From Candidatus Kerfeldbacteria bacterium (GTDB lineage Bacteria > Patescibacteriota > Patescibacteriia > SBBC01): a stretch of 64,000 nucleotides of DNA. The notes beneath the pieces are model-generated. The model ran no database searches. It saw only the letters and a list, made by a program, of their open reading frames with translations, and had not been told where the DNA came from. This document shows, piece after piece, positions 1 to 64,000 of this stretch (position 1 is its first letter; the number at the start of each line of letters is the position of its first letter). Both the position numbers and the translations under genes were made by a program. The stretch lies in NCBI GenBank assembly GCA_043799405.1, contig JAZDNT010000001.1, positions 25,752 to 89,751 of the forward strand, given 5' to 3'.

Positions 1-2
1 TC

Positions 3-704
3 GATGTTACGAAGTTCAAAAGCGACTATACTTCGCAGGCGGTCAAGGACAAGGTGAACCAGCAGCTGCAGAGCGGGGAAGCGGCAAAGGTGGATTCCAC
101 CCCGACGTTCTTCCTTCAGGGCGTTTCGGTTTCTCCCGCAGCATCGCTCGATGCGTTCAAGCCATTGATCGAGGATGCGCTTAAAAAAGCGCCGATCGCG
201 GAGTCATCGAACGAACCTGTGCATATCCATGCGAACATCCGCGTCGTCGTCGAGGGAACGCCGATCGATTTCTCGTTAGATCGTTACCAGAAGAACGCAG
301 AAGGAGGCGAGCTCAATCCGGACATACACTTCCATAACAAGAACGGCGACGTCATCCATATCCACAAGGCAGGCATCACGGTCAGTGACCTGTTCGGAAC
401 GTTTAGTATGAGCCTCGGACAGGATTGCATAACGCTCGATACGAGTACGACGAAGTGCGCGACAGGCTCTAATAAGCTCAGGATGTACGTCAACGGTACG
501 GAAAACAGTAGCTCCGGCAGTTACGCTATCGGCGACCTCGACCGGATCCTCGTGATCTTCGGGTCGGAGGATGAGTCGGTGGTCCAAAAACAGATCAAGG
601 CCGTTCCCGATACGGCATGCATCTATTCCCGTACGTGCCCCGAGCGCGGTTCTCCGCCTCCAGAAGAGTGCACTGGCGGATCAGGGACGAACAACTGTCA
701 GTAA
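3..704 (+). CDS. DsbA-like thioredoxin-fold protein (5' partial) with an extra His/Cys-rich C-terminal domain
   Basis: The frame is open from base 3 (DVTKFKSDYTSQAVKDKVNQQLQSGEAAKVDSTPTFFLQG), which resembles the C-terminal part of DsbA-type oxidoreductases. About 170 aa follow with HIHANI, HFHNKNGDVIHIH and a Cys-rich tail. Confidence 0.6.
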   Translation, partial: DVTKFKSDYTSQAVKDKVNQQLQSGEAAKVDSTPTFFLQGVSVSPAASLDAFKPLIEDALKKAPIAESSNEPVHIHANIRVVVEGTPIDFSLDRYQKNAEGGELNPDIHFHNKNGDVIHIHKAGITVSDLFGTFSMSLGQDCITLDTSTTKCATGSNKLRMYVNGTENSSSGSYAIGDLDRILVIFGSEDESVVQKQIKAVPDTACIYSRTCPERGSPPPEECTGGSGTNNCQ

Positions 705-720
705 AAAAAAGAGGAATTGA

Positions 721-1290
721 ATGGGCATTGCCCCAGAACTCGTCGTTCTCGTCAATGAGCAGAATGAGCCTATCGGTACTGCCCTGAAAGCGGATGTTCA
801 TACTGACCGTACGCCCCTTCACAGGGGATTTTCGGTGTTCGTTTTTCATCCGAAGGGGGAACTTTTATTGCAGCAGCGCGCCAGAACGAAGAAGACATGG
901 CCGCTCGTCTGGTCGAACAGCTGCTGCGGCCATCCTGCTCCCGGCGAAGAAACCGTCGACGCGGCAAAGAGGAGACTTATGGATGAACTGTCGGTCGATG
1001 CTGGGGACGTAAAAGTATTGCTCCCGAACTACCGATACAGTTCTGAGAGGGATGGCGTCGTTGAGAACGAGATGTGCCCTGTACTCGTTGCGCGGTATAG
1101 CGGAGCAGTCGTTCCAGATCCCGATGAAGTCGAGAACACCACGTGGATGCCGTGGAATGATTTTTTGAAGAAGATCAGTTCCGGTGACGGGAGTTTTTCG
1201 CCATGGTGCATTGAAGAAGCCCGCCTCTTGGATTCATCGCAGGAGTTTCGCCGATGGATGAGCGCTGACCAGCGCGGCTCTTCTGGATGA
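721..1290 (+). CDS. idi: isopentenyl-diphosphate delta-isomerase, type 1 (Nudix)
   Basis: HRGFSVFVF..LLLQQRA..K..WP..WSNSCCGHP..GE matches the type-1 IDI signature. Confidence 0.85.
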   Translation: MGIAPELVVLVNEQNEPIGTALKADVHTDRTPLHRGFSVFVFHPKGELLLQQRARTKKTWPLVWSNSCCGHPAPGEETVDAAKRRLMDELSVDAGDVKVLLPNYRYSSERDGVVENEMCPVLVARYSGAVVPDPDEVENTTWMPWNDFLKKISSGDGSFSPWCIEEARLLDSSQEFRRWMSADQRGSSG

Positions 1291-1365
1291 CGCGATGATC
1301 GTATTGGAAAAACAGACGCATAATGGTATCATTGGCATCGACGATTACTATTAACATGAGGCACT

Positions 1366-1827
1366 ATGAAACATAGAACCGCTCTCATCGCTTCGCTCGT
1401 ATTCACTGGTTTCGGACTGTTGCTGTCCGGGTACCTTTCGTACTATACGCTGTTCGCATCAGGTTGCCATAAAGGGTTCCTTCCGTTTCTGAACTGCGGG
1501 AGCAATCCGGTTAACTTCTGGGGAGTACCACAGTGCGTTGTCGGATTCGTGATGTACTTCGTCGTCGCAGTGCTTGCGGTCGCTGGTCTCTACGTTGCAT
1601 CGAAAAAGAACATCATCAAGTGGCTTCTCGGTTTTGGCATCTTAGGCAGCCTGTTTTCGGCGTCGCTTTCCGTGTACGAACTGTGGTTCCAGGATCCGCA
1701 CCCGACGAAGCTTCCAGCGTGCGTCTATGGCTTTTTCTTCTACCTTGGCATTCTCATCGTGAACGCATTGGCACTTCGGTCATCAACGGTCCAGTCACCG
1801 GAACCGCCGCCACCGAACCAGCTCTAG
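1366..1827 (+). CDS. VKOR-like small membrane protein
   Basis: Four predicted TM segments. The loop Cys pair CHKGFLPFLNC followed by WGVPQCVVGFVMY resembles the bacterial VKOR loop. The usual CxxC is replaced by ACVYG. Confidence 0.45.
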   Translation: MKHRTALIASLVFTGFGLLLSGYLSYYTLFASGCHKGFLPFLNCGSNPVNFWGVPQCVVGFVMYFVVAVLAVAGLYVASKKNIIKWLLGFGILGSLFSASLSVYELWFQDPHPTKLPACVYGFFFYLGILIVNALALRSSTVQSPEPPPPNQL

Positions 1828-1909
1828 GGCAGAACGGGCCAGAAGAACGTACGTCATTGCAATGAACGAGCGTGCTCTGGTGAAAGGATAATGAAAGAAG
1901 GGTGTAGTA

Positions 1910-2473
1910 ATGGATGATGGCGCTGTACAGCCCGAGCCGAACGATGAAGCGCTCGTCGCACAGGTGCTCGACGGAGAAGTGGAAATTTTTGGCATTCTTG
2001 TAAGACGATACGAGCAGAAGCTACGACGGTACGGAAGGCGCTTCATGGCAGGTCGGGAAGACATCGAAGATATCGTCCAAGAGGTATTCCTTAAAGCGTA
2101 CGAGAACCTCCGAAGCTTCGACATCAAACGCCGCTTCTCTCCATGGATCTACCGCATCGCGCATAACACCTTCATTAATGAGATGAGACGCGCATCGCGT
2201 CATCCTACCATCACGCTCGATACCGACATCCTATTCCCTCATAAGAGCATGCCGTCTCCCGCAGACGACCACGAAAGGACTGAAACGAAGGAAATGATGC
2301 AGCGCGGACTCGACCAGCTTGATTTCAAGTATCGAGAACCGCTCATTCTGTTCTACTTTGAGGAAATGAGCTACGCAGCGATCGCAGAAGTACTTCGAAT
2401 CCCTGTATCGACCGTTGGTGTCCGTATCAGCAGGGCGCGGGTTGCCCTTAAACGCATTCTCAACACCGGATAA
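1910..2473 (+). CDS. ECF-type RNA polymerase sigma-70 family factor
   Basis: Region 2 (DIVQEVFLKAYENLRSF..SPWIYRIAHNTFINEMRR) and region 4 (MSYAAIAEVLRIPVSTVGVRISRAR). Confidence 0.85.
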   Translation: MDDGAVQPEPNDEALVAQVLDGEVEIFGILVRRYEQKLRRYGRRFMAGREDIEDIVQEVFLKAYENLRSFDIKRRFSPWIYRIAHNTFINEMRRASRHPTITLDTDILFPHKSMPSPADDHERTETKEMMQRGLDQLDFKYREPLILFYFEEMSYAAIAEVLRIPVSTVGVRISRARVALKRILNTG

Positions 2474-2480
2474 ACACTCT

Positions 2481-3224
2481 ATGGAAACCTCGCCTATCGA
2501 AAACAAGGTCTTAAGTGATATCAGGAGCAAACGTATTGCCATGCGTTCGCGGAGATCGATCGTTCGTAGAAACGCGATGTTCGGAGTCGCACTTGGTGCC
2601 TTTGCCGTACTCCTTCTCCTGTTCGGCAGCTTCGTCGCGTACTCATTGCACAGGACGGGGATTCTCTACCTTCCTGCGTGTGGTACGAAGGCGCTGTCGT
2701 ACATGCTGCACCCCTTCTCGTGGTTCAACGGCGTTTTGTTTGCGATGTTCAACCTGCTCGGGATCGCCTTTGCCGTGTTCCTCGGGAGAAAGACCGCTAT
2801 ATACCGCGCACCGCTCATATACGTGCTTTTCGCGACCGCGGTTGTCGTGATCGGTGGCGGGTTCCTCATTTTTCTCACACCCCTGAACCGCGTTGTAGGC
2901 TCGATCGCGAATAAGCATCAGATTCCGATCATTGCGCCGCTATTTCAAAAAGCAACGAGCACCATCGAAACACATACGACACCGGGTCTCGTCCGGAATG
3001 TTCAAAGCGGCAGCTTCGAACTCGTAACGTTCTCGAAAAAGGTCGTCGAAGTTCGAACGACACCGTTAACGACGTTCCTTCATGGGTTCGTACCGAAAAA
3101 CAATGATGTTGTCATCGTTGTCGGTACAACCAAGGACGGTGTTATTGAAGCTGACGTTATCCATGAATACCCTGGTAAGCTAACGCCCGAGGAAATCTCC
3201 GAACTTACACAGGTTCAACAGTAG
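2481..3224 (+). CDS. membrane protein downstream of the ECF sigma (possible anti-sigma)
   Basis: ATG at 2481 lies 8 nt after the sigma stop. There are several TM helices after a short cytoplasmic N-terminus. The call rests on position only. Confidence 0.4.
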   Translation: METSPIENKVLSDIRSKRIAMRSRRSIVRRNAMFGVALGAFAVLLLLFGSFVAYSLHRTGILYLPACGTKALSYMLHPFSWFNGVLFAMFNLLGIAFAVFLGRKTAIYRAPLIYVLFATAVVVIGGGFLIFLTPLNRVVGSIANKHQIPIIAPLFQKATSTIETHTTPGLVRNVQSGSFELVTFSKKVVEVRTTPLTTFLHGFVPKNNDVVIVVGTTKDGVIEADVIHEYPGKLTPEEISELTQVQQ

Positions 3225-3386
3225 AATATTCGCCTGATCCCTAGGAGTTCTGCTCTACCCTGAAGTACTGCGCAGATACCGGTGTATTAAAGAGCGAAAG
3301 GAGGTTATGCCTTCTTAGCTCGTTCAACCCGAATGTTTAACCCGGACCCTCGAACCTCTTGGGCGTTTTGGGTATATATCGCGGTA

Positions 3387-3415
3387 TTGTAGGATAAAAA
3401 AACAGGCGGTATGAT
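3387..3415 (+). promoter_or_regulatory. sigma70-like promoter (TTGTAG-17-TATGAT)
   Basis: Hexamers with a 17-nt spacer, ~40 nt upstream of the 3453 ORF. Confidence 0.4.
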
Positions 3416-3452
3416 ATAGCTACATTACTATTCTCTTAAGGTAAATACGTCT

Positions 3453-3581
3453 ATGGCGAAAAAGAGGGTCAAACCCGTGTACCGTAGCGCGGTAAGCGGA
3501 CGGTTCGTATCAAAGGGTTACCTAAAAGGTCACCCGACGAAGACCGTCACCGAGCATGTCAAAAAGGGAAAGAAGAAGTGA
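3453..3581 (+). CDS. 42-aa basic protein (MAKKRVKPVYRSAVSGRFVSKGYLKGHPTKTVTEHVKKGKKK)
   Basis: Below the ORF-track cutoff. The YRSAxSGRFVSKxYxKxHPxxTV pattern resembles a recurrent small bacterial protein, recalled from memory. Its stop overlaps the next start (GTGA). Confidence 0.5.
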   Translation: MAKKRVKPVYRSAVSGRFVSKGYLKGHPTKTVTEHVKKGKKK

Positions 3582-3886
3582 AGGGTAAGCGGTTTCTCTA
3601 TCTCGCGCTCTCGACGTTCCTCGGGATCATTTTGAGTTACGGTATCCACGCAGTCGTCGAACTCATGTACCTCAATTGGGCGGAAAAAACGAACCATCTG
3701 CTAACGTGGACGATGCACTTCGGCGTCGGTGCGTGTGCGCTTTCACCGTACGTACAGTATGGATTATTTATTGCTGGCGTAGTTGGAGGTTTTTTAATCG
3801 GCCGCGTGTGGTGGCGGATCGTCTACGTTGAGCATCGGCACTGGATGCGAAAGGAGGATCGCGAAACCAGGCCGAGAGACGTATAG
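3578..3886 (+). CDS. small membrane protein (3 TM)
   Basis: GTG start overlapping the upstream stop; hydrophobic helices; no family recognised. Confidence 0.5.
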   Translation: MKGKRFLYLALSTFLGIILSYGIHAVVELMYLNWAEKTNHLLTWTMHFGVGACALSPYVQYGLFIAGVVGGFLIGRVWWRIVYVEHRHWMRKEDRETRPRDV

Positions 3887-3919
3887 CGTGTCTCCCGACC
3901 CGGCGTTGGCGTTCTCGAA

Positions 3920-4219
3920 CTAGACGGGCGCGAGCGATTCGATACCCGGAAGGACCTTCTCCTCGAACCGTCGTCGGTTCTCCGGAAACTCCTCTGTGAG
4001 ACTGATCGCGACTTCGCAGCCACCCGCGTCCCCACTCCGCTCGAATGAGCTCAGGAACCGTTCGTCCACTGTGGACATCGAGATCCCGTAGCCGATCATG
4101 TTGCGGAGCTCGCGGACCCGTCTGGTCGCTTTGGGCTTGAAGCGGATCTTCAGCGTCCCCTTCTTGGCGGTCGCCTCGTCGAGCACTGCCTTGAACGGTG
4201 CATCCCCCTTGTCACCCAC
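3920..4219 (-). CDS. hypothetical protein
   Basis: GTG start preceded by AAGGAGGTG with an 8-nt spacer on the minus strand; no family recognised. Confidence 0.55.
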   Translation of the reverse strand: MGDKGDAPFKAVLDEATAKKGTLKIRFKPKATRRVRELRNMIGYGISMSTVDERFLSSFERSGDAGGCEVAISLTEEFPENRRRFEEKVLPGIESLAPV

Positions 4220-4328
4220 TTCTTCTTCACCTCCTTAGAATCCCGGTACAACTGGTTGGAACCTATCGTATCTAACATGCACCGTCAAGCGCTACAGCTT
4301 TGTTATTGAATTTTGATATACTTTACGT

Positions 4329-4868
4329 ATGACATCGGTAACCGCACTCCTCGGGGATATAACAACGCAGCAGGTTGAGGCGATCGTGAACGCCGCGAAC
4401 GAGTCGTTGCTCGGTGGAGGTGGCGTCGACGGCGCTATTCACGCTGCAGCTGGTCCCGTTCTTCTCGAAGAATGCAGGAAGCTCGGCGGATGTAAGACCG
4501 GCGAGGCGAAGATCACGAACGCTTACCGTCTTCTGGCTGATTACATCATCCATACCGTTGGTCCGATATACTCGGTGAAGAAGGAGAAGGTGCCTGAATT
4601 CCTCGCACAGTGTTACCGGAGCTGTCTTGAGGTCGCACAATCACACCTCATTCGAACGATAGCATTCCCCTCGATCTCAACGGGCGCCTACGGGTACCCC
4701 ATTGAAGAGGCGGCGCCGATCGCCGTCGCAACGGTGAGTGCTTGGATCGCGGAGCATCCGGATACCCTCGATGAGGTGCGGTTCGTCCTTTTTAACGATG
4801 AAGACTTGAAGATATATTCAGCGGTTCTACACGAAAAAACGGAAAAGACGGTCAATGGCGTATCGTAA
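4329..4868 (+). CDS. macro-domain protein (O-acetyl-ADP-ribose deacetylase, YmdB-like)
   Basis: GDITTQQVEAIVNAAN..LLGGGGVDGAIHAAAG and FPSISTGAYGYP. Confidence 0.9.
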   Translation: MTSVTALLGDITTQQVEAIVNAANESLLGGGGVDGAIHAAAGPVLLEECRKLGGCKTGEAKITNAYRLLADYIIHTVGPIYSVKKEKVPEFLAQCYRSCLEVAQSHLIRTIAFPSISTGAYGYPIEEAAPIAVATVSAWIAEHPDTLDEVRFVLFNDEDLKIYSAVLHEKTEKTVNGVS

Positions 4869-5739
4869 AGCGACGATAAGCTCATCGAACATTCGGGCTT
4901 TTCGTAAGGTTGTGTATGCATTCTCACGTACGCATCATCGTGATTTCCCGTGGCGCCGGACAACGGAATCATACCGCATCCTCGTATCCGAGGTCATGCT
5001 CCAGCAGACGCAAGCCGAGAGGGTCATTAAAAAGTATCGACAGTTCGTCAAGCAATTTCCTTCAATCAGAGCATTAGCGCGCGCGTCGTTGAAGGAAGTG
5101 CTACTCGTTTGGCAAGGGCTAGGATATAACCGTAGGGCGTTAGCATTGAAAAAGATCGCGCACGAAGTTGTTGCCCGATATGGCGGAAAGATCCCTTCGA
5201 ACATTGCCGGCCTCACTTCCCTTTCTGGAATTGGTACGTACACTGCTGGGGCGGTACTTGTGTTTGCATACAATCGACCTGTGATCATGATTGAAACGAA
5301 CATCCGTTCGGTCTTCCTGCATCATTTTTTCCGGACTGACCGCAATGTCGAAGACCGGATGATACTTCCCATTATCGAAGCAACGCTCGATCGCCGGAAT
5401 CCGAGACGATGGTACGGAGCGCTCATGGACTACGGTTCGTACTTAAAGAAGGTGAATAAAAACCCGTCGCGCCGCAGCGCTCATTATACACGTCAGCCGA
5501 AGTTCATCGGTTCCAGACGGCAGATCCGGGGACGGATCATATCAACGCTCATTAGCAATCGCTCGCTAACCGTTTCGGAACTTGGAAAAGAGGTAGGAAA
5601 AGAGATTGGATGTACGCAAAAAACTATATATGCAATAGTTCAGCAGCTTATAGACGAGGGGATTGTATCAATGCGAAGGACGAAATACACGATTGCATCG
5701 GAAGTCAAGGAACGAAAATCAGCTCGTTCAAGACGATAG
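4855..5739 (+). CDS. HhH-GPD DNA glycosylase (MutY/EndoIII-like, no Fe-S Cys cluster) with a C-terminal winged-helix-like tail
   Basis: FPWRRT..YRILVSEVMLQQTQ..V...Y..F...FP, GLGYNRRA, GIGTYTAGAV. No CX6CX2CX5C motif is seen. Confidence 0.75.
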   Translation: MAYRKATISSSNIRAFRKVVYAFSRTHHRDFPWRRTTESYRILVSEVMLQQTQAERVIKKYRQFVKQFPSIRALARASLKEVLLVWQGLGYNRRALALKKIAHEVVARYGGKIPSNIAGLTSLSGIGTYTAGAVLVFAYNRPVIMIETNIRSVFLHHFFRTDRNVEDRMILPIIEATLDRRNPRRWYGALMDYGSYLKKVNKNPSRRSAHYTRQPKFIGSRRQIRGRIISTLISNRSLTVSELGKEVGKEIGCTQKTIYAIVQQLIDEGIVSMRRTKYTIASEVKERKSARSRR

Positions 5740-5856
5740 TATTTCATTTTTTTCGCGTTTATAAAAGCAATTGATGGGGTACGAATGGTCATACCCTTGA
5801 CTTTTTTATCATTTGTGATATCATGCTTTCTTCGGATTATAACGTAGGCTCGTTTT

Positions 5857-6050
5857 CCTGGGGGTGATTGACTTGGTGTGTCGACAACGACAGGATGTCG
5901 TAAGGGTCAAGAACCCGTGCTCATGAGCACCGACAACGTCACCCGCACACTCGGCCACACCCCTGGGATTCTATCCCGGGAGCGGACGATCGCAGATCGC
6001 GTACTGGGCACTCCTGCCAGCACGTTCGATCGCTCGTCTTGCTCCCGGGG
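5857..6050 (+). ncRNA. candidate structured RNA / leader of unknown class
   Basis: About 190 nt of GC-rich non-coding sequence downstream of TTGACT-16-TATCAT (5797-5824). A 10-bp closing stem pairs 5857-5866 with 5958-5967. There are several perfect hairpins, including GTGCTCATGAGCAC at 5917-5930. Confidence 0.25.
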
Positions 6051-6117
6051 TTCCTTTTTGTTGTACGTGGATATGGTATAGTCAATGAGGAGAGAATAAT
6101 CATTAATACAAGATGCA

Positions 6118-6357
6118 ATGATCGGACGAGAAGCGTTAAAAACAATGATAACGCTCGCGACGACCGCGTTCGGGCTTGTCGCAGCGCTCGCCTGGAACTC
6201 GGCAATCATCGAACTCTTCAAGAAAATATTCGGGCAGGCTACGGGGATCATCGGACTGTTCTGCTACGCGGTCATCGTAACGATAATCGCCGTGCTCGTA
6301 ACGGGCAAGCTCGGAAAAATGGCCGAGAGGGTCGCGTCTAAAGACGAGACAAAGTAG
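6118..6357 (+). CDS. small 2-TM protein (DUF5654-like)
   Basis: TLATTAFGLVAALAWNSAIIELFKKIFG pattern, recalled family resemblance. Confidence 0.55.
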   Translation: MIGREALKTMITLATTAFGLVAALAWNSAIIELFKKIFGQATGIIGLFCYAVIVTIIAVLVTGKLGKMAERVASKDETK

Positions 6358-6394
6358 TAGGCGTGTTACAGCACAGTGAACGGTCTAACGCAGC

Positions 6395-7048
6395 TTACTC
6401 AAGCCAGCGCGCCGATGTTGTCTTTTTGCGTACAAAAAACTTTGTTACGAGGTAGCCGAACGCAAAACCGCCGATGTGCGCAAAGTATGCGACACCGCCC
6501 TGGTACCCGATCGAACCGGCGCCTGATATGAATTGGAACACGATCCAGTAGATGAGCATCGCTTTAGCCGGGATCGCCGTGACACCCCAGATGCCCCAGA
6601 GGACATCAATGCGTTCGTTCGGGAACAGGACGAGGTACCCGCCCATAGTGCCGGCGATAGCGCCTGAGGCCCCGAGGTTCAGAACCGTCGAGTGGGGATC
6701 GATTACGATCTGAAGCGCAGATCCTATAGCACCAGCAGCAATGTAGAAGAGGAGAAAGCGGAACCTGCCGAGGCGCTCCTCCATATTATCCCCGAAGATA
6801 TAGAGGAACAGCATGTTGCCGATGAGGTGCATAAATCCGCCATGCAGGAACATGGCCGTCAGAACAGTGAAGAGGTTCTGTCCGTGAACAATGTCGTTCG
6901 GTATGAACGAGTATCGCCCAAGGAACGCGTCGAGGTCGGTACTTCCTAGCGTTAGCATGTATGCGAACACTGCGACGTTCGCCGCAATGAGGAAGTACGT
7001 TATGAACGGCCGTTTGCCAGACGGCGTATGGTCGCGGAGCGGTATCAT
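6395..7048 (-). CDS. rhomboid family intramembrane serine protease
   Basis: FLHGGFMHLIGNMLFLYIFG, GASGAIAG and the AHIGG motif. Confidence 0.9.
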   Translation of the reverse strand: MIPLRDHTPSGKRPFITYFLIAANVAVFAYMLTLGSTDLDAFLGRYSFIPNDIVHGQNLFTVLTAMFLHGGFMHLIGNMLFLYIFGDNMEERLGRFRFLLFYIAAGAIGSALQIVIDPHSTVLNLGASGAIAGTMGGYLVLFPNERIDVLWGIWGVTAIPAKAMLIYWIVFQFISGAGSIGYQGGVAYFAHIGGFAFGYLVTKFFVRKKTTSARWLE

Positions 7049-7090
7049 GGCATGACGAGCGCTACGGCTGGTGTAGGTATTCGCGAACGT

Positions 7091-7312
7091 CTAACGCCGT
7101 GAACCACGTTTCTCTTTCCTGCCGGGGTGTGTCATCTCGTGGAGTTTTTTCGTTTCCCGCCGAATGCATGACGTACAAGCAGAAACGCGCTTTCCGTTCA
7201 GTGCGAGGGTTTGAATGTTGACGTGCTGGCGGTTCGCCGTCGCGATGTTGGAGTGACTTCGGGAGTTTGAGTTGAGCGGCGTGCGGCCGCAGATGGTGCA
7301 TGCTCGTGCCAT
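7091..7312 (-). CDS. rpmB: 50S ribosomal protein L28
   Basis: MARACTICGRTPLNSNSRSHSNIATANRQHVNIQ; the start is taken at the internal ATG of the 7091..7390 ORF. Confidence 0.85.
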   Translation of the reverse strand: MARACTICGRTPLNSNSRSHSNIATANRQHVNIQTLALNGKRVSACTSCIRRETKKLHEMTHPGRKEKRGSRR

Positions 7313-7400
7313 AGTACTATGCATTACGAGTGAGTGAGAGTGTTGCGATAAACGCTGAAGGAGTGTAGCATACGAGTACCATGTACGCAAGGATCACCGT

Positions 7401-8066
7401 ATGGTCTTCGGAATCGATTCGATAGTTACACAGTTTCCCGTGTTCATCGCGGGGGTCGTTGCCCTGATCATTTCGATCGGGTTCCACGAGTTCAGTCACG
7501 TTTTTGTCGCCCATTCGCTCGGGGATCCGACCGGCAAGAACGCCGGGCGACTTACCCTTAATCCGCTCAAGCATCTCGACCCCGTCGGGACGCTCCTTAT
7601 TTTGGTCGGGGCGTTCATCGGATGGGGAAAACCGGCGCCCTTCAGTCCCGAGAACCTGCGGTATAAAAGGTACGGATCGGCGATCGTCGCTCTCGGCGGG
7701 CCGCTCATGAACCTATTGCTCCTCGTAATGGGGAGCATTGCGCTACGGATTTCGTTCGGGGTCCTTGGCGCGAGCAATCTCCTTACGGTTTTTCTCCAGT
7801 TATTCGTCATAATGAACGCATCGCTTCTGCTGTTTAACCTTATCCCGCTACCGCCGCTCGACGGATCCTGGCTTCTCCTTGCGCTGCTTCCTCGGTCAGC
7901 AGACTCGCTCCGTGAATTCTTAGGCCGCTACGGCTGGTTCATCCTTCTCGGCGTCATTTTCGCAGATTTCATGTTTCATATTCCGATTATTTCGCCGTAC
8001 CTCTACCGCGGCGTGCTGTTCCTCATGAACGTATTCGGTATCATTCCGTATCTTGGTACCGTTTGA
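7401..8066 (+). CDS. site-2 protease family (M50) zinc metalloprotease
   Basis: HEFSHVFVAHSLGD (HExxH) in a TM helix, NLIPLPPLDG motif. Confidence 0.85.
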   Translation: MVFGIDSIVTQFPVFIAGVVALIISIGFHEFSHVFVAHSLGDPTGKNAGRLTLNPLKHLDPVGTLLILVGAFIGWGKPAPFSPENLRYKRYGSAIVALGGPLMNLLLLVMGSIALRISFGVLGASNLLTVFLQLFVIMNASLLLFNLIPLPPLDGSWLLLALLPRSADSLREFLGRYGWFILLGVIFADFMFHIPIISPYLYRGVLFLMNVFGIIPYLGTV

Positions 8067-8191
8067 CATCCTGGAGCATTATTGGTACACTGTCCTGTGT
8101 TCTACGCTCCCTCTCACTGACAGTAGTGAGTATTTTTTAGAACGCAGCAATTCTGCCAGCGTAACGAAAGTAACGAACAAGTAAGCAATCT

Positions 8192-8620
8192 ATGCCATCG
8201 ATAAGCCAACTCGTCCGTCACGGAAGGCATCATGACCAGACGAAATCAAAGACACCGGCGCTCCAGTCAGTATTGAACGCGCTCAAGCGGAGACGCACCG
8301 AACTACCGAAAGGCAGTCCGTTCAAGCGCGGCGTGTGCGTTAAGGTAACGACGACCACTCCCAAGAAACCGAACTCGGCGCTCCGCAAGATTGCCCGTGT
8401 TCGCCTTTCGAACGGGCAGGAGGTCACCGCCTACATTCCCGGCATCGGGCATAACCTGCAGGAGCACTCGATAGTGCTGATCCGAGGCGGCCGCGTAAAG
8501 GATCTCCCTGGCGTCCGGTACCATATCGTTCGGGGCGTGTACGATACGCAGGGGGTCAGCGAGCGTAGGCAGGGAAGAAGCCTCTACGGCGCAAAGCAGC
8601 CAAGCGAGGCAAAGGGGTAG
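8192..8620 (+). CDS. rpsL: 30S ribosomal protein S12
   Basis: [10 protein letters not shown] and [23 protein letters not shown]. Confidence 0.97.
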
Positions 8621-8621
8621 T

Positions 8622-9086
8622 ATGCGCGGAAAGCAAGCACCAAAACGCGAGATAGCACCTGATTCAAGGCACTCATCGACGCTGATCGCAAAGTTCATCA
8701 ACCTCATCATGCAGCGTGGAAAGAAGTCTGTTGCGCAGGCAATCGTCTACGGCGCGTTCGATATTATACGAGAGAAGAGCAAGCAGGATCCGCTCTCGAT
8801 CTTCGATGCAGCGATGAAGAACGTTGCGCCGATACTCGAGGTGAAATCAAAGCGTGTCGGCGGTGCGAATTACCAGGTTCCGATCGAGGTTCGCGGAGAG
8901 CGACGGATCGGTCTCGCAATGCGCTGGATCATCGGCGCAGCTATGAACAAGAAGGGCAAGCCCATGAAGGTAAAGCTCGCGGCCGAGCTTATGGAAGCGA
9001 GCATGAACCAGGGCGACGCGGTCAAGAAGCGCGCCGACGTGCACCGTATGGCAGAGGCGAATCGCGCCTTCGCCCATTTTGCTTAG
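8622..9086 (+). CDS. rpsG: 30S ribosomal protein S7
   Basis: GKKS.A..IVY.A, VGGANYQVPIEV, ANRAFAHFA C-terminus. Confidence 0.97.
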   Translation: MRGKQAPKREIAPDSRHSSTLIAKFINLIMQRGKKSVAQAIVYGAFDIIREKSKQDPLSIFDAAMKNVAPILEVKSKRVGGANYQVPIEVRGERRIGLAMRWIIGAAMNKKGKPMKVKLAAELMEASMNQGDAVKKRADVHRMAEANRAFAHFA

Positions 9087-9155
9087 ACGATTATGGAATC
9101 AATTGCGTTGTATTCGAAAGTGGTTGATCCGAAGCAGGTATGGCTTCGGCGGACA

Positions 9156-9182
9156 AGCCGCGCCTTCGCGCATTTCGCGTGA
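9156..9182 (+). pseudogene. ghost copy of the rpsG 3' end (SRAFAHFA*)
   Basis: agc cgc gcc ttc gcg cat ttc gcg tga at 9156-9182 compared with the real aat cgc gcc ttc gcc cat ttt gct tag at 9060-9086. Confidence 0.7.
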
Positions 9183-9184
9183 GT

Positions 9185-9715
9185 ATGGGCGAAAAATTAA
9201 ATCCTGAACCGAATCCTGGAGTCTCTCGCAAAAAAGATGAGGATTTTTTGTCGACGATTAATGCCGAATTTGAAAAAGGTGATACCGCAAAGAACGATCG
9301 CGAAAGGTACAGTGAAGAGATTGATGTTCTGTGTCATAGATACTCCGACCTCGTTCGGATGAGAAATGAGATCGAAGCCTCAAAAGGGAAAGCGATGACC
9401 TACCTCGATACACTTTCGCTGCCGGATGAATCAAGACGCGAGCAGGATATCTTGGAGCTTTCACGGAGGTCTGAACGTATTGTTGATGATGCTATCAATC
9501 ATCTTACTACACACTATAAAATCCTCAATATATTATTGCTCGAAACGCCCGATGATGCTCGAAGAAGTCTCATCAACTTGACGGCCGAGGACGTACGTTC
9601 CGCGAGCGATGAACTCTTGTCACGATACAAGGACATGCAAGACCTTCACGAACAAATAGTAAAGGCTGTGAATCAGTACCGCGATCTTGCACAACAGGCG
9701 TCCCGAAAGCAATAA
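9185..9715 (+). CDS. orphan helical/coiled-coil protein inserted between rpsG and fusA
   Basis: ATG lies 3 nt after the ghost stop. 176 aa, charged and helical, with lower GC than its neighbours. No family recognised. Confidence 0.6.
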   Translation: MGEKLNPEPNPGVSRKKDEDFLSTINAEFEKGDTAKNDRERYSEEIDVLCHRYSDLVRMRNEIEASKGKAMTYLDTLSLPDESRREQDILELSRRSERIVDDAINHLTTHYKILNILLLETPDDARRSLINLTAEDVRSASDELLSRYKDMQDLHEQIVKAVNQYRDLAQQASRKQ

Positions 9716-9752
9716 ATCATTATTCACATTTCAACGTAAGCTCTATACCATC

Positions 9753-9839
9753 ATGCCCAGAGAATACTCGCTCGAAAAGACGCGCAACACCCCGCACCAG
9801 TCGCTGCGCTCCGATGCGGGGCAAGTCGGAATAATGTAA
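9753..9839 (+). pseudogene. ghost copy of the fusA 5' end ([12 protein letters not shown]...DAG...)
   Basis: The first 12 codons are identical in protein to real fusA (9846) but with GC-richer synonymous codons. The copy then degenerates and stops after 28 codons. Confidence 0.75.
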
Positions 9840-9845
9840 TATCTT

Positions 9846-11936
9846 ATGCCAAGAGAATACTCATTAGAAAAGACAAGAAATATTGGAATCCTTGCGCACA
9901 GAGACGCCGGAAAGACGACGGTTTCCGAGCGCATCCTCTTCTATACGGGAAAGAAGCACAAGATCGGCGAGGTTCATGAAGGCGAGGCAGAAATGGACTG
10001 GATGGAACAGGAGAAAGAGCGCGGTATCACCATTACCGCCGCTGCTACGACCTGTTTCTGGAAGGACCATCGTATCAACATCATCGATACGCCTGGTCAC
10101 ATCGACTTTACCGTCGAGGTACAGCGAAGTCTTCGGGTTCTCGACGGCGGCGTTGTCGTGTTCGACGGCGTTGCAGGCGTTGAGCCTCAGTCAGAGACAG
10201 TCTGGCATCAGGCTGAAAAGTTCAAGGTGCCGGTGATCTGCTTCGTAAATAAGATGGACCGGATGGGTGCGGACTTTTACAACGACCTCGCGTCGATCCA
10301 TGAACGGCTGACTACCGATGCTCACCCGCTGCAGCTCCCGATCGGCGCGGCTGAGACCTTTATGGGCATCGTTGATTTATTCGAGCGTAAAGCCGAGATC
10401 TACAAGGATGATCTCGGCAAAGAAATCGAGACTACCGAAGTTCCTAAGAACATGAAGGAGAAGGTCGAGCACTACCGGCATAAGCTCATTGAGGCGATAT
10501 GCGAACAGGATGATAAGCTCCTCGAGCAGTACCTTGCCGGAAAAGAACCTTCTATTCCAGAACTGAAAGTAGTGCTGCGGAAGGCCGTGATCGAGAACAA
10601 GCTCATTCCAGTACTCTGCGGATCAGCGCTCAAGAACAAAGGCGTTCAGTTCCTCCTTGATGCCGTGAACGACTACTTGCCGAGCCCGATTGAAATCCCG
10701 CCGGTAAAGGGAAAAGATCCGAAGACCGAAGCAGAGGTCATAAGAAAGGCATCTGACGAAGAACCGTTCACTGCGCTCGCATTCAAGATCGCGGCTGATC
10801 CTTTTGTCGGCAAGCTCGCGTTCTTCCGCGTCTACTCCGGAACGATCAAAGCAGGTTCGTACGTGCTGAATGCTTCGACCGGGAACAAGGAGCGGATCGG
10901 ACGTATCGTTCGGTTGCACGCGAACCATCGCGAAGAGGTGCAGGAGGTGTTCGCAGGTGAGATCGCCGCCGCAGTGGGTTTAAAGAGTACAACGACCGGT
11001 AATACGCTCTGCGATCCCGACCATCCGGTTGTCCTCGAATCTATAACGTTCCCTGATCCGGTCATCCACATCGCGATTGAACCGAAGACGAAGCAGGATC
11101 AGGAGAAGATGGGCTTTGCGCTTGCACGTCTCGCGGAGGAAGATCCGACCTTCCGTGTGAGGAGCGACGAGGAAACCGCGCAGACGATCATTTCTGGCAT
11201 GGGCGAACTGCACCTCGAGATCATCGTGGATCGCATGAAGCGGGAGTTCAAGGTCGAGGCGAACGTCGGAAGACCACAGGTCGCATACCGTGAGACGATC
11301 ACGATCCCAGCGGAAGCAGAAGGAAAGTACATCAGACAGAGCGGTGGTCGTGGTCAGTACGGACACTGCTGGCTGAAGCTCGTTCCCCAGGAACATGGGA
11401 AGGGGTACGAGTTCGTCGACGATGTCAAGGGCGGCGTCATTCCAAAGGAGTACATTCAGCCGATCAATAAAGGGATACAGGAAGCGATGGACAAGGGCGT
11501 CGTTGCCGGGTACCCGATGGTGGATGTTCAGGCCACTGTCTACGACGGAACGTACCACGAGGTCGACTCATCGGAAGCAGCGTTCAAGATCGCCGCATCG
11601 ATAGCATTTCAATTAGCCGCCAAGAAAGCGAAGCCTGTGCTGTTAGAACCGATAATGAAAGTCGAGGTTGTTACACCCGAATTGTCCATGGGCGATGTTT
11701 TAGGAGACCTGAACTCGAAGCGCGCCTCGATCAAGGAAATGCGCGATAGGGCGCAGTCGAAGATCATCGATGCAGACGTACCGCTCGCTGAAATGTTCGG
11801 ATACGCTACCGCGCTCAGGTCGATGACGCAGGGTCGCGCGTCATACACGATGGAATACAGCCGCTACGAGCAGGTTCCGAGGCACGTTGCCGATGAAATC
11901 ATTGAGAAGAGCGGTAAGGCGGAAAAGGCGCGATAG
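9846..11936 (+). CDS. fusA: elongation factor G
   Basis: [22 protein letters not shown]; full length, 696 aa. Confidence 0.97.
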
Positions 11937-12077
11937 TCTTCCACAGCGGGTGGGGAAAAATCAGGAACAGTACGCTTGTGAGAAGCGGAGCACGTGCGTC
12001 TATGGTCATTTTTTACCTAACATTAGGCAAATAATTACTTCATGAAATTATTTAAACAGAAAAGAAAGCACAACGTC

Positions 12078-12106
12078 TTGCATTTAGCCGAAAATGTTTG
12101 TATAAT
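12078..12106 (+). promoter_or_regulatory. sigma70-like promoter (TTGCAT-17-TATAAT) upstream of tuf
   Basis: Near-consensus hexamers with a 17-nt spacer in the AT-rich fusA-tuf spacer. Confidence 0.55.
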
Positions 12107-12182
12107 CTATTGTGCTGCAGCAATACAGTGAATTAATGATACGTTATACATCATAGCAATTTCATAAGTAAAGGAATCACAT

Positions 12183-13367
12183 ATGGCAGGAAAATTCGAA
12201 CGCACGAAACCGCACGTGAACGTCGGTACCATCGGTCACGTTGACCACGGAAAGACCACGCTCACTGCAGCGATACTGAAGACGCTCGCCGCGAAAGGTT
12301 TCGCAGCCCAGACAAAGGGCGTCGATGACATTGACAACGCCCCTGAAGAGAAGGCGCGCGGCATTACCATTGCGACCGCGCACGTCGAGTACGAGTCTGA
12401 AAAACGTCACTACGCGCACGTCGACTGTCCCGGTCACGCTGACTATGTGAAGAACATGATCACCGGCGCCGCACAGATGGACGGCGCGATCCTCGTCGTT
12501 TCGGCGGTCGATGGTCCGATGCCGCAGACCCGCGAGCACATCCTGCTCGCAAAGCAGGTTGGCGTTCCGTACATCGTCGTCTACCTCAACAAGGTGGACA
12601 TGGTCGACGATAAGGAACTCATCGATCTCGTCGAGGTCGAGATTCGTGATCTCCTCAAGAAGTACGAGTTCCCCGGCGATAAGACCCCGATCATCCGCGG
12701 TTCGGCGCTGAAAGCCCTCGAAGGAGACGCAGAAGCGGCTAATTCGATCATGGAGCTCGTAAAGACGCTCGATGAGTACATTCCCGAACCGAAGCGTGAA
12801 ACCGACAAGCCGTTCCTCATGCCGATCGAGGACATCTTCTCGATCGAGGGACGCGGTACGGTCGTTACTGGCCGTATCGAGCGCGGAATGATAAAGCTCA
12901 ACGAAGAGGTTGAGATCGTTGGCATACGCGATACGTCGAAGACCGTCGTTACTGGTATAGAAATGTTCAATAAACAGCTGGACGAGGGTCGTGCTGGCGA
13001 CAACGCCGGTTTGCTCTTGCGCGGAACCAAAAAGGACGACGTTGAGCGCGGACAGGTGCTCGCAAAACCGGGGAGCATAACCCCGCACTCCGAGTTCGAT
13101 GCGAACGTCTACGTCCTCACGAAGGAAGAGGGAGGTCGTCACACCCCGTTCTTCAAAGGCTACAAACCGCAGTTCTACGTCCGGACCACGGATGTTACTG
13201 GTGAGGTCGAACTGCCTGCCGGTACCGAGATGGTCATGCCTGGTGATACCGTTGACCTCAAGATAAAGCTCATCGCTCCGGTCGCGCTCGAAGAGAAGTT
13301 CCGATTCGCCATCCGTGAAGGCGGACATACCGTCGGCGCGGGAGTGGTAACGAAGATTAACAAGTAA
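12183..13367 (+). CDS. tuf: elongation factor Tu
   Basis: [22 protein letters not shown]. Confidence 0.98.
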
Positions 13368-13401
13368 CGATACCCACCTCACCACAACACTCGCTCTTTC
13401 T

Positions 13402-13761
13402 ATGGCAGAACAGGAAATAAAGACGGCACCGAAAGCCCCAACCGAAGAAGAAGAAGTTCACCAACGTGTCCGTATCAAGATTCGCGCGTACGATCATAAG
13501 GTGATCGACCAGTCGACGAAGACGATTCTTGATACTGCCGAGCGGACAGGAGCGACCGTCAAAGGCCCGGTCCCTCTTCCAACGGAGAAGTCGAAGTTCA
13601 CGGTGATCCGATCCCCGTTCGTCCATAAGAACTCACGGGAGCAGTATGAGATGCGGGTGCACAAGCGCCTGATCGATATCATCGATCCGACCCCGAAGAC
13701 GGTCGAGGCGCTCACGAACCTGAGCCTGCCAGCGGGCGTTGACATCGAGATAAAGATGTAG
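13402..13761 (+). CDS. rpsJ: 30S ribosomal protein S10 (about 20-aa N-terminal extension)
   Basis: [15 protein letters not shown]...KGPVPLPT...RSPFVHK.SREQYE.R.H.RLIDI. Confidence 0.95.
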
Positions 13762-13978
13762 TAGGGTATGTGGGACTCAGGTTAACGAGTCGTGTGCGAT
13801 TACAATTTGACCGACTGCAAGTAGGTTCTCAGGCTGATAATACTGGATTCTGGTCCGCGTTAAGCCTGAGATAACGATTTGTCAGATCCCGCATGAGACG
13901 CGAGATTCGAAAACGCGCTCCGGAATTCTGGCAGCGTGAACGGATCTCGCGTTTTATCGTGGTACTGATTATCAATAC

Positions 13979-14590
13979 ATGCATTTCACCATAGCGAAAA
14001 AGATCGGGATGACGAGGCGATTTCGCGATGACGGGACAGTCGTTCCGGTTACCGTGCTGCTGGCTGGTCCGTGTACGGTAACGCAGGTCAAGACGAAGGA
14101 AAAAGACGGTTACTCCGCTGTTCAGCTTGGTTTTGGTACTACAAAACGCTCCAAAAAACCACAGGTAAAGTCGTGGGAAAAGCTCGGTACGTTCGCCACG
14201 GTCGCTGAGTTTAGGGTACCGGAAGGAGAGAAGGCAGAACGTGGGACCGTGATCGATGCATCCTCGTTTTCGCCCGGCGAGATCGTCAGAGCGACCGGTA
14301 CATCGAAGGGACGCGGATTCCAGGGCGTCGTCAGGCGTCATCACTTCGCAGGAGGTCCCGCAAGTCACGGACATAAAGATAATCTCCGCATGCCGGGTTC
14401 AATTGGTGCGACCTTTCCGCAGCATGTGCCGAAAGGTACGCGCATGGCCGGAAGGATGGGCGGAGCGCGCATATCAGTTAAAAACCTCGAGGTGATCGAG
14501 GTGGTTCCTGATCAGCACCTCCTCCTCGTAAAGGGTGCCGTTCCCGGACCACGCAACGGATACATTTTTATACAGACTAGTACAAAATGA
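13979..14590 (+). CDS. rplC: 50S ribosomal protein L3
   Basis: KKIGMTRRF, TSKGRGFQGVVRRH.F. Confidence 0.95.
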   Translation: MHFTIAKKIGMTRRFRDDGTVVPVTVLLAGPCTVTQVKTKEKDGYSAVQLGFGTTKRSKKPQVKSWEKLGTFATVAEFRVPEGEKAERGTVIDASSFSPGEIVRATGTSKGRGFQGVVRRHHFAGGPASHGHKDNLRMPGSIGATFPQHVPKGTRMAGRMGGARISVKNLEVIEVVPDQHLLLVKGAVPGPRNGYIFIQTSTK

Positions 14591-15243
14591 CCACGCCGGA
14601 AGTTACGCTATACAACACGGAAGGCAAGGAGATCGGTACGCGAACGTTGCCGGACAGGATTTTCGGCGTTGCCGCTGATCCGTCGTTCGTCGAACGCGCC
14701 GTTGTCGCCCAGCGGGCGAACTCGCGCGTCGCGATCGCTCATACTAAGACGCGCAGTGAAGTGCGCGGAGGCGGCAAGAAACCGTGGAAACAGAAGGGAA
14801 CCGGCCGCGCACGCCACGGATCGATCCGCTCTCCGATATGGCGCGGCGGCGGCGTTACGTTCGGTCCGAGGAAAGACAGGAACTTCTCGCTGAAGATAAA
14901 TCGCAAGGAGCGGCAGAAGGCCCTCTTCATGGCACTATCGGACAAAATTTTAGAGAAACGTCTCATACTCGTCGATGCGCTGAATTTTCCTGATATCAAG
15001 ACGAAGAAGTTCGTAACAACGCTCAAGAAACTTCCTATCGAGAATACGGTCCTTGTCGTTCTACCGGAAAAGGATGTTGCACTCGAAAAGTCCGCACGGA
15101 ACGTTGCGGGCGTTACCGTGATTCAGGGTAACAGTCTTAATGTGATCGATGTGCTGAACCACCGCTGCATCGTTATGCCGGAAAAGGCGATCGGCGTGAT
15201 TGAAAAGACCTACACGACCGGCAGTAAGAAGGAAAAGGGTTAA
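14587..15243 (+). CDS. rplD: 50S ribosomal protein L4
   Basis: GGGKKPWKQKGTGRARHGSIRSPIWRGGGV. Confidence 0.95.
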   Translation: MTTPEVTLYNTEGKEIGTRTLPDRIFGVAADPSFVERAVVAQRANSRVAIAHTKTRSEVRGGGKKPWKQKGTGRARHGSIRSPIWRGGGVTFGPRKDRNFSLKINRKERQKALFMALSDKILEKRLILVDALNFPDIKTKKFVTTLKKLPIENTVLVVLPEKDVALEKSARNVAGVTVIQGNSLNVIDVLNHRCIVMPEKAIGVIEKTYTTGSKKEKG

Positions 15244-15246
15244 CGT

Positions 15247-15771
15247 ATGGGACTGTTTGACAGGTTTAAATCGAAGAAGGAAAGCATCGGCAAAGACAAG
15301 AAGCCGAAGCATGTCCTTTTGAGGTCCTCAAAGCAGAGGGCTGATGAAGAAAAGCGCCGGCAGTTCGCTGCCGTACCTGCCGCTGGCGTTGCTCACAAAC
15401 CTGCCGAGAGCAAGGAACAGCCATCGAGGCACAAGGAAGACAAGAAACCTGCCGAGCAGAAGACAGCCCAGAAGCGCAAGGGTGCAACCGGCAATGCGTA
15501 CCGCATCCTGCACCACACGCACGTATCTGAAAAGGCAACGGCAGCGAGCGCGCAGAATCAGTATACTTTCGTCGTCGCAGCAGACGCGAATAAAGTCGAA
15601 GTCAAGCAGGCGATCCAGGCGCTCTACGGTGTACGGCCGTTCAAGGTCAATATTTTGAACTACAGGGGAAAGAATATCCGGTACGGACGGACGCAGGGAA
15701 GGACGAAGGACTGGAAGAAGGCGATTGTAACGCTGCTACCCGGCCAGCGGATAGATACGACAGGGGCTTAA
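15247..15771 (+). CDS. rplW: 50S ribosomal protein L23 with ~75-aa Lys-rich N-terminal extension
   Basis: The C-terminal 95 aa are L23-like ([27 protein letters not shown]). The N-terminus is low-complexity and K/E/P-rich. Confidence 0.9.
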
Positions 15772-15775
15772 ACCT

Positions 15776-16606
15776 ATGGCGGTAAAGATTTACAAACCAA
15801 CGAGTCCCGGACGCCGAAAATCATCGGTCAGCACGTTCGATGATATCACGAAGTATGAACCGACGAAGTCTCTTACCGCGATACTAAAATCTAACGCTGG
15901 CAGGAACGTGCAGGGAAAGATAACAGTACGGCACCAGGGCGCTGGGCATAAGCGTTTCTACCGGATCATCGATTTTCTCCAGGATCGGTTCGATGTACCG
16001 GCGGTCGTGCAGTCGATCGAGTATGACCCGAACCGTTCAGCCCGTATCGCGCTCCTTAAGTACCTGGACGGTGAGCAGCGCTACATACTTGCCCCGCAAG
16101 ACCTGAACGTTGGTATGACCGTCGTATCATCCCGAAAACCGGTACCGATACAGGTTGCGAACCGAACCACGCTTGAGCATGTTCCTATCGGTATGTTCGT
16201 CCATAATATCGAGCTGTCCCCGGGTAAGGGAGGGGAGATCGTGCGATCGGCCGGCACCGCAGCAACGCTCATGGGCGTCGAAGGGGAGTATGCACAGGTG
16301 CGGCTTCCATCGGGAGAGATCCGCCTCGTATCGAAACGTTCCACCGCTAGCATCGGTCAGATGGGCAACATCGACCATATGAACGTTCGTCTCGGAAAGG
16401 CGGGACGGAAACGATTCCTCGGGATCCGTCCGAGCGTCCGCGGAAAAGCAATGAATCCCGTTGATCACCCGCATGGCGGCGGTGAGGGCGTCAATCCCAT
16501 CGGCCTCAAGTACCCGAAGACGCCGTGGGGTAAACACGCCCTCGGTGTAAAGACGAGGCGAAAGTATCGACGGTCTGATCACCTCATCCTTGAGAGGAGG
16601 AAGTAA
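15776..16606 (+). CDS. rplB: 50S ribosomal protein L2
   Basis: [31 protein letters not shown]. Confidence 0.97.
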
Positions 16607-16610
16607 CACT

Positions 16611-16943
16611 ATGTCCCGAAGTTTAAAAAAAGGCCCGTTCACTGACCCGAAACTTATTAAGAAGCTCGGAAAGCTCAAGGCTGGCGATCGCACCGTTGTC
16701 AAAACGTGGTCGCGTGATTCAGTCATCACGCCGGAAATGGTTGGATACACCATCGGTGTCCACAACGGAAGGGCACACATACCGGTGTTCATTGTCGAGA
16801 ACATGGTCGGTCATCGTCTTGGAGAGTTCGCACCGACGAAGAAGTTCGTAAAGCACGGCGGTAGGATCCAGCGCGAAGCAGAGGCGGCAGCCGCCATGGC
16901 TGCCACGGCGAAGCCTGCTACCACGCCGCCTTCAACACCGTAA
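16611..16943 (+). CDS. rpsS: 30S ribosomal protein S19 (Ala/Pro-rich C-terminal tail)
   Basis: [10 protein letters not shown] at ATG 16611, [22 protein letters not shown]. Confidence 0.95.
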
Positions 16944-16946
16944 TAT

Positions 16947-17396
16947 ATGGATGTTAGAGCATCACTTCGCTACCTGCGCATCAGTCCTCGAAAGGTGAGG
17001 CTTGTCCTCGACCTTATACGGGGAAAGAACGTCGTTACTGCGCGACAGCAGCTTGAGAACTTACCGAAGCGCTCATCGCTGCCGATCCTAAAGCTTCTCT
17101 CATCAGCCGAGGCGAACGCGCAGAATAACTTCAAGCTTGATTCGAAAACAATGTTTATTAAAAGCGCGTTCGCAGACGAGGGCCCAAAGCTTAAACGTTT
17201 TATTCCGCGCGCTATGGGGAGGGCGACGCCCGTACTGAAGAGGATGTCGCATGTTACCATCATTCTTGGCGAGAAACCGAAACTTCCGACAACGGCGCCA
17301 GCCAAGACCAAGGTAGAAAAAGCGCAGAAACCTTCACAGCATCCGACGAAACGTCCTGATGTAAAAGCTAAAACTTCAAAGGAGAGAGCGAAGTAG
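16947..17396 (+). CDS. rplV: 50S ribosomal protein L22 (basic C-terminal tail)
   Basis: RISPRKVRLVLDLIRGK, RFIPRAMGRATPVLKR.SH. Confidence 0.95.
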   Translation: MDVRASLRYLRISPRKVRLVLDLIRGKNVVTARQQLENLPKRSSLPILKLLSSAEANAQNNFKLDSKTMFIKSAFADEGPKLKRFIPRAMGRATPVLKRMSHVTIILGEKPKLPTTAPAKTKVEKAQKPSQHPTKRPDVKAKTSKERAK

Positions 17397-17397
17397 T

Positions 17398-18063
17398 ATG
17401 GGCCAAAAAGTACATCCAACAGCGTTTCGGCTCGGTGTTAATAAACCATGGAACTCGAAGTGGTTCTCGCGTCAGAATTACAGCGGATTGTTACGCGAGG
17501 ATATCGAGATCCGCAAGCACCTCAGGACGAAACTGCAGGAATCCGGTCTATCCGCGATCGACATCGAGCGCTCGATGAACGGTGTATCGATCACAGTACA
17601 CACGTCTCGGCCGGGAATGGTCATCGGCCGTGGCGGATCTGGCGTTGAGCAGCTGAAACGGGAACTCACGCGTATCATCGGAAAGGGAAAGCGCAAAGTC
17701 GACGTCAAGGTAAATATCCAGGAGGTCCAAAATCCTGACCAGAACGCACAGGTCATCGTCAACAGTGTCATCGATCAGATCCAGAAACGGCTTCCCTTCC
17801 GTCGCGTCATAAAGCACACCGTCGAACAGATCATGCGTTCCGGAGCACAGGGCGCGAAGGTCATGCTGTCCGGCCGTCTCAATGGAGCGGAGATCGCACG
17901 GTCAGAAAAACTCTCGAGCGGGAAGATACCTTTACAGACATTGAGAGCTGATATCGACTATGCGCGCGGTGCTGCTCATACGACCTACGGCGCGATCGGC
18001 GTGAAGGTGTGGGTGTACCGTGGTGAGGTTTTTACAAAGAAAGAGCAGGAGGCTTCGAAGTAA
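17398..18063 (+). CDS. rpsC: 30S ribosomal protein S3
   Basis: MGQKVHP..FRLG, KH domain, GRLNGAEIAR.E. Confidence 0.97.
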   Translation: MGQKVHPTAFRLGVNKPWNSKWFSRQNYSGLLREDIEIRKHLRTKLQESGLSAIDIERSMNGVSITVHTSRPGMVIGRGGSGVEQLKRELTRIIGKGKRKVDVKVNIQEVQNPDQNAQVIVNSVIDQIQKRLPFRRVIKHTVEQIMRSGAQGAKVMLSGRLNGAEIARSEKLSSGKIPLQTLRADIDYARGAAHTTYGAIGVKVWVYRGEVFTKKEQEASK

Positions 18064-18066
18064 CGT

Positions 18067-18480
18067 ATGTTAGTACCGAAGAAGGTAAAGCATCGGAAGC
18101 ACCAGCGCGGGGTCTTAAGCGGAAAGGCGACCCAGAAGACCAAGCTGAATTTCGGGACCGTAGGCCTCCGCGCTATCGAGACTCGGTGGCTCACCGCACG
18201 TCAGATTGAGGCGGCTCGACGCGCAATGACCCGTTTCGTACAGCGGGGCGGAAAGATCTGGATAAGGATATTCCCTGACAAACCTGTGACGTTTAAAGGC
18301 CTTGAAGTCGGTATGGGTGGAGGAAAGGGCGCTGTCGATCACTTCGTCGCACCCGTCAAGGCAGGCACAATACTGTTTGAAATGGACGGTGTCGCAGAAG
18401 CGACCGCTCGAGAGGCCTTGAGGCTCGCTGCATACAAACTTCCCGTTAAGACGAAGATTGTAGTAAAGGGAAACGAATAG
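18067..18480 (+). CDS. rplP: 50S ribosomal protein L16
   Basis: [30 protein letters not shown]. Confidence 0.97.
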
Positions 18481-18481
18481 C

Positions 18482-18703
18482 ATGCCAAAGCAACGCGAAC
18501 AACGCCAGGAACTAGCATCGAAAGGTCACCAGGAGCTTACACTGATGCTCGCTGCCGCGCGGGAAGAACTGCGGAGCCTCAGGTTCCGGATCGCATCGAA
18601 CCAGCACAAGGACATCCGTGAGGTCCGCGACGTTCGAAAGCGTATCGCACGAATCCTAACTATTCTTTCACATCGTCCAAGGAAACCGGAGATCAAGCAA
18701 TAA
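18482..18703 (+). CDS. rpmC: 50S ribosomal protein L29
   Basis: Position and the LRSLRFRIASNQHKDIREVRDVRKRIARI pattern. Confidence 0.9.
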   Translation: MPKQREQRQELASKGHQELTLMLAAAREELRSLRFRIASNQHKDIREVRDVRKRIARILTILSHRPRKPEIKQ

Positions 18704-18709
18704 TATTCT

Positions 18710-18988
18710 ATGACATCTCACAATCGCAGCACAAAGAGGAAATTCATCGGGACCGTCGTCTCTGACAAGATGGACAAGACCGTCGTGGTCCGCATCGATC
18801 GCGTCAAGACGCACCGGCGTTACCGGAAGCAGTACCGGGTCAGCCTACGGCTCAAGGCTCACGACGAGAAGAACGCGTTCCACGTCGGTGATCGTGTGAT
18901 TGTTGTCGAGTCGCGGCCCCTGTCTCGCGATAAGATGTGGCGTGTCGTTGCCAAGGCCGCCGGCAGTGTCGAGGAGAAGCCGTCATGA
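18710..18988 (+). CDS. rpsQ: 30S ribosomal protein S17
   Basis: [14 protein letters not shown]....K.H..Y.K; [12 protein letters not shown]. Confidence 0.95.
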
Positions 18989-19356
18989 TCCAGCTCCGCA
19001 CCATGCTCGTATCGGCCGATAACTCCGGCGCTCGGAAGCTCCAGTGCATCAGGGCGCTCGGCGGCCACCGTCGTCGGTATGCGCGGCTAGGCGATGTTAT
19101 TACGGTTTCAATCAAGGATGCAGCACCTCGTGCAGCCGTACGTAAGGGCGAAGTCGCCCATGCTGTTGTAGTCCGACAGCGCAAAGAGTACAAGCGTCAG
19201 GACGGTTCTGCGATCCGCTTTGACGACAATGCGTGCGTTCTCATCGATCGAAAGACGAAAGAACCGCGCGCGACGCGCATCTTCGGACCCATAGCTCGAG
19301 AGCTCAAGGCGAAAGGTTTTACGAAGATCATCTCTCTAGCACCAGAGGTGCTATGA
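18985..19356 (+). CDS. rplN: 50S ribosomal protein L14
   Basis: [18 protein letters not shown]; the ATGA overlaps the rpsQ stop. Confidence 0.95.
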
Positions 19357-19670
19357 AGTACCGGATGAGGATTAAGAAAGACGATACGGTGCAGATCATG
19401 ACGGGCAAGGACCGCGGAAAGCGCGGTAAGGTGCTGCAGGTTTTTCCGGAGCTCAATCGGATCGTCGTCGAGAATCTCAACATTATGACGAAGAACGTGC
19501 GCGCACGACGCGAACGCGAGAAGGGTCAGAAGATACAGTTCGCCGCCCCGGTCAACTATTCGAATGTGCAACTGGTTTGCGGCAAGTGCAGCAAGGTGAC
19601 AAGACCCGCCGTAAAGAACGTCAACGGAAAGAAGACGAGAGTATGCGCTAAGTGCCATGAGGTGCTATGA
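19353..19670 (+). CDS. rplX: 50S ribosomal protein L24 with C-terminal CxxC...CxxC ribbon
   Basis: [26 protein letters not shown] motif; tail CGKCSKV...CAKCHEV. Confidence 0.92.
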
Positions 19671-20224
19671 CGAACATCAAGAACTATACCGAACGGTATA
19701 CATCCATCGCTGTGCCTGCGCTCAAGAACATGACGGGCAGAACGAACACCCATGCAATCCCTCGGGTTGTGAAGGTCGTTGTGAACGTCGGAGTCGGCAA
19801 GGCTGCGCATGATCAGAAGGAACTAGACGTGGTCGTCCGATCGATCGAACGCATTACAGGACAGAAGCCTGTCCTTACGAAAGCGCGAAAGTCGATTTCT
19901 TCCTTTAAGATTCGTGAGGGAATGCCAATCGGCGTCATGGTAACATTGCGCGGAGATCGGATGCGCCACTTCGTCGAGAAGCTGGTGCACGCCGCGCTCC
20001 CTCGTGTCCGTGATTTTCGAGGCATTGCCGGACAATCGTTCGGCAAGAGCGGCGTCTACACGCTCGGTTTAAAGGAACACATCGTTTTCCCGGAGATCGC
20101 GAGCGACAATGTCGATTCGATACACGGCGTCGCTGTCACGATCGTAACGACGGCACGGACACCGGAAGAAGGTAAGCTTCTGCTCACGAGTCTCGGGTTC
20201 CCTTTTCAAGAAACAACGAAGTGA
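19667..20224 (+). CDS. rplE: 50S ribosomal protein L5
   Basis: VVVNVGVG, FKIREGMPIG..VTLRG.RM..F..KL. Confidence 0.96.
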   Translation: MTNIKNYTERYTSIAVPALKNMTGRTNTHAIPRVVKVVVNVGVGKAAHDQKELDVVVRSIERITGQKPVLTKARKSISSFKIREGMPIGVMVTLRGDRMRHFVEKLVHAALPRVRDFRGIAGQSFGKSGVYTLGLKEHIVFPEIASDNVDSIHGVAVTIVTTARTPEEGKLLLTSLGFPFQETTK

Positions 20225-20230
20225 GGATCT

Positions 20231-20416
20231 ATGGCAACAGCCGCACAGTACGCAAAATCACTTAAAAAAGCCAAGTATTCGACACGCATCGTCAATCGAT
20301 GCTGGCGATGTGGACGCCGTCACGGGTACATGCGTCGTTTCAAGTTGTGCCGGATATGTTTTCGTGAACTTGTGAACCGTGGCGATGTCCCGGGCATCCG
20401 TAAATCCAGCTGGTAG
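20231..20416 (+). CDS. rpsN: 30S ribosomal protein S14, short Zn-ribbon type (61 aa)
   Basis: NRCWRCGR..GYMRRF.LCRICFRE. Confidence 0.95.
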   Translation: MATAAQYAKSLKKAKYSTRIVNRCWRCGRRHGYMRRFKLCRICFRELVNRGDVPGIRKSSW

Positions 20417-20426
20417 GAATACTCGT

Positions 20427-20825
20427 ATGATGCTTTCAACAGACCCAATTGCAGATATGCTCTCGCGGATCCGTAACAGTATCCTTACGAAATCTCGTAG
20501 TGTAACTGTTCCGTATTCTCGGTCGAAGTACGCGGTCCTGAAGGTGCTTTCCGATGCAGGTTGGTTAGGAGGTATTGAACTGCAAGGACAACCTCCGCGA
20601 ACGATTTCTGTTACGATCAAGTACGACGAACAGGGCTCTAGCGTCATTCGTTCGATTAAGAGAATCAGCGTTCCCGGCCGTCGTATGTACGTCGGAAGGA
20701 CAGAACTTCCCATCGTCGTGAACAACTTTGGAATCGCTGTCATTTCAACTTCACAGGGCATGATGAGCAACCGCGAAGCTCGCCGTCGTAAGCTGGGTGG
20801 CGAGGTAATGTGTGAGGTATTCTGA
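20427..20825 (+). CDS. rpsH: 30S ribosomal protein S8
   Basis: DPIADMLSRIRN at ATG 20427; GGEVMCEVF C-terminus. Confidence 0.95.
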   Translation: MMLSTDPIADMLSRIRNSILTKSRSVTVPYSRSKYAVLKVLSDAGWLGGIELQGQPPRTISVTIKYDEQGSSVIRSIKRISVPGRRMYVGRTELPIVVNNFGIAVISTSQGMMSNREARRRKLGGEVMCEVF

Positions 20826-20826
20826 T

Positions 20827-21378
20827 ATGTCACGTGTTGGAAAAAAACCCGTACCGATCCCAGCAGGTGTCACCGTAACGATTGATAGCGGACGATGCAC
20901 AGTGAAGGGCCCGAAGGGAGAATTGAGCATAGCACTGCATCGTAACGTCGTTGTTAATGTGACGGATAGCGCCGTGAACGTAAACGTCGCGAATACCGAT
21001 GAGAAGCGCGATCGCGCTCTCTGGGGTCTCTACCGAATGCTCATTTCGAACTGTATCGATGGCGTACAGCGTGGTTTTAGTAAACAGCTCGAGGTTAAGG
21101 GAGTCGGGTACCGTGCATCGGTTGAAGGAAAGGACCTCGTTCTCAACCTTGGGTTTTCGCATCCTATCCGTTTCCCGATACCCGGCGGAATTGCGGTTAC
21201 CGTAGAAAAGAATATCATTACCGTGCAAGGAATAGACAAGCAGCACGTCGGTGAAATCGCAGCGATGATACGTCAGCTGCGCAAGCCAGAACCGTACAAG
21301 GGCAAGGGCATCCGGTACGTTGGTGAGTATGTCCGGCAGAAAGCCGGAAAAGTAGTAAAGACCGCAGGAGCGAAATAA
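20827..21378 (+). CDS. rplF: 50S ribosomal protein L6
   Basis: [15 protein letters not shown]; KGVGYRA; [11 protein letters not shown]. Confidence 0.96.
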
Positions 21379-21379
21379 G

Positions 21380-21736
21380 ATGCAACGACACGATTCAAGA
21401 ATACGACGCCAGCGTCGACATAACCGTATTCGCGCGAGGGTCAAGGGTACGGCAGAACGTCCCCGGCTGTGTGTGTATAGGAGCCTGAAGCACCTGACCG
21501 CGCAGGTCATTGATGATGTCGCCGGTAAGACGCTTGCCGCAGCGTCCGATAAGGACGTTAGCAAGAAGCAATCCACTGCTACAGTAGTGATCGCAGCGGA
21601 GATCGGAACGCTGATCGCAAAACGCGCTAAAGACGCAGGAATTACGAGCGTTGTATTCGACCGCGGAGGACACGCTTACCACGGGCAGGTAAAGGCGCTT
21701 GCTGACGCAGCACGTACAGCAGGATTACAATTTTAA
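21380..21736 (+). CDS. rplR: 50S ribosomal protein L18
   Basis: [20 protein letters not shown]; [22 protein letters not shown]. Confidence 0.95.
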
Positions 21737-21742
21737 TAACAT

Positions 21743-22270
21743 ATGTCTAGACTACCACAACGTCGTGCCGGGGGAAGACGCAGGGGAGACAATGCCCCGC
21801 GCGAAGAGAAAGAGTTTCAGCAGAAGGTGATCGATATTCGTCGCGTTGCCCGTGTCGTCGCAGGCGGTAAGCGCATGCGGTTCCGTGCATTGATCGCCAT
21901 CGGGGACGGGAAGGGCAGGATTGGAATCGGTATCGGGAAAGGGCTCGATGTAACGAGCGCTATAAGCAAGGGCGCAACCATCGCCCGTAAGAAGCTCGTG
22001 TCGATTCCGATCGTCGAAGAAACGATTCCCCATACTATCCGGGTGAAGTCGGGTGCAGCACTTGTTCTTCTGAAACCTGCACCAAAGGGAAGCGGTGTTA
22101 TCGCCGGCGGTCCGGTCAGGTCGCTCATGGAACTTGCTGGCGTTCGGAACGTCATTGCGAAGATGTTGGGCTCTTCGAACAAGATCAACAATGTGTACGC
22201 CGTCATGGATGCGTTCGGATTGCTTCAAACCCGTGAACAGCTTAAACGCAAGCTGCGAGGAGGAACGTAA
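21743..22270 (+). CDS. rpsE: 30S ribosomal protein S5
   Basis: V.DIRRVARVVAGGKRMRFRALIAIGDG.GR.G.G.GK. Confidence 0.96.
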   Translation: MSRLPQRRAGGRRRGDNAPREEKEFQQKVIDIRRVARVVAGGKRMRFRALIAIGDGKGRIGIGIGKGLDVTSAISKGATIARKKLVSIPIVEETIPHTIRVKSGAALVLLKPAPKGSGVIAGGPVRSLMELAGVRNVIAKMLGSSNKINNVYAVMDAFGLLQTREQLKRKLRGGT

Positions 22271-22755
22271 TGCCTCTCTCTCTTCATACACTAACTGCTA
22301 AGCCCGGCTCGCGCCGGCAACGGAGGCGTGTCGGCAGAGGTAACGGCTCTCGAGGTTCCTACAGTGGCCGCGGCGCAAAGGGACAGCGCTCACGAACCGG
22401 TGGCCGTCGGGGCCTCATACGACGGAGCCTTCGCTCGCTGATGGAACGGGTGCCGAAGCAGCGTGGCTTCAAAGCACAGGCTGAAAAGTGTGCAATTGTA
22501 AGCGTTTCAAACCTTGAACGGACGTGTATGGCAAATGAAACAGTAACTCCGGCTTCGCTCATTGAGAAGCATCTTATCGAAACACCAGGTCGTGGAATAA
22601 AAGTACTCGGCGGGAGCGCGCTTACGAAACCAATCACAGTCTACGCGCATGCGTTTTCCCGATCTGCAAAGGAATCGATCGAGAAAGCTGGCGGGAAAGC
22701 TGTGCTTCTCGAAGGCAGAAAACGAGATGAGAGCGCTAACGCAAAACGTAAGTAA
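22270..22755 (+). CDS. rplO: 50S ribosomal protein L15 (follows rpsE directly; no rpmD)
   Basis: RVGRGNGSRGSYSGRGAKGQ.SR.G. Confidence 0.93.
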   Translation: MPLSLHTLTAKPGSRRQRRRVGRGNGSRGSYSGRGAKGQRSRTGGRRGLIRRSLRSLMERVPKQRGFKAQAEKCAIVSVSNLERTCMANETVTPASLIEKHLIETPGRGIKVLGGSALTKPITVYAHAFSRSAKESIEKAGGKAVLLEGRKRDESANAKRK

Positions 22756-22771
22756 TATTCACGGAGGATAG

Positions 22772-24046
22772 GTGTTAGAGAAACTCACACAAATATGGCG
22801 CGTTCGTGACCTTCGCATGAAGGTGCTTTTCGTACTGGTGATGCTTTTCATTTTTCGAGTGGTCGCGCATATCCCGATACCCGGCGTTGACATCGTTGCG
22901 TTACGGAATTTTTTCAACTCGAACCAGCTCTTCGGCCTCTTGAACGTGTTTTCAGGCGGTGGGTATGATTCGTTCTCGTTGGTCATGCTCGGTGTTGGTC
23001 CCTACATCACGTCATCGATTATTTTCCAGCTCTTGACGATGATCATACCAGCGCTCGAACGGCTCCAGAAGGAGGGGGAGCAGGGGCAGCAGCGCATCAA
23101 CCAGTGGCAGCGACTCCTTACCGTTCCGCTCGCCGCACTCCAGGCATTCGCCACTATCACACTGCTACGACAGCAGGGAAGGGGGATCGTCCCCGAATTG
23201 TCGAGGTTTGACCTCGCCGCCGCGATCATCGCAATAACGGCGGGTACGATCTTCCTTATGTGGATCGGCGAGCTCATAAGTGAGAAAAAGATCGGTAATG
23301 GGATATCCCTGATAATCTTCGCCGGTATCGTCGCGCGGATCCCGACAACCCTTCAGCAGACGGTGACCGTCTTTGACCCTACGAAAACGTTCACGTACCT
23401 CCTCATTCTCGCCGTATTTCTCTTGACCATTGCAGCGATCGTTTTCATTACCGAGGCACAACGGAACATACCGGTGTCGTATGCACGGAGGATTCGTGGT
23501 AATAGGGTGTTCGGTGGCGTTGACACGCACCTGCCTCTTCGCGTGAACCAGGCCGGAGTGATCCCGATCATTTTTGCGGTCTCGCTTGTCGTCTTTCCGC
23601 CGCTCATAGCTCAGTTTTTTCAGCATTCTCAGTACGGATGGCTTGCGGCGATTGCCGTCAAAACGATCGCGCTGTTCCAGAACCCATTGTTCTACGCAGC
23701 GATCTACTTTTTCCTTGTCGTAGCTTTTACGTACTTCTATACCTCGGTCGTATTCCATCCGCAGCAGATAGCCGAGAACCTCCAGAAGCAGGGCGGTTTC
23801 ATACCCGGCATTCGACCGGGACAGAATACCGCTGACTACCTCAGTTACGTTTCGAACCGCATCATGCTTGCAGGCGCCCTGTTCCTCGGTACCATTGCGA
23901 TACTACCGAACATCATGGAGCAATTATCGAACATTAAAACGCTCGTGATCGGGGGTACCAGCCTACTCATCGTCGTTGCAGTCGTTATCGAAACCGTCAA
24001 GCAGATCGACGCACAGCTTGTGATGCGCGACTATGAAGGGTTTTAA
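22772..24046 (+). CDS. secY: preprotein translocase subunit SecY
   Basis: 10-TM protein, FSGGGYDSFSLVMLGVGPYITSSIIFQLL, GTIFLMWIGE.I. Confidence 0.96.
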   Translation: MLEKLTQIWRVRDLRMKVLFVLVMLFIFRVVAHIPIPGVDIVALRNFFNSNQLFGLLNVFSGGGYDSFSLVMLGVGPYITSSIIFQLLTMIIPALERLQKEGEQGQQRINQWQRLLTVPLAALQAFATITLLRQQGRGIVPELSRFDLAAAIIAITAGTIFLMWIGELISEKKIGNGISLIIFAGIVARIPTTLQQTVTVFDPTKTFTYLLILAVFLLTIAAIVFITEAQRNIPVSYARRIRGNRVFGGVDTHLPLRVNQAGVIPIIFAVSLVVFPPLIAQFFQHSQYGWLAAIAVKTIALFQNPLFYAAIYFFLVVAFTYFYTSVVFHPQQIAENLQKQGGFIPGIRPGQNTADYLSYVSNRIMLAGALFLGTIAILPNIMEQLSNIKTLVIGGTSLLIVVAVVIETVKQIDAQLVMRDYEGF

Positions 24047-24051
24047 AAAAA

Positions 24052-24160
24052 CATTTGACATGTGACATTTGACTGTTGATTTGTTGGCTTGTGTAATTCG
24101 TCTGGTCAAAGGTCAATCGTCAAATGTCAAAAGTCATATGTCAAACGTCAGACGTCATCG
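24052..24160. repeat. inverted pair of heptad arrays: about 5x (T)TTGACA then 8x GTCAAAN
   Basis: Left arm 24054-24088: tttgaca tgtgaca tttgact gttgatt tgttggc. Right arm 24105-24160: gtcaaag gtcaatc gtcaaat gtcaaaa gtcatat gtcaaac gtcagac gtcatcg. The right arm overlaps the adk start. Confidence 0.8.
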
Positions 24161-24800
24161 AACACCGCTTCGGATCGCCATCCTCGGGCCGCAGGGTTCT
24201 GGCAAAGGAACCCAGGCAGAGCTACTGTCCCGGAGGTTTCGCATACCGCACATCTCGACCGGGGACATCTTTCGGGATCATATGAAGCGCCGGACGCCTA
24301 TCGGCCACAAGGTGAAGAAGCTCGTCGACGCTGGAACTCTAGTGCCGGAGACGCTGGTATTGAGGGTCGTGAGGGAACGCCTGAACAAGCCTGACTGTAA
24401 AAATGGCTTTATTTTTGACGGTTTCCCTCGGACGATCCCACAGGCACGGTTTCTCTCAGCATTGTTCGATGATGAGTATCTCGTCATCGTTCTGGAACTC
24501 TCAGATCGAGAGGCAATCCAACGGTTGAGCGGTAGGCGACTAGGACCGGACGGAACCATCTACCATGTAAAGTACAGACCGGCGCCGAAATCGATCAGGA
24601 AATTTCTTGTCATCCGTGATGACGAAAAGCCCGCAGCAGTGAAGCACAGGCTCCGCCAGTATCGAGCACTGACCGTTCCGCTCGTGCAATGGTATGAGAA
24701 ACGGGGGATGCTGGTACGAATCGATGCACAACCTTCCATTGCTACGATCGCAAAAAAAATCTCCCGGGTCGTCTCTCGTCGATTGGCCGCTTCTACATGA
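24138..24800 (+). CDS. adk: adenylate kinase
   Basis: RIAILGPQGSGKGTQA..L, GFIFDGFPRT. The start is taken at ATG 24138, inside the heptad array. Confidence 0.9.
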   Translation: MSNVRRHRTPLRIAILGPQGSGKGTQAELLSRRFRIPHISTGDIFRDHMKRRTPIGHKVKKLVDAGTLVPETLVLRVVRERLNKPDCKNGFIFDGFPRTIPQARFLSALFDDEYLVIVLELSDREAIQRLSGRRLGPDGTIYHVKYRPAPKSIRKFLVIRDDEKPAAVKHRLRQYRALTVPLVQWYEKRGMLVRIDAQPSIATIAKKISRVVSRRLAAST

Positions 24801-25564
24801 AGGGATTTACAGCGCTCACAAAAAGCGAGCTTGATGCGCTTTCGGTCAGTGGAAGCGTTCTATCGCGTGCGCTTAAAGCTGTGGTGAACGCGGTAAGAGC
24901 CGGAGTTTCAACAAAGGAACTCGATCTCATCGCTGATCATGAAATAAAGAGCGCAGGCGCGGTCCCTTCATTTTTAGGATACAATGGGTACCCCGCGAGT
25001 CTCTGCGTGTCCATTAACGATGAGGTGGTCCACGGGATTCCTAAAAAGGAACGAGTTCTTCATGACGGTGATGTCGTCGGGCTTGATCTCGGCGCATCGT
25101 ACAAAGGCATCCATACAGATATGGCAACGACTGTATACGTTGGTAAACATATTTTTCCCGACGTCCTGCGACTGCTCACAACGACGCGCAATGCCCTTGA
25201 TGCTGCGTTAGCAATGCTACGTCCCGGTATCACGACCGGCGATATCGGTTCGGCCGTACAGCATATCGTTGAATCAGACGGATTCAGCGTTGTACGCGAA
25301 CTCGTTGGCCATGGCGTTGGACGGAGCATACACGAGGAACCGGCGATACCGAACTTTGGTAGTGCTGGGAGCGGAGAGCGGATCGTCGAGGGAATGGTTC
25401 TTGCGATTGAACCGATGGTGACCGAGGGCGGCTACGCGGTTGTCACTGATAGTGACGGGTGGACAGTACGGACGAAGGATGGGACACGCGCAGCGCATGA
25501 AGAGCGTACGGTTTTAGTTAGCAGGAACGGTTGCCGAATAGTAACTCCATGGAACCATGGGTAA
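24797..25564 (+). CDS. map: type I methionine aminopeptidase
   Basis: VHGIP, D.G..Y.G.H.D...T, HG.G...HE.P, EPM. Confidence 0.95.
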   Translation: MKGFTALTKSELDALSVSGSVLSRALKAVVNAVRAGVSTKELDLIADHEIKSAGAVPSFLGYNGYPASLCVSINDEVVHGIPKKERVLHDGDVVGLDLGASYKGIHTDMATTVYVGKHIFPDVLRLLTTTRNALDAALAMLRPGITTGDIGSAVQHIVESDGFSVVRELVGHGVGRSIHEEPAIPNFGSAGSGERIVEGMVLAIEPMVTEGGYAVVTDSDGWTVRTKDGTRAAHEERTVLVSRNGCRIVTPWNHG

Positions 25565-25958
25565 ATTACTTGCACTCGACTATGGAACGAGGCGTGTCGG
25601 AATCGCAATAAGCGATGAGACCCACTCGCATGTTTTTATCCGCAAAACGATCGATTTAGGGAGTACAAAGAAGCTTACAGTTGCGCTTACGGAATTGGTG
25701 CGCGTTGAGGATGTTGAAAAGTTGGTGTTCGGCTTACCGCTGTCGCTCGACGGATCAGAAGGACCTCAGGCAGCTTCGATCAGGGCTGTTGCTACTAGGA
25801 TCTCCAGTACACTGCGTATCCCAGTAGAGTTCGAGGATGAACGGTACACCTCATCGTACGCCGATCGTTTTAAGGGTAGCTCGGGAGATCGTGACAGCAT
25901 TGCAGCGGCAGCGATCCTCGAGTCGTACCTCGAACGTACAGCTCGGAGGACACCATGA
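25557..25958 (+). CDS. ruvX: putative pre-16S rRNA nuclease / Holliday junction resolvase YqgF
   Basis: LLALDYGTRRVGIAISD; GLPLSLDGSEG; DERYTS. Confidence 0.88.
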   Translation: MGKLLALDYGTRRVGIAISDETHSHVFIRKTIDLGSTKKLTVALTELVRVEDVEKLVFGLPLSLDGSEGPQAASIRAVATRISSTLRIPVEFEDERYTSSYADRFKGSSGDRDSIAAAAILESYLERTARRTP

Positions 25959-27052
25959 GCGCGCTGCTGTTTGGATTCATCATTACCGTGATCGCAACGG
26001 TTATCGTGAGGCGCATTGCGCTGCGGTACAACATCGTCGATCAACCAGAGGTAGCGCCGGAGCGGAAGGTTCATACTCGCGCAACGCCACTCCTCGGAGG
26101 AATAGCGATCTTCGTTGGATTCTTCGTAACTGTCGCGATACTGAGCCAGTCTTCCGGGGTTGTGACAGGCGTCGGAGTGCTTCCAAAGTACCTCTGGGGT
26201 TTGTTAATTGGTAGTAGTATCCTTATGATCGGCGGGTACCTTGACGATCGATACCGGCTTTCGCCCGGCGTCCAGATTCTGTTCCCGCTCGCTGCGACGC
26301 TTGTGATCATCGGCAGCGGTATCGGCGTTCGCTTCATCACGAACCCGTTCGGAGGCGTCATCCGTCTTGATACGGTCAATGTCGGTCTCTTTTCATGGCA
26401 CGGCGTGACTTATCACCTTACGTTGTGGGCTGATATCTTCACGTTCGTCTGGATCCTTGGCATGACGTATACGACGAAGTTCCTCGACGGGCTTGATGGG
26501 TTAGTGTCGGGCATAACCGCCATCGGCAGCATCATCGTCTATGTTCTTTCGGTCCGTCCTCCTGTCATGCAGAACGATACTGCCAACCTTGCCATAATTC
26601 TTGCAGGAGTGTGCCTCGGATTCCTGATCTTTAACTGGCATCCGGCTCGGATCTTCCTCGGTGAAGGCGGTTCACTCCTGACAGGATTCCTTCTCGGTTC
26701 GCTCGCGATCATCTCCGGAGGAAAGATAGCGACTGCGCTCTTGATCATGGGAATCCCCATCCTCGACGTTGCGTGGGTCATCATCAGGCGTGTATTCATT
26801 GAGCATCGCTCGCCGTTCCGTACGTCCGACAGGAAACACCTGCACTTTCGGTTGCTTGATGTCGGGTTCTCTCACCGTGGGTCTGTTGTGTTTCTCTATG
26901 CGCTCACGGCGATTTTCGGCGCAACGACACTGTTTTTCCACGGCATACAGAAGCTTATCGCGTTGCTCTGCCTCGTTGCTGTAATGGTTATCCTGGGGAT
27001 CTTCTTAGTTCTCGCCGTTCGGCGTAGAAACGCCTCAAGTACCACGCTATGA
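25955..27052 (+). CDS. glycosyltransferase family 4 polyprenyl-phosphate HexNAc-1-P transferase (WecA/MraY family)
   Basis: About 10 TM segments, KVHTRATPLLGG, TKFLDGLDGL, IFLGEGGS. Confidence 0.8.
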   Translation: MSALLFGFIITVIATVIVRRIALRYNIVDQPEVAPERKVHTRATPLLGGIAIFVGFFVTVAILSQSSGVVTGVGVLPKYLWGLLIGSSILMIGGYLDDRYRLSPGVQILFPLAATLVIIGSGIGVRFITNPFGGVIRLDTVNVGLFSWHGVTYHLTLWADIFTFVWILGMTYTTKFLDGLDGLVSGITAIGSIIVYVLSVRPPVMQNDTANLAIILAGVCLGFLIFNWHPARIFLGEGGSLLTGFLLGSLAIISGGKIATALLIMGIPILDVAWVIIRRVFIEHRSPFRTSDRKHLHFRLLDVGFSHRGSVVFLYALTAIFGATTLFFHGIQKLIALLCLVAVMVILGIFLVLAVRRRNASSTTL

Positions 27053-27555
27053 GAAAAGGATTCCTTCTCTTCGTCTTTATCGCAATCTTCGTTTTAGCGG
27101 CGCTCATAGGCTTTTCCGGCATCGACCTTCGGACTGAAATAAAGCAACTCTTTAACCGAAACACGCAGCCGCAAAGCTCGACAGCAACGGTCATTTTTCC
27201 TACGGTAACGGTACGTGCAGAGGTTGCCCGGACACCGGAAGAACAATCGCGGGGTCTTTCAGGACGAGCGTCTCTTGCAGATGGTACGGGCATGCTGTTC
27301 GTGTACGATACGCCCGGCATCCATCAGTTTTGGATGAATGGGATGAAGTTCCCGCTTGATTTTATCTGGATCAATAACGGCATCGTCATCGGTTTTACCG
27401 AGAAGGTTCCGGTCCCGTCCGGAACGTCTCCGATACTAAAACCACCAAGCCCCGTAACCCATGTTCTCGAGGTACCATCGGGTTTCGTATTAACACATCG
27501 GATTATTACCGGCGCGAACGTGACGCTCACGTTTGACGAAAAAACCGGCGGGTGA
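27049..27555 (+). CDS. DUF192-like secreted/anchored protein
   Basis: N-terminal TM, RGLSGR..L....GMLFVY......FWM.GM.FPLD.IWI. Confidence 0.7.
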   Translation: MRKGFLLFVFIAIFVLAALIGFSGIDLRTEIKQLFNRNTQPQSSTATVIFPTVTVRAEVARTPEEQSRGLSGRASLADGTGMLFVYDTPGIHQFWMNGMKFPLDFIWINNGIVIGFTEKVPVPSGTSPILKPPSPVTHVLEVPSGFVLTHRIITGANVTLTFDEKTGG

Positions 27556-27587
27556 TACACTGCACCTCTAGAAAAAAGAACGATCCT

Positions 27588-27902
27588 ATGTTTGCAGTAA
27601 TCGAAATCGGCGGAAAGCAGTACAACGTCCGTGAGGGCATGCTTCTTAACGTAGAAAAACTCGGGGGGAAATCCGGCGATACGGTCACCATTGACCGCGT
27701 TCTTCTGACGTCAGACGGGGAAACCTCGCACATCGGCCAGCCGTACGTATCGAACGCGGTCGTACAAGCTACGATCGTGCGCGAGTTTCGCGACAAGAAG
27801 ACGACCGTATTAAAGTATAAATCGAAGGTACGCTACCGGAAGAAGTTCGGACATCGCCAGACGCTGACGCAGTTGAAGGTGACCTCGATTTCTGCGTCGT
27901 AA
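27588..27902 (+). CDS. rplU: 50S ribosomal protein L21
   Basis: MFAVIEIGGKQY.V..G; KYK.K.RYRKK.GHRQ. Confidence 0.93.
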   Translation: MFAVIEIGGKQYNVREGMLLNVEKLGGKSGDTVTIDRVLLTSDGETSHIGQPYVSNAVVQATIVREFRDKKTTVLKYKSKVRYRKKFGHRQTLTQLKVTSISAS

Positions 27903-27915
27903 TCGGGAGTATCCG

Positions 27916-28515
27916 CTATACTCGAAGACGGCCTTTGAGCGCGTTGGCGACGGTCACTTCGTCAGCGTATTCGAGCGTTGCGCCCATCGGCAGCCCCTTA
28001 CCGAGACGGCTTACGGTTACATGCGTCGGCTCGATGATCTTTCGCAAATGGAGCGCCGTCGTCTCTCCTTCCATGTCGGGATTTGTCGCAATGATGACCT
28101 CCCTGATCTTTTCCTTTCGTATCCGCGCAACGAGCGGCGCGATGTTCAGCGTATCCGGCGTTTGCCCCTCGATAGGGTTCAGTACGCCGCCGAGCACGTG
28201 GTACCGTCCGTGGAACTCGCCGCTCTGCTCGATTACGGCAACGTCGGTCGTTTCCGCGACGACGCAGAGGATTGAACGGTCACGGTTGTGATCCCGGTCA
28301 ATGCGACACGGCGAGGATTCGTCGATCATTCCGCATACCTCGCACCGTACAACAGCGGTCGGGAGAGCGCTAATCATGGCTGATAGCCGTTCAAGATCCT
28401 TCGGTGACTGGCGGATGAGGTAAAAGGCATACCGTTGTGCGCTCTTTTCCCCGACACCGGGAAATTTACGAAACGTTTCGACGAGATCACGCAACGGGCG
28501 AGGAAGTCCGCTCAT
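27916..28515 (-). CDS. recR: recombination protein RecR
   Basis: FPGVGEKSAQR, the C..C....C..C Zn finger, a Toprim region (ATNPDMEGETTA). Confidence 0.95.
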   Translation of the reverse strand: MSGLPRPLRDLVETFRKFPGVGEKSAQRYAFYLIRQSPKDLERLSAMISALPTAVVRCEVCGMIDESSPCRIDRDHNRDRSILCVVAETTDVAVIEQSGEFHGRYHVLGGVLNPIEGQTPDTLNIAPLVARIRKEKIREVIIATNPDMEGETTALHLRKIIEPTHVTVSRLGKGLPMGATLEYADEVTVANALKGRLRV

Positions 28516-28522
28516 TTGTTAG

Positions 28523-28822
28523 TTAGGTAATGCTCGGCAGGTTTAAGCCGGGCGTGTTCTTGAGCGTTTGCGCCATTTCCGTCTGCGATTTCTTTACCGC
28601 ATCATTCACCGCGGAAATAATGTGCTTTTGGAGCTGTTCGCGTCCTTCTGTCCGCAGGCTGTCCGGATCGATCTCGATGCCGATGAGCTGCTGGTTCCCG
28701 TCCATAACGACCTGTACATGACCATTGTCGGACGATGCATGGACCGTCACTTCCCGGAGCTTACTTTGTATCGTCTTCGCTTTATCGCGGAGGTCTTTGT
28801 ACTGCTTCAGTTTTTCGAACAT
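28523..28822 (-). CDS. YbaB/EbfC nucleoid-associated protein
   Basis: MFEKLKQYKDLRDKAKTIQSKL...G.V.V.MDG.Q....I.IDP, directly upstream of recR. Confidence 0.85.
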   Translation of the reverse strand: MFEKLKQYKDLRDKAKTIQSKLREVTVHASSDNGHVQVVMDGNQQLIGIEIDPDSLRTEGREQLQKHIISAVNDAVKKSQTEMAQTLKNTPGLNLPSIT

Positions 28823-28999
28823 AGTAGTGTGGTTCAATGGTAAGTGCAGCAATCAGTATAGCATGCGGCGGGGACGCACGGGAGAGCATGCGGCGCGACC
28901 TTGACTATCGAGGCACCTCGGAATAGGGTTGAGCCAGTAACGGTTCCGGTTGTCGTTCGTCCCACATCAATCCACGATCTGCGGGGGAGGTGAATACCG

Positions 29000-29443
29000 A
29001 TGGAGCTCAAGGAGTTGCTGCCCGTGGTAACGCAGTGGTTCGGTACCGACTGTTCCGCGCAGAAGTGGCGCAGCGCGGTCGGCATTCCGTTCAGCGTTCC
29101 GCTGACCCTTGGCGGACGCGCGGTGCCCATGCTCGTTGAGACGCTTCGCGCGATGTTGGGCGTACTCAACATCCTCACGGTCAATGAGCGTGAGTGCGTG
29201 TCTCGGTCGTTCGAGCGGTGCCTCATCGAGGTCGTCAGCGCGACGGAGTTGCCGCCGAGCAGCTGGATCGAGGTGCAGCTGTTCATCGTCTCATCGTCGC
29301 AGGTCGTCATCGGCATCTTCCACGAGGGTACGGAGCGCATTCCGCAGGTGGAAGACGTTGGACAGTACGGCGAAGCCATCGGTATCGGGAAAGGGCTCTG
29401 CGTCGAGCTGTTCCGTATGCCGGAGCTGCCTGCATGCGCGTGA
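29000..29443 (+). CDS. hypothetical protein (GC-rich orphan between ybaB and dnaB)
   Basis: GGAGGTG sits 7 nt before the ATG. The composition is balanced, whereas the overlapping frames are Arg/Ser junk. No family recognised. Confidence 0.55.
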   Translation: MELKELLPVVTQWFGTDCSAQKWRSAVGIPFSVPLTLGGRAVPMLVETLRAMLGVLNILTVNERECVSRSFERCLIEVVSATELPPSSWIEVQLFIVSSSQVVIGIFHEGTERIPQVEDVGQYGEAIGIGKGLCVELFRMPELPACA

Positions 29444-29527
29444 GTCAACCCGCGTTCATGGGGGTGATCATTCGAAGGAGGGTCGTACCGATCGGTGCGG
29501 CCCCCCTTCTTCGTATAGTTGCGTAAT

Positions 29528-30880
29528 CTAGAACGGTACGTTCTGTACGTTCTTTTCGAGACTCCTGAAGCTCGTTTTTGCCTCGTCGAAGAACGTCTGG
29601 ATCTGACCGGTCGGTCCGTTCCTGTGTTTTGCAATGATGATGTCGGCGATGTGTTTCCTGTTCGTATCGGGACGGTAGATCTCCTCGCGGTAGATGAAGA
29701 GGACGACGTCCGCATCCTGCTCGATCGATCCTGATTCACGAAGGTCCGAGAGCTTCGGGATCGGAGGAGAACGCATTTCGGTCGCGCGCGACAGCTGCGA
29801 AATCGCGAGCACCGGGACGTTCAGTTCTTTCGAGAGGCCTTTGAGTCCGCGGGTGATCTCTGCTATCTGCAGTACACGATTTTCAACATCAGCGTTCCCT
29901 TCCATGAGCTGGAGGTAATCGACGATGATGAGGCCGAGACCGTGCTCAGACTGCAAACGGCGCGCCTTCGTCCGCATCTCAAGGACGGTTGCTATTGCGG
30001 AGTCGTCGATGAAGATTGGAGCCTCGGAAAGGACGCCCATGGCATGTCCGATACGGCTGAAATCCTCATCCTCGGAGAGCTTGCCTGTCCGCATCTTCCA
30101 GAGATCGACCCTGGCTTCCGCGACGAGAAGGCGGTCGACGAGCTGCTCTTTTGACATTTCGAGCGAAAAGATGCCAACGGGAACCTTTTCCCGGATCGCG
30201 ACGCTGCGGGCGATGTCGAGCGCAAGCGACGTCTTTCCGACCGACGGACGGGCAGCCAGGATGATAAGGTCGCCTCGCTGCAGCCCTGCCAGGATATTAT
30301 CGAGGTCAGGAAGTCCGGTCGTGAGCCCCCTGAGCTTTCCTGACTCCCGGTGTAGCTCGTCGATACGGTCGAATGCTTCGGTAAGAACCGACTTTAGTGG
30401 GATGAACTGCTGCCGGAGGTACTTCTGCGAAACGTTGAATACCGACTGTTCAGCGCGGTCGAGGACCGATTCGACGTCGTCGGTCTCCTTGTACCCGAGC
30501 TCCATGATCTCCGAAGCGCAGTGCAGGAGACGGCGGAGCGTTGCTTTGTGCTGTACGATGCGCGCATAGGTCACGACGTTCGATGAGCTCGGTACAGCAT
30601 TCGTGAGCGATGCTAAATAGCTCCTGCCGCCGATTGATTCTAATGTTCCGTGCGCTTTTAGGACGTTCGTTAGCGAGACGACATCGACTGGTTCACGTTT
30701 CTCGTAGAGCTCGACGATCGCATCGTATATTTTATTGTGCGCATCCTTATAGAAATCATCCGCGCGGATGATGTCTGCGACACGGATGATCGCGTCCTTA
30801 TCGATAAGGAGGGATCCGAGGACCGACTGTTCCGCTTCGATGTTTTGCGGCGGGATCTTTTCCAGGCTGTCTTTCGGCAT
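29528..30880 (-). CDS. dnaB: replicative DNA helicase DnaB
   Basis: PPQNIEAEQSVLGSLL, GDLIILAARPSVGKTS, IIVDYLQLM, ISQLSR. Confidence 0.97.
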   Translation of the reverse strand: MPKDSLEKIPPQNIEAEQSVLGSLLIDKDAIIRVADIIRADDFYKDAHNKIYDAIVELYEKREPVDVVSLTNVLKAHGTLESIGGRSYLASLTNAVPSSSNVVTYARIVQHKATLRRLLHCASEIMELGYKETDDVESVLDRAEQSVFNVSQKYLRQQFIPLKSVLTEAFDRIDELHRESGKLRGLTTGLPDLDNILAGLQRGDLIILAARPSVGKTSLALDIARSVAIREKVPVGIFSLEMSKEQLVDRLLVAEARVDLWKMRTGKLSEDEDFSRIGHAMGVLSEAPIFIDDSAIATVLEMRTKARRLQSEHGLGLIIVDYLQLMEGNADVENRVLQIAEITRGLKGLSKELNVPVLAISQLSRATEMRSPPIPKLSDLRESGSIEQDADVVLFIYREEIYRPDTNRKHIADIIIAKHRNGPTGQIQTFFDEAKTSFRSLEKNVQNVPF

Positions 30881-31128
30881 AGGTGTAGGTATTCTACGCG
30901 TCGATCAGCCGAACCGGCAAGTGCCGAATCACACAGGTTGTCCCCAGATTATTCGGAGGGAAAACCCTAGCGGTTTTCCCTTCCGATGCCTCCCTTTCCG
31001 TATACGGTGTCGCGCTTTGTTGCTCGCCTAGGGTACCGACCGGCAAAGCCGGTCACCCTGATACTCGCAACTTCAGACGCGACGTATCCTTCTTGAATAG
31101 AGTGGTTGTTAGCGTTATACTGTCGGGC

Positions 31129-31668
31129 ATGCCGACAACAGCATTCCCAACGGAGTACGTCGTCGTCGACGTAGAAACGACTGGGTTCAAACCAGAGGAG
31201 GGGCACGTCATCATCGAAGTCGCGGCCCAGAGGATCCATGGAAGCGACACCGTTGACCAGTACACCTCGCTCGTAACTGCTGACCGGCCGCTCCATCCGG
31301 ATAACGTGAAGTTCAACGGCATTGATGATAATTTGCTATTGAGAGAAGGGAAGAGCCCCTTGGACGTATTTCCTATCCTTCGGGAGTTCTTGCAGAACTC
31401 TGTCCTCATCGGTCACAATGTCCCGTTCGACATCGGATTCATGAACGCTCATTTCAAGAAGCACCAACTAGCGCTTCTCGATAATCAAACGCTCGATACG
31501 CTCGACCTTTCGCGCCGCTACCTTATTCTGCCGAGCTACTCGCTCGAATCGGTCGCGCGCTACCTAAAGGTTCCGCAGTCGGTCGCGCACCGCGCACTCG
31601 CTGATGTCGAAACAACGCGACTTGTATTCCTAAAGCTCGTTGAACGGGCGGCGAAGGTGGGGAGATAG
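31129..31668 (+). CDS. DnaQ-family 3'-5' exonuclease (Pol III epsilon-like)
   Basis: YVVVDVETTG (ExoI), IGHNVPFDIGF (ExoII), HRALADVETT (ExoIII). The start is ATG 31129 or an upstream alternative codon at 31093. Confidence 0.85.
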   Translation: MPTTAFPTEYVVVDVETTGFKPEEGHVIIEVAAQRIHGSDTVDQYTSLVTADRPLHPDNVKFNGIDDNLLLREGKSPLDVFPILREFLQNSVLIGHNVPFDIGFMNAHFKKHQLALLDNQTLDTLDLSRRYLILPSYSLESVARYLKVPQSVAHRALADVETTRLVFLKLVERAAKVGR

Positions 31669-31705
31669 TGCAAAACGAAAAGACCCTATTTATACTCGCG
31701 GGGCC

Positions 31706-32326
31706 TCATCGCGATGGGGTAGACAGGGCGTGGCGCCTGAACCGTTCCTTGCGCCGTTTTGAACAGAATACGGCGACGGTAAGGTGCGCAAACAGGAACA
31801 CGATCGGTGACACGTATGCGATCGGCCGCGCGTGCCGGTAGGCGACGTTCACGGTGCTGATGGCATACGCGAGCGTCCAGAGCTTCCACGGCAGCGCCGT
31901 TTCCGTGGTCGGATCCTTCCAGACACGGACGTACAGGGTGCGGTACACGATGAGGATTGTGGCGATGAGGATGAGATTCGCGAATGCGGCGTTGTGGAAG
32001 ACGAGCCACACCACTCCACTCACGGCTCCGGCTGCGAGGTAGGCGATCTCGTCCTTGGTCAGCTTCTCAAATCGCCCGATCTTCAGAATGTACACAAAGG
32101 TCGCGGTGGCGGCGACCATCATGGCGTAGTACTGGAGCGTGATGATCCAGTTTGACGTTGCCGCCTGGTAGGTGAAGGTAAGGAGTATCGCGAGAGCCGC
32201 CGATACGCCTATGACGGACACGAGCGGTTTCGACGTGCCGCGGGATGCCTGCACGCTGTACAGGAAGTAGGCGGTCGCGTGGATGCACGCCGCCGCCACA
32301 CCAAGTGCGAGCGATACGTGATCCAC
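31706..32326 (-). CDS. multi-pass membrane protein, unknown family
   Basis: Six to seven hydrophobic helices; no motif recognised. Confidence 0.55.
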   Translation of the reverse strand: MDHVSLALGVAAACIHATAYFLYSVQASRGTSKPLVSVIGVSAALAILLTFTYQAATSNWIITLQYYAMMVAATATFVYILKIGRFEKLTKDEIAYLAAGAVSGVVWLVFHNAAFANLILIATILIVYRTLYVRVWKDPTTETALPWKLWTLAYAISTVNVAYRHARPIAYVSPIVFLFAHLTVAVFCSKRRKERFRRHALSTPSR

Positions 32327-32466
32327 GGATCACCTCCGGAAAGCGGATGTCAACGAACTGCGGGAACGGACGGAATACCGTACCTTACTGAAAGGTATAA
32401 CAAAAGTCAAATACGATGTGTTTCATGTTGACCGGTCGCTGAAAAAGTGTAATTGTTCCGTTACGT

Positions 32467-32542
32467 GGGCCGCTAACTCAATTGGTAGAGTATCAGCCTT
32501 TTAAGCTGAGAGTTCCGGGTTCGAGTCCCGGGCGGCCTACCA
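32467..32542 (+). tRNA. tRNA-Lys (anticodon UUU), CCA encoded
   Basis: The cloverleaf folds by hand: acceptor GGGCCGC/GCGGCCT (G1:U72), anticodon loop CUUUUAA, T arm CCGGG-TTCGAGT-CCCGG, then ACCA. Confidence 0.93.
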
Positions 32543-32596
32543 TCCACATTTTTTATCGAGGGACCGGGAGGGTTCGCCAAGAGAATTTAGTATCGG
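32537..32596 (+). repeat. cassette-leader repeat R, copy 1 (starts in the tRNA 3' end)
   Basis: ctaccatccacattttttatcgagggaccgggagggttcgccaagagaatttagtatcgg, about 85% identical by eye to 33682-33741. Confidence 0.8.
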
Positions 32597-32604
32597 AGCG
32601 ATCC

Positions 32605-33048
32605 ATTATAGATAAAGTCACAAATAATCTAGTATTGGAACTTCACGTTCCCGACTTTAACAAGGCGCGGGAGTTCTACAAAATATTCGGTTTTAATCAG
32701 ATTAAATACGACCCAACATCAGGCGGTGGGAGCGATCTAGGATACATGATCTTAAAAAGAGAAGACGGCCTAGGAGAAACACATCTCAACTTCTATGGCG
32801 ATAAGGACAAAGTGTCTCAACACGCTCACTTTAGGGACTTCGCGGCATCAACTCCCCGGGGATATGCGGTAGAAATAACAATTCCTGTTTCGGATGTTCA
32901 TAAACTCTGGAATGACACGAAAGATTTATTGGATGCTTCACAGATTTCCCAACCATTGACTCTTAAACGTTGGGGAAAGGAAGATTTTAGAGTAGTCGAT
33001 CCATTCGGATTCTACGTTCGCTTTACTGAAATAGTCGACTGGTATTGA
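32605..33048 (+). CDS. glyoxalase/bleomycin-resistance (VOC) superfamily protein
   Basis: LELHVPDFNKAREFYKIFGF matches the beta1-alpha1 pattern. The track ORF starts inside the tRNA, so the real start is uncertain: ATT 32605 after a GGAG, or TTG 32635. Confidence 0.55.
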   Translation: MIDKVTNNLVLELHVPDFNKAREFYKIFGFNQIKYDPTSGGGSDLGYMILKREDGLGETHLNFYGDKDKVSQHAHFRDFAASTPRGYAVEITIPVSDVHKLWNDTKDLLDASQISQPLTLKRWGKEDFRVVDPFGFYVRFTEIVDWY

Positions 33049-33083
33049 ACCCGGGCGGCTCGCCAATAGAACTATTTATCAGG
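33049..33083 (+). repeat. partial R repeat, copy 3
   Basis: acccgggcggctcgccaatagaactatttatcagg aligns to the distal half of R (gaccgggagggttcgccaagagaatttagtatcgg). Confidence 0.6.
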
Positions 33084-33103
33084 CATAACCCGACTACTTA
33101 ACC

Positions 33104-33589
33104 ATGGATCGTTTTACCGACGCAATTCGTAAATCCATTAGCGACCAAAACTGGTTTGCTGCGTTATTTTTATCACTTTGCATGCCAGATATCTGTGGCT
33201 CCTTGGAAACTCCCGATGAGCAAGTTGGCCCTCGATACAAAAGGTGGTTTGGGGCTAATTTAGCGACATCATATTCTTCAATGTTTTCTGCAGAAGATTG
33301 TTATTCCTTTCGTTGTAGTTGTCTGCACCAAGGCCTTGATACACACCAGCGAATGTCCCATGAACGAATACATTTCATTACCCCGCCTCCCCGGGGCAAT
33401 GTGGTACATTGCAATATGTTTAATAACGTTCTTCAGCTGCAAATTGATATTTTCTGTGAAGATGTTGCCATGGCTGTTGATTCTTGGTATGAAGCTGTGA
33501 AAAATAATCCAGAAATCCAAGCAAGGGTCGAGGCGTTAATTAAGATATACGGCCCCGAGTCACTCCAACCATTTATTGCCTTCCAGTAG
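33104..33589 (+). CDS. hypothetical protein (cassette 2)
   Basis: 161-aa ORF in AT-richer sequence than the flanks; no family recognised. Confidence 0.55.
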   Translation: MDRFTDAIRKSISDQNWFAALFLSLCMPDICGSLETPDEQVGPRYKRWFGANLATSYSSMFSAEDCYSFRCSCLHQGLDTHQRMSHERIHFITPPPRGNVVHCNMFNNVLQLQIDIFCEDVAMAVDSWYEAVKNNPEIQARVEALIKIYGPESLQPFIAFQ

Positions 33590-33591
33590 CA

Positions 33592-33741
33592 CCCCGACCG
33601 AGAGGTATCAAATCACCCATAGGAAATAGCGCAAAAAAGCCTTACAATGCCCCTACAGTCCAGGTGCTAGACCAGCGCGGGCTACCATCAACACTTTTTA
33701 TCGAGGGACCGGGAGAGCCCGCCAAGAGAACTAGGTATCGG
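33592..33741 (+). repeat. composite junction: L repeat copy 1 (ends in the tRNA-like gcgggctacca) fused to R repeat copy 2
   Basis: L at 33592-33687 matches 34492-34588. R at 33682-33741 matches 32537-32596. Confidence 0.8.
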
Positions 33742-33776
33742 GTGACCCGAGTACTAGTATAAAAGCGAATGCTCAT

Positions 33777-34421
33777 ATGTTTGACGCTATCGTAGTATTC
33801 GGCGGGGGAATAAGCCCCGACGGATCACTTGAAGAAAATTCACGTGTTCGAGTCAAAAAAGCGATTCGATTGTGGAACGACAAGCTTGCTCCGGTCATAG
33901 TCATGTCAGGAGCTTGGGCGTCTTCGAGTGTTATGATGCCGTTACGAACCGAGGCTGCGGCTATGGCAGAACTTGCTGAACAGCTCGGTTGTCCATCAAG
34001 TTGCATACTTAAGGAAGAGCAGTCAAAAGAAACGATTGGAAACGCATACTTTGTCAAAACACTTTTTGCCATCCCAAGAAAATGGCGAAGTCTTGTTATC
34101 GTTGCAGCAGATTACCATATTCCTCGAACACGTCAGATATGCCATAAAGTTTTCGGTCCAGATTATCATCTCACTTTCGAAAGTGCGCCATTGCCAATGA
34201 CAATTGATGAGCGAAAAGAACGCGACATCGGCGAATTAGCTCGTTTATCAATATTCAATGAATGGATCGATGCGCAACCTGGTGATCACCGAGCGATTTG
34301 GGGGGTCTTAAGTACCATACATCCGGCATACTCGAAACATCCGAAGTATTCTCGAGAAGATATAGTCCGCTTAATCGCGGAGCGAATCGTGAAGTTACGC
34401 GCCGAGAGAATCGGGTCCTGA
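33777..34421 (+). CDS. DUF218/YdcF(ElyC)-like protein (cassette 3)
   Basis: IVVFGGGI..DGS....S..R...A..L......P.I..SG; E..SKETIGNA; LVIVAADYHIPR. Confidence 0.7.
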   Translation: MFDAIVVFGGGISPDGSLEENSRVRVKKAIRLWNDKLAPVIVMSGAWASSSVMMPLRTEAAAMAELAEQLGCPSSCILKEEQSKETIGNAYFVKTLFAIPRKWRSLVIVAADYHIPRTRQICHKVFGPDYHLTFESAPLPMTIDERKERDIGELARLSIFNEWIDAQPGDHRAIWGVLSTIHPAYSKHPKYSREDIVRLIAERIVKLRAERIGS

Positions 34422-34491
34422 CCTCACCGCACATAGAGGTTTTTTAAGCGATCTACCTGCCTCAAATCGTCTCCGTAAAAAACCCAAAAGA

Positions 34492-34588
34492 CCCCGACCG
34501 AGAGGCGTCAAATCGAGCTATAGGAAATAGCGCGAAAAAGCCTTATAATACCCCTACAGTCCAGTTCCCAGACCGGGGCGGGCTACCA
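34492..34588 (+). repeat. L repeat copy 2 (terminal; ends in ggcgggctacca)
   Basis: ccccgaccgagaggcgtcaaatcgagctataggaaatagcgcgaaaaagccttataatacccctacagtccag...gggctacca. Confidence 0.8.
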
Positions 34589-34623
34589 AACAGCGCAGCG
34601 ACCATATATACGTCGTCTTTATT

Positions 34624-34646
34624 TTCGCGAAAATTCGCGATATACT
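34624..34646 (+). promoter_or_regulatory. two TTCGCGA palindromic half-sites 10 nt apart abutting a TATACT -10 box (candidate metalloregulator operator)
   Basis: ttcgcgaaaattcgcgatatact lies 9 nt upstream of the Nramp ATG. Confidence 0.35.
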
Positions 34647-34654
34647 GACAACGC

Positions 34655-35917
34655 ATGTTCCACCTAAAAAAAATATTCAAGAAAATCGGTCCCGGCGTGA
34701 TAACCGGCGCTTCGGACGATGACCCCTCGGGTATAGCCACGTACTCGCAGACAGGGGCCAGGTTCGGGTACCAGATGCTCTGGCTTGCGCTCGTATCGAC
34801 GCCGCTCATGATGGCAGTGCAGGAGATGTCGGCGCGGCTCGGCATGGTGACCGGACGGGGCCTTGCGGGCATCCTAAAGAAGCACACGTCGGCAAAGGTC
34901 GTGTTCGTGCTCGCAAGTCTCCTCTTCCTCGTGAACACCATTAACATCGGGGCAGACCTCGGCGCAATGGCGGAGGCGTCGCGTCTCGTGCTGAACGGGC
35001 CAGGATGGCTCTACCTCATACTGTTCACGGCCGCGATCGTCCTACTAGAGATCTTCGTGAGCTACAGGAAGTACGTGAACGTACTGCGGTGGCTGACGTT
35101 CGTGCTGTTCGCGTACGTCGCTGCGGCTTTCTTCGTTCAGCAGAACTGGTGGGAAATAATAACAAGTACGATCATCCCTTCGTTCAGTTTGAACAAGGAG
35201 ATGTGGCTGATGATCGTTGCAGTGCTCGGGACCACTATATCACCCTACTGTTTCTTCTGGGAAGCCTCCGAAGAGGTCGAGGATGAGATCGCCGAAGGGC
35301 GTACGACGATCAAGAAACGCACGGGGGCGACGAAGAAGGAGATACGGTCAATGCGCGAAGAGACGGTCGTTGGGATGAGCTACTCGAACATCGTCATGTT
35401 CTTCATCATCATCACGACGGCCGCAACCCTTCATCGCGCCGGCATCACGTCGATCGGGAACGCGAGCCAAGCCGCAGAAGCGCTCCGCCCTCTCGCCGGT
35501 AACCTGACCTTTATGCTTTTTACAGTAGGCATCATCGGTACTGGCTTGCTCGCGATCCCGATACTCGCGGGATCGGCTTCGTATGCGATCGCAGAAGTGT
35601 TCGGATGGAAGGAAGGACTATCGAAGCAGTACCGTCAGGCGCACGCGTTCTACCTCGCCATAGCCGCTTCCGTTATCCTCGGGCTCATCGTGAACGTCAT
35701 CGGCATTCCTCCGATGCAGTTCCTCATCTACGCCGCGGTCCTCAACGGCCTGCTCGCTCCCGTTATCATCTGGTTCATTCTCCGATTGTCTGACCGCCGC
35801 GACGTTGTCGGCGTCCATACGAGTACGCCATGGGTCCGCTTCTTCGGATGGTTCGCCTTTTGCGTCATGTCGCTGTCTGCGTGTATCCTTGTGTATCAGT
35901 CACTCTTCGTCGTATGA
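34655..35917 (+). CDS. Nramp-family divalent metal transporter
   Basis: GPGVITGASDDDPSGIATYSQTGARFGYQMLW, about 11 TM segments. Confidence 0.85.
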   Translation: MFHLKKIFKKIGPGVITGASDDDPSGIATYSQTGARFGYQMLWLALVSTPLMMAVQEMSARLGMVTGRGLAGILKKHTSAKVVFVLASLLFLVNTINIGADLGAMAEASRLVLNGPGWLYLILFTAAIVLLEIFVSYRKYVNVLRWLTFVLFAYVAAAFFVQQNWWEIITSTIIPSFSLNKEMWLMIVAVLGTTISPYCFFWEASEEVEDEIAEGRTTIKKRTGATKKEIRSMREETVVGMSYSNIVMFFIIITTAATLHRAGITSIGNASQAAEALRPLAGNLTFMLFTVGIIGTGLLAIPILAGSASYAIAEVFGWKEGLSKQYRQAHAFYLAIAASVILGLIVNVIGIPPMQFLIYAAVLNGLLAPVIIWFILRLSDRRDVVGVHTSTPWVRFFGWFAFCVMSLSACILVYQSLFVV

Positions 35918-38652
35918 ACAAGGAACGATCAATCCAGCCACCAGCTACTGTCCAGTGGCACTCGATGACCGTCGAGCAGACGCTTCAGAAACTCCAGGTA
36001 TCGTTATCCGGACTACGGACTGAAACCGTTCCCGAACGCCGAAAACTGTTCGGCCGCAACGATCTTCCCCAACAGCGCCGTCGTTCTTCGATCGTCATAC
36101 TGCTCAATCAGTTCCGGAGCCCGCTTGTCCTTGTGCTCTTCGCTGCCGCCGCAATATCGTTCTGGTTCCGCGCCGCCGCCGACGGCTGGATCATCCTGTT
36201 CATCATCGCATTCAATGGGATAGTCGGCTTCTACCAGGAGCGGCGCGCCGGACACGCGATGGAGCGATTGCAGTCCCTGACACCCCAGCACGTCCATGTT
36301 CTCCGCGACGGCGAGGAACAGGAGATCCTTGCGGACCAGCTTGTCGTCGGTGATATCGTTAAGCTTGAGGTCGGCTCGATCGTACCGGCAGACGGAAGGA
36401 TCGTCGAATCGGTCAACATGAAGATCAATGAAGCTGTGTTCACCGGCGAATCGGTGCCTGCACAGAAGCACTGCGATCCGCTTCCTGAATCTACGGAGCT
36501 CACTGACCGGAGGAACTGCGCGTGGAGGGGAACAACCATCGCCGGAGGGCGCGGAATTCTCGTTGTCGCGGCAGTAGGCACTGCAACCCGGTTCGGTGAG
36601 ATCGTCAGGGAAGTCGCAGACATCGGTACGCAGGAAACGCCGTTCCAGAAGAAGATCGGTGAGTTCGCCCGACGGCTCGCGTTCGTAATAGTTATTCTAT
36701 CGCTGGGCGTGTTCATTGTCAGCGTGATGCGCGGTATCCATTTCGAACGGGCGCTGCTCCTCGGGGTCAGCCTCGTTGTTTCTCTCATCCCGGAGGGATT
36801 GCCGGTTGTCATCACGCTGACGTTCGCCTGGGGCATGTGGGAGATGGCGAAACGCCGCGCGCTCATACGAAAGCTCTACGCCGTGGAAACGCTCGGTTCC
36901 GTCACCGTGATCGCAACGGATAAGACCGGGACCCTTACCTTCGGGGAAATGATGGTTGAACGAATAGTCATTGACGGGCGGACGATCTCCGTGACCGGAG
37001 AAGGATACAGGAAGAGCGGCGACTTTTTCGAGTCAGAAAAACGGATTGCACCGATCGAGGACCCTGTGCTGAAGAGGCTCCTTGAAATCGGCATACTCAA
37101 TAACGACAGCAGGATAACCCACGATGAAAAGGGACGCGAGCGCTGGATAGGCGATCCCACCGAGACCTGCCTCATTGTTCTTGGTGAGAAAGCCGGGTTC
37201 AGACACGCTGATCTCGATCTTGCCTTTCCGCGCGTCGGGGAGTTCCCGTTCGATTTTTCACTGAAGTACATGGTCACCTTCCATACGACCCCGGAAGGAA
37301 AGACGCTGATCGCGGTCAAGGGCGCCCCACGGCAGATCCTGCAGCTCTGTACGAGAAAAATGGTACCGCACGGCATCGAGGCGTTCACCGACCGTGATCG
37401 TGAAGAGATCCGAAATGAGTTCGAGGCCATGGCAGCGACGTCGCTTCGAGGCCTTGCCTTCGCATACGCTGAGGTTGAAGGAAAGTGGGAACTCATCACC
37501 CACCAGAATCTGCATGAACATTTGGTGTACCTCGGCCTCGTCGGTATTCGGGACACGATCCGGCCGGAAGCGCGTGAAACCGTCTCATCGGCTCGTGCCG
37601 CAGGCATTCAGGTGGTCATGCTGACCGGCGATTACCACGAAACAGCGATAAACGTCGCGAAGGAGATAGGCCTTCTCGGACAGAACGAGCATGAGGAGAG
37701 GGTGCTTGATGGGAAAAACATCGATGCCCTGAACGATGAACAGCTGCGAATGCGTCTCCGTCAGACCGTCGTCTACAGCAGGGTATCGCCCGAACAGAAG
37801 CTCCGTATCGCACAGCAGTTCAAGGCGAGCGGCGAAATTATCGCAATGACCGGCGACGGGATCAATGACGTACCTGCCCTTTCCGAAGCGAACATCGGGG
37901 TTGCCATCGGGGTAACGAGCACCGACGCGGCAAAAGAGGCGGCGGAAATGGTCATTACTGACGGCAACCTTTCGAGCATCGTGTCCGCGATCGAGGAGGG
38001 CAGGGCGATATTCAGGAACATCCAGCGCGTGCTCATCTTCCTCCTCGCATCGAACTTCGGCGAACTGATCCTTATTTGTCTCGCGATCTTCCTCGGATTC
38101 CCGCTTCCTCTTCTCCCGATCCATATAATGTGGTTGAATGTCATAACCGATCCGTTCCTCGGTATCGCGCTTGCACGTGAACCGAAAGGTCCCGAAATCA
38201 TGCGGGAACCGCCGAGGCCGCCGAAAATGCCGGTCATCGATAAGGCACGGTGGGGAAGGATCGCGCTCAATGGCATTACGATCGGGTTCGTATCATTTAT
38301 TGTGTTCATCATCATGCTGGCCCGGAACCGCCCCGAACAAGAGCTCTACGCCGTTACACTGACCGCGGTCGCGCTCGGAGAGTGGACCGTTGCGTATACG
38401 AGCAGGTCTTCGCGGCGTAGCACCTTCTCGCGCTTTTTCGCCAACAAGTTCATCGTACCCGTTACCATCGTCGTCATCGCAATGCAGGTATCCATTCTTT
38501 CGGTTCCTTCTCTTTCTACCGCGTTCCATCTTGATCGGATCGGATTGATTGATTGGTTGCTTGCGGGAAGCGTCGCCGTCGCTGTTCTCATCGTCGAAGA
38601 GATTAGAAAAATGGTTTCCCGCCGAAAACCACATTACAGAACCGTCGTATGA
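35914..38652 (+). CDS. cation-transporting P-type ATPase (type II, Ca2+/Mg2+-like)
   Basis: TGES, PEGLP, DKTGTLT, MLTGD, TGDGINDVPAL. ATG 35914 overlaps the Nramp stop (ATGA). Confidence 0.92.
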   Translation: MNKERSIQPPATVQWHSMTVEQTLQKLQVSLSGLRTETVPERRKLFGRNDLPQQRRRSSIVILLNQFRSPLVLVLFAAAAISFWFRAAADGWIILFIIAFNGIVGFYQERRAGHAMERLQSLTPQHVHVLRDGEEQEILADQLVVGDIVKLEVGSIVPADGRIVESVNMKINEAVFTGESVPAQKHCDPLPESTELTDRRNCAWRGTTIAGGRGILVVAAVGTATRFGEIVREVADIGTQETPFQKKIGEFARRLAFVIVILSLGVFIVSVMRGIHFERALLLGVSLVVSLIPEGLPVVITLTFAWGMWEMAKRRALIRKLYAVETLGSVTVIATDKTGTLTFGEMMVERIVIDGRTISVTGEGYRKSGDFFESEKRIAPIEDPVLKRLLEIGILNNDSRITHDEKGRERWIGDPTETCLIVLGEKAGFRHADLDLAFPRVGEFPFDFSLKYMVTFHTTPEGKTLIAVKGAPRQILQLCTRKMVPHGIEAFTDRDREEIRNEFEAMAATSLRGLAFAYAEVEGKWELITHQNLHEHLVYLGLVGIRDTIRPEARETVSSARAAGIQVVMLTGDYHETAINVAKEIGLLGQNEHEERVLDGKNIDALNDEQLRMRLRQTVVYSRVSPEQKLRIAQQFKASGEIIAMTGDGINDVPALSEANIGVAIGVTSTDAAKEAAEMVITDGNLSSIVSAIEEGRAIFRNIQRVLIFLLASNFGELILICLAIFLGFPLPLLPIHIMWLNVITDPFLGIALAREPKGPEIMREPPRPPKMPVIDKARWGRIALNGITIGFVSFIVFIIMLARNRPEQELYAVTLTAVALGEWTVAYTSRSSRRSTFSRFFANKFIVPVTIVVIAMQVSILSVPSLSTAFHLDRIGLIDWLLAGSVAVAVLIVEEIRKMVSRRKPHYRTVV

Positions 38653-39251
38653 TCCAACGAATAGCCGTTTTCATGCTCTATTGTGCCCAGCTCGGTCTTT
38701 TCATTTTTGAGCTCGTTGCGAAGTATGATACTCATGGGCGGCAGGTAGCGCTCGCTATTACCAATGTGGTGTCAGTTGCCCTCTTCATCGTCGTGCAGTA
38801 CATTGTCCGCCGGCGGTACGGCATCGTGATCCACTGGATCGTTCTGCTCATCATTTCAGCGAGCGTCTGGCTCGATGCAATGGGCAACTTCTTGCACTTC
38901 TACGGTTCTATCTGGTGGTGGGATAGGTTGACGCACGCGGTGGGGGGACTTGCGGTCACGACCGGGTTTTTCGTCGTGACGATCTCACTGTGGCGCGCGG
39001 GGAGAATGAGGGTATCATGGTTCGTCGTCAACCTCTACGCATTCTGCTTAGCGCAGACCCTCGGAGCCCTGTACGAGGTTTCGGAATGGATTGGTGACAC
39101 TCTGTTCGTCACGCACCGTATTGGAAACGGTTTCGATACGCCGCGTGACCTTTTCTTCAACATGCTCGGTGGTCTTATTGCGTTAGCCGTCGCATACCTT
39201 TGGCGCATGCGATACCGGGCAGTTAATACGCATGCTGAGACTCGGCACTAG
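38649..39251 (+). CDS. membrane protein, unknown family
   Basis: Five to six TM segments; start overlaps the ATPase stop. Confidence 0.55.
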   Translation: MIQRIAVFMLYCAQLGLFIFELVAKYDTHGRQVALAITNVVSVALFIVVQYIVRRRYGIVIHWIVLLIISASVWLDAMGNFLHFYGSIWWWDRLTHAVGGLAVTTGFFVVTISLWRAGRMRVSWFVVNLYAFCLAQTLGALYEVSEWIGDTLFVTHRIGNGFDTPRDLFFNMLGGLIALAVAYLWRMRYRAVNTHAETRH

Positions 39252-40896
39252 ATCCATCATCGCGTTTGTCGTCATGGTGCTCGCAGTTTCTGCGGTGCTC
39301 ATGATCGTTCCAGCTGTCCGGGAATCACAGACGTCGGACGAAGCGACGTACGTCGTATCAGGCTTGAGTTACTGGAAGACCGGCGATTTCCGTCTGAATG
39401 TCGAACATCCGCCCCTGCTCAAGGAGCTTCTGTCCCTGCCTGCGTTCGTACGCGGTGCGCGGTTTTTTGCTAACGCGTCTGATTGGAACGGTGCGAGCCA
39501 GTGGGACGTCGCCCCAAAGGTGCTCTACGGGAACAGTACCCCCGGATCACAGCTGTTGACCGATGCACGTTTTGTTAATGTGCTCCTTGCACTCATCCTC
39601 ATTGTCGTTACGTCATGGTGGTCGTTCAAGACGTGGGGGAAGTGGGGAGGACTAGTAACGCTCATTATCGTCGCGTTCGAGCCGAACCTTCTCGCCCACG
39701 GCCACCTAGCAACGACCGATGTCGGCTACGCGCTCGGCGTTATCGGTAGCCTAGTAACGTTCGGATTTTTCCTTGAGCGCCCCGTTGTACTGCGGATGGT
39801 CGTTGCAGCTGCGGTATTTTCGTTCGCCCTCCTTACGAGGTTCAATGCCCTATTGCTCATTGTTCTGTTGCCGATACAATACTTTGTTACGGTTCAACGC
39901 TCGAGAGGTTCTGTTCGACTTGATCGGCGTACGCTCATGAAGACCGTTTTAGTCTTTTTTCTGATGAGCGTTGTTGTTGTGTGGGCATGTTACGGCTTCG
40001 AAGTGCGCTCCCTCGATCGAGTTCAGGACAGTTCAGCGCGCGAACAGCTGGAGCTCTTCGGAGCATTCGGACGATTCCTCGAGCGTATTCCGCTTCCGGC
40101 AGCGTCGTACATGAGCGGGACGCTGTGGCAACTTGAGCACAGCGTGAGCGGTCAGATCGCGTACCTGTTCGGGAACGTACGGATGGGAGGATGGTGGTAC
40201 TACTACCCGACAGCGATCGTGATAAAAATGACCCTCGGCGCTCTTGCGCTCGTGCTGATTGCGCTCTTTATCCGAAAATCATCACCTTCTAAGGATGATA
40301 CGCGTCGGGTATTCACCGGTACGTTCATTGCCGTGCCAGCAACGGTATTGATGGCATCGGCGATGATAACTCACCTCGACATCGGCGTACGGTACGCGCT
40401 CCCCGTCATTTGTATGCTCGTTGTTACTGCAGGAGCTTCGGTAACCATTCGCATGCGGGCTCAAGCACGCATTGTCATTGTCGTAGCGTTGCTCTGCTTC
40501 CATATAGCTTCTGTTGTAAGGGCGTTCCCTCACTTCATTCCGTATGCGAACGAAGCATTCGGCGGGTCGCAGAAACTATCAAAGTACCTCGTTGATTCTA
40601 ACCTTGATTGGGGTCAGGACCTGGATCTTCTGCGGCAGTACTTCGAAAAAAACAACATCAGCGACTATCGACTCAGCCCGTTCTCAAACGTGCCGCTCTG
40701 GGCATACGGACTACAGGGAACTGCAGCTCCATCCGATGGCGAGCTCGCGTTTCAGCCGTACAGCGGAGTTGTTGCGATCGGAGTCACCGAACTAATGTAT
40801 AATGCCGGGCGCTATCAATGGTTAGCTCGATCGAAACCCACCGCAATTATCGGTCACTCGATTAATGTCTATGATTTTCGGGATTTTTCACGCTGA
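39232..40896 (+). CDS. ArnT/PMT-like (GT39/GT83-type) lipid-carrier-dependent glycosyltransferase
   Basis: Multi-TM N-terminal half with SDEATYV..G..Y......F.....HPPL.K. Confidence 0.65.
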   Translation: MLRLGTRSIIAFVVMVLAVSAVLMIVPAVRESQTSDEATYVVSGLSYWKTGDFRLNVEHPPLLKELLSLPAFVRGARFFANASDWNGASQWDVAPKVLYGNSTPGSQLLTDARFVNVLLALILIVVTSWWSFKTWGKWGGLVTLIIVAFEPNLLAHGHLATTDVGYALGVIGSLVTFGFFLERPVVLRMVVAAAVFSFALLTRFNALLLIVLLPIQYFVTVQRSRGSVRLDRRTLMKTVLVFFLMSVVVVWACYGFEVRSLDRVQDSSAREQLELFGAFGRFLERIPLPAASYMSGTLWQLEHSVSGQIAYLFGNVRMGGWWYYYPTAIVIKMTLGALALVLIALFIRKSSPSKDDTRRVFTGTFIAVPATVLMASAMITHLDIGVRYALPVICMLVVTAGASVTIRMRAQARIVIVVALLCFHIASVVRAFPHFIPYANEAFGGSQKLSKYLVDSNLDWGQDLDLLRQYFEKNNISDYRLSPFSNVPLWAYGLQGTAAPSDGELAFQPYSGVVAIGVTELMYNAGRYQWLARSKPTAIIGHSINVYDFRDFSR

Positions 40897-40929
40897 CGTC
40901 AGCGCGTAGTCGTGGTATACTAGAGCGGT

Positions 40930-42093
40930 ATGAAACTGCGTTCTATTCGTTCGGTATCGGTGCGGGGAAAGCGCGTGCTCGTACGCGCCGAGTTGAACGT
41001 TGCTCGCGATGCGAGCGGTAGGATCGTCGATGATTCACGCTTGCGCTCAGTAGTTCCGACAATTAAATTCTTAAGGAACAAGGGCGCTCGTATCATCATA
41101 GCGACGCACCTAGGGCGTCCAAATGGCAGGGTCGTTCGATCATTGAGTACGCGGTCGTTAGTAAGACCGCTTGCTCGCGCCCTGAACGCTCCGGTTATTG
41201 TTGCTCCTGATTCTGTAGGGAAGCGCGTTCGTACGCTTGTGGACTCTATGAAACCGAAAGACGTTGTTCTGCTAGAGAACGTTCGTTTCCATCCAGGAGA
41301 GGAACAAGACGATCATTCGTACGCACACCAGTTGTCTATACTTGCGGATATATTCGTCCTTGAGTGTTTCGGAACGGCACACCGGAAACATGCGTCGGTT
41401 ATTGGTGTTGGCCGGTACCTTCCGAGCTATGCCGGATTTGAATTCATGCAAGAGGTACAGGAACTTTCGCGGCTATTGGTACGACCGCGGCGTCCGCTCG
41501 TTGCGCTCCTTGGGGGCGCGAAGATCTCAACGAAGATCGGCCTCATTGAGAACCTACTAAAACATGTCGATGCGCTGTTGCTTGGCGGCGCTTTGGCAAA
41601 TACCATCCTCAAGTCTCAGGGGATCCAGATCGGCGCATCGTTGAATGAACCCGGCATGGTTCGTCAGGTTCGACTGATGAACCTTACAGACGTCAGGTTT
41701 CATATACCCGTTGACGTCGTTGTGCATCGTAAAAGTTTCCGGCCGATCGTTCGCGCTGTTGGCGGTGTGAAGAGGGGAGAATCGATACTTGATATCGGTC
41801 CGGACACCGTTACCCTCTTTTCTAAGATCGTTCGTGAAGCGAAGACGATCGTCTGGAACGGGCCTATGGGTATGTTTGAACGGCGTCCGTTCGATCGCGG
41901 CACGTGCCGCATCGCTGAAGCGGTTGGAAGGGCAAGAGCGTACACTGTTGTCGGTGGGGGCGAGACCGTCGAAGCACTCAAGCGTTCAAAGGTTGAGAAA
42001 AGAATTGATTTCATTTCGACCGGTGGAGGCGCGATGATGGAGTTCCTTGAGGGGAAGCACCTTCCCGGTGTTGAACTTGTAAGGGAGTACTGA
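40930..42093 (+). CDS. pgk: phosphoglycerate kinase
   Basis: GKRVLVRAELNV; HLGRP; LENVRFH.GEE; GGGA. Confidence 0.95.
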   Translation: MKLRSIRSVSVRGKRVLVRAELNVARDASGRIVDDSRLRSVVPTIKFLRNKGARIIIATHLGRPNGRVVRSLSTRSLVRPLARALNAPVIVAPDSVGKRVRTLVDSMKPKDVVLLENVRFHPGEEQDDHSYAHQLSILADIFVLECFGTAHRKHASVIGVGRYLPSYAGFEFMQEVQELSRLLVRPRRPLVALLGGAKISTKIGLIENLLKHVDALLLGGALANTILKSQGIQIGASLNEPGMVRQVRLMNLTDVRFHIPVDVVVHRKSFRPIVRAVGGVKRGESILDIGPDTVTLFSKIVREAKTIVWNGPMGMFERRPFDRGTCRIAEAVGRARAYTVVGGGETVEALKRSKVEKRIDFISTGGGAMMEFLEGKHLPGVELVREY

Positions 42094-43355
42094 TGAAAAC
42101 AGCAACTATTCGTCATATAGCAGCACAGGAAATCCTCGATTCGAGGGGTGAGCCGACCATCCGTACGACCGTTGAACTAAAGAACGGTATGCGTGCGTCT
42201 GCAACGGTACCCGCTGGCGTATCGACTGGCTCGCACGAGGCGCACGAGAAGCGCGACGGCGGCGTTCGTTACGGCGGCAAGGGTGTACTTCGCGCTGTCC
42301 GGAACGTTACAACCGTGATCAGTAAGATGCTCTCTGGTGTTCCGATAGGCGATCAGCGCGGAATTGACGATCGGCTCATCGCGCTTGATCCTAAGCCGCA
42401 TCGCGACAGGATCGGAGCGAACGCCCTCCTCGGTGTTTCTCTTGCCTGCGCACGCGCAGGAAGCATTGCATCAGAAACCCCGCTCTACGTATACCTTCGA
42501 GAACAATTCTCTTTTCCAAAACCATCAACGTTCCCGAAACCGATGTGCAATATTCTCAATGGAGGACGACACTCTGACAACGGTATTTCGTTCCAGGAGT
42601 ACTTGGTCATTGCGGACGGAAGGACGATCCGAGAACAGCTTGAACGGGTATGGCGGGTCATTCGTGCCGTGAAAAGCGAACTCGTTACTCGTGGTGACAG
42701 GACGCTTGTCGGCGATGAAGGAGGGTTTGCGCCGCTGCTATCCTCGAACGAAGAAGGGCTTCGACTTCTCACAAAAGCGATCCGTCGCGCAGGCCTCCGT
42801 ATAGGAAAGGACGTTTCGCTGGCGCTCGACATCGCGGCGAGTGAATGGTACAGTGCGTCTCGTTCTAGCTACTTCATGAAGCCGGAAAAGAAAGCGTACA
42901 GCGGAACGGCACTCGCGCGATACTACCAGCGGCTCGCGACGAAGTATAACCTTCGATCGATTGAAGATCCGTTCGCGGAGGATGACTGGGATAACTGGAC
43001 GCTGCTTACGGAAAAACTCGGACGCTCTCTACTGCTGATCGGAGATGACCTCTTTGTAACGCAGAAGAGCCGTCTTGCACAAGGCGTTCATGTCCACGCG
43101 GCGAACGCGATTCTCATAAAACCGAATCAGGTCGGAACGCTCACCGAGACCATGGAAACGATTCAAAAAGCACGCGCATCGCATTACACGTACGTGATCT
43201 CGCACCGTTCAGGAGAGACCTGCGACGATTTCATCGCTGATCTTGCCGTAGCGGTCGGGAGCCCGTTCCTAAAAGCAGGTTCTCTCGCGAGAGGCGAACG
43301 ACTTGCTAAGTATAATAGGTTGCTCGTTATTGCGGAGGAGATTGGAATACTATGA
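42093..43355 (+). CDS. eno: enolase
   Basis: I.A.EILDSRG.PT; STG..EA.E.RDG; IKPNQVGTLTET; SHRSGET.D. Confidence 0.96.
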   Translation: MKTATIRHIAAQEILDSRGEPTIRTTVELKNGMRASATVPAGVSTGSHEAHEKRDGGVRYGGKGVLRAVRNVTTVISKMLSGVPIGDQRGIDDRLIALDPKPHRDRIGANALLGVSLACARAGSIASETPLYVYLREQFSFPKPSTFPKPMCNILNGGRHSDNGISFQEYLVIADGRTIREQLERVWRVIRAVKSELVTRGDRTLVGDEGGFAPLLSSNEEGLRLLTKAIRRAGLRIGKDVSLALDIAASEWYSASRSSYFMKPEKKAYSGTALARYYQRLATKYNLRSIEDPFAEDDWDNWTLLTEKLGRSLLLIGDDLFVTQKSRLAQGVHVHAANAILIKPNQVGTLTETMETIQKARASHYTYVISHRSGETCDDFIADLAVAVGSPFLKAGSLARGERLAKYNRLLVIAEEIGIL

Positions 43356-44914
43356 GCCCTCGAGCAACAACGCCGCTGGTGCTGACGATATTCGACGGAT
43401 GGGGAATTGCCCCGGCAGGCCCCGGGAACGCTATTACACTTGCTAAGACCCCCATTATTACCGCGCTTCAGAAGAAGTACCCATCTACCACGCTTGTTAG
43501 CAATGGAAAGGCAGTCGGTTTACCGACCAATCAAGAGGGTAACTCAGAAGCAGGTCATATGAATATCGGCGCCGGAAGGGCAGTTGAGCAGGACGCCGTA
43601 CGAATATCACGGAATATTTCCCAGGGTCGCTTCTTCAAGAACGCAGCTTTTCTCGCTGCACTGCACCACGCGAATAAGTACCGTTCCCAGCTGCACCTCA
43701 TCGGGCTCCTTACGACCGATCAGAGCGGACACGCCGATCCCGATCACATTATCGCTCTTCTCACAATGGCGCATGAGCACAAGGTGCGTTCGATCGTGCT
43801 TCACCTTTTCACGGACGGCAGGGATTCGCCGCCATCATCGGGGATACATTTACTCCGCAACATCGAAAGGCAGCTTCCGCCGGGGGCACGCATCGGTACT
43901 ATAATCGGCCGGTTCTACGCAATGGATCGCAAGAAGGTATGGGACCGGATACAACGTTCGTACGATACGCTTGTGAGCGGAGATGGGCGTCAGGCAGAGA
44001 CTGCTGAGACCGCGATACTCGAAGCGTATGAGCGAGGAGAGACCGATGAGTTCATTCAGCCGACCGTTATCGGACCGCGGACGAAGAGCCGCATTCGTTC
44101 GAACGATTCAATAATATATTTCAACCTTCGGTCCGACCGTGCGCGTGAACTGACAAAAACGTTCGTACAGAAAGATTTCACCACGCTCAATCCGGGATCG
44201 TTTAAGAGGAAGAAGGTTCCCCGGAACGTTTTGTTCGTTGCAATGACCGACTTCGGTCCCGATCTCGGTGAGATATACACGGCGTTTCCTTCGGTCGATC
44301 TCTACAACACGCTTCCTATGGTGCTGCGCAGGTACAAACAGCTCTTTATAGCTGAGAGCGAAAAATATGCGCACGTAACGTTTTTCTTCAATGGTGGCTA
44401 CTCGCAGCCTGTCGCAGGCGAGGACCGTATTCTTGTGCCGTCTCCTGATGTCATGTCGTATGACCAGGCTCCATTGATGAGCGCGAAAAAAATTACCGAC
44501 ATTATCGTTACTGACCTCAAGCAGAAAAAACACGACATCATCGTAATGAATTTTGCGAACCCCGACATGCTTGGCCATACCGGGAACCTTAAAGCGACGA
44601 TTACCGCGATCGAAACCATCGATTCGTGCGTTGGCAGGATACGAGACGCCGTTTCCGAAAGGGGAGGAACACTGATTCTGACCGCTGATCACGGTAATGC
44701 CGAAGATATGATATCAGCGGACGGAAAGAGCATTGATACCGAACACTCGAGGAACCCTGTTCCCTTTACCATCGTTACGCCGAAGCCGCTAGCCATCAAA
44801 CTACGATCGGATGGGATACTCGCTGATGTTGCACCGACCGTTCTCGACCTCCTCGACATCCAAAAGCCGATCGCTATGACCGGTACGAGCTTGCTTCACG
44901 GCTATGCCGACTAA
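43352..44914 (+). CDS. gpmI: 2,3-bisphosphoglycerate-independent phosphoglycerate mutase, copy 1 (more divergent)
   Basis: ILDGWG; GNSEAGHMNIGAGR; HLFTDGRD; ADHGNAE. Confidence 0.9.
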   Translation: MSPRATTPLVLTIFDGWGIAPAGPGNAITLAKTPIITALQKKYPSTTLVSNGKAVGLPTNQEGNSEAGHMNIGAGRAVEQDAVRISRNISQGRFFKNAAFLAALHHANKYRSQLHLIGLLTTDQSGHADPDHIIALLTMAHEHKVRSIVLHLFTDGRDSPPSSGIHLLRNIERQLPPGARIGTIIGRFYAMDRKKVWDRIQRSYDTLVSGDGRQAETAETAILEAYERGETDEFIQPTVIGPRTKSRIRSNDSIIYFNLRSDRARELTKTFVQKDFTTLNPGSFKRKKVPRNVLFVAMTDFGPDLGEIYTAFPSVDLYNTLPMVLRRYKQLFIAESEKYAHVTFFFNGGYSQPVAGEDRILVPSPDVMSYDQAPLMSAKKITDIIVTDLKQKKHDIIVMNFANPDMLGHTGNLKATITAIETIDSCVGRIRDAVSERGGTLILTADHGNAEDMISADGKSIDTEHSRNPVPFTIVTPKPLAIKLRSDGILADVAPTVLDLLDIQKPIAMTGTSLLHGYAD

Positions 44915-46481
44915 CTACCGCCCTCTCGTTCTCGTCGTGCTCGATGGTTGGGGCGTAGCGCCGAAGAACCGTGGTAACGCGATCATGTTGGCAAAAACAC
45001 CGACGTGGGACCGTTTGCTGCAGACGTATCCTTCGGTAACGCTTCAGGCGTCGGGCGAATCCGTCGGTCTCCCCTGGGGCGAGATGGGAAACTCCGAGGT
45101 CGGGCACATGAACATCGGAGCAGGGAAGATCATTTTTCGTGACCTTCCGAGGGTTAACCACGCTATTATCGATGGTACATTTTTCGATCGACCCGCGTTC
45201 ATTCAGGCAACTGATCACGTTCGAAAGACGAAGGGAAACCTCCACATCGTCGGGCTCATGAGTACCGGCGGCATCCACAGTTTCAATGAGCATTCGTACG
45301 CCCTTCTCGAATTCGCCGCAAAGGAAAAGATCAAGAACGTCTTCATGCACGTCATCCTCGATGGACGCGACACGCCCCATAACAGCGGCGAAGCGTTCGT
45401 ATCGAAGCTTGAAGGAAAACTGAAGGAGATGAAGTTCGGGAGGATCGCGACAATTGCCGGTCGTTTCTGGGCAATGGACCGTGATAACCACTGGGATCGC
45501 ATTCAGAAGGCATACCGCGCGATGGCAGAAGGCGCTGCTGATGAAACGTTCACCGATCCGATCGTTGCGGTGCGTACGTCGTACAGCCGCGGGATCTACG
45601 ATGAGGAATTCGTTCCGACGGTGATCACAAATACGGATGGCAGTCCGCGCGGCGTCGTGCAGGAGGGGGACAGTGTCATCTTCTTCAATTTTCGTTCTGA
45701 TCGTGCCCGTGAGATGACGAAAGCGTTCGTCTTGCCGGGATTCAACAAGTTCGATCGCGTGTACCTCAAAGATCTCACCTTCGTTGCCATGACCGAGTAC
45801 GAACAGAACCTTCCGGTTCTCGTTGCGTTCCCTCCTGAAGTCGTTCTGACCCCGTTCGCGAAGGTTATCAGTGACATAGGAGAGAAACAGCTGCACGTCG
45901 CAGAAACCGAGAAGTACGCCCACGTGACGTTCTTTTTCAACGGCGGCAGGGAAGAGCCCTTCCCCGGGGAGTCGCGATTACTCGTTCCGTCGCCTTCGGT
46001 TTCAAGCTATGACCAAAAACCGGACATGAGCGCGCGTGACGTAACGGAAAGGACGATAAAAGAACTCGGATCCGGGTTGTACGGATTCGTAATCGTTAAC
46101 TACGCTAATGCCGACATGGTCGGTCACACGGGGAACATTCCGGCAACGACAAAGGGTATCGAGACGATTGATGATCAGATCGACCGCCTTTCCTCAGCAG
46201 TACTGAACCTCGGCGGAGTCATGGTCATTACCGCAGATCACGGTAACGCTGAGGAGAAACTCAACCTCACCACTGGTTTCATTAACAAGGAACATACTGC
46301 GAACGCCGTTCCGTTCGTGCTCATCGGTAAGCAGTGGGAGGGGCGGGGAAGGAAATCGGCTGATCTGAGCACGGTCACCCCGAGCGGCATGCTCGCCGAT
46401 GTCGCACCGACCCTTCTTGAGCTTGAGGGACTTCCTAAACCGCCAGAAATGACGGGGAGAAGTTTCTTGAAGCTACTGTAA
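44904..46481 (+). CDS. gpmI: 2,3-bisphosphoglycerate-independent phosphoglycerate mutase, copy 2
   Basis: VLDGWG; GNSEVGHMNIGAGK; H.ILDGRDT; NYANADMVGHTG; ADHGNAE. Confidence 0.93.
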   Translation: MPTNYRPLVLVVLDGWGVAPKNRGNAIMLAKTPTWDRLLQTYPSVTLQASGESVGLPWGEMGNSEVGHMNIGAGKIIFRDLPRVNHAIIDGTFFDRPAFIQATDHVRKTKGNLHIVGLMSTGGIHSFNEHSYALLEFAAKEKIKNVFMHVILDGRDTPHNSGEAFVSKLEGKLKEMKFGRIATIAGRFWAMDRDNHWDRIQKAYRAMAEGAADETFTDPIVAVRTSYSRGIYDEEFVPTVITNTDGSPRGVVQEGDSVIFFNFRSDRAREMTKAFVLPGFNKFDRVYLKDLTFVAMTEYEQNLPVLVAFPPEVVLTPFAKVISDIGEKQLHVAETEKYAHVTFFFNGGREEPFPGESRLLVPSPSVSSYDQKPDMSARDVTERTIKELGSGLYGFVIVNYANADMVGHTGNIPATTKGIETIDDQIDRLSSAVLNLGGVMVITADHGNAEEKLNLTTGFINKEHTANAVPFVLIGKQWEGRGRKSADLSTVTPSGMLADVAPTLLELEGLPKPPEMTGRSFLKLL

Positions 46482-46517
46482 CACTACCCGATACTAGCCG
46501 GTTTTCTTTTTCGCACT

Positions 46518-47018
46518 ATGTGGGCCCTAGAAACTGCGGCAGCGCTCAAGCTCCTCTTTGTGTTTCTCGTGGGATTCATCCTGCCGATCGTCCCGCCTTT
46601 TCCCGTACGCCTCGCAGTAGTAATACCGATCGTTTCAGCATCAGTAAACCCGATTGCGGTCGTACTGGCTGCAGCGCTCGGTTCAAGCCTCGGTACGTTG
46701 CCGCTCTACGGATTGTCGATGAAGGCAAAAGATACACGGCTCGTCAAACGCTGGCTGCGTCGCGAATGGGTACGGATAACACTTCGATTCCTTGAAGGAA
46801 AGATGTTCCTTACCGTACTGCTGTTCGCACTCCTGCCGCTTCCCGATCAGCTCATGAGCGTCATCGGAGGGTTACAGCGGTACCCAGCGAGACGAATGGC
46901 GCTCGGTTTTTTCATCGGAAGGCTCCCATACTACTGCGCACTTGCATATCTCGGCAGCTCCGAGCGTGACATCATCAACGGTGCGCTTAAATCGTTCGTT
47001 GCGCTGTTCGGGATGTAA
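46518..47018 (+). CDS. small membrane protein (YqaA/DedA-like)
   Basis: Four TM segments; weak resemblance only. Confidence 0.45.
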   Translation: MWALETAAALKLLFVFLVGFILPIVPPFPVRLAVVIPIVSASVNPIAVVLAAALGSSLGTLPLYGLSMKAKDTRLVKRWLRREWVRITLRFLEGKMFLTVLLFALLPLPDQLMSVIGGLQRYPARRMALGFFIGRLPYYCALAYLGSSERDIINGALKSFVALFGM

Positions 47019-47092
47019 CGTTCTGCCCTCTATGGTTTTCGGAAACGCTGTACGTAAAGAATCCGTAACGGTATACTTAAGGAGCATACGCT

Positions 47093-48847
47093 ATGACGCA
47101 TCACTGGAAAGTACGTCCTAAAGTTCCGGACGAGATCGTCGAACGGTTCCCCGAGATCGATCCGATCCTGCTGCAGCTTTTGTATTCCCGGGGTCTTAAT
47201 GAGCAGGATAGCATCGATGAGTTTCTTGAGCCTGATTTTTCAAGGGATATGCACGACCCGTTCCTGTTCCGTGATATGCGTGCTACTGTATCGCGCATCG
47301 AAAAGGCAATACGCGACAAGGAAAAGACGGTAATCTACGGCGACTACGACGCTGACGGTGTCTGTGCAACCGCGGTACTTTCTGAGACTATCGCCGCGCT
47401 CGGCGGATCCGTCGACGTCTATATCCCATTCCGTGAAACAGAAGGGTATGGATTGAACGTACGCGCCGTAGAAGAGCTCCATACGAAAGGGACGCGGCTC
47501 ATCATAACCGTCGATTGCGGAACGACGAACGTTCGTGAGGTCGCTCGTGCTAGTGAGCTTGGCATGGACGTAATAATTACGGACCATCACGACGAACCGC
47601 TCGAGCTTCCAAAATCATACGTAATAGTAAATCCCGAACTAACCGGACAGGGCTACCCCTATCATCACCTGTCTGGAGCGGGCGTTGCGTTCAAGGTCGC
47701 GACAGCCCTTCTCCAGCATACATCATACGGCGCAAAACTCGGTTCAGCGGTCCTCTCTGTCGGTTGGGAAAAGTGGCTCCTTGATATCGTCGCCATCTCG
47801 ACGGTGACGGATATGGTTCCCATGCTCGGCGAAAATCGCGTTATCGTTCGTTACGGACTCGCCGTTCTGAAAAAGACGAAGCGTATCGGGCTCCGCGAAC
47901 TGATCGGGCGTATCCGTACGCAGATTGAAGACATTGATGAAGAGACGCTCGGATTTCAGATTGGTCCCCGCCTCAATGCTGCCGGAAGGATGAACCACGC
48001 ATCCTCAGCCTACAGGCTTCTCATGACAAGGGATGCGAAAGAAGCAAGTAAACTCGCTGAGGATCTTTCGTCGCAGAACACAGAACGCCAGCGCCTAACC
48101 GATGCTACATTTAAGGAAGCGCTTGAGCAGATCGGGGATACTCCTGCAGCGCACCTTGTCTTCGCTATCGGTACCACGTGGGCTCCTGGTATCATCGGAC
48201 TTGTTGCAGGCAAGCTCGTTGAGCGGTATAACCGGCCAGCTATCGTTTTTATAAAGTCGGGTCCGCGATACATAGGCTCAGGACGGTCGATCGATGCCTT
48301 CGATATCACAAAAGCGCTTGGAAGCGTTGCCCAGTTGCTCGATCGGTATGGCGGTCATCCTCAGGCATGCGGATTTACCCTGAAGAATAAATCAAAACCA
48401 AACATCGTCGGAGAACAGTTAGTATCGATCGCTGATAAGCAGTTACGCGGAGTCGATCTAACACCGGTCATTGATGTTGATGCCGAGGTCGTACTTGACG
48501 ATGTCAACTGGAAGCTCGTCGAGGACGTTCAGCGACTCGCTCCGTTCGGTGAGGACGCTGAACAGCCAAGATTTTTAAGCCGCGGTTTACGCGTTGTTGC
48601 CGTTGATACCGTCGGAAAAGATAGCCAGCACCTACGGCTGCATGTCTCTCATGCAACGTCAGAGGTCAAGAAGACGATCGGGTTCCGTTTCGGATCCTGG
48701 ATACAATCGATACGACCCGGAGATAGCATTGACTGCATTTTCGAGGTAGGTATGAACGAATGGAACGGTGAAAGGGAGATCGAACTAAAGATAGTCGACC
48801 TTGATCACAGCGGATCCAATCAGCACGGAAAGGAGGCGTTAGGATGA
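47093..48847 (+). CDS. recJ: single-stranded-DNA-specific exonuclease RecJ
   Basis: IYGDYDADGVCA, ITVDCG, IITDHH, GGH..A.G. Confidence 0.93.
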   Translation: MTHHWKVRPKVPDEIVERFPEIDPILLQLLYSRGLNEQDSIDEFLEPDFSRDMHDPFLFRDMRATVSRIEKAIRDKEKTVIYGDYDADGVCATAVLSETIAALGGSVDVYIPFRETEGYGLNVRAVEELHTKGTRLIITVDCGTTNVREVARASELGMDVIITDHHDEPLELPKSYVIVNPELTGQGYPYHHLSGAGVAFKVATALLQHTSYGAKLGSAVLSVGWEKWLLDIVAISTVTDMVPMLGENRVIVRYGLAVLKKTKRIGLRELIGRIRTQIEDIDEETLGFQIGPRLNAAGRMNHASSAYRLLMTRDAKEASKLAEDLSSQNTERQRLTDATFKEALEQIGDTPAAHLVFAIGTTWAPGIIGLVAGKLVERYNRPAIVFIKSGPRYIGSGRSIDAFDITKALGSVAQLLDRYGGHPQACGFTLKNKSKPNIVGEQLVSIADKQLRGVDLTPVIDVDAEVVLDDVNWKLVEDVQRLAPFGEDAEQPRFLSRGLRVVAVDTVGKDSQHLRLHVSHATSEVKKTIGFRFGSWIQSIRPGDSIDCIFEVGMNEWNGEREIELKIVDLDHSGSNQHGKEALG

Positions 48848-49257
48848 AAGCAAGAACGTTCACTATACATACTGACGGGGGAGCCCGGGGGAATCCCGGA
48901 CCGGGAGCGATCGGCGTTGTCATCCGTGAGCACGGGAAGACCCTTCAGTCGTTTGGGGCGTTCATCGGCGAACGAGTTACGAACAATCAGGCTGAGTACC
49001 GCGCAGTCGAGGAGGCACTGAAGAAGGCAAAAGAGCTTGGCGGTACCCATCTCTCGGTACACCTTGATAGTGAGCTTGTCGCGAATCAGCTTCGTCGTGA
49101 GTTCAAAATAAAAGATCGAGAGCTCAGCGTACTCTTCGTGCGCGTGTGGAACCTCATGCAAGGTTTTAAAAAAGTGACGTTTATCGTCGTACCGAGAGAA
49201 AAGAATTATGCTGCAGATGCTGAGGTTAACCGAGTACTCGACAGCGCAGGGTACTGA
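48844..49257 (+). CDS. rnhA: ribonuclease HI
   Basis: HTDGGARGNPGPGAIG; NNQAEYRAV..AL; DSELV..Q. Confidence 0.85.
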   Translation: MKARTFTIHTDGGARGNPGPGAIGVVIREHGKTLQSFGAFIGERVTNNQAEYRAVEEALKKAKELGGTHLSVHLDSELVANQLRREFKIKDRELSVLFVRVWNLMQGFKKVTFIVVPREKNYAADAEVNRVLDSAGY

Positions 49258-49271
49258 TACTAACCGGAGCC

Positions 49272-49300
49272 TTGACGAAAACGCCCTGTTTTTGTATGCT
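49272..49300 (+). promoter_or_regulatory. sigma70-like promoter (TTGACG-17-TATGCT) for rnpB
   Basis: Hexamers with a 17-nt spacer, 5-10 nt upstream of the P1 5' strand. Confidence 0.5.
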
Positions 49301-49305
49301 CATGA

Positions 49306-49850
49306 AGCTCTCAGGAGACCGGATGATCGCTCTCCTACGCTCACCTGCGGTGAGCTTCGGCGAGTTCCAGATTGATTGGGGCTTGCCCACCGAAGCTCGC
49401 TAGAGGCGAGCGTAGGGGGGAGGAAAGTCCGAACACCTCCTTTGAAAAAAGGAAACAGGGGAGTCGCTAACGGCGACCGAGCGAGCTACGTGAGCATCCG
49501 TTCGCGAATACTCACGTGACGAAGCTCAGGGATAGCGCAACAGAAACATACCGCTGCGCTCAACTTATCGGGTGCAGTAAGGGTGAAATCGTGGGGTAAG
49601 AGCCCACGGCTTGGTCGGGTGACCGATCGAGCGGGCAAGCCCTCCCCGGTGCAAGATCGAATAGGTCCCGACCGCGAAAGTGCGGCGAGACGGGTAGATC
49701 GCTAGAGGTCGTCAGCAATGGCGATCCAAGAGAGATGATCATTCAGCCTACGTCGGAGACTCCGGCTGACAAGCGTCCCATAACGGAACTTGTCCACCGA
49801 AGCCTCCGGCGCAGGTGGACAGAATTCGGCTTACAGGCCTCCTGAGGGCA
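49306..49850 (+). ncRNA. rnpB: RNase P RNA (bacterial type A core with expansions, ~545 nt)
   Basis: GGAGGAAAGTCCGAACAC (CR-I/P4), ACAGAAACATACCGC, GTAAGGGTGAAA, GGTAAGAGCCCAC and ACAGAATTCGGCTTACAG (CR-V/P4). P1 pairs CTCAGGAG with CTCCTGAG (49836-49846). Confidence 0.93.
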
Positions 49851-49860
49851 CCTATACATT

Positions 49861-51246
49861 ATGAAGAAAGCAGAGCTTGCGTTCAGTGCAGTTCTTGTTC
49901 CGCTCGACTACGCTGCGCTGGTTGCGGCGGGATTAGCTGCATACCAGATCCGATTCTCGACGATCAGCGGCTTACGTCCGGTGACCGAGGTGATTCCGTA
50001 CCACCTCTTCCTCAATATCGTCCTGGTCATCGCAGCAATGTGGATTGCGATTTTTGCCATTTCCGGACTGTACACCATTCGCGTTCAACGGCGCGCGATA
50101 GACGAAATTGCCTCGATCTTCCTTGCCTGTTCGACCGGCATTCTCTTGATCATCGTCGGGATATTTTTCCGTCGGGAACTTTTCGCTTCTCGTTTTGTCG
50201 TTCTCGCGAGCTGGGTTCTTGCTTTTGTGTTCGTCGTTGTCGAACGGCTGATCGTGCGCGTCATCCAGCACGCGGTCCTGTCACGCGGGATCGGCGTGCA
50301 TAACCTGGTCATCATCGGTAAGAACGGCGCTGCCGCTGATATCGTAGGATACATCAACACGCACCCCTCGTCAGGCTACAGGATCGTCGAGCGCTTTGAC
50401 GGCGTGGATGACGCGCTGTTCTCATCGCTCGTATCCCGTATGCAGACCGGGAGGATCGATGAGATCATCATGGCATCCCCGGGCGCCTCGAAAGAGGATA
50501 CGCTTCGGGTTCTCGATTTCTGCAACGAGTTCCACCTCATGTTCAGATATGCTGCAGACCTTTTTGATACGCAAGCATCGAACATTGACATCCAAACGCT
50601 CGCGGGAGTGCCCATAATCGAAATAAAACGCACCCGACTGGACGGATGGGGAAAGATACTGAAGCGGACTTTTGACATCATCGGTTCGAGCATACTCTTC
50701 GTGCTCCTTTCTCCCTTCCTCCTTGTCATCGGAATCATCATAAAACTTGACTCTGACGGTCCGATTATAAAATCCCTGGAACGCGTCGGCGAGGGCGGAA
50801 AAAATTTCAAATTATATAAATTCCGGTCCATGGTAAAGCACGCGGAAGCGTTGAAGGATCAGCTCATGGATAAGAACGAGCGCAACGGACCGTTGTTCAA
50901 GATGAAGAATGATCCGCGGATAACCCGTATCGGCCGGTTTCTTCGGAGGACATCGATCGATGAGCTTCCTCAGCTCATCAATGTGCTCAAGGGTGAAATG
51001 AGCCTTGTCGGCCCTCGTCCTCATGAGCCGGGTGAAGTCGCGTGCTATGAAAAGCACCATAAGAAGCTCCTTACCATCAAACCCGGCATCACCGGTATGG
51101 CACAGACGTCGGGAAGATCGAACCTAACGTTCGACGATGAAGCGCGGCTCGATACCTACTACATCGAGAACTGGTCGTTGAAGCTCGACATCCAGATTCT
51201 CTCGAAAACACCCTGGGTGGTACTGTCGATGAGGTCGGCCGTATGA
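49861..51246 (+). CDS. polyprenyl-phosphate sugar-1-phosphate transferase (WbaP/EpsB-type priming enzyme)
   Basis: N-terminal TM bundle; C-terminal KRTFDI..S, KFRSM, DELPQLINVLKGEMSLVGPRP. Confidence 0.9.
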   Translation: MKKAELAFSAVLVPLDYAALVAAGLAAYQIRFSTISGLRPVTEVIPYHLFLNIVLVIAAMWIAIFAISGLYTIRVQRRAIDEIASIFLACSTGILLIIVGIFFRRELFASRFVVLASWVLAFVFVVVERLIVRVIQHAVLSRGIGVHNLVIIGKNGAAADIVGYINTHPSSGYRIVERFDGVDDALFSSLVSRMQTGRIDEIIMASPGASKEDTLRVLDFCNEFHLMFRYAADLFDTQASNIDIQTLAGVPIIEIKRTRLDGWGKILKRTFDIIGSSILFVLLSPFLLVIGIIIKLDSDGPIIKSLERVGEGGKNFKLYKFRSMVKHAEALKDQLMDKNERNGPLFKMKNDPRITRIGRFLRRTSIDELPQLINVLKGEMSLVGPRPHEPGEVACYEKHHKKLLTIKPGITGMAQTSGRSNLTFDDEARLDTYYIENWSLKLDIQILSKTPWVVLSMRSAV

Positions 51247-51323
51247 TCCCGTTAGAGCGTCTATCCGCATCAGTCGTTATGATTTCCGATAAGCATTTAT
51301 TATCTTCTAACGCTCTAACGGGA
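51247..51323. promoter_or_regulatory. perfect 14-bp inverted repeat spanning the intergenic gap
   Basis: TCCCGTTAGAGCGT (51247-51260) pairs with ACGCTCTAACGGGA (51310-51323). The right arm ends in the first base of the next ATG. Confidence 0.6.
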
Positions 51324-52462
51324 TGATCGGACGTCGCAGGCGCATCGCGCTCATTCATGACCACCTCGGCCAGGACGGCGGTGCTGAGAGGGTGCTTGCA
51401 GTACTGCAATCGATGTACCCCGATGCGCCGACCTATACGCTTATCTACGATAAGGCAAGGGCGAACCCCGCCTTTAGGAACAAGGACATCAGAACATCGT
51501 TCCTGCAACGCATGCCGTTCGGGATCGGCCACTACCAGTGGTACCTTTCGTGGATGCCGAACGCCGTTGAACGGTACGAGCTCAATGAGTACGACCTTGT
51601 GATCTCAAGCTCCGCATCGTTCGCGCGAGGCGTCATTACGTTACCGAGGACGCTCCACATCGACTACTGCCACTCTCCGACCCGGTACCTCTGGAGCGAT
51701 ACGCACCGCTACGTCGGGGAACTTCCGTACCCCGGCGTCATGAAAGCATTCATTCCATTCATACTTACCAGGATCCGGCAGTGGGACCGTGTCGCAGCTG
51801 ATAGGGTCGACGTGTTCTTCGCAAATTCACGGAACGTTCAGCAGAGGATAACGAAGTACTACCGCCGGGACAGCATCATCGTCCATCCGCCGGTGAATAC
51901 AGACAGCTTCTCTATTGGTTCTGCGATCGGAACATACTACCTTACCGGCGGGAGACTCGTTGCGTACAAACGCTTTGACCTCACCATTCGTGCGTTCAAC
52001 CGCCTCGGCATACCATTGAAGATTTATGGTGATGGTCCTGAAGAGCAGCGTTTACGGGAGATGGCGCGCTCGAACATCGAATTTCTCGGGAGGGTTACGC
52101 ATGACGAGATGAAGAAGCTCTACCAGTCGTGCATCGCATTCGTCCATCCACAGGAAGAGGATTTCGGCATCACACCGCTCGAAGCGAACGCATCCGGCCG
52201 GCCGGTCATCGCATACGCGGCAGGCGGCGCTCTTGAGACGATCCAGAGCGGCGTAAACGGCGTCTTCTTCAATGAGCAGGAATGGGAATCGCTCGCCGAT
52301 GCCGTTATTCGGTTCAAGCCGGAAGAATTCAAACCCGAAATTGTCCGTGAACAGGCGAAACGATTCGACGTAGAACACTTTAAACAACGGTTCAGTGCAG
52401 AGGTCGAACACGCATGGCGTGCGCATGAAGAGCGCACTGCGGTTCGATCCGAACATAGTTAA
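51323..52462 (+). CDS. GT-B glycosyltransferase (GT4 family)
   Basis: Characteristic C-terminal EDFGITPLEA.A.G.PVIA motif. Confidence 0.85.
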   Translation: MIGRRRRIALIHDHLGQDGGAERVLAVLQSMYPDAPTYTLIYDKARANPAFRNKDIRTSFLQRMPFGIGHYQWYLSWMPNAVERYELNEYDLVISSSASFARGVITLPRTLHIDYCHSPTRYLWSDTHRYVGELPYPGVMKAFIPFILTRIRQWDRVAADRVDVFFANSRNVQQRITKYYRRDSIIVHPPVNTDSFSIGSAIGTYYLTGGRLVAYKRFDLTIRAFNRLGIPLKIYGDGPEEQRLREMARSNIEFLGRVTHDEMKKLYQSCIAFVHPQEEDFGITPLEANASGRPVIAYAAGGALETIQSGVNGVFFNEQEWESLADAVIRFKPEEFKPEIVREQAKRFDVEHFKQRFSAEVEHAWRAHEERTAVRSEHS

Positions 52463-52477
52463 AGGAAAGGGGATTCT

Positions 52478-53101
52478 ATGGAACTTCGCGACTCTATCTC
52501 ACTGTTCAGAAAAAGGAAGGCTCTCGCGATCGCGCTCATTGTCATCGTCATCGGCGGCGCATACGCCTGGTCTTACCTGCGGCCTGTCCATTACTCGACA
52601 TCGATTTCGTTCGCCGTCAACCGCATCAATAAAGAGCAGACGGCAGAGTATCAGTATGACGGATACTACGCGTTGCAGGCGGCCGATCTGTTCTCGCAGA
52701 CGGTCATCAGCTGGCTTCAGACCCCGTCGGTTGTCGTGAGCATCTTCGACCGCGCCGGGATTTATGTAAGCCCCGATTCACTTCGGAGCCTTCCGTCGCG
52801 GTTCAAGGCAAAGAAGTACTCTGCGCAGAACATCGTCGTTACGTACTCAACGCCGACCGAGGAAGAGGGGAAGAAGCTCGCGACAGCGCTCTCGGACGAG
52901 ATCGCATCGCGTTCGTCGACCGTCGACCGTAACGCCGACAATAAGGCGATCTTCGAGGTCGTCCCATCAAAGCCGGTCATCGTACTTGCAAAACCGAATC
53001 CACTGCTCATCGGGATCGGATCGCTCATCGTCGCCGTAACGCTCGCGTTGTTCCTCGTACCGCTCGTAGAGTACCTTTCGGTAGTCCCGCGACAGCCATA
53101 A
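52478..53101 (+). CDS. Wzz-like polysaccharide chain-length/co-polymerase protein (short)
   Basis: TM at each end, periplasmic middle, Wzz N-terminal-like YSTSISF.V. Confidence 0.5.
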   Translation: MELRDSISLFRKRKALAIALIVIVIGGAYAWSYLRPVHYSTSISFAVNRINKEQTAEYQYDGYYALQAADLFSQTVISWLQTPSVVVSIFDRAGIYVSPDSLRSLPSRFKAKKYSAQNIVVTYSTPTEEEGKKLATALSDEIASRSSTVDRNADNKAIFEVVPSKPVIVLAKPNPLLIGIGSLIVAVTLALFLVPLVEYLSVVPRQP

Positions 53102-53104
53102 GGT

Positions 53105-54241
53105 ATGCGGATCGGGATTGACGCACGATTCTTCGGACCGAGTGTCGGAACAGGGATCGGACGCTACTCGCAGCGCCTGATCGAGGAACTTGAGCTCATT
53201 GACCGTACGAACGAGTACGTAGTGTTCTTGCGTGACGAGAACATTGATTTGTACGAACCGAAAAACCCGCGTTTTTCCAAAACGCTCGCACCGTGGCGCT
53301 GGTACTCTATCAGTGAACAGCGACACTTTCCATCACTCGTACGAAAGACAGGCGTCCATTTCATGCACTACCTGCACTTCAACGTTCCGCTCTTCGCCCC
53401 GCGCCCCTTCATCGTCACCATTCATGACCTGATCCTCAGCAAGTATCCGACGGTTCGCGCATCGACCCTCGAGCCCGTACGCTACTTTTTGAAACAGCTC
53501 GCCTACCGTGTCGTCATACGTTCAGCGATCAACCGCGCTGAACGCCTTCTTACGGTCACCGAGCATACGAAGAACGATATCGTCGGGCACTTCGGGTATC
53601 CACGTGATCGCATCGTCGTTACATACGAGGGCTTTGATCAGCCGAATGTCAAGCCGTTGTCCGGTAGTGTGCTGACGCGCTACGGCGTTACCGCGCCTTT
53701 CTTCCTCTGCGTTGGTAATGCGTACCCGCACAAGAACCTCGAGCGCCTCGTTGACGCAATGATTACCTTACGAAAGCGCGGAAGGAAAGAATTGCTCGTG
53801 CTCGTCGGTCGAGACGATTTCTTCTACCGACGGCTTAAGGAGTACGTACGGTCGAAGCAGGCAGATGCATACACTGTCTTTACCGGGTACGTTGACGACG
53901 ACGTTCTCGATGCCTTCTACCGCGAAGCACGCCTCCTCGTGTTCCCATCGAAGTACGAGGGATTCGGTCTTCCGGGTCTTGAAGCGATGGCCCGCGGTAT
54001 CCCTGTCGTAGCAGCGCGCGCGTCGTGCCTGCCGGAAGTATACGGAGACGCAGCAGAATACTTTGATCCTGATCGTACCGATGACATTGCGGATACTGTT
54101 GAACGGGTCGTCAGCGATGGATCTCGGATACAAATCCTCCGTAGCGCAGGCTTACAACGGATCAAACGTTACAGCTGGCTGCGCATGGCGGAACAGACGC
54201 TTGCGGTGTACAATACCGTCGGAGCGAAGAAAAAACGATGA
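53105..54241 (+). CDS. GT-B glycosyltransferase (GT4 family)
   Basis: FPSKYEGFGLPGLEAMA.G.PVV. Confidence 0.85.
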   Translation: MRIGIDARFFGPSVGTGIGRYSQRLIEELELIDRTNEYVVFLRDENIDLYEPKNPRFSKTLAPWRWYSISEQRHFPSLVRKTGVHFMHYLHFNVPLFAPRPFIVTIHDLILSKYPTVRASTLEPVRYFLKQLAYRVVIRSAINRAERLLTVTEHTKNDIVGHFGYPRDRIVVTYEGFDQPNVKPLSGSVLTRYGVTAPFFLCVGNAYPHKNLERLVDAMITLRKRGRKELLVLVGRDDFFYRRLKEYVRSKQADAYTVFTGYVDDDVLDAFYREARLLVFPSKYEGFGLPGLEAMARGIPVVAARASCLPEVYGDAAEYFDPDRTDDIADTVERVVSDGSRIQILRSAGLQRIKRYSWLRMAEQTLAVYNTVGAKKKR

Positions 54242-56427
54242 AACAAGAGGTACAGCACGACAACCGCTTCGATGCGTTACAGGAGGTTCCGCCTCAGAAC
54301 GTTCTCGATCTGCGAAAATCAGTACACGAGGTCGAGGCTCCGGAACCGAGAAGCGTTACCCTTGAACGTTTTTGGAAAGAAAAGAGTAAGCGCATACGTC
54401 AACCATCGCCACCGAGGCGGCAACGACCAGCACTCCAAGACGTATGGGGCGGCTTTACGATGCGTACAAGAGCCGTTGTTCTTAGGATCAGGATCGGGTC
54501 GTTCCCGATCGTTGCGGCTGTACTGCTCATCGTATACGCCGCTATAGCGGGGATCGGCCAGGTCATTTCGACGAAGAATAGGATCATTGATGTTGCAAAA
54601 ACGGGATATGAAGCACTGAAGGTCGCGGGAGCTAAGGCAGAATCGCTCGACCTTGCTTCTGCACGGACTGCGTTCGAGAGCGCTTCGCAGAGTTTTGCGA
54701 CCGCTGAATCTTCTTTTACCGACATCGGTCCGGTACTGCGGTTGGTTCTGTCAGCGGTTCCCGGTACCGGCTCAAAATTGCGGAGCGGGAAATACCTCGT
54801 GACCGCCGCACGTCACCTCGCTGATGCCGGAGCCCGGTTTACGACGCTCGCAGCTCCGCTCACTACGAAAGGCGAGGGATTTTCGAGCGTCGCTGGTTTT
54901 CTTAAAAATATCGATGCGAATCGGCAGACGCTCGATGCGATCGTTACCGAGGTCACCGTTGCTTCTGATGAACTCGCGAATGTCAGATCCCAGGATCTTC
55001 CGGTAGAGTACCGCGAACCCGTAGAAAAAATGCAGTCGGCAATCCCCGGGCTCCGGGTGAGCATTTCTAACCTTGCGGACGGGATGACCGTCATGTCGCA
55101 GATGTTCGGCGTCAATAAGCCCTCCGAGTATCTCTATATATTCCAGAACTCGAACGAACTTCGGGCGACAGGCGGTTTTGCAGGAAGCTTTGCACTCATC
55201 CGCATTGACGGAGGGATCATAAAGCTCCTCGACGCGCCGAGCCGCGGAACGCTTGATGTCGATACTAACCTTACAAATACCGTAACGCCTCCTCGTCCGC
55301 TGCAGGTGATAACGCCGAGCTGGTACTTCCGTGACGCGAACTGGTACCCCGACTTTCCGACATCAGCAGAGCAGTTCATGCGGTTCTACCGGCAGGCGCG
55401 AGGGTTCACACCGGATGGTATCGTCGCATTCACGCCTGCGCTCATTGAACAGATCCTTGCCGTGACCGGTCCGATAGAGCTTCCGGAGTACAGCGTCACG
55501 ATCGACGAGACAAATTTCGTCACGACCGCGCAGGAGCAGATCGAGCAGAAGTACGACCTCCGCACGAACGATCCGAAGCAGTTCATCGTCGATCTTATTC
55601 CTACGCTCGCTGACAGGCTTTCGAAACTCGACGTTACGACCTATCCGGCGCTCCTTGCAACGCTTGCGCGAGCGACCTCGATCGGCGATCTGCAAGTCTA
55701 TAGCTCTGACGATTCGGTACAGGAAAAGATCGTTCAACTCGGCTGGTCAGGAACGATGCCGCAGCCTGACGGTGATTTTTTCGAGCTTGTGAATACGAAT
55801 ATCGGCGGCGGCAAGACCGACGGCGTCATGCGTGACGAAGTGAGCGACCATGTCGTGATCGCGACTGATGGTACGGTCACCGTTGAGGTTACGGTGACTC
55901 GTACGCACAAAGGAACGATCGGCGATCCGTTCATGGGAAACAGGAACCGCACGTACCATCGTTTCTACGTCCCGCGCGGCTCGCGTCTCGTATCAACGAC
56001 AGGATTCACAGAGCTTTCTCGTGACGTCTATCAAACGTTACCAGAAGGTTCTTCGCCGGATGAACTTCTTTCGGATACTGAGGGGCGCGTCATCATTGAC
56101 GAACGTTCCGGGACCCGCATTAACAACGAGTTCGGAAAGACCGTGTTCGGGAACTGGACAGAGCTCGATCCGGGGAATTCCGTAATATTCTCGGTGATCT
56201 ATACGCTTCCGTTCACATTCACCGGTAACCTAGAGCGCTACGACATCACTATCGGCAAACAGGCCGGTAAAACGCGCCAATCCTTCGAACTGAACGTCAC
56301 AGTACCGGATACTACGAAGGTCGTCTGGAATTCCGTTGACGGAAGCAAGAAAAAGACCAGTTCCTTTTCGTACTTCACAGATCTTGCATCATCTCAGAAG
56401 GTGTCTCTCGTTCTGCAGAAGAAGTAA
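54238..56427 (+). CDS. DUF4012-like large extracytoplasmic protein
   Basis: N-terminal TM; YLYIFQNSNELRATGGFAGSFALIRIDGG motif, recalled family resemblance. Confidence 0.7.
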   Translation: MKQEVQHDNRFDALQEVPPQNVLDLRKSVHEVEAPEPRSVTLERFWKEKSKRIRQPSPPRRQRPALQDVWGGFTMRTRAVVLRIRIGSFPIVAAVLLIVYAAIAGIGQVISTKNRIIDVAKTGYEALKVAGAKAESLDLASARTAFESASQSFATAESSFTDIGPVLRLVLSAVPGTGSKLRSGKYLVTAARHLADAGARFTTLAAPLTTKGEGFSSVAGFLKNIDANRQTLDAIVTEVTVASDELANVRSQDLPVEYREPVEKMQSAIPGLRVSISNLADGMTVMSQMFGVNKPSEYLYIFQNSNELRATGGFAGSFALIRIDGGIIKLLDAPSRGTLDVDTNLTNTVTPPRPLQVITPSWYFRDANWYPDFPTSAEQFMRFYRQARGFTPDGIVAFTPALIEQILAVTGPIELPEYSVTIDETNFVTTAQEQIEQKYDLRTNDPKQFIVDLIPTLADRLSKLDVTTYPALLATLARATSIGDLQVYSSDDSVQEKIVQLGWSGTMPQPDGDFFELVNTNIGGGKTDGVMRDEVSDHVVIATDGTVTVEVTVTRTHKGTIGDPFMGNRNRTYHRFYVPRGSRLVSTTGFTELSRDVYQTLPEGSSPDELLSDTEGRVIIDERSGTRINNEFGKTVFGNWTELDPGNSVIFSVIYTLPFTFTGNLERYDITIGKQAGKTRQSFELNVTVPDTTKVVWNSVDGSKKKTSSFSYFTDLASSQKVSLVLQKK

Positions 56428-56466
56428 TAAACACCCATTTTTCTTTGAGTATTTTTGAATAGAGAA

Positions 56467-56500
56467 ATGCCCATTTTTCGGGCATGTGGATAACTTTTTT
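56467..56500 (+). terminator. hairpin ATGCCC-atttttc-GGGCAT followed by a T-rich tract
   Basis: Lies 40 nt after the DUF4012 stop. Confidence 0.45.
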
Positions 56501-56544
56501 GCATTAGTTAGGGTAAAAATCGAAGTCATAGCGCCAATAGGCTA

Positions 56545-56573
56545 TTGACAGGGGAAGATAGGGGGTGTATCTT
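56545..56573 (+). promoter_or_regulatory. sigma70-like promoter (TTGACA-17-TATCTT) pointing into the island
   Basis: Perfect -35 box, 17-nt spacer. Confidence 0.45.
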
Positions 56574-57056
56574 TTCCTGTTCTACTGGGACATCGCGCAC
56601 ATTCAATTCCATTACAACTTGAGGAGAGAGCCCCGCCTACGCTAAAGCTTCGGCGGGTGACCGGATCAGGCCTGAGAAACCTGTTCTACCACAACCATGA
56701 TTTATCCCAAAGATGGGGTGGATCGTGCTTAAGAGCTCTTGCCTCATAAGTACGATCCACCTCGCTTTCGTTTTCGGAAATATGGAGGAGGAGGGCGATC
56801 GGCAGCGGTCATACTGAGCGGTGAAAACTGCAAAGCACGACCAAGCCGTTTCGGTCTGCTGGGCTTCGGCCCAAAAGCGGACATTCCTCACCTCCAGAAT
56901 TCCGGAAATGAGAAGATCGTCCGGAGCGTTCGCGCTGGTATGCGGTATCTATCGTATGTCGCGCGAGCGGTCCGGGAGAAGTTGTTCCGGCTCGTTCTAC
57001 ACCAAGCACACGCTTGGCCCACGTCTCGGGGGATTGAGACACCGCAGGAGCATGAG

Positions 57057-57278
57057 ATGAATTTGTTTTTCTGTCTCATCATCGATCTCGGGTGTCTGGT
57101 GATTCCCGCGTGGTTCAAGCCGATGCGTCGCGAGATCAATCGGCAGATGGATGAGCGCGATGCGTTCGCGCTTGCCGCGAGTCACGCTGTTCGTGATGAC
57201 GTCGAGAGGGCGATGGCAGATGCTCTGCCGACGTTCCGTCATCATCACGATCAGATGGTGGCGCGGTACGGCTTGTAG
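57057..57278 (+). CDS. island ORF A: 73-aa protein with N-terminal TM
   Basis: GGAG sits 6 nt before ATG 57057. The upstream part of the 56739 track ORF looks non-coding. Confidence 0.5.
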   Translation: MNLFFCLIIDLGCLVIPAWFKPMRREINRQMDERDAFALAASHAVRDDVERAMADALPTFRHHHDQMVARYGL

Positions 57279-57473
57279 TTCGTTCAATCCCTGTCCGCAA
57301 GGACAGGTCGGGAGGAAGATGACCGGATAACGGTCACGCTCCACGGGGAATGCCTAGGCACAGAAGTTTCCCCACAGTTCCGAGCCAATTCGATTGTAGC
57401 CCTTCGACTAAGCTCAGGGTCATCCTGAGCGGGGCGCTCAGAATGAGTTGGTTCAGAACTGTAATTTAAAAAC

Positions 57474-57549
57474 AATTGACATTTGACACTTAATATTTGA
57501 CGTTTAACTCTGCCGAATTTCTGTCAAATGTCACAAGTTAAAAGTCAAC
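57474..57549. repeat. second inverted heptad array (TTGAC heptads / GTCAA heptads)
   Basis: aattgac atttgac acttaat atttgac gtttaac, then a 13-nt gap, then tgtcaaa tgtcaca agttaaa agtcaac. 57496-57509 can pair with 57536-57549 (12 of 14). Confidence 0.75.
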
Positions 57550-57609
57550 TGTTCCGCGAAGCGGATAGCTCGTTACAACACGTTCAGGTCATAGGATGGT
57601 GGGAGTTCG

Positions 57610-57912
57610 GTGTGCATGAAAAACATGCGTGACGATGTCCCACCATCTGTTGCTTCCCGTTCCATTCCGCTGAAGGTGATGCGGAATATGGAGATCGTCA
57701 TGAACGAGATTTATACCGCGGCGAAGCTGATTGCTTTTGTAGCAGCGTGCTTCCACATCGGTAACGCATCTATGGTTGTCGGTTGGAAGGACGACAAGTG
57801 GATTGCGATCTGCGTTGGGACGCTGAGTGTCATCGCGTCTGCGCCGATCGCGTTCTACGCGGTCTTCCACTTCGCTCGGGCAATCATCAGTCTGACCATC
57901 TTCGCTAAGTAG
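57610..57912 (+). CDS. island ORF B: ~100-aa 2-TM protein
   Basis: GGTGGGAG upstream; start is GTG 57610 or ATG 57616. Confidence 0.55.
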   Translation: MCMKNMRDDVPPSVASRSIPLKVMRNMEIVMNEIYTAAKLIAFVAACFHIGNASMVVGWKDDKWIAICVGTLSVIASAPIAFYAVFHFARAIISLTIFAK

Positions 57913-58148
57913 GCGATCAACTCTGAATGAGGAGGTCCGCTCATGACCTGGACGTAAGTAGCTTGTTTAAACCGCACCCACAAGGTGCGTCAGGCGGAGA
58001 TGACCGTTCGTACACGGCGCTCCATCGGGGAAGAGCCTGGAACTGAATCTTCCCCTTCGCTCGAGCCCCGAAAGCGTTCGGGATTCAAGCGAGGTAGATC
58101 GTTCCACATCGAAGTTCATCCCAACATCCGACGGAGGAGGGAACACGC

Positions 58149-58439
58149 ATGAAGGGCATCGGAGCTCTGTTGATTGTCCTCGCCGTGATCTATCTGATCG
58201 GGTGGGGCGGTTATAACTGGATCGATGGGAACATGAACCCGTTCGGATCGGTAAGGACGAGCGAATCGTTCCCGTTCCTGCAGGTGATGTTCCTGGGGGT
58301 GATCTGGCTGATCGCTGGCGCGTTCGGGATCATCTACGTCCTTCTGCACGCAGTCGTGCAAAACGATGTAGGGTTCCTCCTCTGGTCCTTTATCGGCGGT
58401 GTCGCGTGCGTGGTTACGGCCATGTTGCGGAACCGCTGA
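58149..58439 (+). CDS. island ORF C: 96-aa 3-TM protein
   Basis: GGAGGAGGG sits 7 nt before the ATG. Confidence 0.6.
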   Translation: MKGIGALLIVLAVIYLIGWGGYNWIDGNMNPFGSVRTSESFPFLQVMFLGVIWLIAGAFGIIYVLLHAVVQNDVGFLLWSFIGGVACVVTAMLRNR

Positions 58440-58716
58440 CGCTAAGCTCGTTCTCGGGATACTCGTAAGAACATCGCGAGATCCCCTGGACCGAGTCGAT
58501 GAACATAGTGTTCACCGATTCAGTCCAGAACGCTCATTACAACTTGAAGGTCAGTATCTCCCCATTGATACCGCAGAAGGTTCGTCACGCACGTGGCGTG
58601 TCTCCTGCGGTATCAATCAGCTTGTTGCCAGTACTCTGCACGGCACGACTACGAACGTGGTCCATGCCTAATACCCATGACGGGTTTTGCAGATACTGCA
58701 ACGAGGAGGAGCTCAG

Positions 58717-59419
58717 ATGAAGCGTCTCACGTTGGTCACGATCGCGCTGCTCGCGCTCGTCCTGTCCTTCGCCGGCATCGCGCTGGCAGAGAACACGAAG
58801 TTCACCGCGAATTCGACCACAACGGGTTCGATCGACACGGGTCCGTTCACGGACGCCGTGAAGGCCGAGCTCGCCAAGGGTGTGAACGTCCACGTGACGC
58901 CGGTCGGACTCGGTGGGGGTCAACCGCCGGCTCGACGCGACGGACGCCAAGCTCGATCGCATGGAGGCCAACGCGGACGATCGCGGGGGACAGCAGTTCC
59001 GCGACCACGAGTCGCAGTCAGCTGCTCTCGGCCGCATCGAGAGCAAACTCGACAAGGGCAACGGCAACGTCGTCGGGTGGCTCGCACTCATCCTCGCTGG
59101 TATCGCATTGCTGGTCGCGCTTCTCAACCGGGGACGCGACGGGCGTGATGGTCGCAACAGCGACATCTGCCGGGACGAGGTCGGCGAGATGATCGCCGAC
59201 GCAATCATCGCCCACGAGGAGGGCGACGGGCACAAGACCAATGCTGGTCCGAAGGGCGACCCCGGACCCGCCGGCAAGGACGGACGCGACGGCTGCTGCC
59301 ACGAGCACGGTAAGTGCACCTGTGGTCACGCGACCAACGTCATCACCGTCAACGGCGGCACGGTGAACGTCTACAACGGCGCCACGACCGTGACGCCCTC
59401 GGCCACGGCCCAGGCCTGA
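58717..59419 (+). pseudogene. island ORF D: signal-peptide protein joined by a +1 frame change at GGTGGGGGT (58912-58920) to a coiled-coil/TM/collagen-like (G-x-y) protein
   Basis: Frame 1 reads MKRLTLVTIALLALVLSFAGIALA|ENT...VTPVGLGG. GC3-rich coding then continues only in frame 2 (VNRRLDATDAKLDRME...GPKGDPGPAGKDGRDG...). Frame 1 beyond 58920 is Arg-rich junk. Confidence 0.55.
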
Positions 59420-59623
59420 TCTTCAACCTCCGCCTACGCGCTCATAGCGCTTCGGCGGACTAGTACAGGGGAGGTGACATGGTTCTATCCCATGCGCCTC
59501 CCCTCCGATTCCGAATCCACCATACGATTGGCGGATTGAGAATAGGAATGCTCGTCGTAAAACATCGTCAACGGGTCGAAAAGACCCACTAGCAGCGGTC
59601 GTATCCTTCAGGGAGGACGGAAC

Positions 59624-59887
59624 ATGCAGTTCTGCTGCATCCGTAATGGACGGCTTCAGCGAACCAGTGGTCGATTTGGCGGCGACCAGAAGTTCGAGGT
59701 TCGGTTGTCGGACGCTCGCTGCGTCATCGCAGCAAAGCGCCATGAGGCCGACATCGTCGAGGTGTTTCTCAACGGCGTCGACAAGCCCGTGGTCGTGAAG
59801 GCCAAGCCCTTCACGGGTCCCCGGACGATCCTCGTCTGTGTCGTGCCGTCCCGCGCGACGGCACTTCTCACGCGTGCGAGGGCCTGA
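59624..59887 (+). CDS. island ORF E: 87-aa soluble protein
   Basis: GGGAGGA sits 6 nt before the ATG; no family recognised. Confidence 0.5.
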   Translation: MQFCCIRNGRLQRTSGRFGGDQKFEVRLSDARCVIAAKRHEADIVEVFLNGVDKPVVVKAKPFTGPRTILVCVVPSRATALLTRARA

Positions 59888-60212
59888 CCGATGGTTGGTG
59901 CCAGCACGACCACCCCGGATTGGGCCACGAGGGACCGATCTGGTTCCTCGACGAGCTCAAGCTCGAGGCAGCACGCCAGACCTGCTAGTAGCTCGTTCGT
60001 CGGGCAGGCAACAGCAGAGCACCGCTGTTGACCTGCCCATCGAACTTGAGTACAGTAATCCGTTACCGTGTTCAAGTTCGATAGCTCATTACAATCCATC
60101 ACCCTGTTTCCAGCGAGGGATCGAGTCCGTTGAAACAATGCGGATTCAGTTCCTCGCTGGACATCCTAAACCCCGGATCCTCAGGCAATGAGCCAAGAGG
60201 GAAGGAGCGAAC

Positions 60213-60695
60213 ATGAACAGGACGTTGGTCGCGTGGTCGTTGATTGGGCTTGCGATCGTGCTGCTTGGTCTCGTGGTTTGTTTGACCGCAGATCGCTATG
60301 TGCGGGATCGCAACGCACAGCACAACGTCGCGATCGCGGAACACGCGTTCGTAAAGTACCTTTCGGCATGGGAATACGGACGCTACCCCCACATGGGGTA
60401 TGAGATTGAGACCTACATCGATACGCCAAACCACCTGCTCCTCAATCCCTTCACTGGGAAGATGGAGCACATCGTGTTCTGGGATGGGCCCGGCACGAAA
60501 ACCGTACCTGGTCAGACATGCTACACAGTGCTTTGGCGTGCGGATTCGACAGGACACTGTATTGTCCCGCTCGAAGGATTCGCAGCCGTGGTCTGGGTTG
60601 CGGGAAACGACGACTATCGGCTCCACCTGACATACGTCGGGGAGCAGCTGTACCCACCGATACGGCAGGTTCTCGGCAGGTCGTCGACGAGGTGA
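60213..60695 (+). CDS. island ORF F: 160-aa N-terminally anchored extracytoplasmic protein
   Basis: GGAAGGAG sits 5 nt before the ATG. There is a single N-terminal TM and a Cys pair (CYTVLWRADSTGHC) near the C-terminal third. Confidence 0.6.
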   Translation: MNRTLVAWSLIGLAIVLLGLVVCLTADRYVRDRNAQHNVAIAEHAFVKYLSAWEYGRYPHMGYEIETYIDTPNHLLLNPFTGKMEHIVFWDGPGTKTVPGQTCYTVLWRADSTGHCIVPLEGFAAVVWVAGNDDYRLHLTYVGEQLYPPIRQVLGRSSTR

Positions 60696-60834
60696 CCGAC
60701 AGGATGATGGACAATGCGGGGAGGAAGTGGCAGAGTATCGCTAACTTCCTTCCCGCACCTGTTCCGAGCTGATGTTGAAAAACACCCGTTCAGAATAGGA
60801 AGCTCGTTACAAGAAGCGGTTTATATGACGGCAG

Positions 60835-61170
60835 GTGCGGCATCGCTTTTCAGCGGTGCCACATCTGTCGTCATTCCCCATGCCGCAGAAAGGTTACACC
60901 GTGCGGTGGTATCACTACATCCTCGTCGACGCCGTCCTGCTTGCAGTCATTCTCGGGACGGCGAAGATTCTCGGGTTCTGTAACACCCGGGAGCAGATGT
61001 GGACTCTCATCAGCGCCTCCTTGCTCGGGATTCTTGTCTCGTACCTCGTAACGATTGCGACATCGCGTTCGAGAAAGAGACGTCGTCCGCTCCTTCGGAT
61101 CGAACCGTGGGTTGATAAGCACGGCAATGTCCAGGAGCCGGAACGGCGCATGAACCCGGGCAGGTGGTAG
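60835..61170 (+). CDS. island ORF G: 2-TM protein (start uncertain: GTG 60835 or ATG 60880)
   Basis: Hydrophobic helices and a basic tail; no clear SD. Confidence 0.45.
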   Translation: MRHRFSAVPHLSSFPMPQKGYTVRWYHYILVDAVLLAVILGTAKILGFCNTREQMWTLISASLLGILVSYLVTIATSRSRKRRRPLLRIEPWVDKHGNVQEPERRMNPGRW

Positions 61171-61184
61171 CGCGAGGAGGACGT

Positions 61185-61361
61185 ATGAACCGGTTGTATG
61201 TGTTCATCGCGGTGATTGTGGCTATCGGCCTCATACGGTTCATTGCCGCGTGGTGGCCGAGGGAGCCGTGTCGCCGGCTGCCGGCTCGTGAACTCCGGTT
61301 GGAGTTCATGAAGGTGTCAGGGATCGGGTACATTCCCGGTTCCATCAAGCCGCAAAAGTAG
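61185..61361 (+). CDS. island ORF H: 58-aa single-TM protein
   Basis: GAGGAGGA sits 3 nt before ATG 61185. Confidence 0.5.
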   Translation: MNRLYVFIAVIVAIGLIRFIAAWWPREPCRRLPARELRLEFMKVSGIGYIPGSIKPQK

Positions 61362-61608
61362 GGGCCGCTGTATTGAAGTGGGTTGCGACGTTCGACACAA
61401 GAGCGTTGCAACCCCTTCACCCCCGAGTCTATTGGGAATACAATAGGTTCAGGAGTGGAGAGAGTAGTACCAGTTCATTACAACCCGAACTTGAGCAACT
61501 CATGGCGGTGCTGTAGAGGCTAACCTTGGCACCTGCAGCGCCGTCATGAGTACTTGATGGCAATAGAGCCCCTACAGGGATGGACAGACCTCAACAAGGA
61601 GGTGACTG

Positions 61609-61923
61609 ATGTTGGACCTCAGGAATTGGGCGCAGTTGCCGTTGTACATCTGCGACATCGTCGCGTGGCTTGGACTCGTGGGTACGATCTTTGTGGTCGT
61701 GATCGAGTTCAACACACGGCGCGATCGGTGGATGAACGATTGGGTGTCAGATTGGCTCGGCTGGCGTGAGGTAATCACGATCATGATGCTGATCGTTGTG
61801 ACTGTCCGGCTCTCGGACAAGCCGCACGACTGGCTCATGCTCGCTGCTGTTCCGGTCTTTCTGATTGGTACCTACATCCTGATCCCTCTGCTCGGGAGGA
61901 AGCAGCGGATCTATAGTTGTTGA
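61609..61923 (+). CDS. island ORF I: 104-aa 3-TM protein
   Basis: AAGGAGGTG sits 4 nt before the ATG. Confidence 0.6.
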   Translation: MLDLRNWAQLPLYICDIVAWLGLVGTIFVVVIEFNTRRDRWMNDWVSDWLGWREVITIMMLIVVTVRLSDKPHDWLMLAAVPVFLIGTYILIPLLGRKQRIYSC

Positions 61924-61999
61924 GCTATCCCCCGCAAGTCCGCCGAAGTGCCCTGCCGTGAGGCGATCACGGTAACCCCCCCGCGTAAGGACTACGCGC

Positions 62000-62449
62000 A
62001 TGAATGGAATCGAAGTTCACGAGTTTCCCCCCGATGATTCTGTCGGGGCGTACGTGCCGATGACACCAGACGAGGTCGCTCAGTGCTTTGCTGAGCTCAA
62101 CGCCTACTGTCTGGCGAGGGTTTCGACACCCAGGCGTCACCGCGGTGCCGGAAGGCCCCCGGTCACGCTGATGCTCGGGCCCGAGGATCTCGAGGATGGG
62201 TTCAGGTTCAGGAAGATCCCCGGCGAGAAGTGTTCGTCGCAGGAGTCCGCCAACGGCTGCGTCTCGGGCGAGTGCCCGAGGTGTGGGTCATGTCTCAACA
62301 AGGCAGGTATCTGCTCGATCTGCGAGGGTGACTACACCGATGGCTTCGGCCAAGGGTTCGTCGCCGCGGCGGTCACTGCCGAGTTCGGCAAGACCACCTC
62401 GGGCGGTGACGTGTTCGTCTTCTCGATGGACCACCCTCGTCTTCGGTAG
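62000..62449 (+). CDS. island ORF J: 149-aa soluble Cys-rich protein (CxxxxCxxCxxC...CxxC)
   Basis: CVSGECPRCGSCLNKAGICSICEG looks like a zinc-ribbon cluster; no family recognised. Confidence 0.55.
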   Translation: MNGIEVHEFPPDDSVGAYVPMTPDEVAQCFAELNAYCLARVSTPRRHRGAGRPPVTLMLGPEDLEDGFRFRKIPGEKCSSQESANGCVSGECPRCGSCLNKAGICSICEGDYTDGFGQGFVAAAVTAEFGKTTSGGDVFVFSMDHPRLR

Positions 62450-62762
62450 CCGCTTAAGTTCGAGCAGAAAAGGGAAGGTCGTGAATGTCAATGGGACAAC
62501 CACCTTGCATTACCGCGACCTTCCCGACCTTTCTTCTGTGACCTCATTCCGCTAAGGAGTGGGACGTAGAACAAAGGTCATTCACAATATAATGGTCTCC
62601 GGCGATCCGGCCGGAACAGATCCACACTCATCATGGCGCATGTGTTGTTCCTGAAAAGGAACAGAAACTCTCTCCTCACGCATGCAACGGTTAAGCGGGG
62701 ATACTGCGTCTGGTCGGATCATCGGGGGTCACGTTCGGCGAGACCACCTCTCCGCTTCGCGG

Positions 62763-62839
62763 TTTCCCCTCCTACCTCCCCGCCGCCAGGCGGCACCCCT
62801 CCTAAACTTAGGAGGGGGAGGGAGCGGTAGGAGGGGAAA
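62763..62839. repeat. perfect nested palindrome (three-way junction) built from CCCCTCCTA / TAGGAGGGG units
   Basis: The outer 14-bp stem pairs 62763-62776 with 62826-62839. The inner hairpins are GCCGCC-a-GGCGGC (62782-62794) and CCCCTCCTAA-ac-TTAGGAGGGG (62796-62817). Confidence 0.85.
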
Positions 62840-62931
62840 TGCCGACAGGCAATGGGGTGGTACACTCACCCTCCTCGCGACGTGAATACCTTTGAAAAAG
62901 GGGAGTTTTATGGTAGGATAGCGAACAGTTC

Positions 62932-64000
62932 ATGTTTGTTATGACAGCATTTTGGCGTAAGCTCTCATCAACGGTCACCGGCGGCGCTATCATCGTATCG
63001 AGCTCATGGTTCATCTCGAAGCTCTTAGGATTTTTACGCGAACGGCTCATCCTGTCCCGCTTCGGCGCTTCCCCTGAGACCGACGCGTATAATGCAGCGT
63101 TCGGCATTCCCGATTTCATCTATGGTACCCTCATTCTCGGTTCGCTCCTTTCGGTGTTCATCCCCGTGTTCATCCATTACCGCGAACAGAAGGGCAACGA
63201 TGAAGCGTTCCGGATTGCGAACTCGATCCTCAACATCATCGTCATAACCTTCCTTGCGTGCGGCGTCGTCCTTTTTGTGTTTGCGCCGCAGCTCATAACG
63301 CTCGTCGCTCCGGGTTTTGATGCGAAGCGAATTGACCTCGCGGTCGAGATGACAAGGATCATCTCGATCAACATCCTGCTGTTCGGAGTGTCGAACGTGC
63401 TCTCGGGCATTCTCAATGCCTCAAAACGGTTCATTGCGTTCTCTATTGCCCCGATACTCTACAACGTCGGCATTGTCGCCGGAATTCTTCTGCTCGTCCC
63501 GACGTACGGCATCCGGGGCGTTGCGGTCGGCGCCGTCATCGGCGCAGTGCTGCACGTACTCGTACAGGTTCCGTCGGTTCTGCGGACGGGTTTCAGATAT
63601 CGCGGTATCATGGACCTTAAGCACAAAGGGGTCCGCGAGATCGGTCGTCTGATCCTTCCCCGAGCGTTCGGCCAGTCCGTGACGCAGATAGCGCAGCTCG
63701 TCAACCTCATCATCGGCTCGACGCTCGTCGTCGGGAGCGTTACGGTGTTCAGGGCCGCGAACAACGTCCAAGACCTTCCCATTACGCTCATCGGTGTCAG
63801 CCTCGCGACCGTCGTTTTCCCGGTGTTCGCGGAGGCGCTCGCGCGCAACGACAGGGCGTGCTTCGTCCAGCACTTTTCGCGCGTCGTCCGGCAGATACTG
63901 TTCATGGTTATTCCTATCTCCGTGCTCTTTCTTATCCTCCGTGCGCAGGCGATCCGCGTCATCTACGGCGCCGGGCAGTTCGACTGGAACGCGACGATCC
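62932..64000 (+). CDS. murJ: lipid II flippase MurJ (3' partial; runs off the window, so absent from the ORF track)
   Basis: Hand translation gives MFVMTAFWRKL...SKLLGFLRERLILSRFGAS.ETDAYNAAF.IPDF.....LGS.LS..FIPVF and ...GIRGVAVGAVIGAVLHVLVQ.P. Confidence 0.85.
   Translation, partial: MFVMTAFWRKLSSTVTGGAIIVSSSWFISKLLGFLRERLILSRFGASPETDAYNAAFGIPDFIYGTLILGSLLSVFIPVFIHYREQKGNDEAFRIANSILNIIVITFLACGVVLFVFAPQLITLVAPGFDAKRIDLAVEMTRIISINILLFGVSNVLSGILNASKRFIAFSIAPILYNVGIVAGILLLVPTYGIRGVAVGAVIGAVLHVLVQVPSVLRTGFRYRGIMDLKHKGVREIGRLILPRAFGQSVTQIAQLVNLIIGSTLVVGSVTVFRAANNVQDLPITLIGVSLATVVFPVFAEALARNDRACFVQHFSRVVRQILFMVIPISVLFLILRAQAIRVIYGAGQFDWNATI

Follow-up and report, generated by a model that had tools for sequence, protein, structure and literature searches.

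Few parts of bacterial DNA are as conserved and as tightly coupled as the str operon, and within it rpsG usually abuts fusA: the gap between the two genes is shorter than 120 nt in 62 of the 77 genomes compared. The window analysed here is a stretch of 64,000 nt from Candidatus Kerfeldbacteria bacterium (GCA_043799405.1, JAZDNT010000001.1, positions 25,752-89,751, forward strand), a genome known from a single MAG assembly. As the original prediction stated, a lineage-specific gene (gene X) lies in this normally empty junction. It is flanked by second copies of the end of rpsG and of the start of fusA, which are called ghosts here to distinguish them from the working gene ends. The features of the locus are as follows, loci of other genomes being designated by L numbers.

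8622-9086, + strand: rpsG (ribosomal protein S7, 154 aa; Pfam Ribosomal_S7, E 2e-60)
9060-9086, + strand: working rpsG 3′ end (aat cgc gcc ttc gcc cat ttt gct tag)
9087-9155, + strand: spacer of block F on the rpsG side, 69 nt, probably inserted (similarity tests, junction match to L216)
9093-9182, + strand: bridging mini-ORF 1, 29 codons, MESIALYSKVVDPKQVWLRRTSRAFAHFA* (read from the sequence)
9129-9149, + strand: hairpin CCGAAGC-aggtatg-GCTTCGG (fold -10.4 kcal/mol, z -2.1)
9156-9182, + strand: ghost rpsG end, SRAFAHFA*, 27 nt (agc cgc gcc ttc gcg cat ttc gcg tga)
9185-9715, + strand: gene X, 176 aa, predicted all-helical bundle (homologue search, structure model)
9716-9752, + strand: proposed native fusA leader (..TTTCAACGTAAGCTCTATACCATC), upstream of the ghost start (leader similarity by eye)
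9753-9839, + strand: ghost fusA start, 12 intact codons (9753-9788), running on as mini-ORF 2 (28 codons, TAA at 9837-9839)
9789-9845, + strand: block E, 57 nt, probably inserted (homologous to a block in L089/L090)
9846-9893, + strand: AT-rich replacement fusA start, codons 1-16 (GC3 by segment)
9846-11936, + strand: fusA (EF-G, 696 aa; Pfam domains)

The duplicated 27-nt rpsG end (9060-9086 and 9156-9182) and the duplicated 36-nt fusA start (9753-9788 and 9846-9881) are both in frame, with copies 96 and 93 nt apart, respectively, each spacing being a multiple of 3. When the entire 64 kb was scanned for ungapped direct repeats at 30-400 nt separation, the rpsG pair was the sole 18/20 match and the fusA pair was one of two 20/24 matches, the second lying within a membrane-protein gene; shuffled sequence gave no match. 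No short-range direct repeat in the 64 kb is stronger than these two pairs, and they are not a product of chance. The boundaries at 9155/9156 and 9788/9789 are sharp, and the spacers are unrelated to the adjacent sequence. Ghost ends as a genome-wide habit were rejected, as no further case was found within the 64 kb. Rfam covariance models gave no match at E<=5 over 7900-12400, and promoter and terminator scans gave nothing above chance.

Ghost and working gene ends

The original prediction, whose coordinates for the duplicated ends, the spacer, X and the start of fusA are all correct, described the differences between real and ghost copies as almost all synonymous, and this description holds. 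The two rpsG ends differ at three synonymous sites, at the stop codon and at one other codon, with the His codon cat in common, and all eight nucleotide differences across the 12 fusA codons are synonymous. It also took the ghosts to be richer in GC than the working copies, implying a GC-richer donor. At third positions they are: GC3 is 9/12 in the ghost and 3/12 in the real fusA start, and 6/7 and 4/7 in the ghost and real rpsG core. However, the ghost values agree with the norm of the genome (mean GC3 0.62; rpsG 0.69; fusA 0.66), and it is the working ends, being AT-rich, that have the unusual composition. GC3 is 0.57 in the last 14 codons of rpsG versus 0.88 in codons 101-140, and 0.25 in codons 1-16 of fusA versus 0.72 in codons 17-45. 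A GC-richer donor is not needed, as ghost codons are resident-like and X has a higher AT content than rpsG wherever it occurs.

The polarity of the event would be the reverse of that first proposed: the ghosts would be native ends at ancestral positions, and the new elements would be the working ends together with 57-69 nt. On the rpsG side, positions 9158-9180 of the ghost are identical at 23 of 23 nucleotides to the working rpsG ends of L086-L088, and the ghost is identical at 22 of 22 to those of L084/L085. The distance from its stop to the next ATG is the ancestral one. Because of this identity and spacing, the ghost rpsG end is best read as the native rpsG 3′ end at its ancestral position beside X. 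The ghost fusA start likewise appears to be the native start at its ancestral position, since the sequence upstream of it (9716-9752) is, by eye, partly similar to the leaders of working fusA in L086, L091 and L083 and to the leader of the ghost in L089. This segment is proposed to be the native fusA leader.

Block E consists of a hairpin, CCCCGCA (9790-9796)...TGCGGGG (9815-9821), followed by CAAGTCGG and an AT-rich leader. L089 and L090 carry a ghost fusA start together with a hairpin block. The local alignment of window E with L089 E scores 34.5 against a shuffle maximum of 30 (n=5000), and the stem shows one compensatory change between the two, C-G to T-A; by this alignment the blocks are homologous. 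E begins after fusA codon 12 in the window and after codon 15 in L089. The fusA start that follows E in L089 is clearly a foreign AT-rich patch, as both composition and identity jump at its end: GC3 is 0.24 in codons 17-45 and 0.98 thereafter, and identity to L086 is 0.75 at nt 48-135 and 0.96 at nt 135-300, so that codons 1-45 as a whole are AT-rich and 75-80% identical to L086 before identity rises to 96%.

For the spacer of block F, no similarity to rpsG, X or the junction of any relative could be detected, except in its last ~28 nt (GGCGGACAAGC...), which match the equivalent ghost-proximal sequence of L216 (p=0.0015). The F junction sequence is GGCGGRCAAGCCGCG. The window and L216 both have F at rpsG codon 147, and their ghost cores differ at third positions in 6 of 6 cases (hand count). 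Homology of the ghost rpsG end extended upstream of the core (GTATGGC..GGCG) is not significant (window p=0.18, L216 p=0.05). In the window, 6 nt separate the F hairpin from the ghost rpsG end downstream of it, and a hairpin likewise adjoins the ghosts of L216, L083 and L011.

Gene X and related junctions

X was thought to be an orphan, but a search for it between rpsG and fusA elsewhere was successful. Four homologues (three from a full phmmer scan and a fourth from L214) with 34-49% identity occur in related Kerfeldbacteria, each located between rpsG and fusA, and in all of them the ATG lies 1-4 nt past an rpsG-type stop. A word-indexed protein search, with X alone or with a profile of four sequences, recovered only X and two of the known homologues. 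On the basis of these searches X appears to belong to a small family found only in Kerfeldbacteria and restricted to the rpsG-fusA slot. The ranking of X identities parallels that of rpsG identities, and GC3 of X is below that of rpsG by 0.15-0.32 in every genome carrying X. The common slot with its 1-4 nt spacing, the identity order and the GC3 pattern together establish X as a fast-evolving resident of the rpsG-fusA slot within this clade.

The structure model of X is all-helical (pLDDT 85.6, pTM 0.71). Foldseek against PDB gave no fold match (best E 0.16), searches with PADLOC, PHROGs and PDB sequence profiles yielded no usable clue to function, and no nuclease or other known domain was found in X. 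The sole Pfam family that X reaches is FUSC-like (PF12805), and we regard this assignment as spurious: its score is 22.5 bits (cutoff 22.1), the match spans 64 of the 284 profile positions, and the model is a soluble helical bundle, not a membrane protein. A candidate alternative start at 9140 would extend X to 191 aa.

The slot as a whole is inhabited variously. In Patescibacteria it contains at least three unrelated helical gene families in addition to PD-(D/E)XK, 23S-IVS-type and MazG genes, and profile-profile comparison detected no homology among the three gene types of the slot. Small genes of the PF05635 (23S_rRNA_IVP) and PF13366 (PDDEXK_3) types, known from rRNA intervening sequences and further conserved loci of Patescibacteria, also sit there in other members of the phylum, so that the slot is a general landing place for small accessory genes. 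X shares this slot with them, but is dissimilar to them and has no known domain.

Did the ghosts arrive with X, as the original prediction held? It had named relatives with duplicated ends and no orphan as evidence against itself, and L089 and L011 are such relatives. Among about 15 related junctions, many on contigs of 1-5 kb, L089/L090 have the ghost fusA start and the E block without X, and L011, in which fusA follows rpsG without an intervening gene, has a ghost rpsG end. Conversely, L081, L082 and L214 have X and no ghosts. In L216 the ghost junction of the window adjoins an unrelated gene of 145 aa, and L083 has a ghost on the rpsG side only. These distributions indicate that ghosts and X are uncoupled and that the ghosts did not come with X.

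Origin of the inserts

We consider it somewhat more probable than its converse (probability roughly 0.55) that short insertions displaced the native rpsG tail and the native fusA head and supplied replacements for both, probably via recombination with diverged relatives. Normally X would be read by termination-reinitiation straight after rpsG. An F insertion of ~96 nt would have brought a new rpsG end followed by 69 nt, and an E insertion of ~93-105 nt would have brought 57 nt followed by a new AT-rich fusA start. Both would have split the native termini from their gene bodies, leaving them beside X; rpsG and fusA are both intact because each block would bring a replacement terminus.

Recombination with diverged homologous DNA is the most likely source. 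One crossover would be homologous and lie inside the conserved gene, and the second join would be illegitimate and lie a few codons into the native terminus (homology-facilitated illegitimate recombination), so that the terminus is duplicated rather than deleted. A junction grading within homologous sequence is seen in L089 and on the fusA side of the window, and more weakly on the rpsG side of the window, where the real and ghost ends differ so little that a foreign origin of the replacement end is not demonstrable. The other junctions fit an illegitimate join, for which microhomology of no more than 10 nt is expected: their boundaries are sharp, the DNA on one side is unrelated, and A or AYCA is a possible microhomology at the E junction. 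A lineage carrying an insert natively was not found among 216 loci or viral contigs: the spacers and their peptides, searched by blastn and tblastn, matched nothing in the 216 loci beyond L216 and L089. A loose pattern for the E hairpin was scanned for in metagenomes, and none of the 120 matches listed had a real hairpin or lay beside fusA. The junctions shared by the window with L216 and with L089 require either old polymorphism or spread by homologous recombination. We infer the latter; an allele once formed could pass between lineages by ordinary homologous recombination with the ghost as one homology arm. The part of the original prediction that turned to recombination with a related str operon is retained as the best source, at least for the fusA-side block, and ghosts and X as a joint import are not.

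Alternatively, the duplicated ends may be of local origin, ~95-nt tandem duplications over each gene junction having been followed by decay of the middle, with no foreign DNA. The spacings of 96 and 93 nt, both multiples of 3, and the rpsG copies, which differ at just three synonymous sites and share the cat codon, would suit such an origin, and the 16-codon mini-ORF of L011 could be a remnant of a fusA start fused to a remnant of an rpsG end. If so, the spacers should be decayed copies of their surroundings, but comparisons with the rpsG body, the fusA body, the 5′ region of X and the 3′ end of X plus leader all gave p >=0.05 (local and anchored alignments against shuffles for the window, L083, L216, L089 and L011, p=0.05-0.97). 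Moreover, the 45-codon AT-rich patch of L089 cannot derive from a 106-nt duplication. We regard a local origin as unlikely.

A single insertion of ghost rpsG end, X and ghost fusA start as one block from a related str operon, by illegitimate recombination into an X-less spacer of ~126 nt, would account for both ghosts and their nested symmetry by one event. The divergence of ghost and real fusA starts (78%) equals that between species at fusA 5′ ends (0.77-0.79), as expected of such an import, and X-less relatives with spacers of 87-94 nt do exist (L086-L088 and L091). Their spacers, however, bear no resemblance to F or E. In L089 a ghost fusA start precedes E and yet X is absent, and the junction of F with the ghost is common to the window and L216 although the downstream genes are unrelated. 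The composition and identity order of X suit vertical descent, and ghost codon usage is resident-like, not GC-richer. This evidence leaves import as a single block quite unlikely.

F and E could also be miniature site-specific mobile insertions with a terminal hairpin that carry their own copy of the target terminus and are harmless in an essential gene. The same element end occurs at the same or a nearly identical target across species (E at codon 12 or 15, F at codon 147), a hairpin adjoins every ghost, and the E stem carries its compensatory change. On the other hand, each block is single-copy in the 64 kb and absent at 216 other loci, matches to the E core with 2 mismatches are at chance level, and the window has no other repeat of this type, which speaks against a MITE or REP element. 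No transposase or integrase is encoded nearby, and the blocks lack terminal inverted repeats and short target duplications. Searches of viral contigs yielded neither E nor X, and window F has no homology to the F-like inserts in L083 and L011. Mobile insertions of this kind are improbable, and the earlier statement that no classical mobile element is involved is borne out, none being present. An assembly artefact joining two strain variants of the junction in tandem, conceivable for a single MAG assembly in which X of the window is on one contig only, is extremely unlikely, because the spacers are unrelated to the duplicated genes and the same architecture occurs in independent assemblies from other samples (L083, GCA_016204585.1; L089, GCA_964349545.1; L216, a Logan assembly; and L011).

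Proposed translation across the inserts and parallels in known systems

The ghosts would be retained, in our proposal, because they carry translation context. Mini-ORF 1 opens 6 nt past the end of rpsG and terminates at the ghost stop, 2 nt ahead of the ATG of X; as its tail, the ghost rpsG end with its stop would deliver terminating ribosomes to within 2 nt of that ATG. Its equivalents have 30 codons in L083, 38 in L216 and 16 in L011, and each of the four rpsG-side inserts is bridged by an ORF that opens with ATG <=16 nt past the real stop and ends at the ghost stop. In shuffled spacers such a bridging ORF arises at a frequency of 0.029 for the window, 0.031 for L083 and 0.071 for L011. On the fusA side, the ghost start would open mini-ORF 2, which stops 6 nt ahead of the real fusA ATG (the equivalent in L089, of 31 codons, stops 11 nt ahead of it). 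This fusA-side bridge of the window is unremarkable, with a frequency of 0.60 in shuffles. Mini-ORFs with ghost tails or heads could keep translation coupled across the inserts, and to our knowledge such a relay across an insertion has not previously been described.

In published experiments, termination-reinitiation is abolished when about 20 nt separate stop and start, and it requires no more of the upstream gene than its last 15 nt (PMC10666635). The present junction resembles known coupled pairs (PMC6728339, PMC10666635) in that a stop lies within 1-4 nt of the downstream ATG in every genome examined (9 relatives have this spacing) and a short 3′ piece of the upstream gene is kept right before the ATG. 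Unlike in those pairs, the upstream ORF here is a mini-ORF with a relic of rpsG as its tail.

Displaced gene ends are known elsewhere. In T6SS/Rhs loci, orphan 3′ ends have already been explained by homology-facilitated illegitimate recombination (PMC5361080). As in those Rhs/CDI/T6SS effector-immunity arrays, a new terminus would be acquired via recombination anchored in a conserved part, the old one being pushed downstream as a remnant beside the next gene, with repeated copies of the junction. In contrast to the arrays, the genes here are essential translation genes rather than toxins, the replacement terminus encodes the same peptide as the old one, each insert is just ~95 nt long and lacks a cargo gene, both a 3′ end and a 5′ end are affected, and the remnants seem to be retained for the sake of translation, not immunity.

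In E. coli icd, the element e14 (and phage 21) brings a replacement gene end and leaves the pseudo-end icdC (PMC13626634). The order is the same: gene body, supplied end with synonymous differences, element, displaced native end. However, e14 is a 15-kb prophage, and the present inserts are 57-109 nt with no integrase, att core or genes, and include a mirror-image case at a 5′ end. Between the copies in the window, the 57-69 nt hold no ORF with a recombinase domain and no cargo. No identical att core is found at both junctions, as the longest identical runs, 11 nt in the rpsG copies (cgcgccttcgc) and 12 nt in the fusA copies (agagaatactc), are interior to the repeats and away from the junctions.

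A more far-reaching reading, to which we give little credence, is that the last ~8 rpsG codons plus the stop are, in these bacteria, an obligatory cis signal for reinitiation on the gene that follows, and that F and E are enzyme-less 'self-healing' modules spreading horizontally from species to species through this highly conserved operon. Each module would then consist of a hairpin, a bridging mini-ORF and a replacement terminus, with the ghost terminus as homology arm. If this is true, DNA entering the junction must duplicate the rpsG terminus, and the modules would be a previously undescribed kind of small, horizontally spreading insertion.

The locus shows how DNA can enter the str operon with no harm to rpsG or fusA: the terminus is duplicated and the old copy stays. 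It also cautions that ghost gene ends need not be footprints of the arrival of the neighbouring gene, and it identifies the rpsG-fusA slot as a hot spot for gene turnover in Patescibacteria. Duplication of a terminus recurs in at least five related genomes, at 3′ and 5′ ends, and each insert is bridged by an ORF. This recurrence points to a testable rule: where the end of one gene also serves as the start signal for its downstream neighbour, an insertion would survive only if it duplicates that end.

Duplicated gene ends and the resident gene X

The 3′ end of rpsG (S7) and the 5′ start of fusA (EF-G) each occur twice in the window, on either side of a gene called X, and the inner copies are termed ghosts here.

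8622-9086, forward: rpsG; the working end reads ..aat cgc gcc ttc gcc cat ttt gct tag
9156-9182, forward: ghost rpsG end, agc cgc gcc ttc gcg cat ttc gcg tga, 69 nt past rpsG
9185-9715, forward: gene X, 176 aa, starting 2 nt past the ghost rpsG end
9753-9788, forward: ghost fusA start, the first 12 fusA codons copied, 37 nt past the X stop
to 9839, forward: 28-codon ORF opened by the ghost fusA start
9846, forward: working fusA start

The copies are spaced by 96 nt (rpsG) and 93 nt (fusA), so that both pairs are in frame. In a short-range direct-repeat scan of the whole window, the rpsG pair is the sole match at 18/20 and the fusA pair is one of two at 20/24, and shuffled sequence gives none at the same thresholds. 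The duplicated ends flanking X in the original prediction are therefore confirmed at their coordinates, and the structure is real and non-random. The other 20/24 repeat (35665-35691 and 35755-35781) falls inside the coding region of a membrane protein and has the look of a transmembrane repeat internal to that protein rather than of a ghost gene end.

X had been taken for an orphan newcomer that arrived together with the ghosts. A word-indexed protein search with X returned only itself; phmmer, run in full over 1.8 billion representatives, added three homologues (49, 42 and 37% identity), and a fourth was located in L214 (L-numbers denote comparison loci around rpsG-fusA in other genomes). Pairwise identities are 34-49% across methods. 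All five X genes sit between rpsG and fusA, in the common neighborhood M50 peptidase-rpsL-rpsG-X-fusA where the contig is long enough, and in 5/5 loci the X ATG lies 1-4 nt past a stop closing ..RAFAHFA. X is thus no orphan, nor does it behave as a newcomer: its identity ranking across genomes is that of rpsG, and its GC3 is 0.15-0.32 under that of rpsG in each X-bearing genome, so that the low GC of the window X is a family property rather than a foreign mark. X is confidently predicted to form a helical bundle (pLDDT 85.6), for which fold and family searches gave no match; judging by its fixed place and apparent coupling to S7, X may have a translation-related role. An ATG at 9140, in frame with X, opens a 191-aa ORF (9140-9715) and may descend from the Met of the ghost's ..HRMAEAN.., and every X homologue has its MGE or MSD start where 9185 falls in the window; both are candidate starts.

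The ghosts, too, are resident ends. Window positions 9158-9180 are 23/23 identical to working rpsG ends of L086-L088, the ghost rpsG end is 22/22 identical to those of L084/L085, and it keeps the ancestral distance to the X ATG. In front of the ghost fusA start stands ..TTCAACGTAAGC..ACCATC, a leader partly like, by eye, the working-fusA leaders of L086, L091 and L083 and the ghost leader in L089. It is the working ends, not the ghosts, that are compositionally odd: GC3 in window fusA is 0.25 in codons 1-16 vs 0.72 in codons 17-45, and in rpsG 0.57 in the last 14 codons vs 0.88 in codons 101-140, with a genome mean of 0.62. Elsewhere in the window, a four-gene run (32482-35286) is a possible foreign island, its GC3 being 0.34-0.43 and the window mean 0.62. 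The fusA-tuf spacer (11937-12182; 246 nt) is very AT-rich (GC 0.30-0.41), has counterparts of similar length in L084 and L086 and no Rfam match, and probably holds a tuf promoter or leader.

Ghosts and slot contents across genomes

Ghosts were surveyed by a protein-level scan of 96 junctions, plus loci added later.

Ghosts and genes in the rpsG-fusA slot (rpsG-side ghost; fusA-side ghost; slot gene)
Window: yes; yes; X
L083: yes; no; X
L216: yes; no; unrelated 145-aa gene
L011: yes; no; none
L089/L090: no; yes; none
L081, L082, L214: no; no; X
L084, L215, L092: no; no; other genes

Duplicated ends thus occur in relatives without X (L011, L089/L090, L216), and X occurs without ghosts (L081, L082, L214). 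Relatives with duplicated ends but no orphan were what the original prediction had named as its refutation, and such relatives exist. In L011, a 16-codon ORF, MSELRQAGRAFAHFAR*, is wedged between rpsG and fusA as TAA-t-ATG...TAG-t-ATG. Other close relatives (80-90% identity in S7) carry in the slot a helical gene unrelated in sequence, 143-145 or 246-273 aa long (L084 3970-4710, L215 3467-4288, L092 3467-3898, L216 3600-4037) or only a remnant of 12-17 codons beginning ATGG(G)CGACGACGACGG (L086 ~3970-4023, L089 ~3924-3962, L091 ~582-629). The three helical families that occupy the slot at this S7 identity have no detectable homology to one another, and most of the genes begin ATGGGCGA (MGE/MGD), which points to very rapid divergence or else to serial exchange of cassettes. 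In other Patescibacteria, the slot contains a PD-(D/E)XK (PDDEXK_3), 23S_rRNA_IVP four-helix-bundle or MazG-like gene (L002 and L005, ~4466-4955; L050, ~4470-4890; L039, ~4435-4830), two ORFs (L014, 4462-5782) or a putative lipoprotein (L009, 4462-5199). The gap exceeds 150 nt at 15/77 rpsG-fusA junctions, nearly all 15 from Patescibacteria. Small accessory genes in general use this slot as a landing site. Many loci with Patescibacteria-like S7 and EF-G (L012, L013, L018, L026-L030 and others) are titled 'uncultured Gammaproteobacteria', probably a mislabelling.

The incoming blocks

The incoming DNA is two blocks of ~95 nt carrying replacement termini: block F, the new rpsG end with its 69-nt spacer (9087-9155), and block E, 57 nt (9789-9845) with the new fusA start. 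The 57 nt of E align with the 60 nt that L089 has in the corresponding position (score 34.5; shuffle maximum 30, n=5000), with a common hairpin, CCCCGYA...TRCGGGG, followed by CAAGTCG, and one compensatory change in the stem. On the rpsG side, the 28 nt before the ghost core match L216 (GGCGGRCAAGC, p=0.0015), including the G that converts an Asn codon to AGC. The inserts of L083 and L011 have no homology to the window, L216 or L089 blocks, which implies that the same architecture arose more than once.

The replacement fusA start of L089 can be shown to be foreign: GC3 rises from 0.24 in codons 17-45 to 0.98 beyond them, and identity to L086 fusA from 0.75 (nt 48-135) to 0.96 (nt 135-300). In the window, all differences within the fusA pair (8/8) are synonymous; the replacement rpsG end differs from its ghost at only three synonymous sites, the stop and one other codon, too few to mark that end as foreign or resident. 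No donor was found among all collected loci and viral contigs. Against a tandem duplication, none of the spacers resembles its expected template.

Two further features were observed. At window fusA codons 16-19 (9891-9902), EF-G differs from IGIIAHIDAGKTT, read by 9/9 relatives examined; the lineage-specific changes I16L and I19R, beside the P-loop and right on the boundary of the AT-rich replacement patch, could be a recombination-junction scar or a sequencing error. The otherwise distant L083 (1678-1722) and L214 (1095-1139) have the same unusual rpsG end, aat agg gcg ttt gct ca[ct] ttt, with 87% identity over the last 45 nt against 67-75% for rpsG overall, which looks like a short recombination patch at a gene end without a ghost.

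Probable recombination route and persistence of the ghosts

Recombination between diverged homologues, with a homologous exchange at one end of the tract and an illegitimate join at the other, is a known way for foreign DNA to be inserted; it is also the proposed origin of displaced 3′ ends at T6SS and Rhs loci (PMC5361080; PMC3240628). This route most likely made the window blocks: an illegitimate join a few codons inside the native terminus would duplicate that terminus rather than delete it. The window has that topology, as has icd with e14, where the icdC pseudo-end is left behind (PMC13626634), but in the window no element lies between the copies. The prediction that related DNA had recombined here, with no classical mobile element involved, holds, but its causal story was wrong in the main point: the ghosts and X are resident, and the replacement termini came in. 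The resulting allele would be flanked by a conserved gene body on one side and a ghost on the other, so that ordinary homologous recombination could carry it into naive relatives. Such spread would account for identical junctions beside different slot genes, for ghost cores resembling each lineage's own gene end, and for unequal co-converted tracts (16 codons in the window, 45 in L089).

How might ghosts persist? The gene after rpsG starts 1-4 nt past a stop in every genome examined, a layout of putative termination-reinitiation coupling. In experiments, such coupling is lost when ~20 nt separate stop and start, and it needs no more of the upstream gene than its last 15 nt (PMC10666635). An ATG-initiated ORF, beginning at most 16 nt past the working rpsG stop and ending in the ghost stop, crosses 4/4 rpsG-side inserts; its frequency in shuffled spacers is 0.029 (window), 0.031 (L083) and 0.071 (L011), and L216 has the same pattern by reading only. 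Both fusA-side ghosts (2/2) open ORFs stopping 6-11 nt before the working ATG, that of the window being not unusual (0.60 in shuffles). By hand count, working and ghost rpsG cores in four genomes differ by 17 synonymous vs 1-2 non-synonymous codon changes, and the window and L216 ghost cores, at their common junction, by six differences, all at third positions. This pattern fits either selection on the ghost as a translated sequence or repeated capture of fresh native ends.

The case would gain interest if a mini-ORF relay or horizontal spread of the blocks were shown. The locus is a known gene-end displacement in a new form and an unusual place, and it is unusually regular, with hairpins next to all the ghosts and mini-ORFs that bridge the inserts.

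Follow-up and report, generated by a model that had tools for sequence, protein, structure and literature searches.

Between a tRNA-Lys gene and an Nramp gene lies a short block of DNA which we regard, with slightly better than even confidence, as a tandem array of non-autonomous integrative cassettes, similar to CIMEs, that would have entered at the CTACCA terminus of the tRNA and would depend on an unlinked recombinase. Coordinates refer to the window, which is the whole 64-kb stretch of DNA that was analysed, and every feature of the locus given below with coordinates lies on its plus strand. The insert between the two genes is 2,046 nt long (32543-34588). It is built with two kinds of repeated arm, R and L, and consists of two complete R-cargo-L units, the first of which holds two genes with a remnant site between them. 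The initial annotation had described repeats and genes in an attL-unit-att-unit-attR layout at the tRNA 3' end. All of these features were found at their coordinates and the layout is supported, but the three single-gene cassettes that it counted are instead two complete units, not three equal ones. The array is compositionally foreign DNA, with a GC content of 45.7% versus 54.4% in the rest of the window, which is the minimum among 620 sliding windows over the 64 kb (mean 0.540, sd 0.022). All three cargo genes lie on the tRNA strand (3/3 in the ORF list).

The array stands directly behind tRNA-Lys(UUU) (32467-32542), a gene with an encoded CCA that was identified by ARAGORN and by Rfam RF00005 (68.9 bits). 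In a search of positions 31000-36000 against Rfam at E ≤ 1, this tRNA was the only match; the one other hit, to sR33 (20.1 bits, E=0.85), lies outside the array and does not reach the gathering score. The last 17 nt of the tRNA constitute site S0 (TCCCGGGCGGCCTACCA, 32526-32542, by site pattern), and its terminus CTACCA (32537-32542) is the candidate crossover core from the junction comparison. R begins at the base right after CCA, behind the tRNA as well as behind the first L. The R1 arm (32543-32604; direct repeat, nhmmer R profile E=3.9e-22) contains a 19-nt junction-proximal module (TCCACATTTTTTATCGAGG, 32543-32561) and a second tRNA-end mimic, site S1 (ACCGGGAGGGTTCGCCA, 32563-32579, by site pattern), and ends with the shared leader AGAGAATTTAGTATCGGAG.... 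The R2 arm (33688-33776, up to the ATG of gene 3; direct repeat, nhmmer R profile E=7.9e-24) contains the 19-nt module TCAACACTTTTTATCGAGG, then site S4 (ACCGGGAGAGCCCGCCA, 33708-33724, by site pattern) and then the leader AGAGAACTAGGTATCGGGTGACCCGAG.... An 83-nt direct repeat (32514-32596 and 33659-33741, 82% identity) spans the last 29 nt of the tRNA together with R, and the 21-nt R core TTTTTATCGAGGGACCGGGAG is present in exactly two copies in 64 kb, with 0.00 expected.

At 33049-33103, between genes 1 and 2, lies what had been proposed as a partial copy of R. It is real, and as an R copy taken alone (33049-33097) it is weak (nhmmer R profile E=0.19); it is better described as a mimic site plus the shared leader. 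Site S2 (ACCCGGGCGGCTCGCCA, 33049-33065, by site pattern), a 17-nt mimic located directly after the stop codon of gene 1, has the 10-mer CCCGGGCGGC in common with tRNA-Lys and is followed by the leader ATAGAACTATTTATCAGG..., without an L and without the 19-nt module. The 3' part of R stands in front of each of the three cargo genes, and also of homologues of genes 2 and 3 in other genomes (L008 and L026), which agrees with the description of R as a shared 5' leader.

The L1 arm (33591-33687, nhmmer E=4.5e-27) and the L2 arm (34491-34588, nhmmer E=6.7e-31), the latter closing the array, are 86.7% identical over 98 nt, and carry at their ends the sites S3 and S5, both reading GGGCTACCA. The left part of L1 presents motifs at fixed spacing, CCGACC-N8-TCAAAT-N20-AAAAAG-N3-TACAAT, and L2 has the same architecture with TATAAT. 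The right 29 nt of L mimic the T-arm and the acceptor 3' strand of tRNA-Lys. By site pattern, the block holds six tRNA-3'-end mimic sites (S0-S5) of about 17-20 nt each, all CCA-terminal and of two subtypes; the 5' end of L is a possible extra CCA-type site (..CGTCA), with an end-anchored identity to the other sites of 6/19. The motif GACCGRGAGR is found at the far end of L and inside R, with four copies in the array and one elsewhere in the window, against 0.88 expected, and is placed where the arm-type sites of a tyrosine integrase would lie. The joined arms, L-CTACCA-R, measure about 155 nt and in this head-to-tail form may be the equivalent of attP.

The resemblance of L to the tRNA is solid in the register set by the junction. 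Over the last 29 nt, L1 and L2 each match the tRNA 3' end at 22/29 positions and the L of two other genomes at 20/29 each, and 0/100,000 shuffles reached those matches. L is also specific to this tRNA-Lys, matching it at 17-19 of 26 positions, while ten other tRNAs reach 3-13 of 26. Taken alone, an unconstrained local alignment of L to the tRNA is not significant (nhmmer E=2.2); the similarity noticed in the initial annotation survives formal alignment in the fixed register. The idea that L is a decayed whole tRNA was ruled out, the identity upstream of the last 29 nt being at background (23-25/50, fixed register). A crossover in the anticodon loop was likewise ruled out, as the T-stem of L is unable to pair and the tRNA would be inactivated. 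More generally, with this unpaired T-stem the tRNA would not survive a crossover placed upstream of its 3' end, yet it is intact.

The L arms also carry a TAYAAT box, conserved in all L copies. A consensus promoter scan did not call this box because the -35 element is weak, so that it is conservation alone which points to a promoter role. The leader AGAGAA..TATCGG precedes unrelated genes, and in L008 the gene behind it is a gene 2 homologue located in a different island; hairpins followed by a T-rich run, terminator-like by eye, precede L in L002 and L004. With these features, L-R might be nothing else than an expression module, a portable terminator, promoter and 5'-UTR with an incidental likeness to a tRNA. 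We consider this very improbable, as the repeat boundary is the CCA end of the tRNA to the base, and the mimic is statistically solid and tRNA-specific, becoming a tRNA-Ser mimic beside a tRNA-Ser. The block is moreover foreign in composition, and the RNA of the junction and leader shows no significant fold (z -0.46) and belongs to no Rfam family.

The fold of the junction also bears on the integron-like logic suggested in the initial annotation, which is reduced to a loose analogy. As DNA, L1-R2 folds no better than shuffles on both strands (z +0.97 and +0.94; 174/200 and 163/200 shuffles folded at least as well), and together with the RNA result this rules out an attC-like hairpin or a structured RNA. 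An acceptor-like pairing of the L end (GCGGGCU) with R (AGCCCGC) was also rejected; judged by eye, it is perfect in L1-R2, with no compensatory changes in R1, L004 and L002. No inverted core-site symmetry was apparent at the junction on inspection. With a slash at the boundary, the junctions read GGGCTACCA/TCAACAC and CGCCA/AGAGAA, and neither presents GTTRRRY. A true integron-type array would consist of attC hairpins served by an IntI-like integrase (a CALIN being a cluster of attC sites without the integron integrase), and its single co-oriented genes, with repeats between them and no adjacent integrase, do resemble what is seen here. Such an array is nevertheless scarcely credible at this locus, and the attC mechanism is rejected: no junction hairpin exceeds chance on either strand, CTACCA/TCAACA lacks the GTTRRRY/RYYYAAC cores, the array begins at a tRNA and not at attI, and the terminal site, instead of being a complete attC, joins L to host flank in the hybrid form that attP x attB recombination leaves.

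Asymmetric ends that are not inverted, units all in one orientation, and an insertion point precisely 3' of a pentanucleotide, where the common core is the only duplicated part of the target, are also suggestive of IS200/IS605-type "peel and paste" transposition. Units would then be inserted 3' of TACCA by a Y1 HUH transposase acting in trans, and the TACCA of the right end would recreate the target and yield tandem arrays. Small hairpins can be drawn in R, but the ends, as single-stranded DNA, fold no better than shuffles by the values given above. No Y1_Tnp domain was found in the window ORFs scanned or in the cargo, and neither a 29-nt tRNA mimic nor a core that differs from one target tRNA to the next is a feature of that family. 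We give this mechanism a slim chance.

Gene 1 (32605-33048, GC 41%) was named a VOC-family gene, and of this a weak VOC/glyoxalase-like signal is left, under the Pfam gathering cut-offs (E=0.002-0.005), with no match in NCBIfam or PADLOC. Its start is uncertain, either ATT at 32605 with GGAG 6 nt upstream or TTG at 32635, and its ORF is open from 32482, within the tRNA. Gene 2 (33104-33589, an ORF of 161 aa, GC 43%) had been called unknown, and it has no match in Pfam, NCBIfam or PADLOC. Its family is widespread, phages and prophages included, with 54 loci on viral contigs. The gene carries an Rx4H motif (FRCSCLH), which hints at a HEPN protein. Its AF2 model has a pLDDT of 89; the best match in the PDB is AbiV, which is not significant (E=2.4), and the structural match obtained was to uncharacterised phage proteins only (E=5.6e-8). 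Gene 3 (33777-34421, 214 aa, GC 46.5%) belongs to the DUF218/YdcF family (Pfam PF02698, E=4.8e-22), a solid match that confirms the earlier assignment, as does that of the Nramp gene behind the array (34655-35917, Pfam Nramp E=1e-84).

The Nramp gene and a 66-nt flank, which includes an Nramp promoter/operator-like region, form the host side (34589-35917), as delimited by the Pfam match and the GC profile. Past L2, the junction comparison shows a change to unrelated sequence (AACAGCGCAG...), which has no relation to R and is interpreted as flanking host DNA, and the GC content is back to 56-63% from about 34550 in sliding windows. The downstream order Nramp-P-type ATPase-DUF2238-PMT-PGK-enolase-iPGM is kept in relatives. 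An empty site was not seen among the nearest relatives (Nramp 72-74% identical in amino acids), which carry other genes and no tRNA-Lys upstream of Nramp.

The arms recur in other genomes together with different cargo. L002 and L003/L004 (L001 is the same locus as L003/L004) have L-CTACCA-R junctions of 82-88% identity, next to unrelated genes; the initial annotation had asked for repeats flanking variable content, and this is what these loci present. Their hosts are metagenomic genomes of 42-46% GC. In L004 there are four ORFans, all small, and a second L that is truncated. In L003/L004 the L-R junction lies behind a DsbD-like gene and no tRNA is present on the contigs, so that simple docking at a tRNA does not describe this array. 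The arms are also reused with another tRNA. In L023/L024, from a 34%-GC genome, a real tRNA-Ser(GGA) is followed by an R-like ATTATCACTTTTTATTGGAG, a gene 2 homologue of 72% identity, a 312-aa gene and then the left arm of L, with the architecture CCGACC-N8-TCAAAT-N21-AAAAAG-N3-TATAAT; this L ends in mimics of tRNA-Ser, namely of the anticodon loop (CTTGGAAA) and of the 3' end (CCCGCCA). In L026, another GC-rich genome, the DUF218 unit is found at 84.3% nucleotide identity behind the same leader, with the homology starting at the CCGCCA of S4 and both arms diverged. Shorter sites occur behind tRNA-Gln in L005, L006 and L013, which are arrays of three to seven single-gene cassettes, separated by repeats of about 37 nt (..GGTCCTAGACCGACCTGCTCAGCA) that mimic the T-arm and acceptor strand of tRNA-Gln. 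In L004, L005, L013 and L024 as well, the cassette genes run in the direction of the tRNA or of the sites. The family members retrieved are only a handful and represent a thin sample. Truncated or degenerate sites (S2 without an L, the L of L004, the arms of L026) fit decay as well as activity.

One cassette common to the tRNA-Gln arrays is 87.5% identical in nucleotides versus about 70-72% for its flanks, and occupies a different array position. Patescibacteria take up DNA, and cassettes might be swapped or added by RecA after such uptake, with L and R as portable homology arms and no dedicated recombinase. Arms of 60-100 nt that are 82-88% identical between genomes, and the fact that no recombinase was found, are in line with homologous recombination of this kind. 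It is improbable, since a first docking would require joining precisely at CCA, with no more than 6-9 nt in common with the host, and stretches under 100 nt with 80-88% homology are a poor RecA substrate. The same arms with different tRNA-specific cores (Lys, Ser) are instead the hallmark of site-specific att sites.

The initial annotation had reported no integrase, and the search for one was extended well beyond the array with the same outcome. Nearly all non-nested ORFs of at least 100 aa in the 64-kb window were scanned (69 ORFs, 3 cargo and 66 others), and none has a recombinase or transposase Pfam domain. No recombinase domain was found in the cargo of L004, L005, L013, L024 and L026, nor any recombinase linked to L or R in roughly ten distinct related loci. 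Neither L nor R was found in viral contigs (pattern and protein scans), phage genomes and plasmids, and no element combining L/R with an integrase was found in the genome, metagenome, viral, phage and plasmid collections scanned. Full-text literature searches turned up no description of such cassettes in Patescibacteria.

That no integrase was found in the window or the related loci is also what gives weight to a more ordinary account, by which the units are dead scars, immobile remains of one or more integrase-bearing islands in tRNA-Lys that lost the integrase and most genes, with L and R persisting by recency or through a role in expression. Truncated and degenerate sites (S2, the truncated L of L004, the L026 arms) count in its favour, and partial tRNAs and degenerate elements scattered over an island are known from tycheposons (bioRxiv 10.1101/2020.12.28.424599). 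If this account is right, the locus is a case of ordinary island decay at a tRNA hotspot. We take it seriously and still find it unlikely. The units are compact, with no integrase fragments or pseudogene debris, and every cassette gene seen is co-oriented. The 96-nt L and the R of about 60 nt are 82-88% identical across hosts of 42-54% GC with unrelated cargo, and the spacing of the left-arm motifs stays the same even in the loci whose core is that of tRNA-Ser instead of tRNA-Lys. That four or five loci should each have decayed independently to one and the same layout without an integrase is also unlikely.

Under the preferred reading, that of integrative cassettes served by an unlinked enzyme, each unit would be ordered R arm, cargo gene or genes, L arm, and would enter where the tRNA gene ends (CTACCA), by site-specific recombination. 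The tRNA would retain its own working T-arm and acceptor strand, and the non-functional mimic of L would land at the right end of the unit. Further insertions into the same core would build the array, and a deletion between genes 1 and 2 may have taken the L and the 5' part of the R that once stood there. The recombinase would be encoded outside the cassettes and outside the 64-kb window; the units must then rely on an enzyme from elsewhere or be stranded. In a circle or in the array, the TAYAAT box of L and the leader of R could put every gene behind a promoter and a leader, which is a weaker inference, and transcription of the first gene would come from the tRNA by read-through.

The genomes of candidate-phyla bacteria are tiny, and their gene acquisition is little understood. 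More broadly, and only tentatively, the related loci raise the possibility of a gene-capture system of Patescibacteria, in which tRNA 3' ends would serve as docking sites for recombinase-less cassettes with modular arms (the left one conserved and with a TAYAAT box, the right one with the common leader), a swappable mimic core (Lys here, Ser in L023/L024) and an unlinked recombinase. The tRNA-Gln arrays would then be its short-site branch, and the whole would represent an analogue of integrons on tRNA att sites. If true, compact cassettes of this kind, equipped with expression signals of their own, would be a cheap route for accessory genes, possibly defence genes, to spread among lineages of very different base composition. 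A switch of the mimic core only, between conserved arms, would be a natural example of att-site retargeting, and a cognate recombinase, should one be found, would be a candidate for a programmable integrase.

Several known systems resemble the array in part. Integron cassettes and CALINs are also small, promoter-dependent, co-oriented single-gene units with recombination sites between them and the enzyme elsewhere, whereas the present units have no attC hairpin, GTTRRRY core or IntI, possess hybrid end sites and dock at a tRNA. Xer-dependent modules (IMEX, pdif) are likewise small recombinase-less gene modules that borrow an enzyme and accumulate in arrays. Their boundaries are 28-bp dif-like sites, which pdif modules have in inverted form; the sites here are direct, long and tRNA-like, and no dif-like sites were seen on inspection. 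Islands and prophages that target tRNAs with tyrosine integrases have in common with the array the docking at a tRNA 3' end, the flanking direct repeats, the foreign composition and an attP-like site with a tRNA-derived segment. The present units differ from them in having no integrase at either end and in being 10-50 times smaller, and the tRNA-like segment of L is non-functional, its T-stem being unpaired, yet conserved between genomes.

The tycheposons of Prochlorococcus form islands by successive integrations at one tRNA-adjacent site, with partial tRNA copies between them and degenerate remnants further in (bioRxiv 10.1101/2020.12.28.424599). These are the points of likeness. Tycheposons carry an integrase and a replication module, of which neither genes nor remnants are present here in the cargo or the window, and the 96-nt and 60-nt arms have no described counterpart. 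The CIMEs have lost their integration and transfer genes and kept intact attL and attR (ICEberg 2.0, PMC6323972), and they are the nearest to the array. Here too, integration and transfer genes are absent and complete R and L arms surround the cargo; the tandem arrangement with other elements at one att site is a further point of likeness, and mobility through the recombinase of another element would be one as well. Known CIMEs are remnants of recognisable ICEs or IMEs in Firmicutes, usually of several kb, while no parent element is known for the present units, which measure 0.5-2 kb, carry one to four ORFan genes, reside in a Patescibacterium host and have arms that recur with different tRNA cores.

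The window contains one tRNA called by ARAGORN, an intact tRNA-Lys(UUU) at 32467-32542 with an Rfam score of 68.9 bits. Between this tRNA and the Nramp gene lies an array of 2,046 nt (32543-34588), in which cargo genes are bordered by two kinds of repeated arm, R at the start of a unit and L at its end. The tRNA, R, L and a partial R all lie where the initial annotation had placed them, and the block and its L-R repeats are confirmed as real as first described. A direct repeat of 83 nt at 82% identity (32514-32596 and 33659-33741) covers the final 29 nt of the tRNA together with R, and the R core TTTTTATCGAGGGACCGGGAG has exactly 2 copies in 64 kb (0.00 expected). L1 (33591-33687) and L2 (34491-34588) are 86.7% identical. 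From the tRNA onward, the layout is R1 (32543-32604), gene 1 (32605-33048), a site with a leader (33049-33103, the partial R), gene 2 (33104-33589), L1, R2 (33688-33776), gene 3 (33777-34421), L2 and the host flank.

Next to the junction, R has a module of 19 nt (TCaACAyTTTTTATCGAGG). A mimic of the tRNA 3' end, of the CGCCA type, comes next, and then a leader, A[G/T]AGAAyT...TATCrG; these last two elements make up the partial R, in which the 19-nt module is missing. The three-cassette array of the initial annotation stands as to three genes with repeats, but only two complete R...L units are present, the first holding two genes; judged from its sequence, this first unit looks like two former units that have lost the intervening L and the 5' part of an R. 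The left part of L carries the motifs CCGACC-N8-TCAAAT-N20/21-AAAAAG-N3-TAYAAT at fixed spacing, a string found in the window in L1 and L2 only (0.00 expected). Both L arms carry a further motif, GACCGRGAGR, at their outer end, and both R arms carry it internally; these 4 copies in the array and 1 elsewhere in the window compare with 0.88 expected. Gene 2 contains, at 33229-33247, an inverted copy of the R1 module (17/19 nt) that overlaps the conserved PRYKRW codons. With about 0.06 such copies expected in that region, coincidence is the probable explanation, and a secondary site is also conceivable.

The array has a GC content of 45.7% against 54.4% in the remaining window; sliding windows average 0.540 (sd 0.022), and the array is their minimum. 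Its surroundings are core chromosome, with a ribosomal protein operon, EF-G/EF-Tu, SecY, DnaB and glycolysis genes, and the window proteins match a Candidatus Kerfeldbacteria MAG at 100%. Gene 1 is weakly VOC-like, scoring under the Pfam cut-offs, and gene 3 is solidly assigned as a DUF218/YdcF protein. Gene 2 encodes a 161-aa ORFan family that is frequent in prophages; the family (about 160 aa) is widespread, including Enterobacteria and 54 viral contigs, with invariant NW..PD.C, an R-x4-H motif (FRCSCLH) and LQLQID.FC. Its AF2 model (pLDDT 89) gave significant structural matches to uncharacterised phage proteins only, and the best PDB match, AbiV, was not significant. The absence of a recombinase, claimed at the outset, was borne out, as 0 of 69 scanned window ORFs (nearly all non-nested ORFs of at least 100 aa) carry a recombinase or transposase domain; likewise, no scanned cassette of the related loci encodes a recombinase domain. 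Elsewhere in the window, enolase is followed at 43352-46481 by tandem full-length cofactor-independent phosphoglycerate mutase paralogues (520 and 525 aa), and 58500-64000 is a run of 100-244-aa ORFs without Pfam match and with GC up to 63%, possibly a further lineage-specific region. Upstream of the conserved Nramp-ATPase-glycolysis block, each relative has a different gene content: SIR2 and DUF87 genes with large ORFans in one (L010:1-7900), a beta-helix protein in another (L012:1-3900). Even in the absence of a tRNA, this spot is a hotspot of variation.

The array holds six sites of about 17-20 nt which mimic the tRNA 3' end, all finishing in CCA. Three end in CTACCA (the tRNA itself and the ends of L1 and L2) and three in CGCCA (inside R1, inside R2, and the partial R site at 33049-33065, which has the 10-mer CCCGGGCGGC in common with the tRNA). 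A degenerate pattern built from the six matched nothing else in the window even when one mismatch was tolerated (0.54 expected). The proposed similarity of L to the tRNA survives formal comparison: in the register set by the junction, the tRNA 3' end equals the final 29 nt of L1 and of L2 at 22/29 positions and the L copies of two other genomes at 20/29, values reached by 0/100,000 shuffles. The mimicry is specific, with 17-19/26 for this tRNA-Lys against 3-13/26 for ten other tRNAs. Free local alignment of L to the tRNA is not significant alone (nhmmer E=2.2), and it is the fixed register that gives the resemblance its strength.

CCA is followed by R both behind the tRNA and behind L1, while L2 is followed by unrelated host flank. 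Before TACCA, the tRNA reads GGCGGCC and every L reads GGGC (or TGGC), and because the two differ here, the shared core is CTACCA. The T-stem of L is unable to pair. We infer that strand exchange took place at the extreme 3' end of the tRNA, because a crossover farther upstream would have put a dead 3' half into the tRNA, yet the tRNA is intact. An IS200/IS605-like single-strand mechanism would account for insertion 3' of a pentanucleotide, but end hairpins are lacking and the long tRNA mimic does not fit. The best-supported reading is that of tandem non-autonomous integrative cassettes, each of which would have entered the tRNA terminus through site-specific recombination, with L-core-R as the equivalent of attP. 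The unoccupied tRNA-Lys site would then read ...GGCGGCCTACCA followed directly by AACAGCGCAGCG, and the cassettes would rely on a recombinase encoded elsewhere, or be stranded without one. Our guess, from the long arms and the motif repeated on both sides of the core, would be a tyrosine integrase with arm-type sites; no core-site symmetry is evident at the junction.

If these were mobile units, their arms should border differing content elsewhere, as had been anticipated. Two scans, one of genomes and one of metagenomes, gave a thin sampling of related loci and recovered the L-CTACCA-R junction at 82-88% identity beside unrelated cargo in two other organisms. In the first (metagenome contigs L003 and L004, host flanks 43-46% GC, whole L004 42%), the junction is followed by four small unrelated ORFans and a second, truncated L, with no tRNA upstream. 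In the second, L002, it lies upstream of another gene, and R is interrupted by a 99-nt hairpin insertion (L002:1116-1214) with 13-bp terminal inverted repeats and a flanking TTTATC duplication; this insertion, whose fold beats chance by a wide margin (z -3.96), looks like a miniature inverted-repeat element landed in R. Two L004 cargo genes (2251-2587 and 2602-3059) are each enclosed by a separate pair of inverted repeats, one of 27 nt (89%) and one of 16 nt (94%); pairing of mRNA ends or a further level of modularity could account for this. The genome record of the same locus, L001 (CAZGDO010000031.1), carries a questionable Gammaproteobacteria label and ends about 15 nt past the outer end of L, where L003 and L004 continue through; this break hints at repeats or strain variation there.

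The arms are also found with another tRNA. In a host of 34% GC (L023/L024), a genuine tRNA-Ser(GGA) carries ATTATCACTTTTTATTGGAG directly 3' of its CCA, which has the 10-mer CACTTTTTAT in common with the window R. A gene 2 homologue (72% identity), a 312-aa gene and an L left arm whose motifs are spaced exactly as in the window follow, and the L end mimics the tRNA-Ser anticodon loop (CTTGGAAA) and 3' end (CCCGCCA). The arms are therefore the same, with a different tRNA-specific core. In a host of 54.5% GC (L026), the DUF218 unit recurs at 84.3% nucleotide identity over 670 nt, the homology beginning at a CCGCCA site, with a shortened R upstream and a diverged L left arm downstream. The main alternative is that such units are dead scars, left by islands that once carried an integrase. 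It agrees with the truncated sites and with the lack of any enzyme, but it explains poorly the full-length arms at 82-88% identity around unrelated cargo in hosts of 42-54% GC, a motif spacing which survives a core switch, and the absence of debris. Homologous exchange via the arms after DNA uptake could shift units from array to array, but could not dock them at a CCA. At the locus L008, a gene 2 homologue stands at an island edge behind CCTCTCCGCCA joined to AGAGAATTAAATATCGGAG, a fragment like a tRNA-Ser 3' end with the same leader, and a large serine recombinase is 8 kb away. L008 has two such recombinase genes (1070-2389 and 20075-20486), the 3' end of one overlapping tRNA-His, and the island from the first to the gene 2 homologue encodes ThsB-TIR, a LexA-like protein and a DNA methylase. 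In these lineages, integration at tRNA ends may be the work of serine recombinases.

Every gene 2 homologue traced in a Patescibacteria-like contig lies in a variable island, 4/5 distinct loci being directly behind tRNA genes in this ascertainment-biased set. Three of these contigs have a YkuD-tRNA-Gln locus in common, with tRNA-Gln(CTG) arrays (L005:3300-7480, L006:1262-5440, L013:2160-4770) of 3-7 single-gene cassettes in one orientation, whose content varies between genomes. Between cassettes stands a repeat of about 37 nt, GTTATrGGAy..AGGTCCTAGACCGACCTGCTCAGCA (its end also given as ..GGTCCTAGACCGACCTGCTCAGCA), which mimics the tRNA-Gln T-arm and acceptor strand and has GGTnCTAGACC in common with the window L. 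When the L005 and L013 arrays are compared, the gene 2 cassette shows 87.5% identity, against about 70-72% in the flanking core DNA; its homology runs from the CAGCA core onward, and its array position differs between the two. A general mechanism for placing cassettes at tRNA ends in this phylum is plausible from these sequences, and the tRNA-Gln arrays are possible, not established, homologues of the window system. At L007:6949-7120, a tRNA-Gln(TTG) is followed by a gene-less islet of 79 nt delimited by a perfect 18-nt copy of the tRNA 3' end (CGAATCCATGTCCCGCAG), and then by a gene 2 homologue; just upstream are a GIY-YIG nuclease gene between tRNA-Glu and tRNA-Lys and, farther up, a duplicated tRNA-Glu 5' end.

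The arms may also serve expression. The TAYAAT box is conserved in every L copy, including the diverged Ser-type L, and in L002 and L004 a hairpin and then a T-rich run, read as terminator-like, precede L; a consensus promoter scan did not call the TAYAAT boxes of L. As a secondary inference from sequence, L could act as promoter and R as leader, so that both would lie upstream of every gene of a circle or array, and gene 1 would be transcribed by read-through from the tRNA. L-R as a pure expression module would leave the base-exact boundary at the tRNA end out of account.

Among known systems, a true integron was ruled out by fold tests, junction sequences and the hybrid terminal site, and the array differs from integrons in having no attC. 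The site-specific cassette interpretation is partly supported: tandem units at a tRNA 3' end without a recombinase stand, and integron nature in the strict sense does not. Tycheposons resemble the array as tRNA-side islands described as arising from successive integrations, but the array is not one of them, having no mobility module; nor, having no integrase, is it an integrase-bearing island. A cis-mobilizable element (CIME) is an element without integration or transfer genes which retains attL and attR (PMC6323972). A link to a parent element also defines the class. The array works like a CIME, has the structure of one and may belong among them.

Follow-up and report, generated by a model that had tools for sequence, protein, structure and literature searches.

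The DNA examined in this study, referred to as the window, is a stretch of 64,000 nucleotides from the genome of an uncultured Candidatus Kerfeldbacteria (CPR) bacterium. At 56.4-62.9 kb it holds an island of short genes, which is flanked by two genes of the cell envelope, a DUF4012 gene on the 5' side and murJ on the 3' side. The DUF4012 protein was 100% identical to a protein from an NCBI Kerfeldbacteria MAG. A preliminary description had noted about ten short same-strand ORFs at 56.6-62.9 kb. The coordinates were found again: ten ORFs of 58-160 aa lie there on the plus strand, with D and E frameshifted. Codon usage was compared with that of the core genes, as the same description had proposed. 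The in-frame log-likelihood ratios of the ten ORFs were 0.14-0.49, against 0.19-0.51 for core genes, and the five alternative frames gave negative to weakly positive values that were always below the annotated frame. Long minus-strand ORFs scored as non-coding, as did an ORF at 56739-57056 that overlaps the leader RNA. The codon usage of the island genes is native and in the core range.

Searches of Pfam, PHROGs, NCBIfam and PADLOC returned no family match for the ORFs, which bore out the earlier statement that no family was recognised. ORF A (57057..57278; 73 aa) has a hydrophobic N-terminus and weak homologues after the leader in the relatives L012 and L015. ORF B (57700..57912; 70 aa) is a 2-TM mini-protein, and ORF C (58149..58439; 96 aa) is a 3-TM protein with homologues in L012 (35% identity) and L014. 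ORF D (58717..59419) combines a signal peptide, a coiled coil, a TM segment, a short collagen-like GXY stretch and a Cys-rich tail. It had been taken for a single protein, but the frame is split here by an extra G in the run at 58915-58919, and the intact L012 homologue is one ORF of 253 aa. ORF E (59624..59988) is soluble, is split across two frames compared to an intact 139-aa homologue in L001, and is directly followed by a degenerate box (TAG-TAGCTCGTTCG). ORF F (60213..60695; 160 aa) has an N-terminal TM anchor and an orphan ectodomain. ORF G (60880..61170; 96 aa) is a 2-TM protein with an L012 homologue (30% identity), and ORF H (61185..61361; 58 aa) has one TM segment. The best-conserved island protein was the 3-TM ORF I (61609..61923; 104 aa; 53% identity to L012). 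A set of 5.8 billion proteins contained 6 members of its family; the traced ones (window, L012, L171 and L173) are all on contigs of this clade, and P0070 and P0072 are untraced. ORF J (62000..62449; 149 aa) is soluble and Cys-rich, with an L012 homologue (34% identity); beyond L012, the database held only ORF J itself and one fragment. The strong Shine-Dalgarno sequences described earlier for nearly all genes did not extend to ORF G, which has no obvious one. The ORFs are real, fast-evolving and orphan, and most encode 1-3-TM or secreted mini-proteins.

We retrieved 11 related Kerfeldbacteria contigs, and the order DUF4012, island, murJ was kept in all 11. The layout of DUF4012, small-ORF island, MurJ and LepA was found in L012, L014, L163 and L164. 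L171 showed it without LepA, its contig stopping within the trailer, and partial island copies were present in L001, L015, L162, L172 and L173. In the outgroup CPR genomes L011 and L007, DUF4012 adjoins MurJ, and other outgroup CPR genomes had different small ORFs between the two genes. The genes common to the window and L012 (A, C, D, G, I and J) were collinear. MurJ was 85% identical to that of L012, whereas island proteins were 30-53% identical and many were unshared. Of the points that the preliminary description had named as speaking against its reading, synteny in the relatives was observed, but the ORFs match no housekeeping family and gene content varies, with a fast turnover. The best explanation is that an operon peculiar to one Kerfeldbacteria clade, inserted between DUF4012 and murJ, has been passed on vertically.

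The preliminary description, which had noted raised GC, had named a phage-derived lysis/exclusion cassette and a cryptic element among its possibilities; we considered these together with a degraded prophage or another horizontally acquired island. The rise in GC was real but modest, at 57.5% in the island compared to 53.7% in the rest of the window, and 58.7-59.4 kb, parts of which had been put at around 70%, came out as 65.9%. GC3 was 0.67-0.86 in the island and 0.63 in core genes. A foreign origin would also fit the orphan ORFs, the two frameshifted genes and weak hits (E 5e-4 to 0.1) between the collagen-like stretch of D and families of phage fibres. However, those hits were low-complexity GXY matches far below family cut-offs. 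No DNA match was obtained in 50,697 phage records, no phage protein similarity was seen, and the island had no integrase, structural or replication genes. The native codon usage, the collinear genes and the constant location in all retrieved relatives, where leader and trailer are conserved, also argue against it. A phage or horizontal origin was thus already largely refuted, and we consider it extremely unlikely. No flanking direct repeats were found, as noted earlier, but complementary 10-mers flank the island.

The transcription signals were located by scanning. A terminator-like hairpin (ATGCCC-loop-GGGCAT; 56467..56485) just 3' of the DUF4012 stop codon separates this gene from the island. 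It was flagged on the minus strand, the stem is palindromic, and a plus-strand T-run lies a few bases downstream. It is followed by a sigma-70-type promoter on the plus strand (TTGACA-17-TATCTT; 56545..56573; 10/12 matches), which was kept in all relatives according to the alignments, with regex hits in L171 and L172. No second good sigma-70 promoter was found inside the island by a scan to which non-sigma-70 promoters are invisible, and no intrinsic terminator was found there on the plus strand. A weak promoter-like site (62892..62919, plus strand) precedes murJ, whose ATG is at 62932.

Spacers total 2,980 of the 6,505 nt (46%). Their MFE z-scores against shuffles were -7 to -9.6 in 7 of the 10 spacers, compared to -1.4 to +0.1 in five coding controls, which supports the earlier remark that they are full of hairpins. 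They are not mere packaging, since the leader RNA, the trailer RNA and the hairpin and box modules make them the most conserved and informative part of the island. The spacers between ORFs hold a repeated module of three parts: the covarying hairpin H1, whose C.A / G.U core is conserved, the box GYUCRUUACAWC, which is single-stranded, and H2, likewise a covarying hairpin. H1 stems are 13-25 bp with one C.A mismatch; the alignment gave 14 pairs with 93% of cells paired and 9 pairs compensatory, and none of 500 shuffles was as good. The H2 stem covaried by eye in a 4-sequence alignment. All covariance-model hits at E < 0.01 were in islands on the plus strand, with none in approximately 230 kb of flanks and outgroups. 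The box core occurred in 25 copies inside islands, always preceded by G, and in none in 158 kb outside. In the window, TCRTTACAA had five exact plus-strand copies, all in 57570-61483, and none elsewhere in the 64 kb; the recurring box described before most genes is therefore a real feature.

The modules of the window all lie on the plus strand. One H1, the 'master' hairpin (GUUCCGAGCCAA...UUGGUUCAGAAC; 57375..57461), has a 43-nt insert at its apex in addition to the conserved C.A mismatch; its MFE was -45 kcal/mol (z -6.1), and it was a covariance-model hit. Unit 2 (57553..57647) has a mini-hairpin, the box GCTCGTTACAAC (57568-57579) and a covarying H2 (57595-57647). Unit 3 (58486..58617) has H1, the box GCTCATTACAAC (58532-58543) and H2 (58564-58617), and unit 4 (60040..60161) likewise has H1, the box GCTCATTACAAT (60084-60095) and H2 (60109-60161). 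Unit 5 (60758..60816) consists of H1 and the box GCTCGTTACAAG (60802-60813), and unit 6 (61418..61551) of H1, the box GTTCATTACAAC (61473-61484) and H2 (61498-61551).

Such modules could be DNA recombination sites of a cassette array, like integron attC or pdif, used by a recombinase encoded elsewhere. Gene content differed strongly among relatives while the inter-ORF modules were conserved, and the same box and H2 leader preceded seemingly unrelated ORFs in the window, L012, L171 and L001. An E-like gene was at a different array position in L001, and the 87-nt master H1 was 97.7% identical to L015 and 94% to L163 with diverged flanks. Integron cassette arrays and CALINs also have short same-strand orphan ORFs, imperfect hairpins, a short conserved core and variable content. 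However, neither the island nor the other tested ORFs of the window included an integrase or recombinase, and there is no IntI. The H1 arms, 5'-GTTC...GAAC-3', are arranged the opposite way round from those of attC (RYYYAAC...GTTRRRY), and neither of them matches R'' or R'. The distance from H1 to the box varied from 3 to 20 nt. The genes shared with L012 are collinear, an order that descent with gain and loss would predict, and the locus is chromosomally fixed at one site in all contigs. The modules are strictly strand-specific, lie between other covarying hairpins and are embedded in RNA-level structures, with a leader and trailer that clearly act as RNA. A cassette array is therefore unlikely.

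Each box could alternatively be the promoter core of an alternative sigma factor, such as the ECF-type sigma encoded at 1910-2470 of the window. The upstream hairpins would then be U-less terminators of the preceding cistron, and each unit would be its own transcription unit. Boxes preceded 6 ORF groups at 76-180 nt, GC-rich hairpins followed most stop codons, and the CGTT in the box resembles an ECF -10 element. A quarter to a third of the boxes had CATT rather than CGTT, however, and no -35 partner was conserved at a fixed distance; between the box and the GAAC-like sequences in the 3' arm of H1 there are 3-8 nt instead of 16-17 nt. Moreover, the conserved stretch extended beyond the box through TTCAGGTCA and H2 on its 3' side, as for an RNA element, and a box-like copy is inside the transcribed leader, downstream of the sigma-70 promoter. 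These results make a multi-promoter arrangement improbable.

We also considered an array of type I toxin-antitoxin-like loci, in which small hydrophobic toxic peptides are made from mRNAs with long structured 5' UTRs. Many products are 1-3-TM peptides of 58-104 aa, each with a long structured untranslated leader, and the loci are tandemly repeated and fast-evolving. Nevertheless, the scan detected no antisense promoters in the island, the modules keep to one strand, the minus strand having only 2 core matches in all, and PADLOC gave no hits. The cargo also includes several large proteins that are secreted, soluble or lipoproteins (D, E, F and J, and proteins of 173 aa in L012 and 166 aa in L163). 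Such an array is very unlikely.

Directly downstream of the sigma-70 promoter is a leader RNA of approximately 460 nt with 11 helices (56580..57045, plus strand), which continues directly into the ORF A Shine-Dalgarno sequence. By nhmmer, it was matched directly after DUF4012 in 10 loci. RNAalifold pair counts on 8 sequences gave 118 pairs with 93.9% of cells paired, 45 of them compensatory. None of 500 shuffles was as good, and slid controls were 35-45% paired. The leader thus shows strong covariation. A box-like sequence approximately 22 nt after the inferred transcription start is followed by an invariant motif GAGGAGAGAG (56621..56630, plus strand).

The island closes with a covarying trailer RNA of approximately 130 nt (62598..62726, plus strand), in which 41 pairs were found over 5 genomes, 19 with compensatory changes. 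It contains an invariant CUCUCUCCUC(ACG) motif (62668-62677) in a predicted unpaired region. GAGGAGAGAG and CUCUCUCCUC are exact reverse complements and were present in all 6 complete islands. The leader-trailer complementarity carries no covariation support because the motifs are invariant and of low complexity, (GA)n and (CU)n, and RNAalifold paired GAGGAGAGAG with GCUCGUUC inside the leader instead. After the trailer is a GC-rich hairpin element (GGTTTCCCCTCC...GGAGGGGAAA; 62743..62861, plus strand), which is also found in L001 and L015, where it is inserted into the leader RNA. Leader, trailer and modules had no match in Rfam 15. The leader resembles large structured bacterial ncRNAs whose function is unknown or was solved recently (OLE, GOLLD, ROOL, HEARO and raiA) in being longer than 400 nt, with multiple covarying helices and a narrow phylogenetic range. 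It differs in matching no Rfam 15 family in sequence or structure, and in being the 5' part of an mRNA operon with a matching trailer domain. A further parallel is the processive-antitermination RNA EAR of eps operons, which, like the leader, lies in a polysaccharide/envelope operon, and which promotes read-through.

The leader may itself control the operon as a ligand- or protein-sensing RNA, a very large riboswitch-like 5' UTR, or as a ribozyme. The modules would then be degenerate partial copies of its 3' part, derived from duplicated leader and ORF units. Its entry into the ORF A Shine-Dalgarno without a terminator and its many invariant unpaired nucleotides between covarying helices would fit this. 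In L001 a second copy of the leader 3' module lies inside the array (6773-6897), and GCUCGUUC, a 3' strand of the leader itself, is similar to the box. However, neither a terminator nor a Shine-Dalgarno-sequestering helix was identified that could be the expression platform, the gene content suggests no ligand, and the strict box/H1 conservation far from the leader is left unexplained, as is the trailer. This reading is possible but doubtful, and it is compatible with the explanation that we prefer.

We propose, with a probability of about 0.4, that the island is transcribed as a single long RNA organised in the manner of an rRNA operon, with boxA-like antitermination sites, and that it expresses hypervariable envelope mini-proteins. 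The entire 6.3 kb would be made from the single promoter. Since approximately 46% of the transcript would be untranslated, the repeated boxes would act like boxA sites, loading a host elongation complex (NusB/S10-type) and suppressing premature termination. The hairpins may be sites of processing or stabilisation, and the 10-mer of the leader may pair with that of the trailer across the operon, as in the rRNA-operon leader-trailer helix.

The likeness is to rRNA-operon antitermination and processing signals: a boxB-boxA-boxC leader, a second boxA in the spacer, and leader-trailer helices cut by RNase III. In E. coli rrn leaders boxA precedes boxC, and the island leader shows the box and then GAGGAGAGAG in that order. 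Both have a strong promoter, a boxA-like 12-mer within approximately 20-30 nt and then a motif complementary to the far transcript end, further hairpin and boxA-like modules in internal spacers, and a long, largely untranslated transcript, which for the island is a predicted one. In contrast, the island cargo is protein-coding mini-genes, with 6-7 modules per operon instead of 2; the end-motif pairing is putative and a Nus-factor role hypothetical. The box matched the published boxA consensus GYTCTTTAANA (PMC5725501) at 9 of 11 positions, the degenerate Y among them, a consensus that is gamma-proteobacterial and may not be that of the host. It differed in having R rather than U at position 5 and an A-rich tail one base shorter. 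The boxA assignment is thus one of resemblance only. The boxA consensus diverges between phyla and is to be calibrated on a lineage's own rRNA leaders (PMC7665894). No rRNA was present in the window or the retrieved relatives, and no nusB was seen in the approximately 5-10% of the genome covered, which was searched with approximate query sequences.

For boxA outside rRNA there is a precedent, as boxA sites protect the long, repetitive untranslated transcripts of CRISPR arrays against Rho termination (Stringer et al., eLife 2020, PMC7665894). There a single boxA is in the array leader, whereas the island box is repeated before most cistrons with conserved hairpins. In T7, conserved imperfect hairpins between early cistrons serve processing and 3' stabilisation, and the island hairpins likewise lie between cistrons. 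The phage lambda nutL boxA, CGCUCUUACACA, is followed by a hairpin and resembles GCUC(R)UUACAAC with H2. Unlike in these phages, the island context is not phage, no N-like protein was identified, and H1 is only a candidate RNase III substrate.

These results support the earlier proposal that the segment is an undescribed unit, which carries expression signals of its own and codes for orphan mini-proteins that are membrane-bound or secreted. The operon is restricted to one clade, and close to half of its length is conserved folded RNA, which frames about ten orphan mini-proteins that evolve fast. This cargo would be a rapidly diversifying set of proteins of the envelope, with a plausible role on the surface of an episymbiont cell.

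The window is from Candidatus Kerfeldbacteria (CPR/Patescibacteria), and the protein of its DUF4012 gene shows 100% identity to an NCBI entry for that group. Between the stop codon of the DUF4012 gene at 56427 and the start of murJ at 62932, ten ORFs were identified, all on the + strand: A (57057-57278), B (57700-57912), C (58149-58439), D (58717-59419), E (59624-59988), F (60213-60695), G (60880-61170), H (61185-61361), I (61609-61923), and J (62000-62449). The preliminary description had reported an island of short same-strand ORFs between the polysaccharide cluster and murJ, and all ten were confirmed as coding on the + strand. Their codon-usage log-likelihood ratios were 0.14-0.49 compared to 0.19-0.51 for 16 core genes, and the remaining five frames of each ORF scored negative to weakly positive, always below the annotated frame. 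Long minus-strand ORFs and a 179-aa TTG ORF over 56739-57056 were non-coding by the same score. The GC content was raised as described, but only mildly (57.5% in the island vs 53.7% overall), and 58.7-59.4 kb, parts of which had been put at around 70% by hand count, had 65.9%. Beyond this mild GC shift, GC3 was the sole composition measure raised against the core, and codon usage was not atypical. ORF D had been described as one protein. In the window its frame is broken by an extra G in the G5 run at 58915-58919, whereas its homologue in the related locus L012 is a single 253-aa ORF. ORF E is likewise split by a frameshift at about 59840-59890, compared to an intact 139-aa homologue in the related locus L001. 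Either frameshift could reflect a pseudogene, a difference between strains or a mistake in the assembly.

None of the ten ORFs matched Pfam, PHROGs, PADLOC or NCBIfam above noise, in agreement with the earlier statement that no family was recognisable. A homology search with ORF J returned J itself, one fragment, and nothing else. HMMER with ORF F against 1.84 billion representatives returned F itself and four repeat proteins (WD40, RCC1, Calx-beta); these matches involved a piece of about 40 residues and were treated as repeat-amplified noise, and exact-protein look-ups of F and of the DUF4012 protein of the window gave no record. The ORF I family had six members, and all traceable ones came from the Kerfeldbacteria clade. 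AlphaFold2 models of J (pLDDT 37) and F (pLDDT 47, with the TM helix alone confident) were unusable. The cargo is made up mostly of 1-3-TM mini-proteins, together with a signal peptide/coiled coil/TM/GXY protein (D), an N-anchored protein with an ectodomain (F), and two soluble proteins (E and J), and lipoprotein-like proteins are among the additional cargo of relatives. Small TM ORFs such as those of type I toxin-antitoxin loci are present; a scan of the island showed no promoter-like site on the minus strand from which an antisense RNA could start, and this reading has little support. In the related loci L163 (11820-12443) and L164 (11564-12193), a cation-efflux (CDF) gene is the last island gene, followed by the trailer RNA and murJ, which shows that ordinary transporter genes can also sit in the array.

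Orthologous loci were retrieved through DUF4012 and, in one case, through protein I, giving 11 related contigs. Six islands were complete (the window, L012, L014, L163, L164, and L171), whereas L001, L015, L162, L172, and L173 carried partial ones, L173 the far end only, and the L013 contig ended at DUF4012. Every retrieved contig reaching past DUF4012 contained 6-12 consecutive small ORFs on one strand, none with a Pfam match; complete islands continued into MurJ, and the site was always DUF4012-murJ. Among outgroup CPR contigs, DUF4012 directly adjoined MurJ in Komeilibacteria L011 and in L007, and different small ORFs lay between the two genes in L002, L003, and L009. The segment is syntenic in Kerfeldbacteria relatives. 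Since outgroup DUF4012 and MurJ are either adjacent or parted by other small ORFs, the island is a lineage-specific insertion that has been vertically inherited since. The small ORFs of L002 (12110-14900) and L009 (11990-14270) are lineage-specific and include TM mini-proteins, but neither the leader nor the box of Kerfeldbacteria accompanies them. The junction of DUF4012 and murJ could serve as a general hotspot for small genes of this kind.

The preliminary description had also considered foreign origin, for instance as a phage-derived cassette. A prophage remnant or horizontally acquired island found little support, because the codon ratios fell in or just below the core range, related contigs had the segment at the same DUF4012-murJ site with no presence/absence polymorphism, and there was no blastn match among 50,697 phage records. 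As already noted from the sequence, there was no integrase or phage family in the island and no flanking direct repeat. Between the window and L012, MurJ was 85% identical compared to 30-53% for the shared island proteins C, D, G, I, and J; B, E, F, and H had no counterpart in L012, and gene order was kept for the genes common to both. The island proteins thus evolve fast, and the non-coding parts are better conserved than the island genes. The nearby polysaccharide cluster and murJ, the envelope targeting, and the rapid turnover suggest, as a guess, that the cargo is a variable cell-surface repertoire. Further upstream, L013 carries a DGR-like pair (bAvd and reverse transcriptase) at 3183-4727, an insertion flanked by the RNase H gene and the polysaccharide cluster. 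Class A RNase P RNA keeps its position upstream of the polysaccharide cluster in the window (49377-49784), L012 (5226-5709), and L163 (413-876); the L012 RNA is about 480 nt compared to the 367-position model.

A sigma-70-type promoter was found just after DUF4012 in all loci. In the window it reads TTGACA-17-TATCTT (56545-56573) and is the only good promoter called within the island. It is followed by a leader RNA of about 460 nt, which nhmmer found in all ten loci reaching that position and whose 3' end abuts the Shine-Dalgarno sequence of ORF A. RNAalifold analysis of eight sequences gave 118 pairs in 11 helices with 93.9% of cells paired and changes on both sides at 45 pairs; none of 500 shuffles was as good, and slid controls were 35-45% paired. 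Lineage-specific insertions in the leader were located at hairpin tips. Rfam 15 gave a best E of about 0.5 for 54-64 kb and for 56.5-57.1 kb, both miRNA-hairpin noise, and yielded RNase P and tRNA-Lys only for the whole window and RNase P and hairpin noise only for L012, L163, and L171. The leader was rejected as RNase P, tmRNA, SRP or 6S RNA, as RNase P RNA lies elsewhere, ARAGORN called no tmRNA, and no Rfam match covers it. A riboswitch or ribozyme would be compatible with the model favoured below. Scanning viral contigs for the leader gave no match. The leader's most conserved 20-mer had six matches in a metagenome scan, and those examined were chance: L166 lay within a coding ORF, and L167 and L168 were short and partial. 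The other three, L165, L169, and L170, were without an nhmmer leader match. A literature search on Kerfeldbacteria or CPR RNAs of the leader, trailer or module kind found nothing relevant. In L001, a second, partial copy of the leader 3' module (CCGGAGCG...hairpin...GCTCGTT, 6773-6897) lies inside the array just before an E-like gene, and this copy suggests that array units may arise by duplication of leader parts.

Every complete island also contained a trailer RNA of about 130 nt, located approximately 100-290 nt before murJ, with 41 predicted pairs, 19 of them with compensatory changes among five genomes. Its invariant motif CUCUCUCCUC(ACG) is exposed (62668-62677 in the window), and CUCUCUCCUC is the exact reverse complement of the invariant leader motif GAGGAGAGAG at 56621-56630. 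All six complete islands have both motifs unchanged, and the trailer motif recurs in L173 in the same form. As neither motif varies, covariation cannot prove their pairing, and RNAalifold offers an alternative in which GCUCGUUC, close to the 3' end of the leader itself, is the partner of the leader motif. Between the trailer and murJ lies a GC-rich hairpin element (CGCGGTTTCCCCTCC...GGAGGGGA; window 62743-62861, L012 18298-18367), and an 80-83% identical copy is inserted in the leaders of L001 (5625-5694) and L015 (12505-12572). This element behaves like a small mobile or duplicating hairpin tolerated in RNA loops.

The spacers make up 46% of the island, and seven of the ten had folding z scores of -7 to -9.6 against dinucleotide shuffles compared to -1.4 to +0.1 for five coding controls, consistent with the long structured spacers of the preliminary description. 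The recurring box described before most genes was likewise real: the 64 kb contain just five exact copies of TCRTTACAA, every one of them on the + strand and inside 57570-61483. In the 11 loci combined, the core YTCRTTACA had 25 copies in the islands (46.9 kb) and none on the + strand in 158 kb outside. It was invariably preceded by G, giving a 25-copy consensus of GYUCRUUACAWC. The box is part of a module in the order H1, box, H2 ahead of most cistrons or cistron pairs, with degenerate units also ahead of C and E. The H1 hairpin has a core of 5'-CCGAG/UUCAG-3' with a conserved C.A mismatch and a G.U pair; 93% of cells were paired over its 14 pairs, nine pairs had compensatory changes, and 0/500 shuffles were as good. 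The H2 stem covaried between orthologous units, as judged by eye in a 4-sequence alignment. All matches of an H1+box covariance model at E < 0.01 were inside islands on the + strand; approximately 230 kb of flanking and outgroup sequence gave none. The first H1, after ORF A (57375-57461; -45 kcal/mol, z -6.1), was 97.7% identical to that of L015 and 94% to that of L163, with diverged flanks. A box copy called by the repeat finder at 56609 is window-specific and is not kept in relatives. An AT-rich insertion of about 90 nt (57462-57552) separates the first H1 from box 2; it carries TTGAC(A/G) three times as a repeat and once inverted (TGTCAAATGTCA), is absent at the same place in L015 and L163, and has no canonical promoter called within it.

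We considered what the boxes could be other than RNA signals. The turnover of gene content between relatives suggests a DNA-level, integron-like cassette array, and the same box and H2 leader indeed stands ahead of different ORFs. However, neither the island nor 20 other scanned window ORFs yielded an integrase or recombinase, the order of shared genes is kept, and the locus stays at one site. Integron attC sites carry R'' RYYYAAC and R' GTTRRRY on the outer stem with AAC/GTT loop-proximal, whereas the H1 arms, 5'-(A)GTTCCGAG...TTCAGAAC(T)-3', have GTT/AAC on the loop-distal side, and the consensus fits neither of them; GTTACAA in the box GYTCRTTACAAC is not GTTRRRY. An ECF sigma factor encoded at 1910-2470 raised the reading of the box as an alternative-sigma promoter, but this fails, as there is no -35 element at a fixed distance from the box, and it was ruled out on spacing. 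That ECF-type gene (Sigma70_r2 and r4_2) is followed by an overlapping 269-aa ORF (2415-3224) without a Pfam match, possibly its anti-sigma factor. Viral-contig scans gave more than 120 matches to the hairpin and box, which came from a phage coding sequence that is conserved (...ARYNHE...) or were isolated chance matches, and 26 single chance matches to the H1 3' arm. Dozens of IMG/VR contigs (L016-L135, e.g., L016 9174-9207) share the pattern TTCAG-N17-GCTCGTTACAAC because it encodes a conserved phage protein segment (...FSAQE.F.ARYNHET...); these occurrences are unrelated to the island and are a trap for pattern searches.

BoxA is the NusB/S10 (NusB/NusE) loading site for antitermination, and in rrn leaders it is followed by boxC, which pairs with a distal sequence. 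The order of boxA and then boxC is paralleled in the island leader, where a box-like copy about 22 nt past the inferred leader start (GCACGTTACAAG in L163, GTACCTTACAAG in L014) is followed by the GAGGAGAGAG motif. The island box also resembles the boxA of lambda nutL, CGCUCUUACACA. The consensus GYUCRUUACAWC agreed at 9/11 positions, including Y at 2, with the gamma-proteobacterial boxA search consensus GYTCTTTAANA (PMC5725501); the mismatches are U5->R and A9->C. The boxA consensus drifts between phyla, and boxA has been recruited to protect long untranslated CRISPR arrays (PMC7665894). Canonical boxA (GYTCTTTRACAA, up to two mismatches) showed no enrichment in the window, and rRNA genes were found neither in the window nor in any retrieved locus. 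A tblastn search with approximate NusB sequences gave no match in about 0.3 Mb, a small part of these genomes.

With one promoter, no intrinsic terminators found on the + strand inside the island, genes on one strand, and structured RNA at both ends, the island would be transcribed as one long RNA. All 25 box copies lie on the + strand between covarying H1 and H2 and are presumably transcribed. Nearly half of such a transcript would be untranslated, and it is in such RNA that early termination of the Rho type becomes a problem. Based on the boxA resemblance, this untranslated share, and the box-like copy followed by GAGGAGAGAG in the leader, we favour as a hypothesis an rRNA-operon-like design, by analogy. 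The boxes would act as repeated boxA-like antitermination modules, the hairpins would process or stabilise the cistron RNAs, and the leader and trailer would form a long-range helix. We give a probability of roughly one in four to a broader joint reading. The leader and trailer would be halves of one undescribed RNA pairing across about 6 kb through GAGGAGAGAG/CUCUCUCCUC, with the interior hosting an expandable array of mini-protein cistrons. The modules would be the CPR counterpart of rrn boxB/boxA signals, so that an rRNA-type transcription, antitermination and processing machine would have been co-opted for the hypervariable surface repertoire of an episymbiont; or else the leader would represent a new ribozyme or riboswitch class.

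The proposal of an undescribed system with its own expression signals was supported, whereas that of a foreign island or phage cassette was not. What is new is the RNA that frames the genes: Rfam lists neither the large leader, nor the trailer, nor the modules between cistrons. The island resembles two already-known kinds, boxA-type operon signals and large structured leader RNAs, and has a fair chance of being something less ordinary than either. It is rare for a bacterial RNA to exceed 400 nt and show this degree of covariation, and every example known to date has started a fresh line of research; the one described here, which has a partner trailer and repeated modules, belongs to the CPR radiation, of which little is understood. 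Were the boxes Nus-factor sites, antitermination of the boxA type would be extended to a protein-coding operon with several sites, and boxA specificity in CPR would become accessible for the first time. Otherwise, the modules would form a novel type of RNA signal between cistrons. With the leader, trailer, and box as sequence handles, such loci can be searched for and metatranscriptomes read. Episymbiont attachment biology is largely unknown, and the clade-restricted, fast-evolving membrane and secreted cargo beside murJ and the polysaccharide cluster is a candidate host-interaction or envelope repertoire of an episymbiont.
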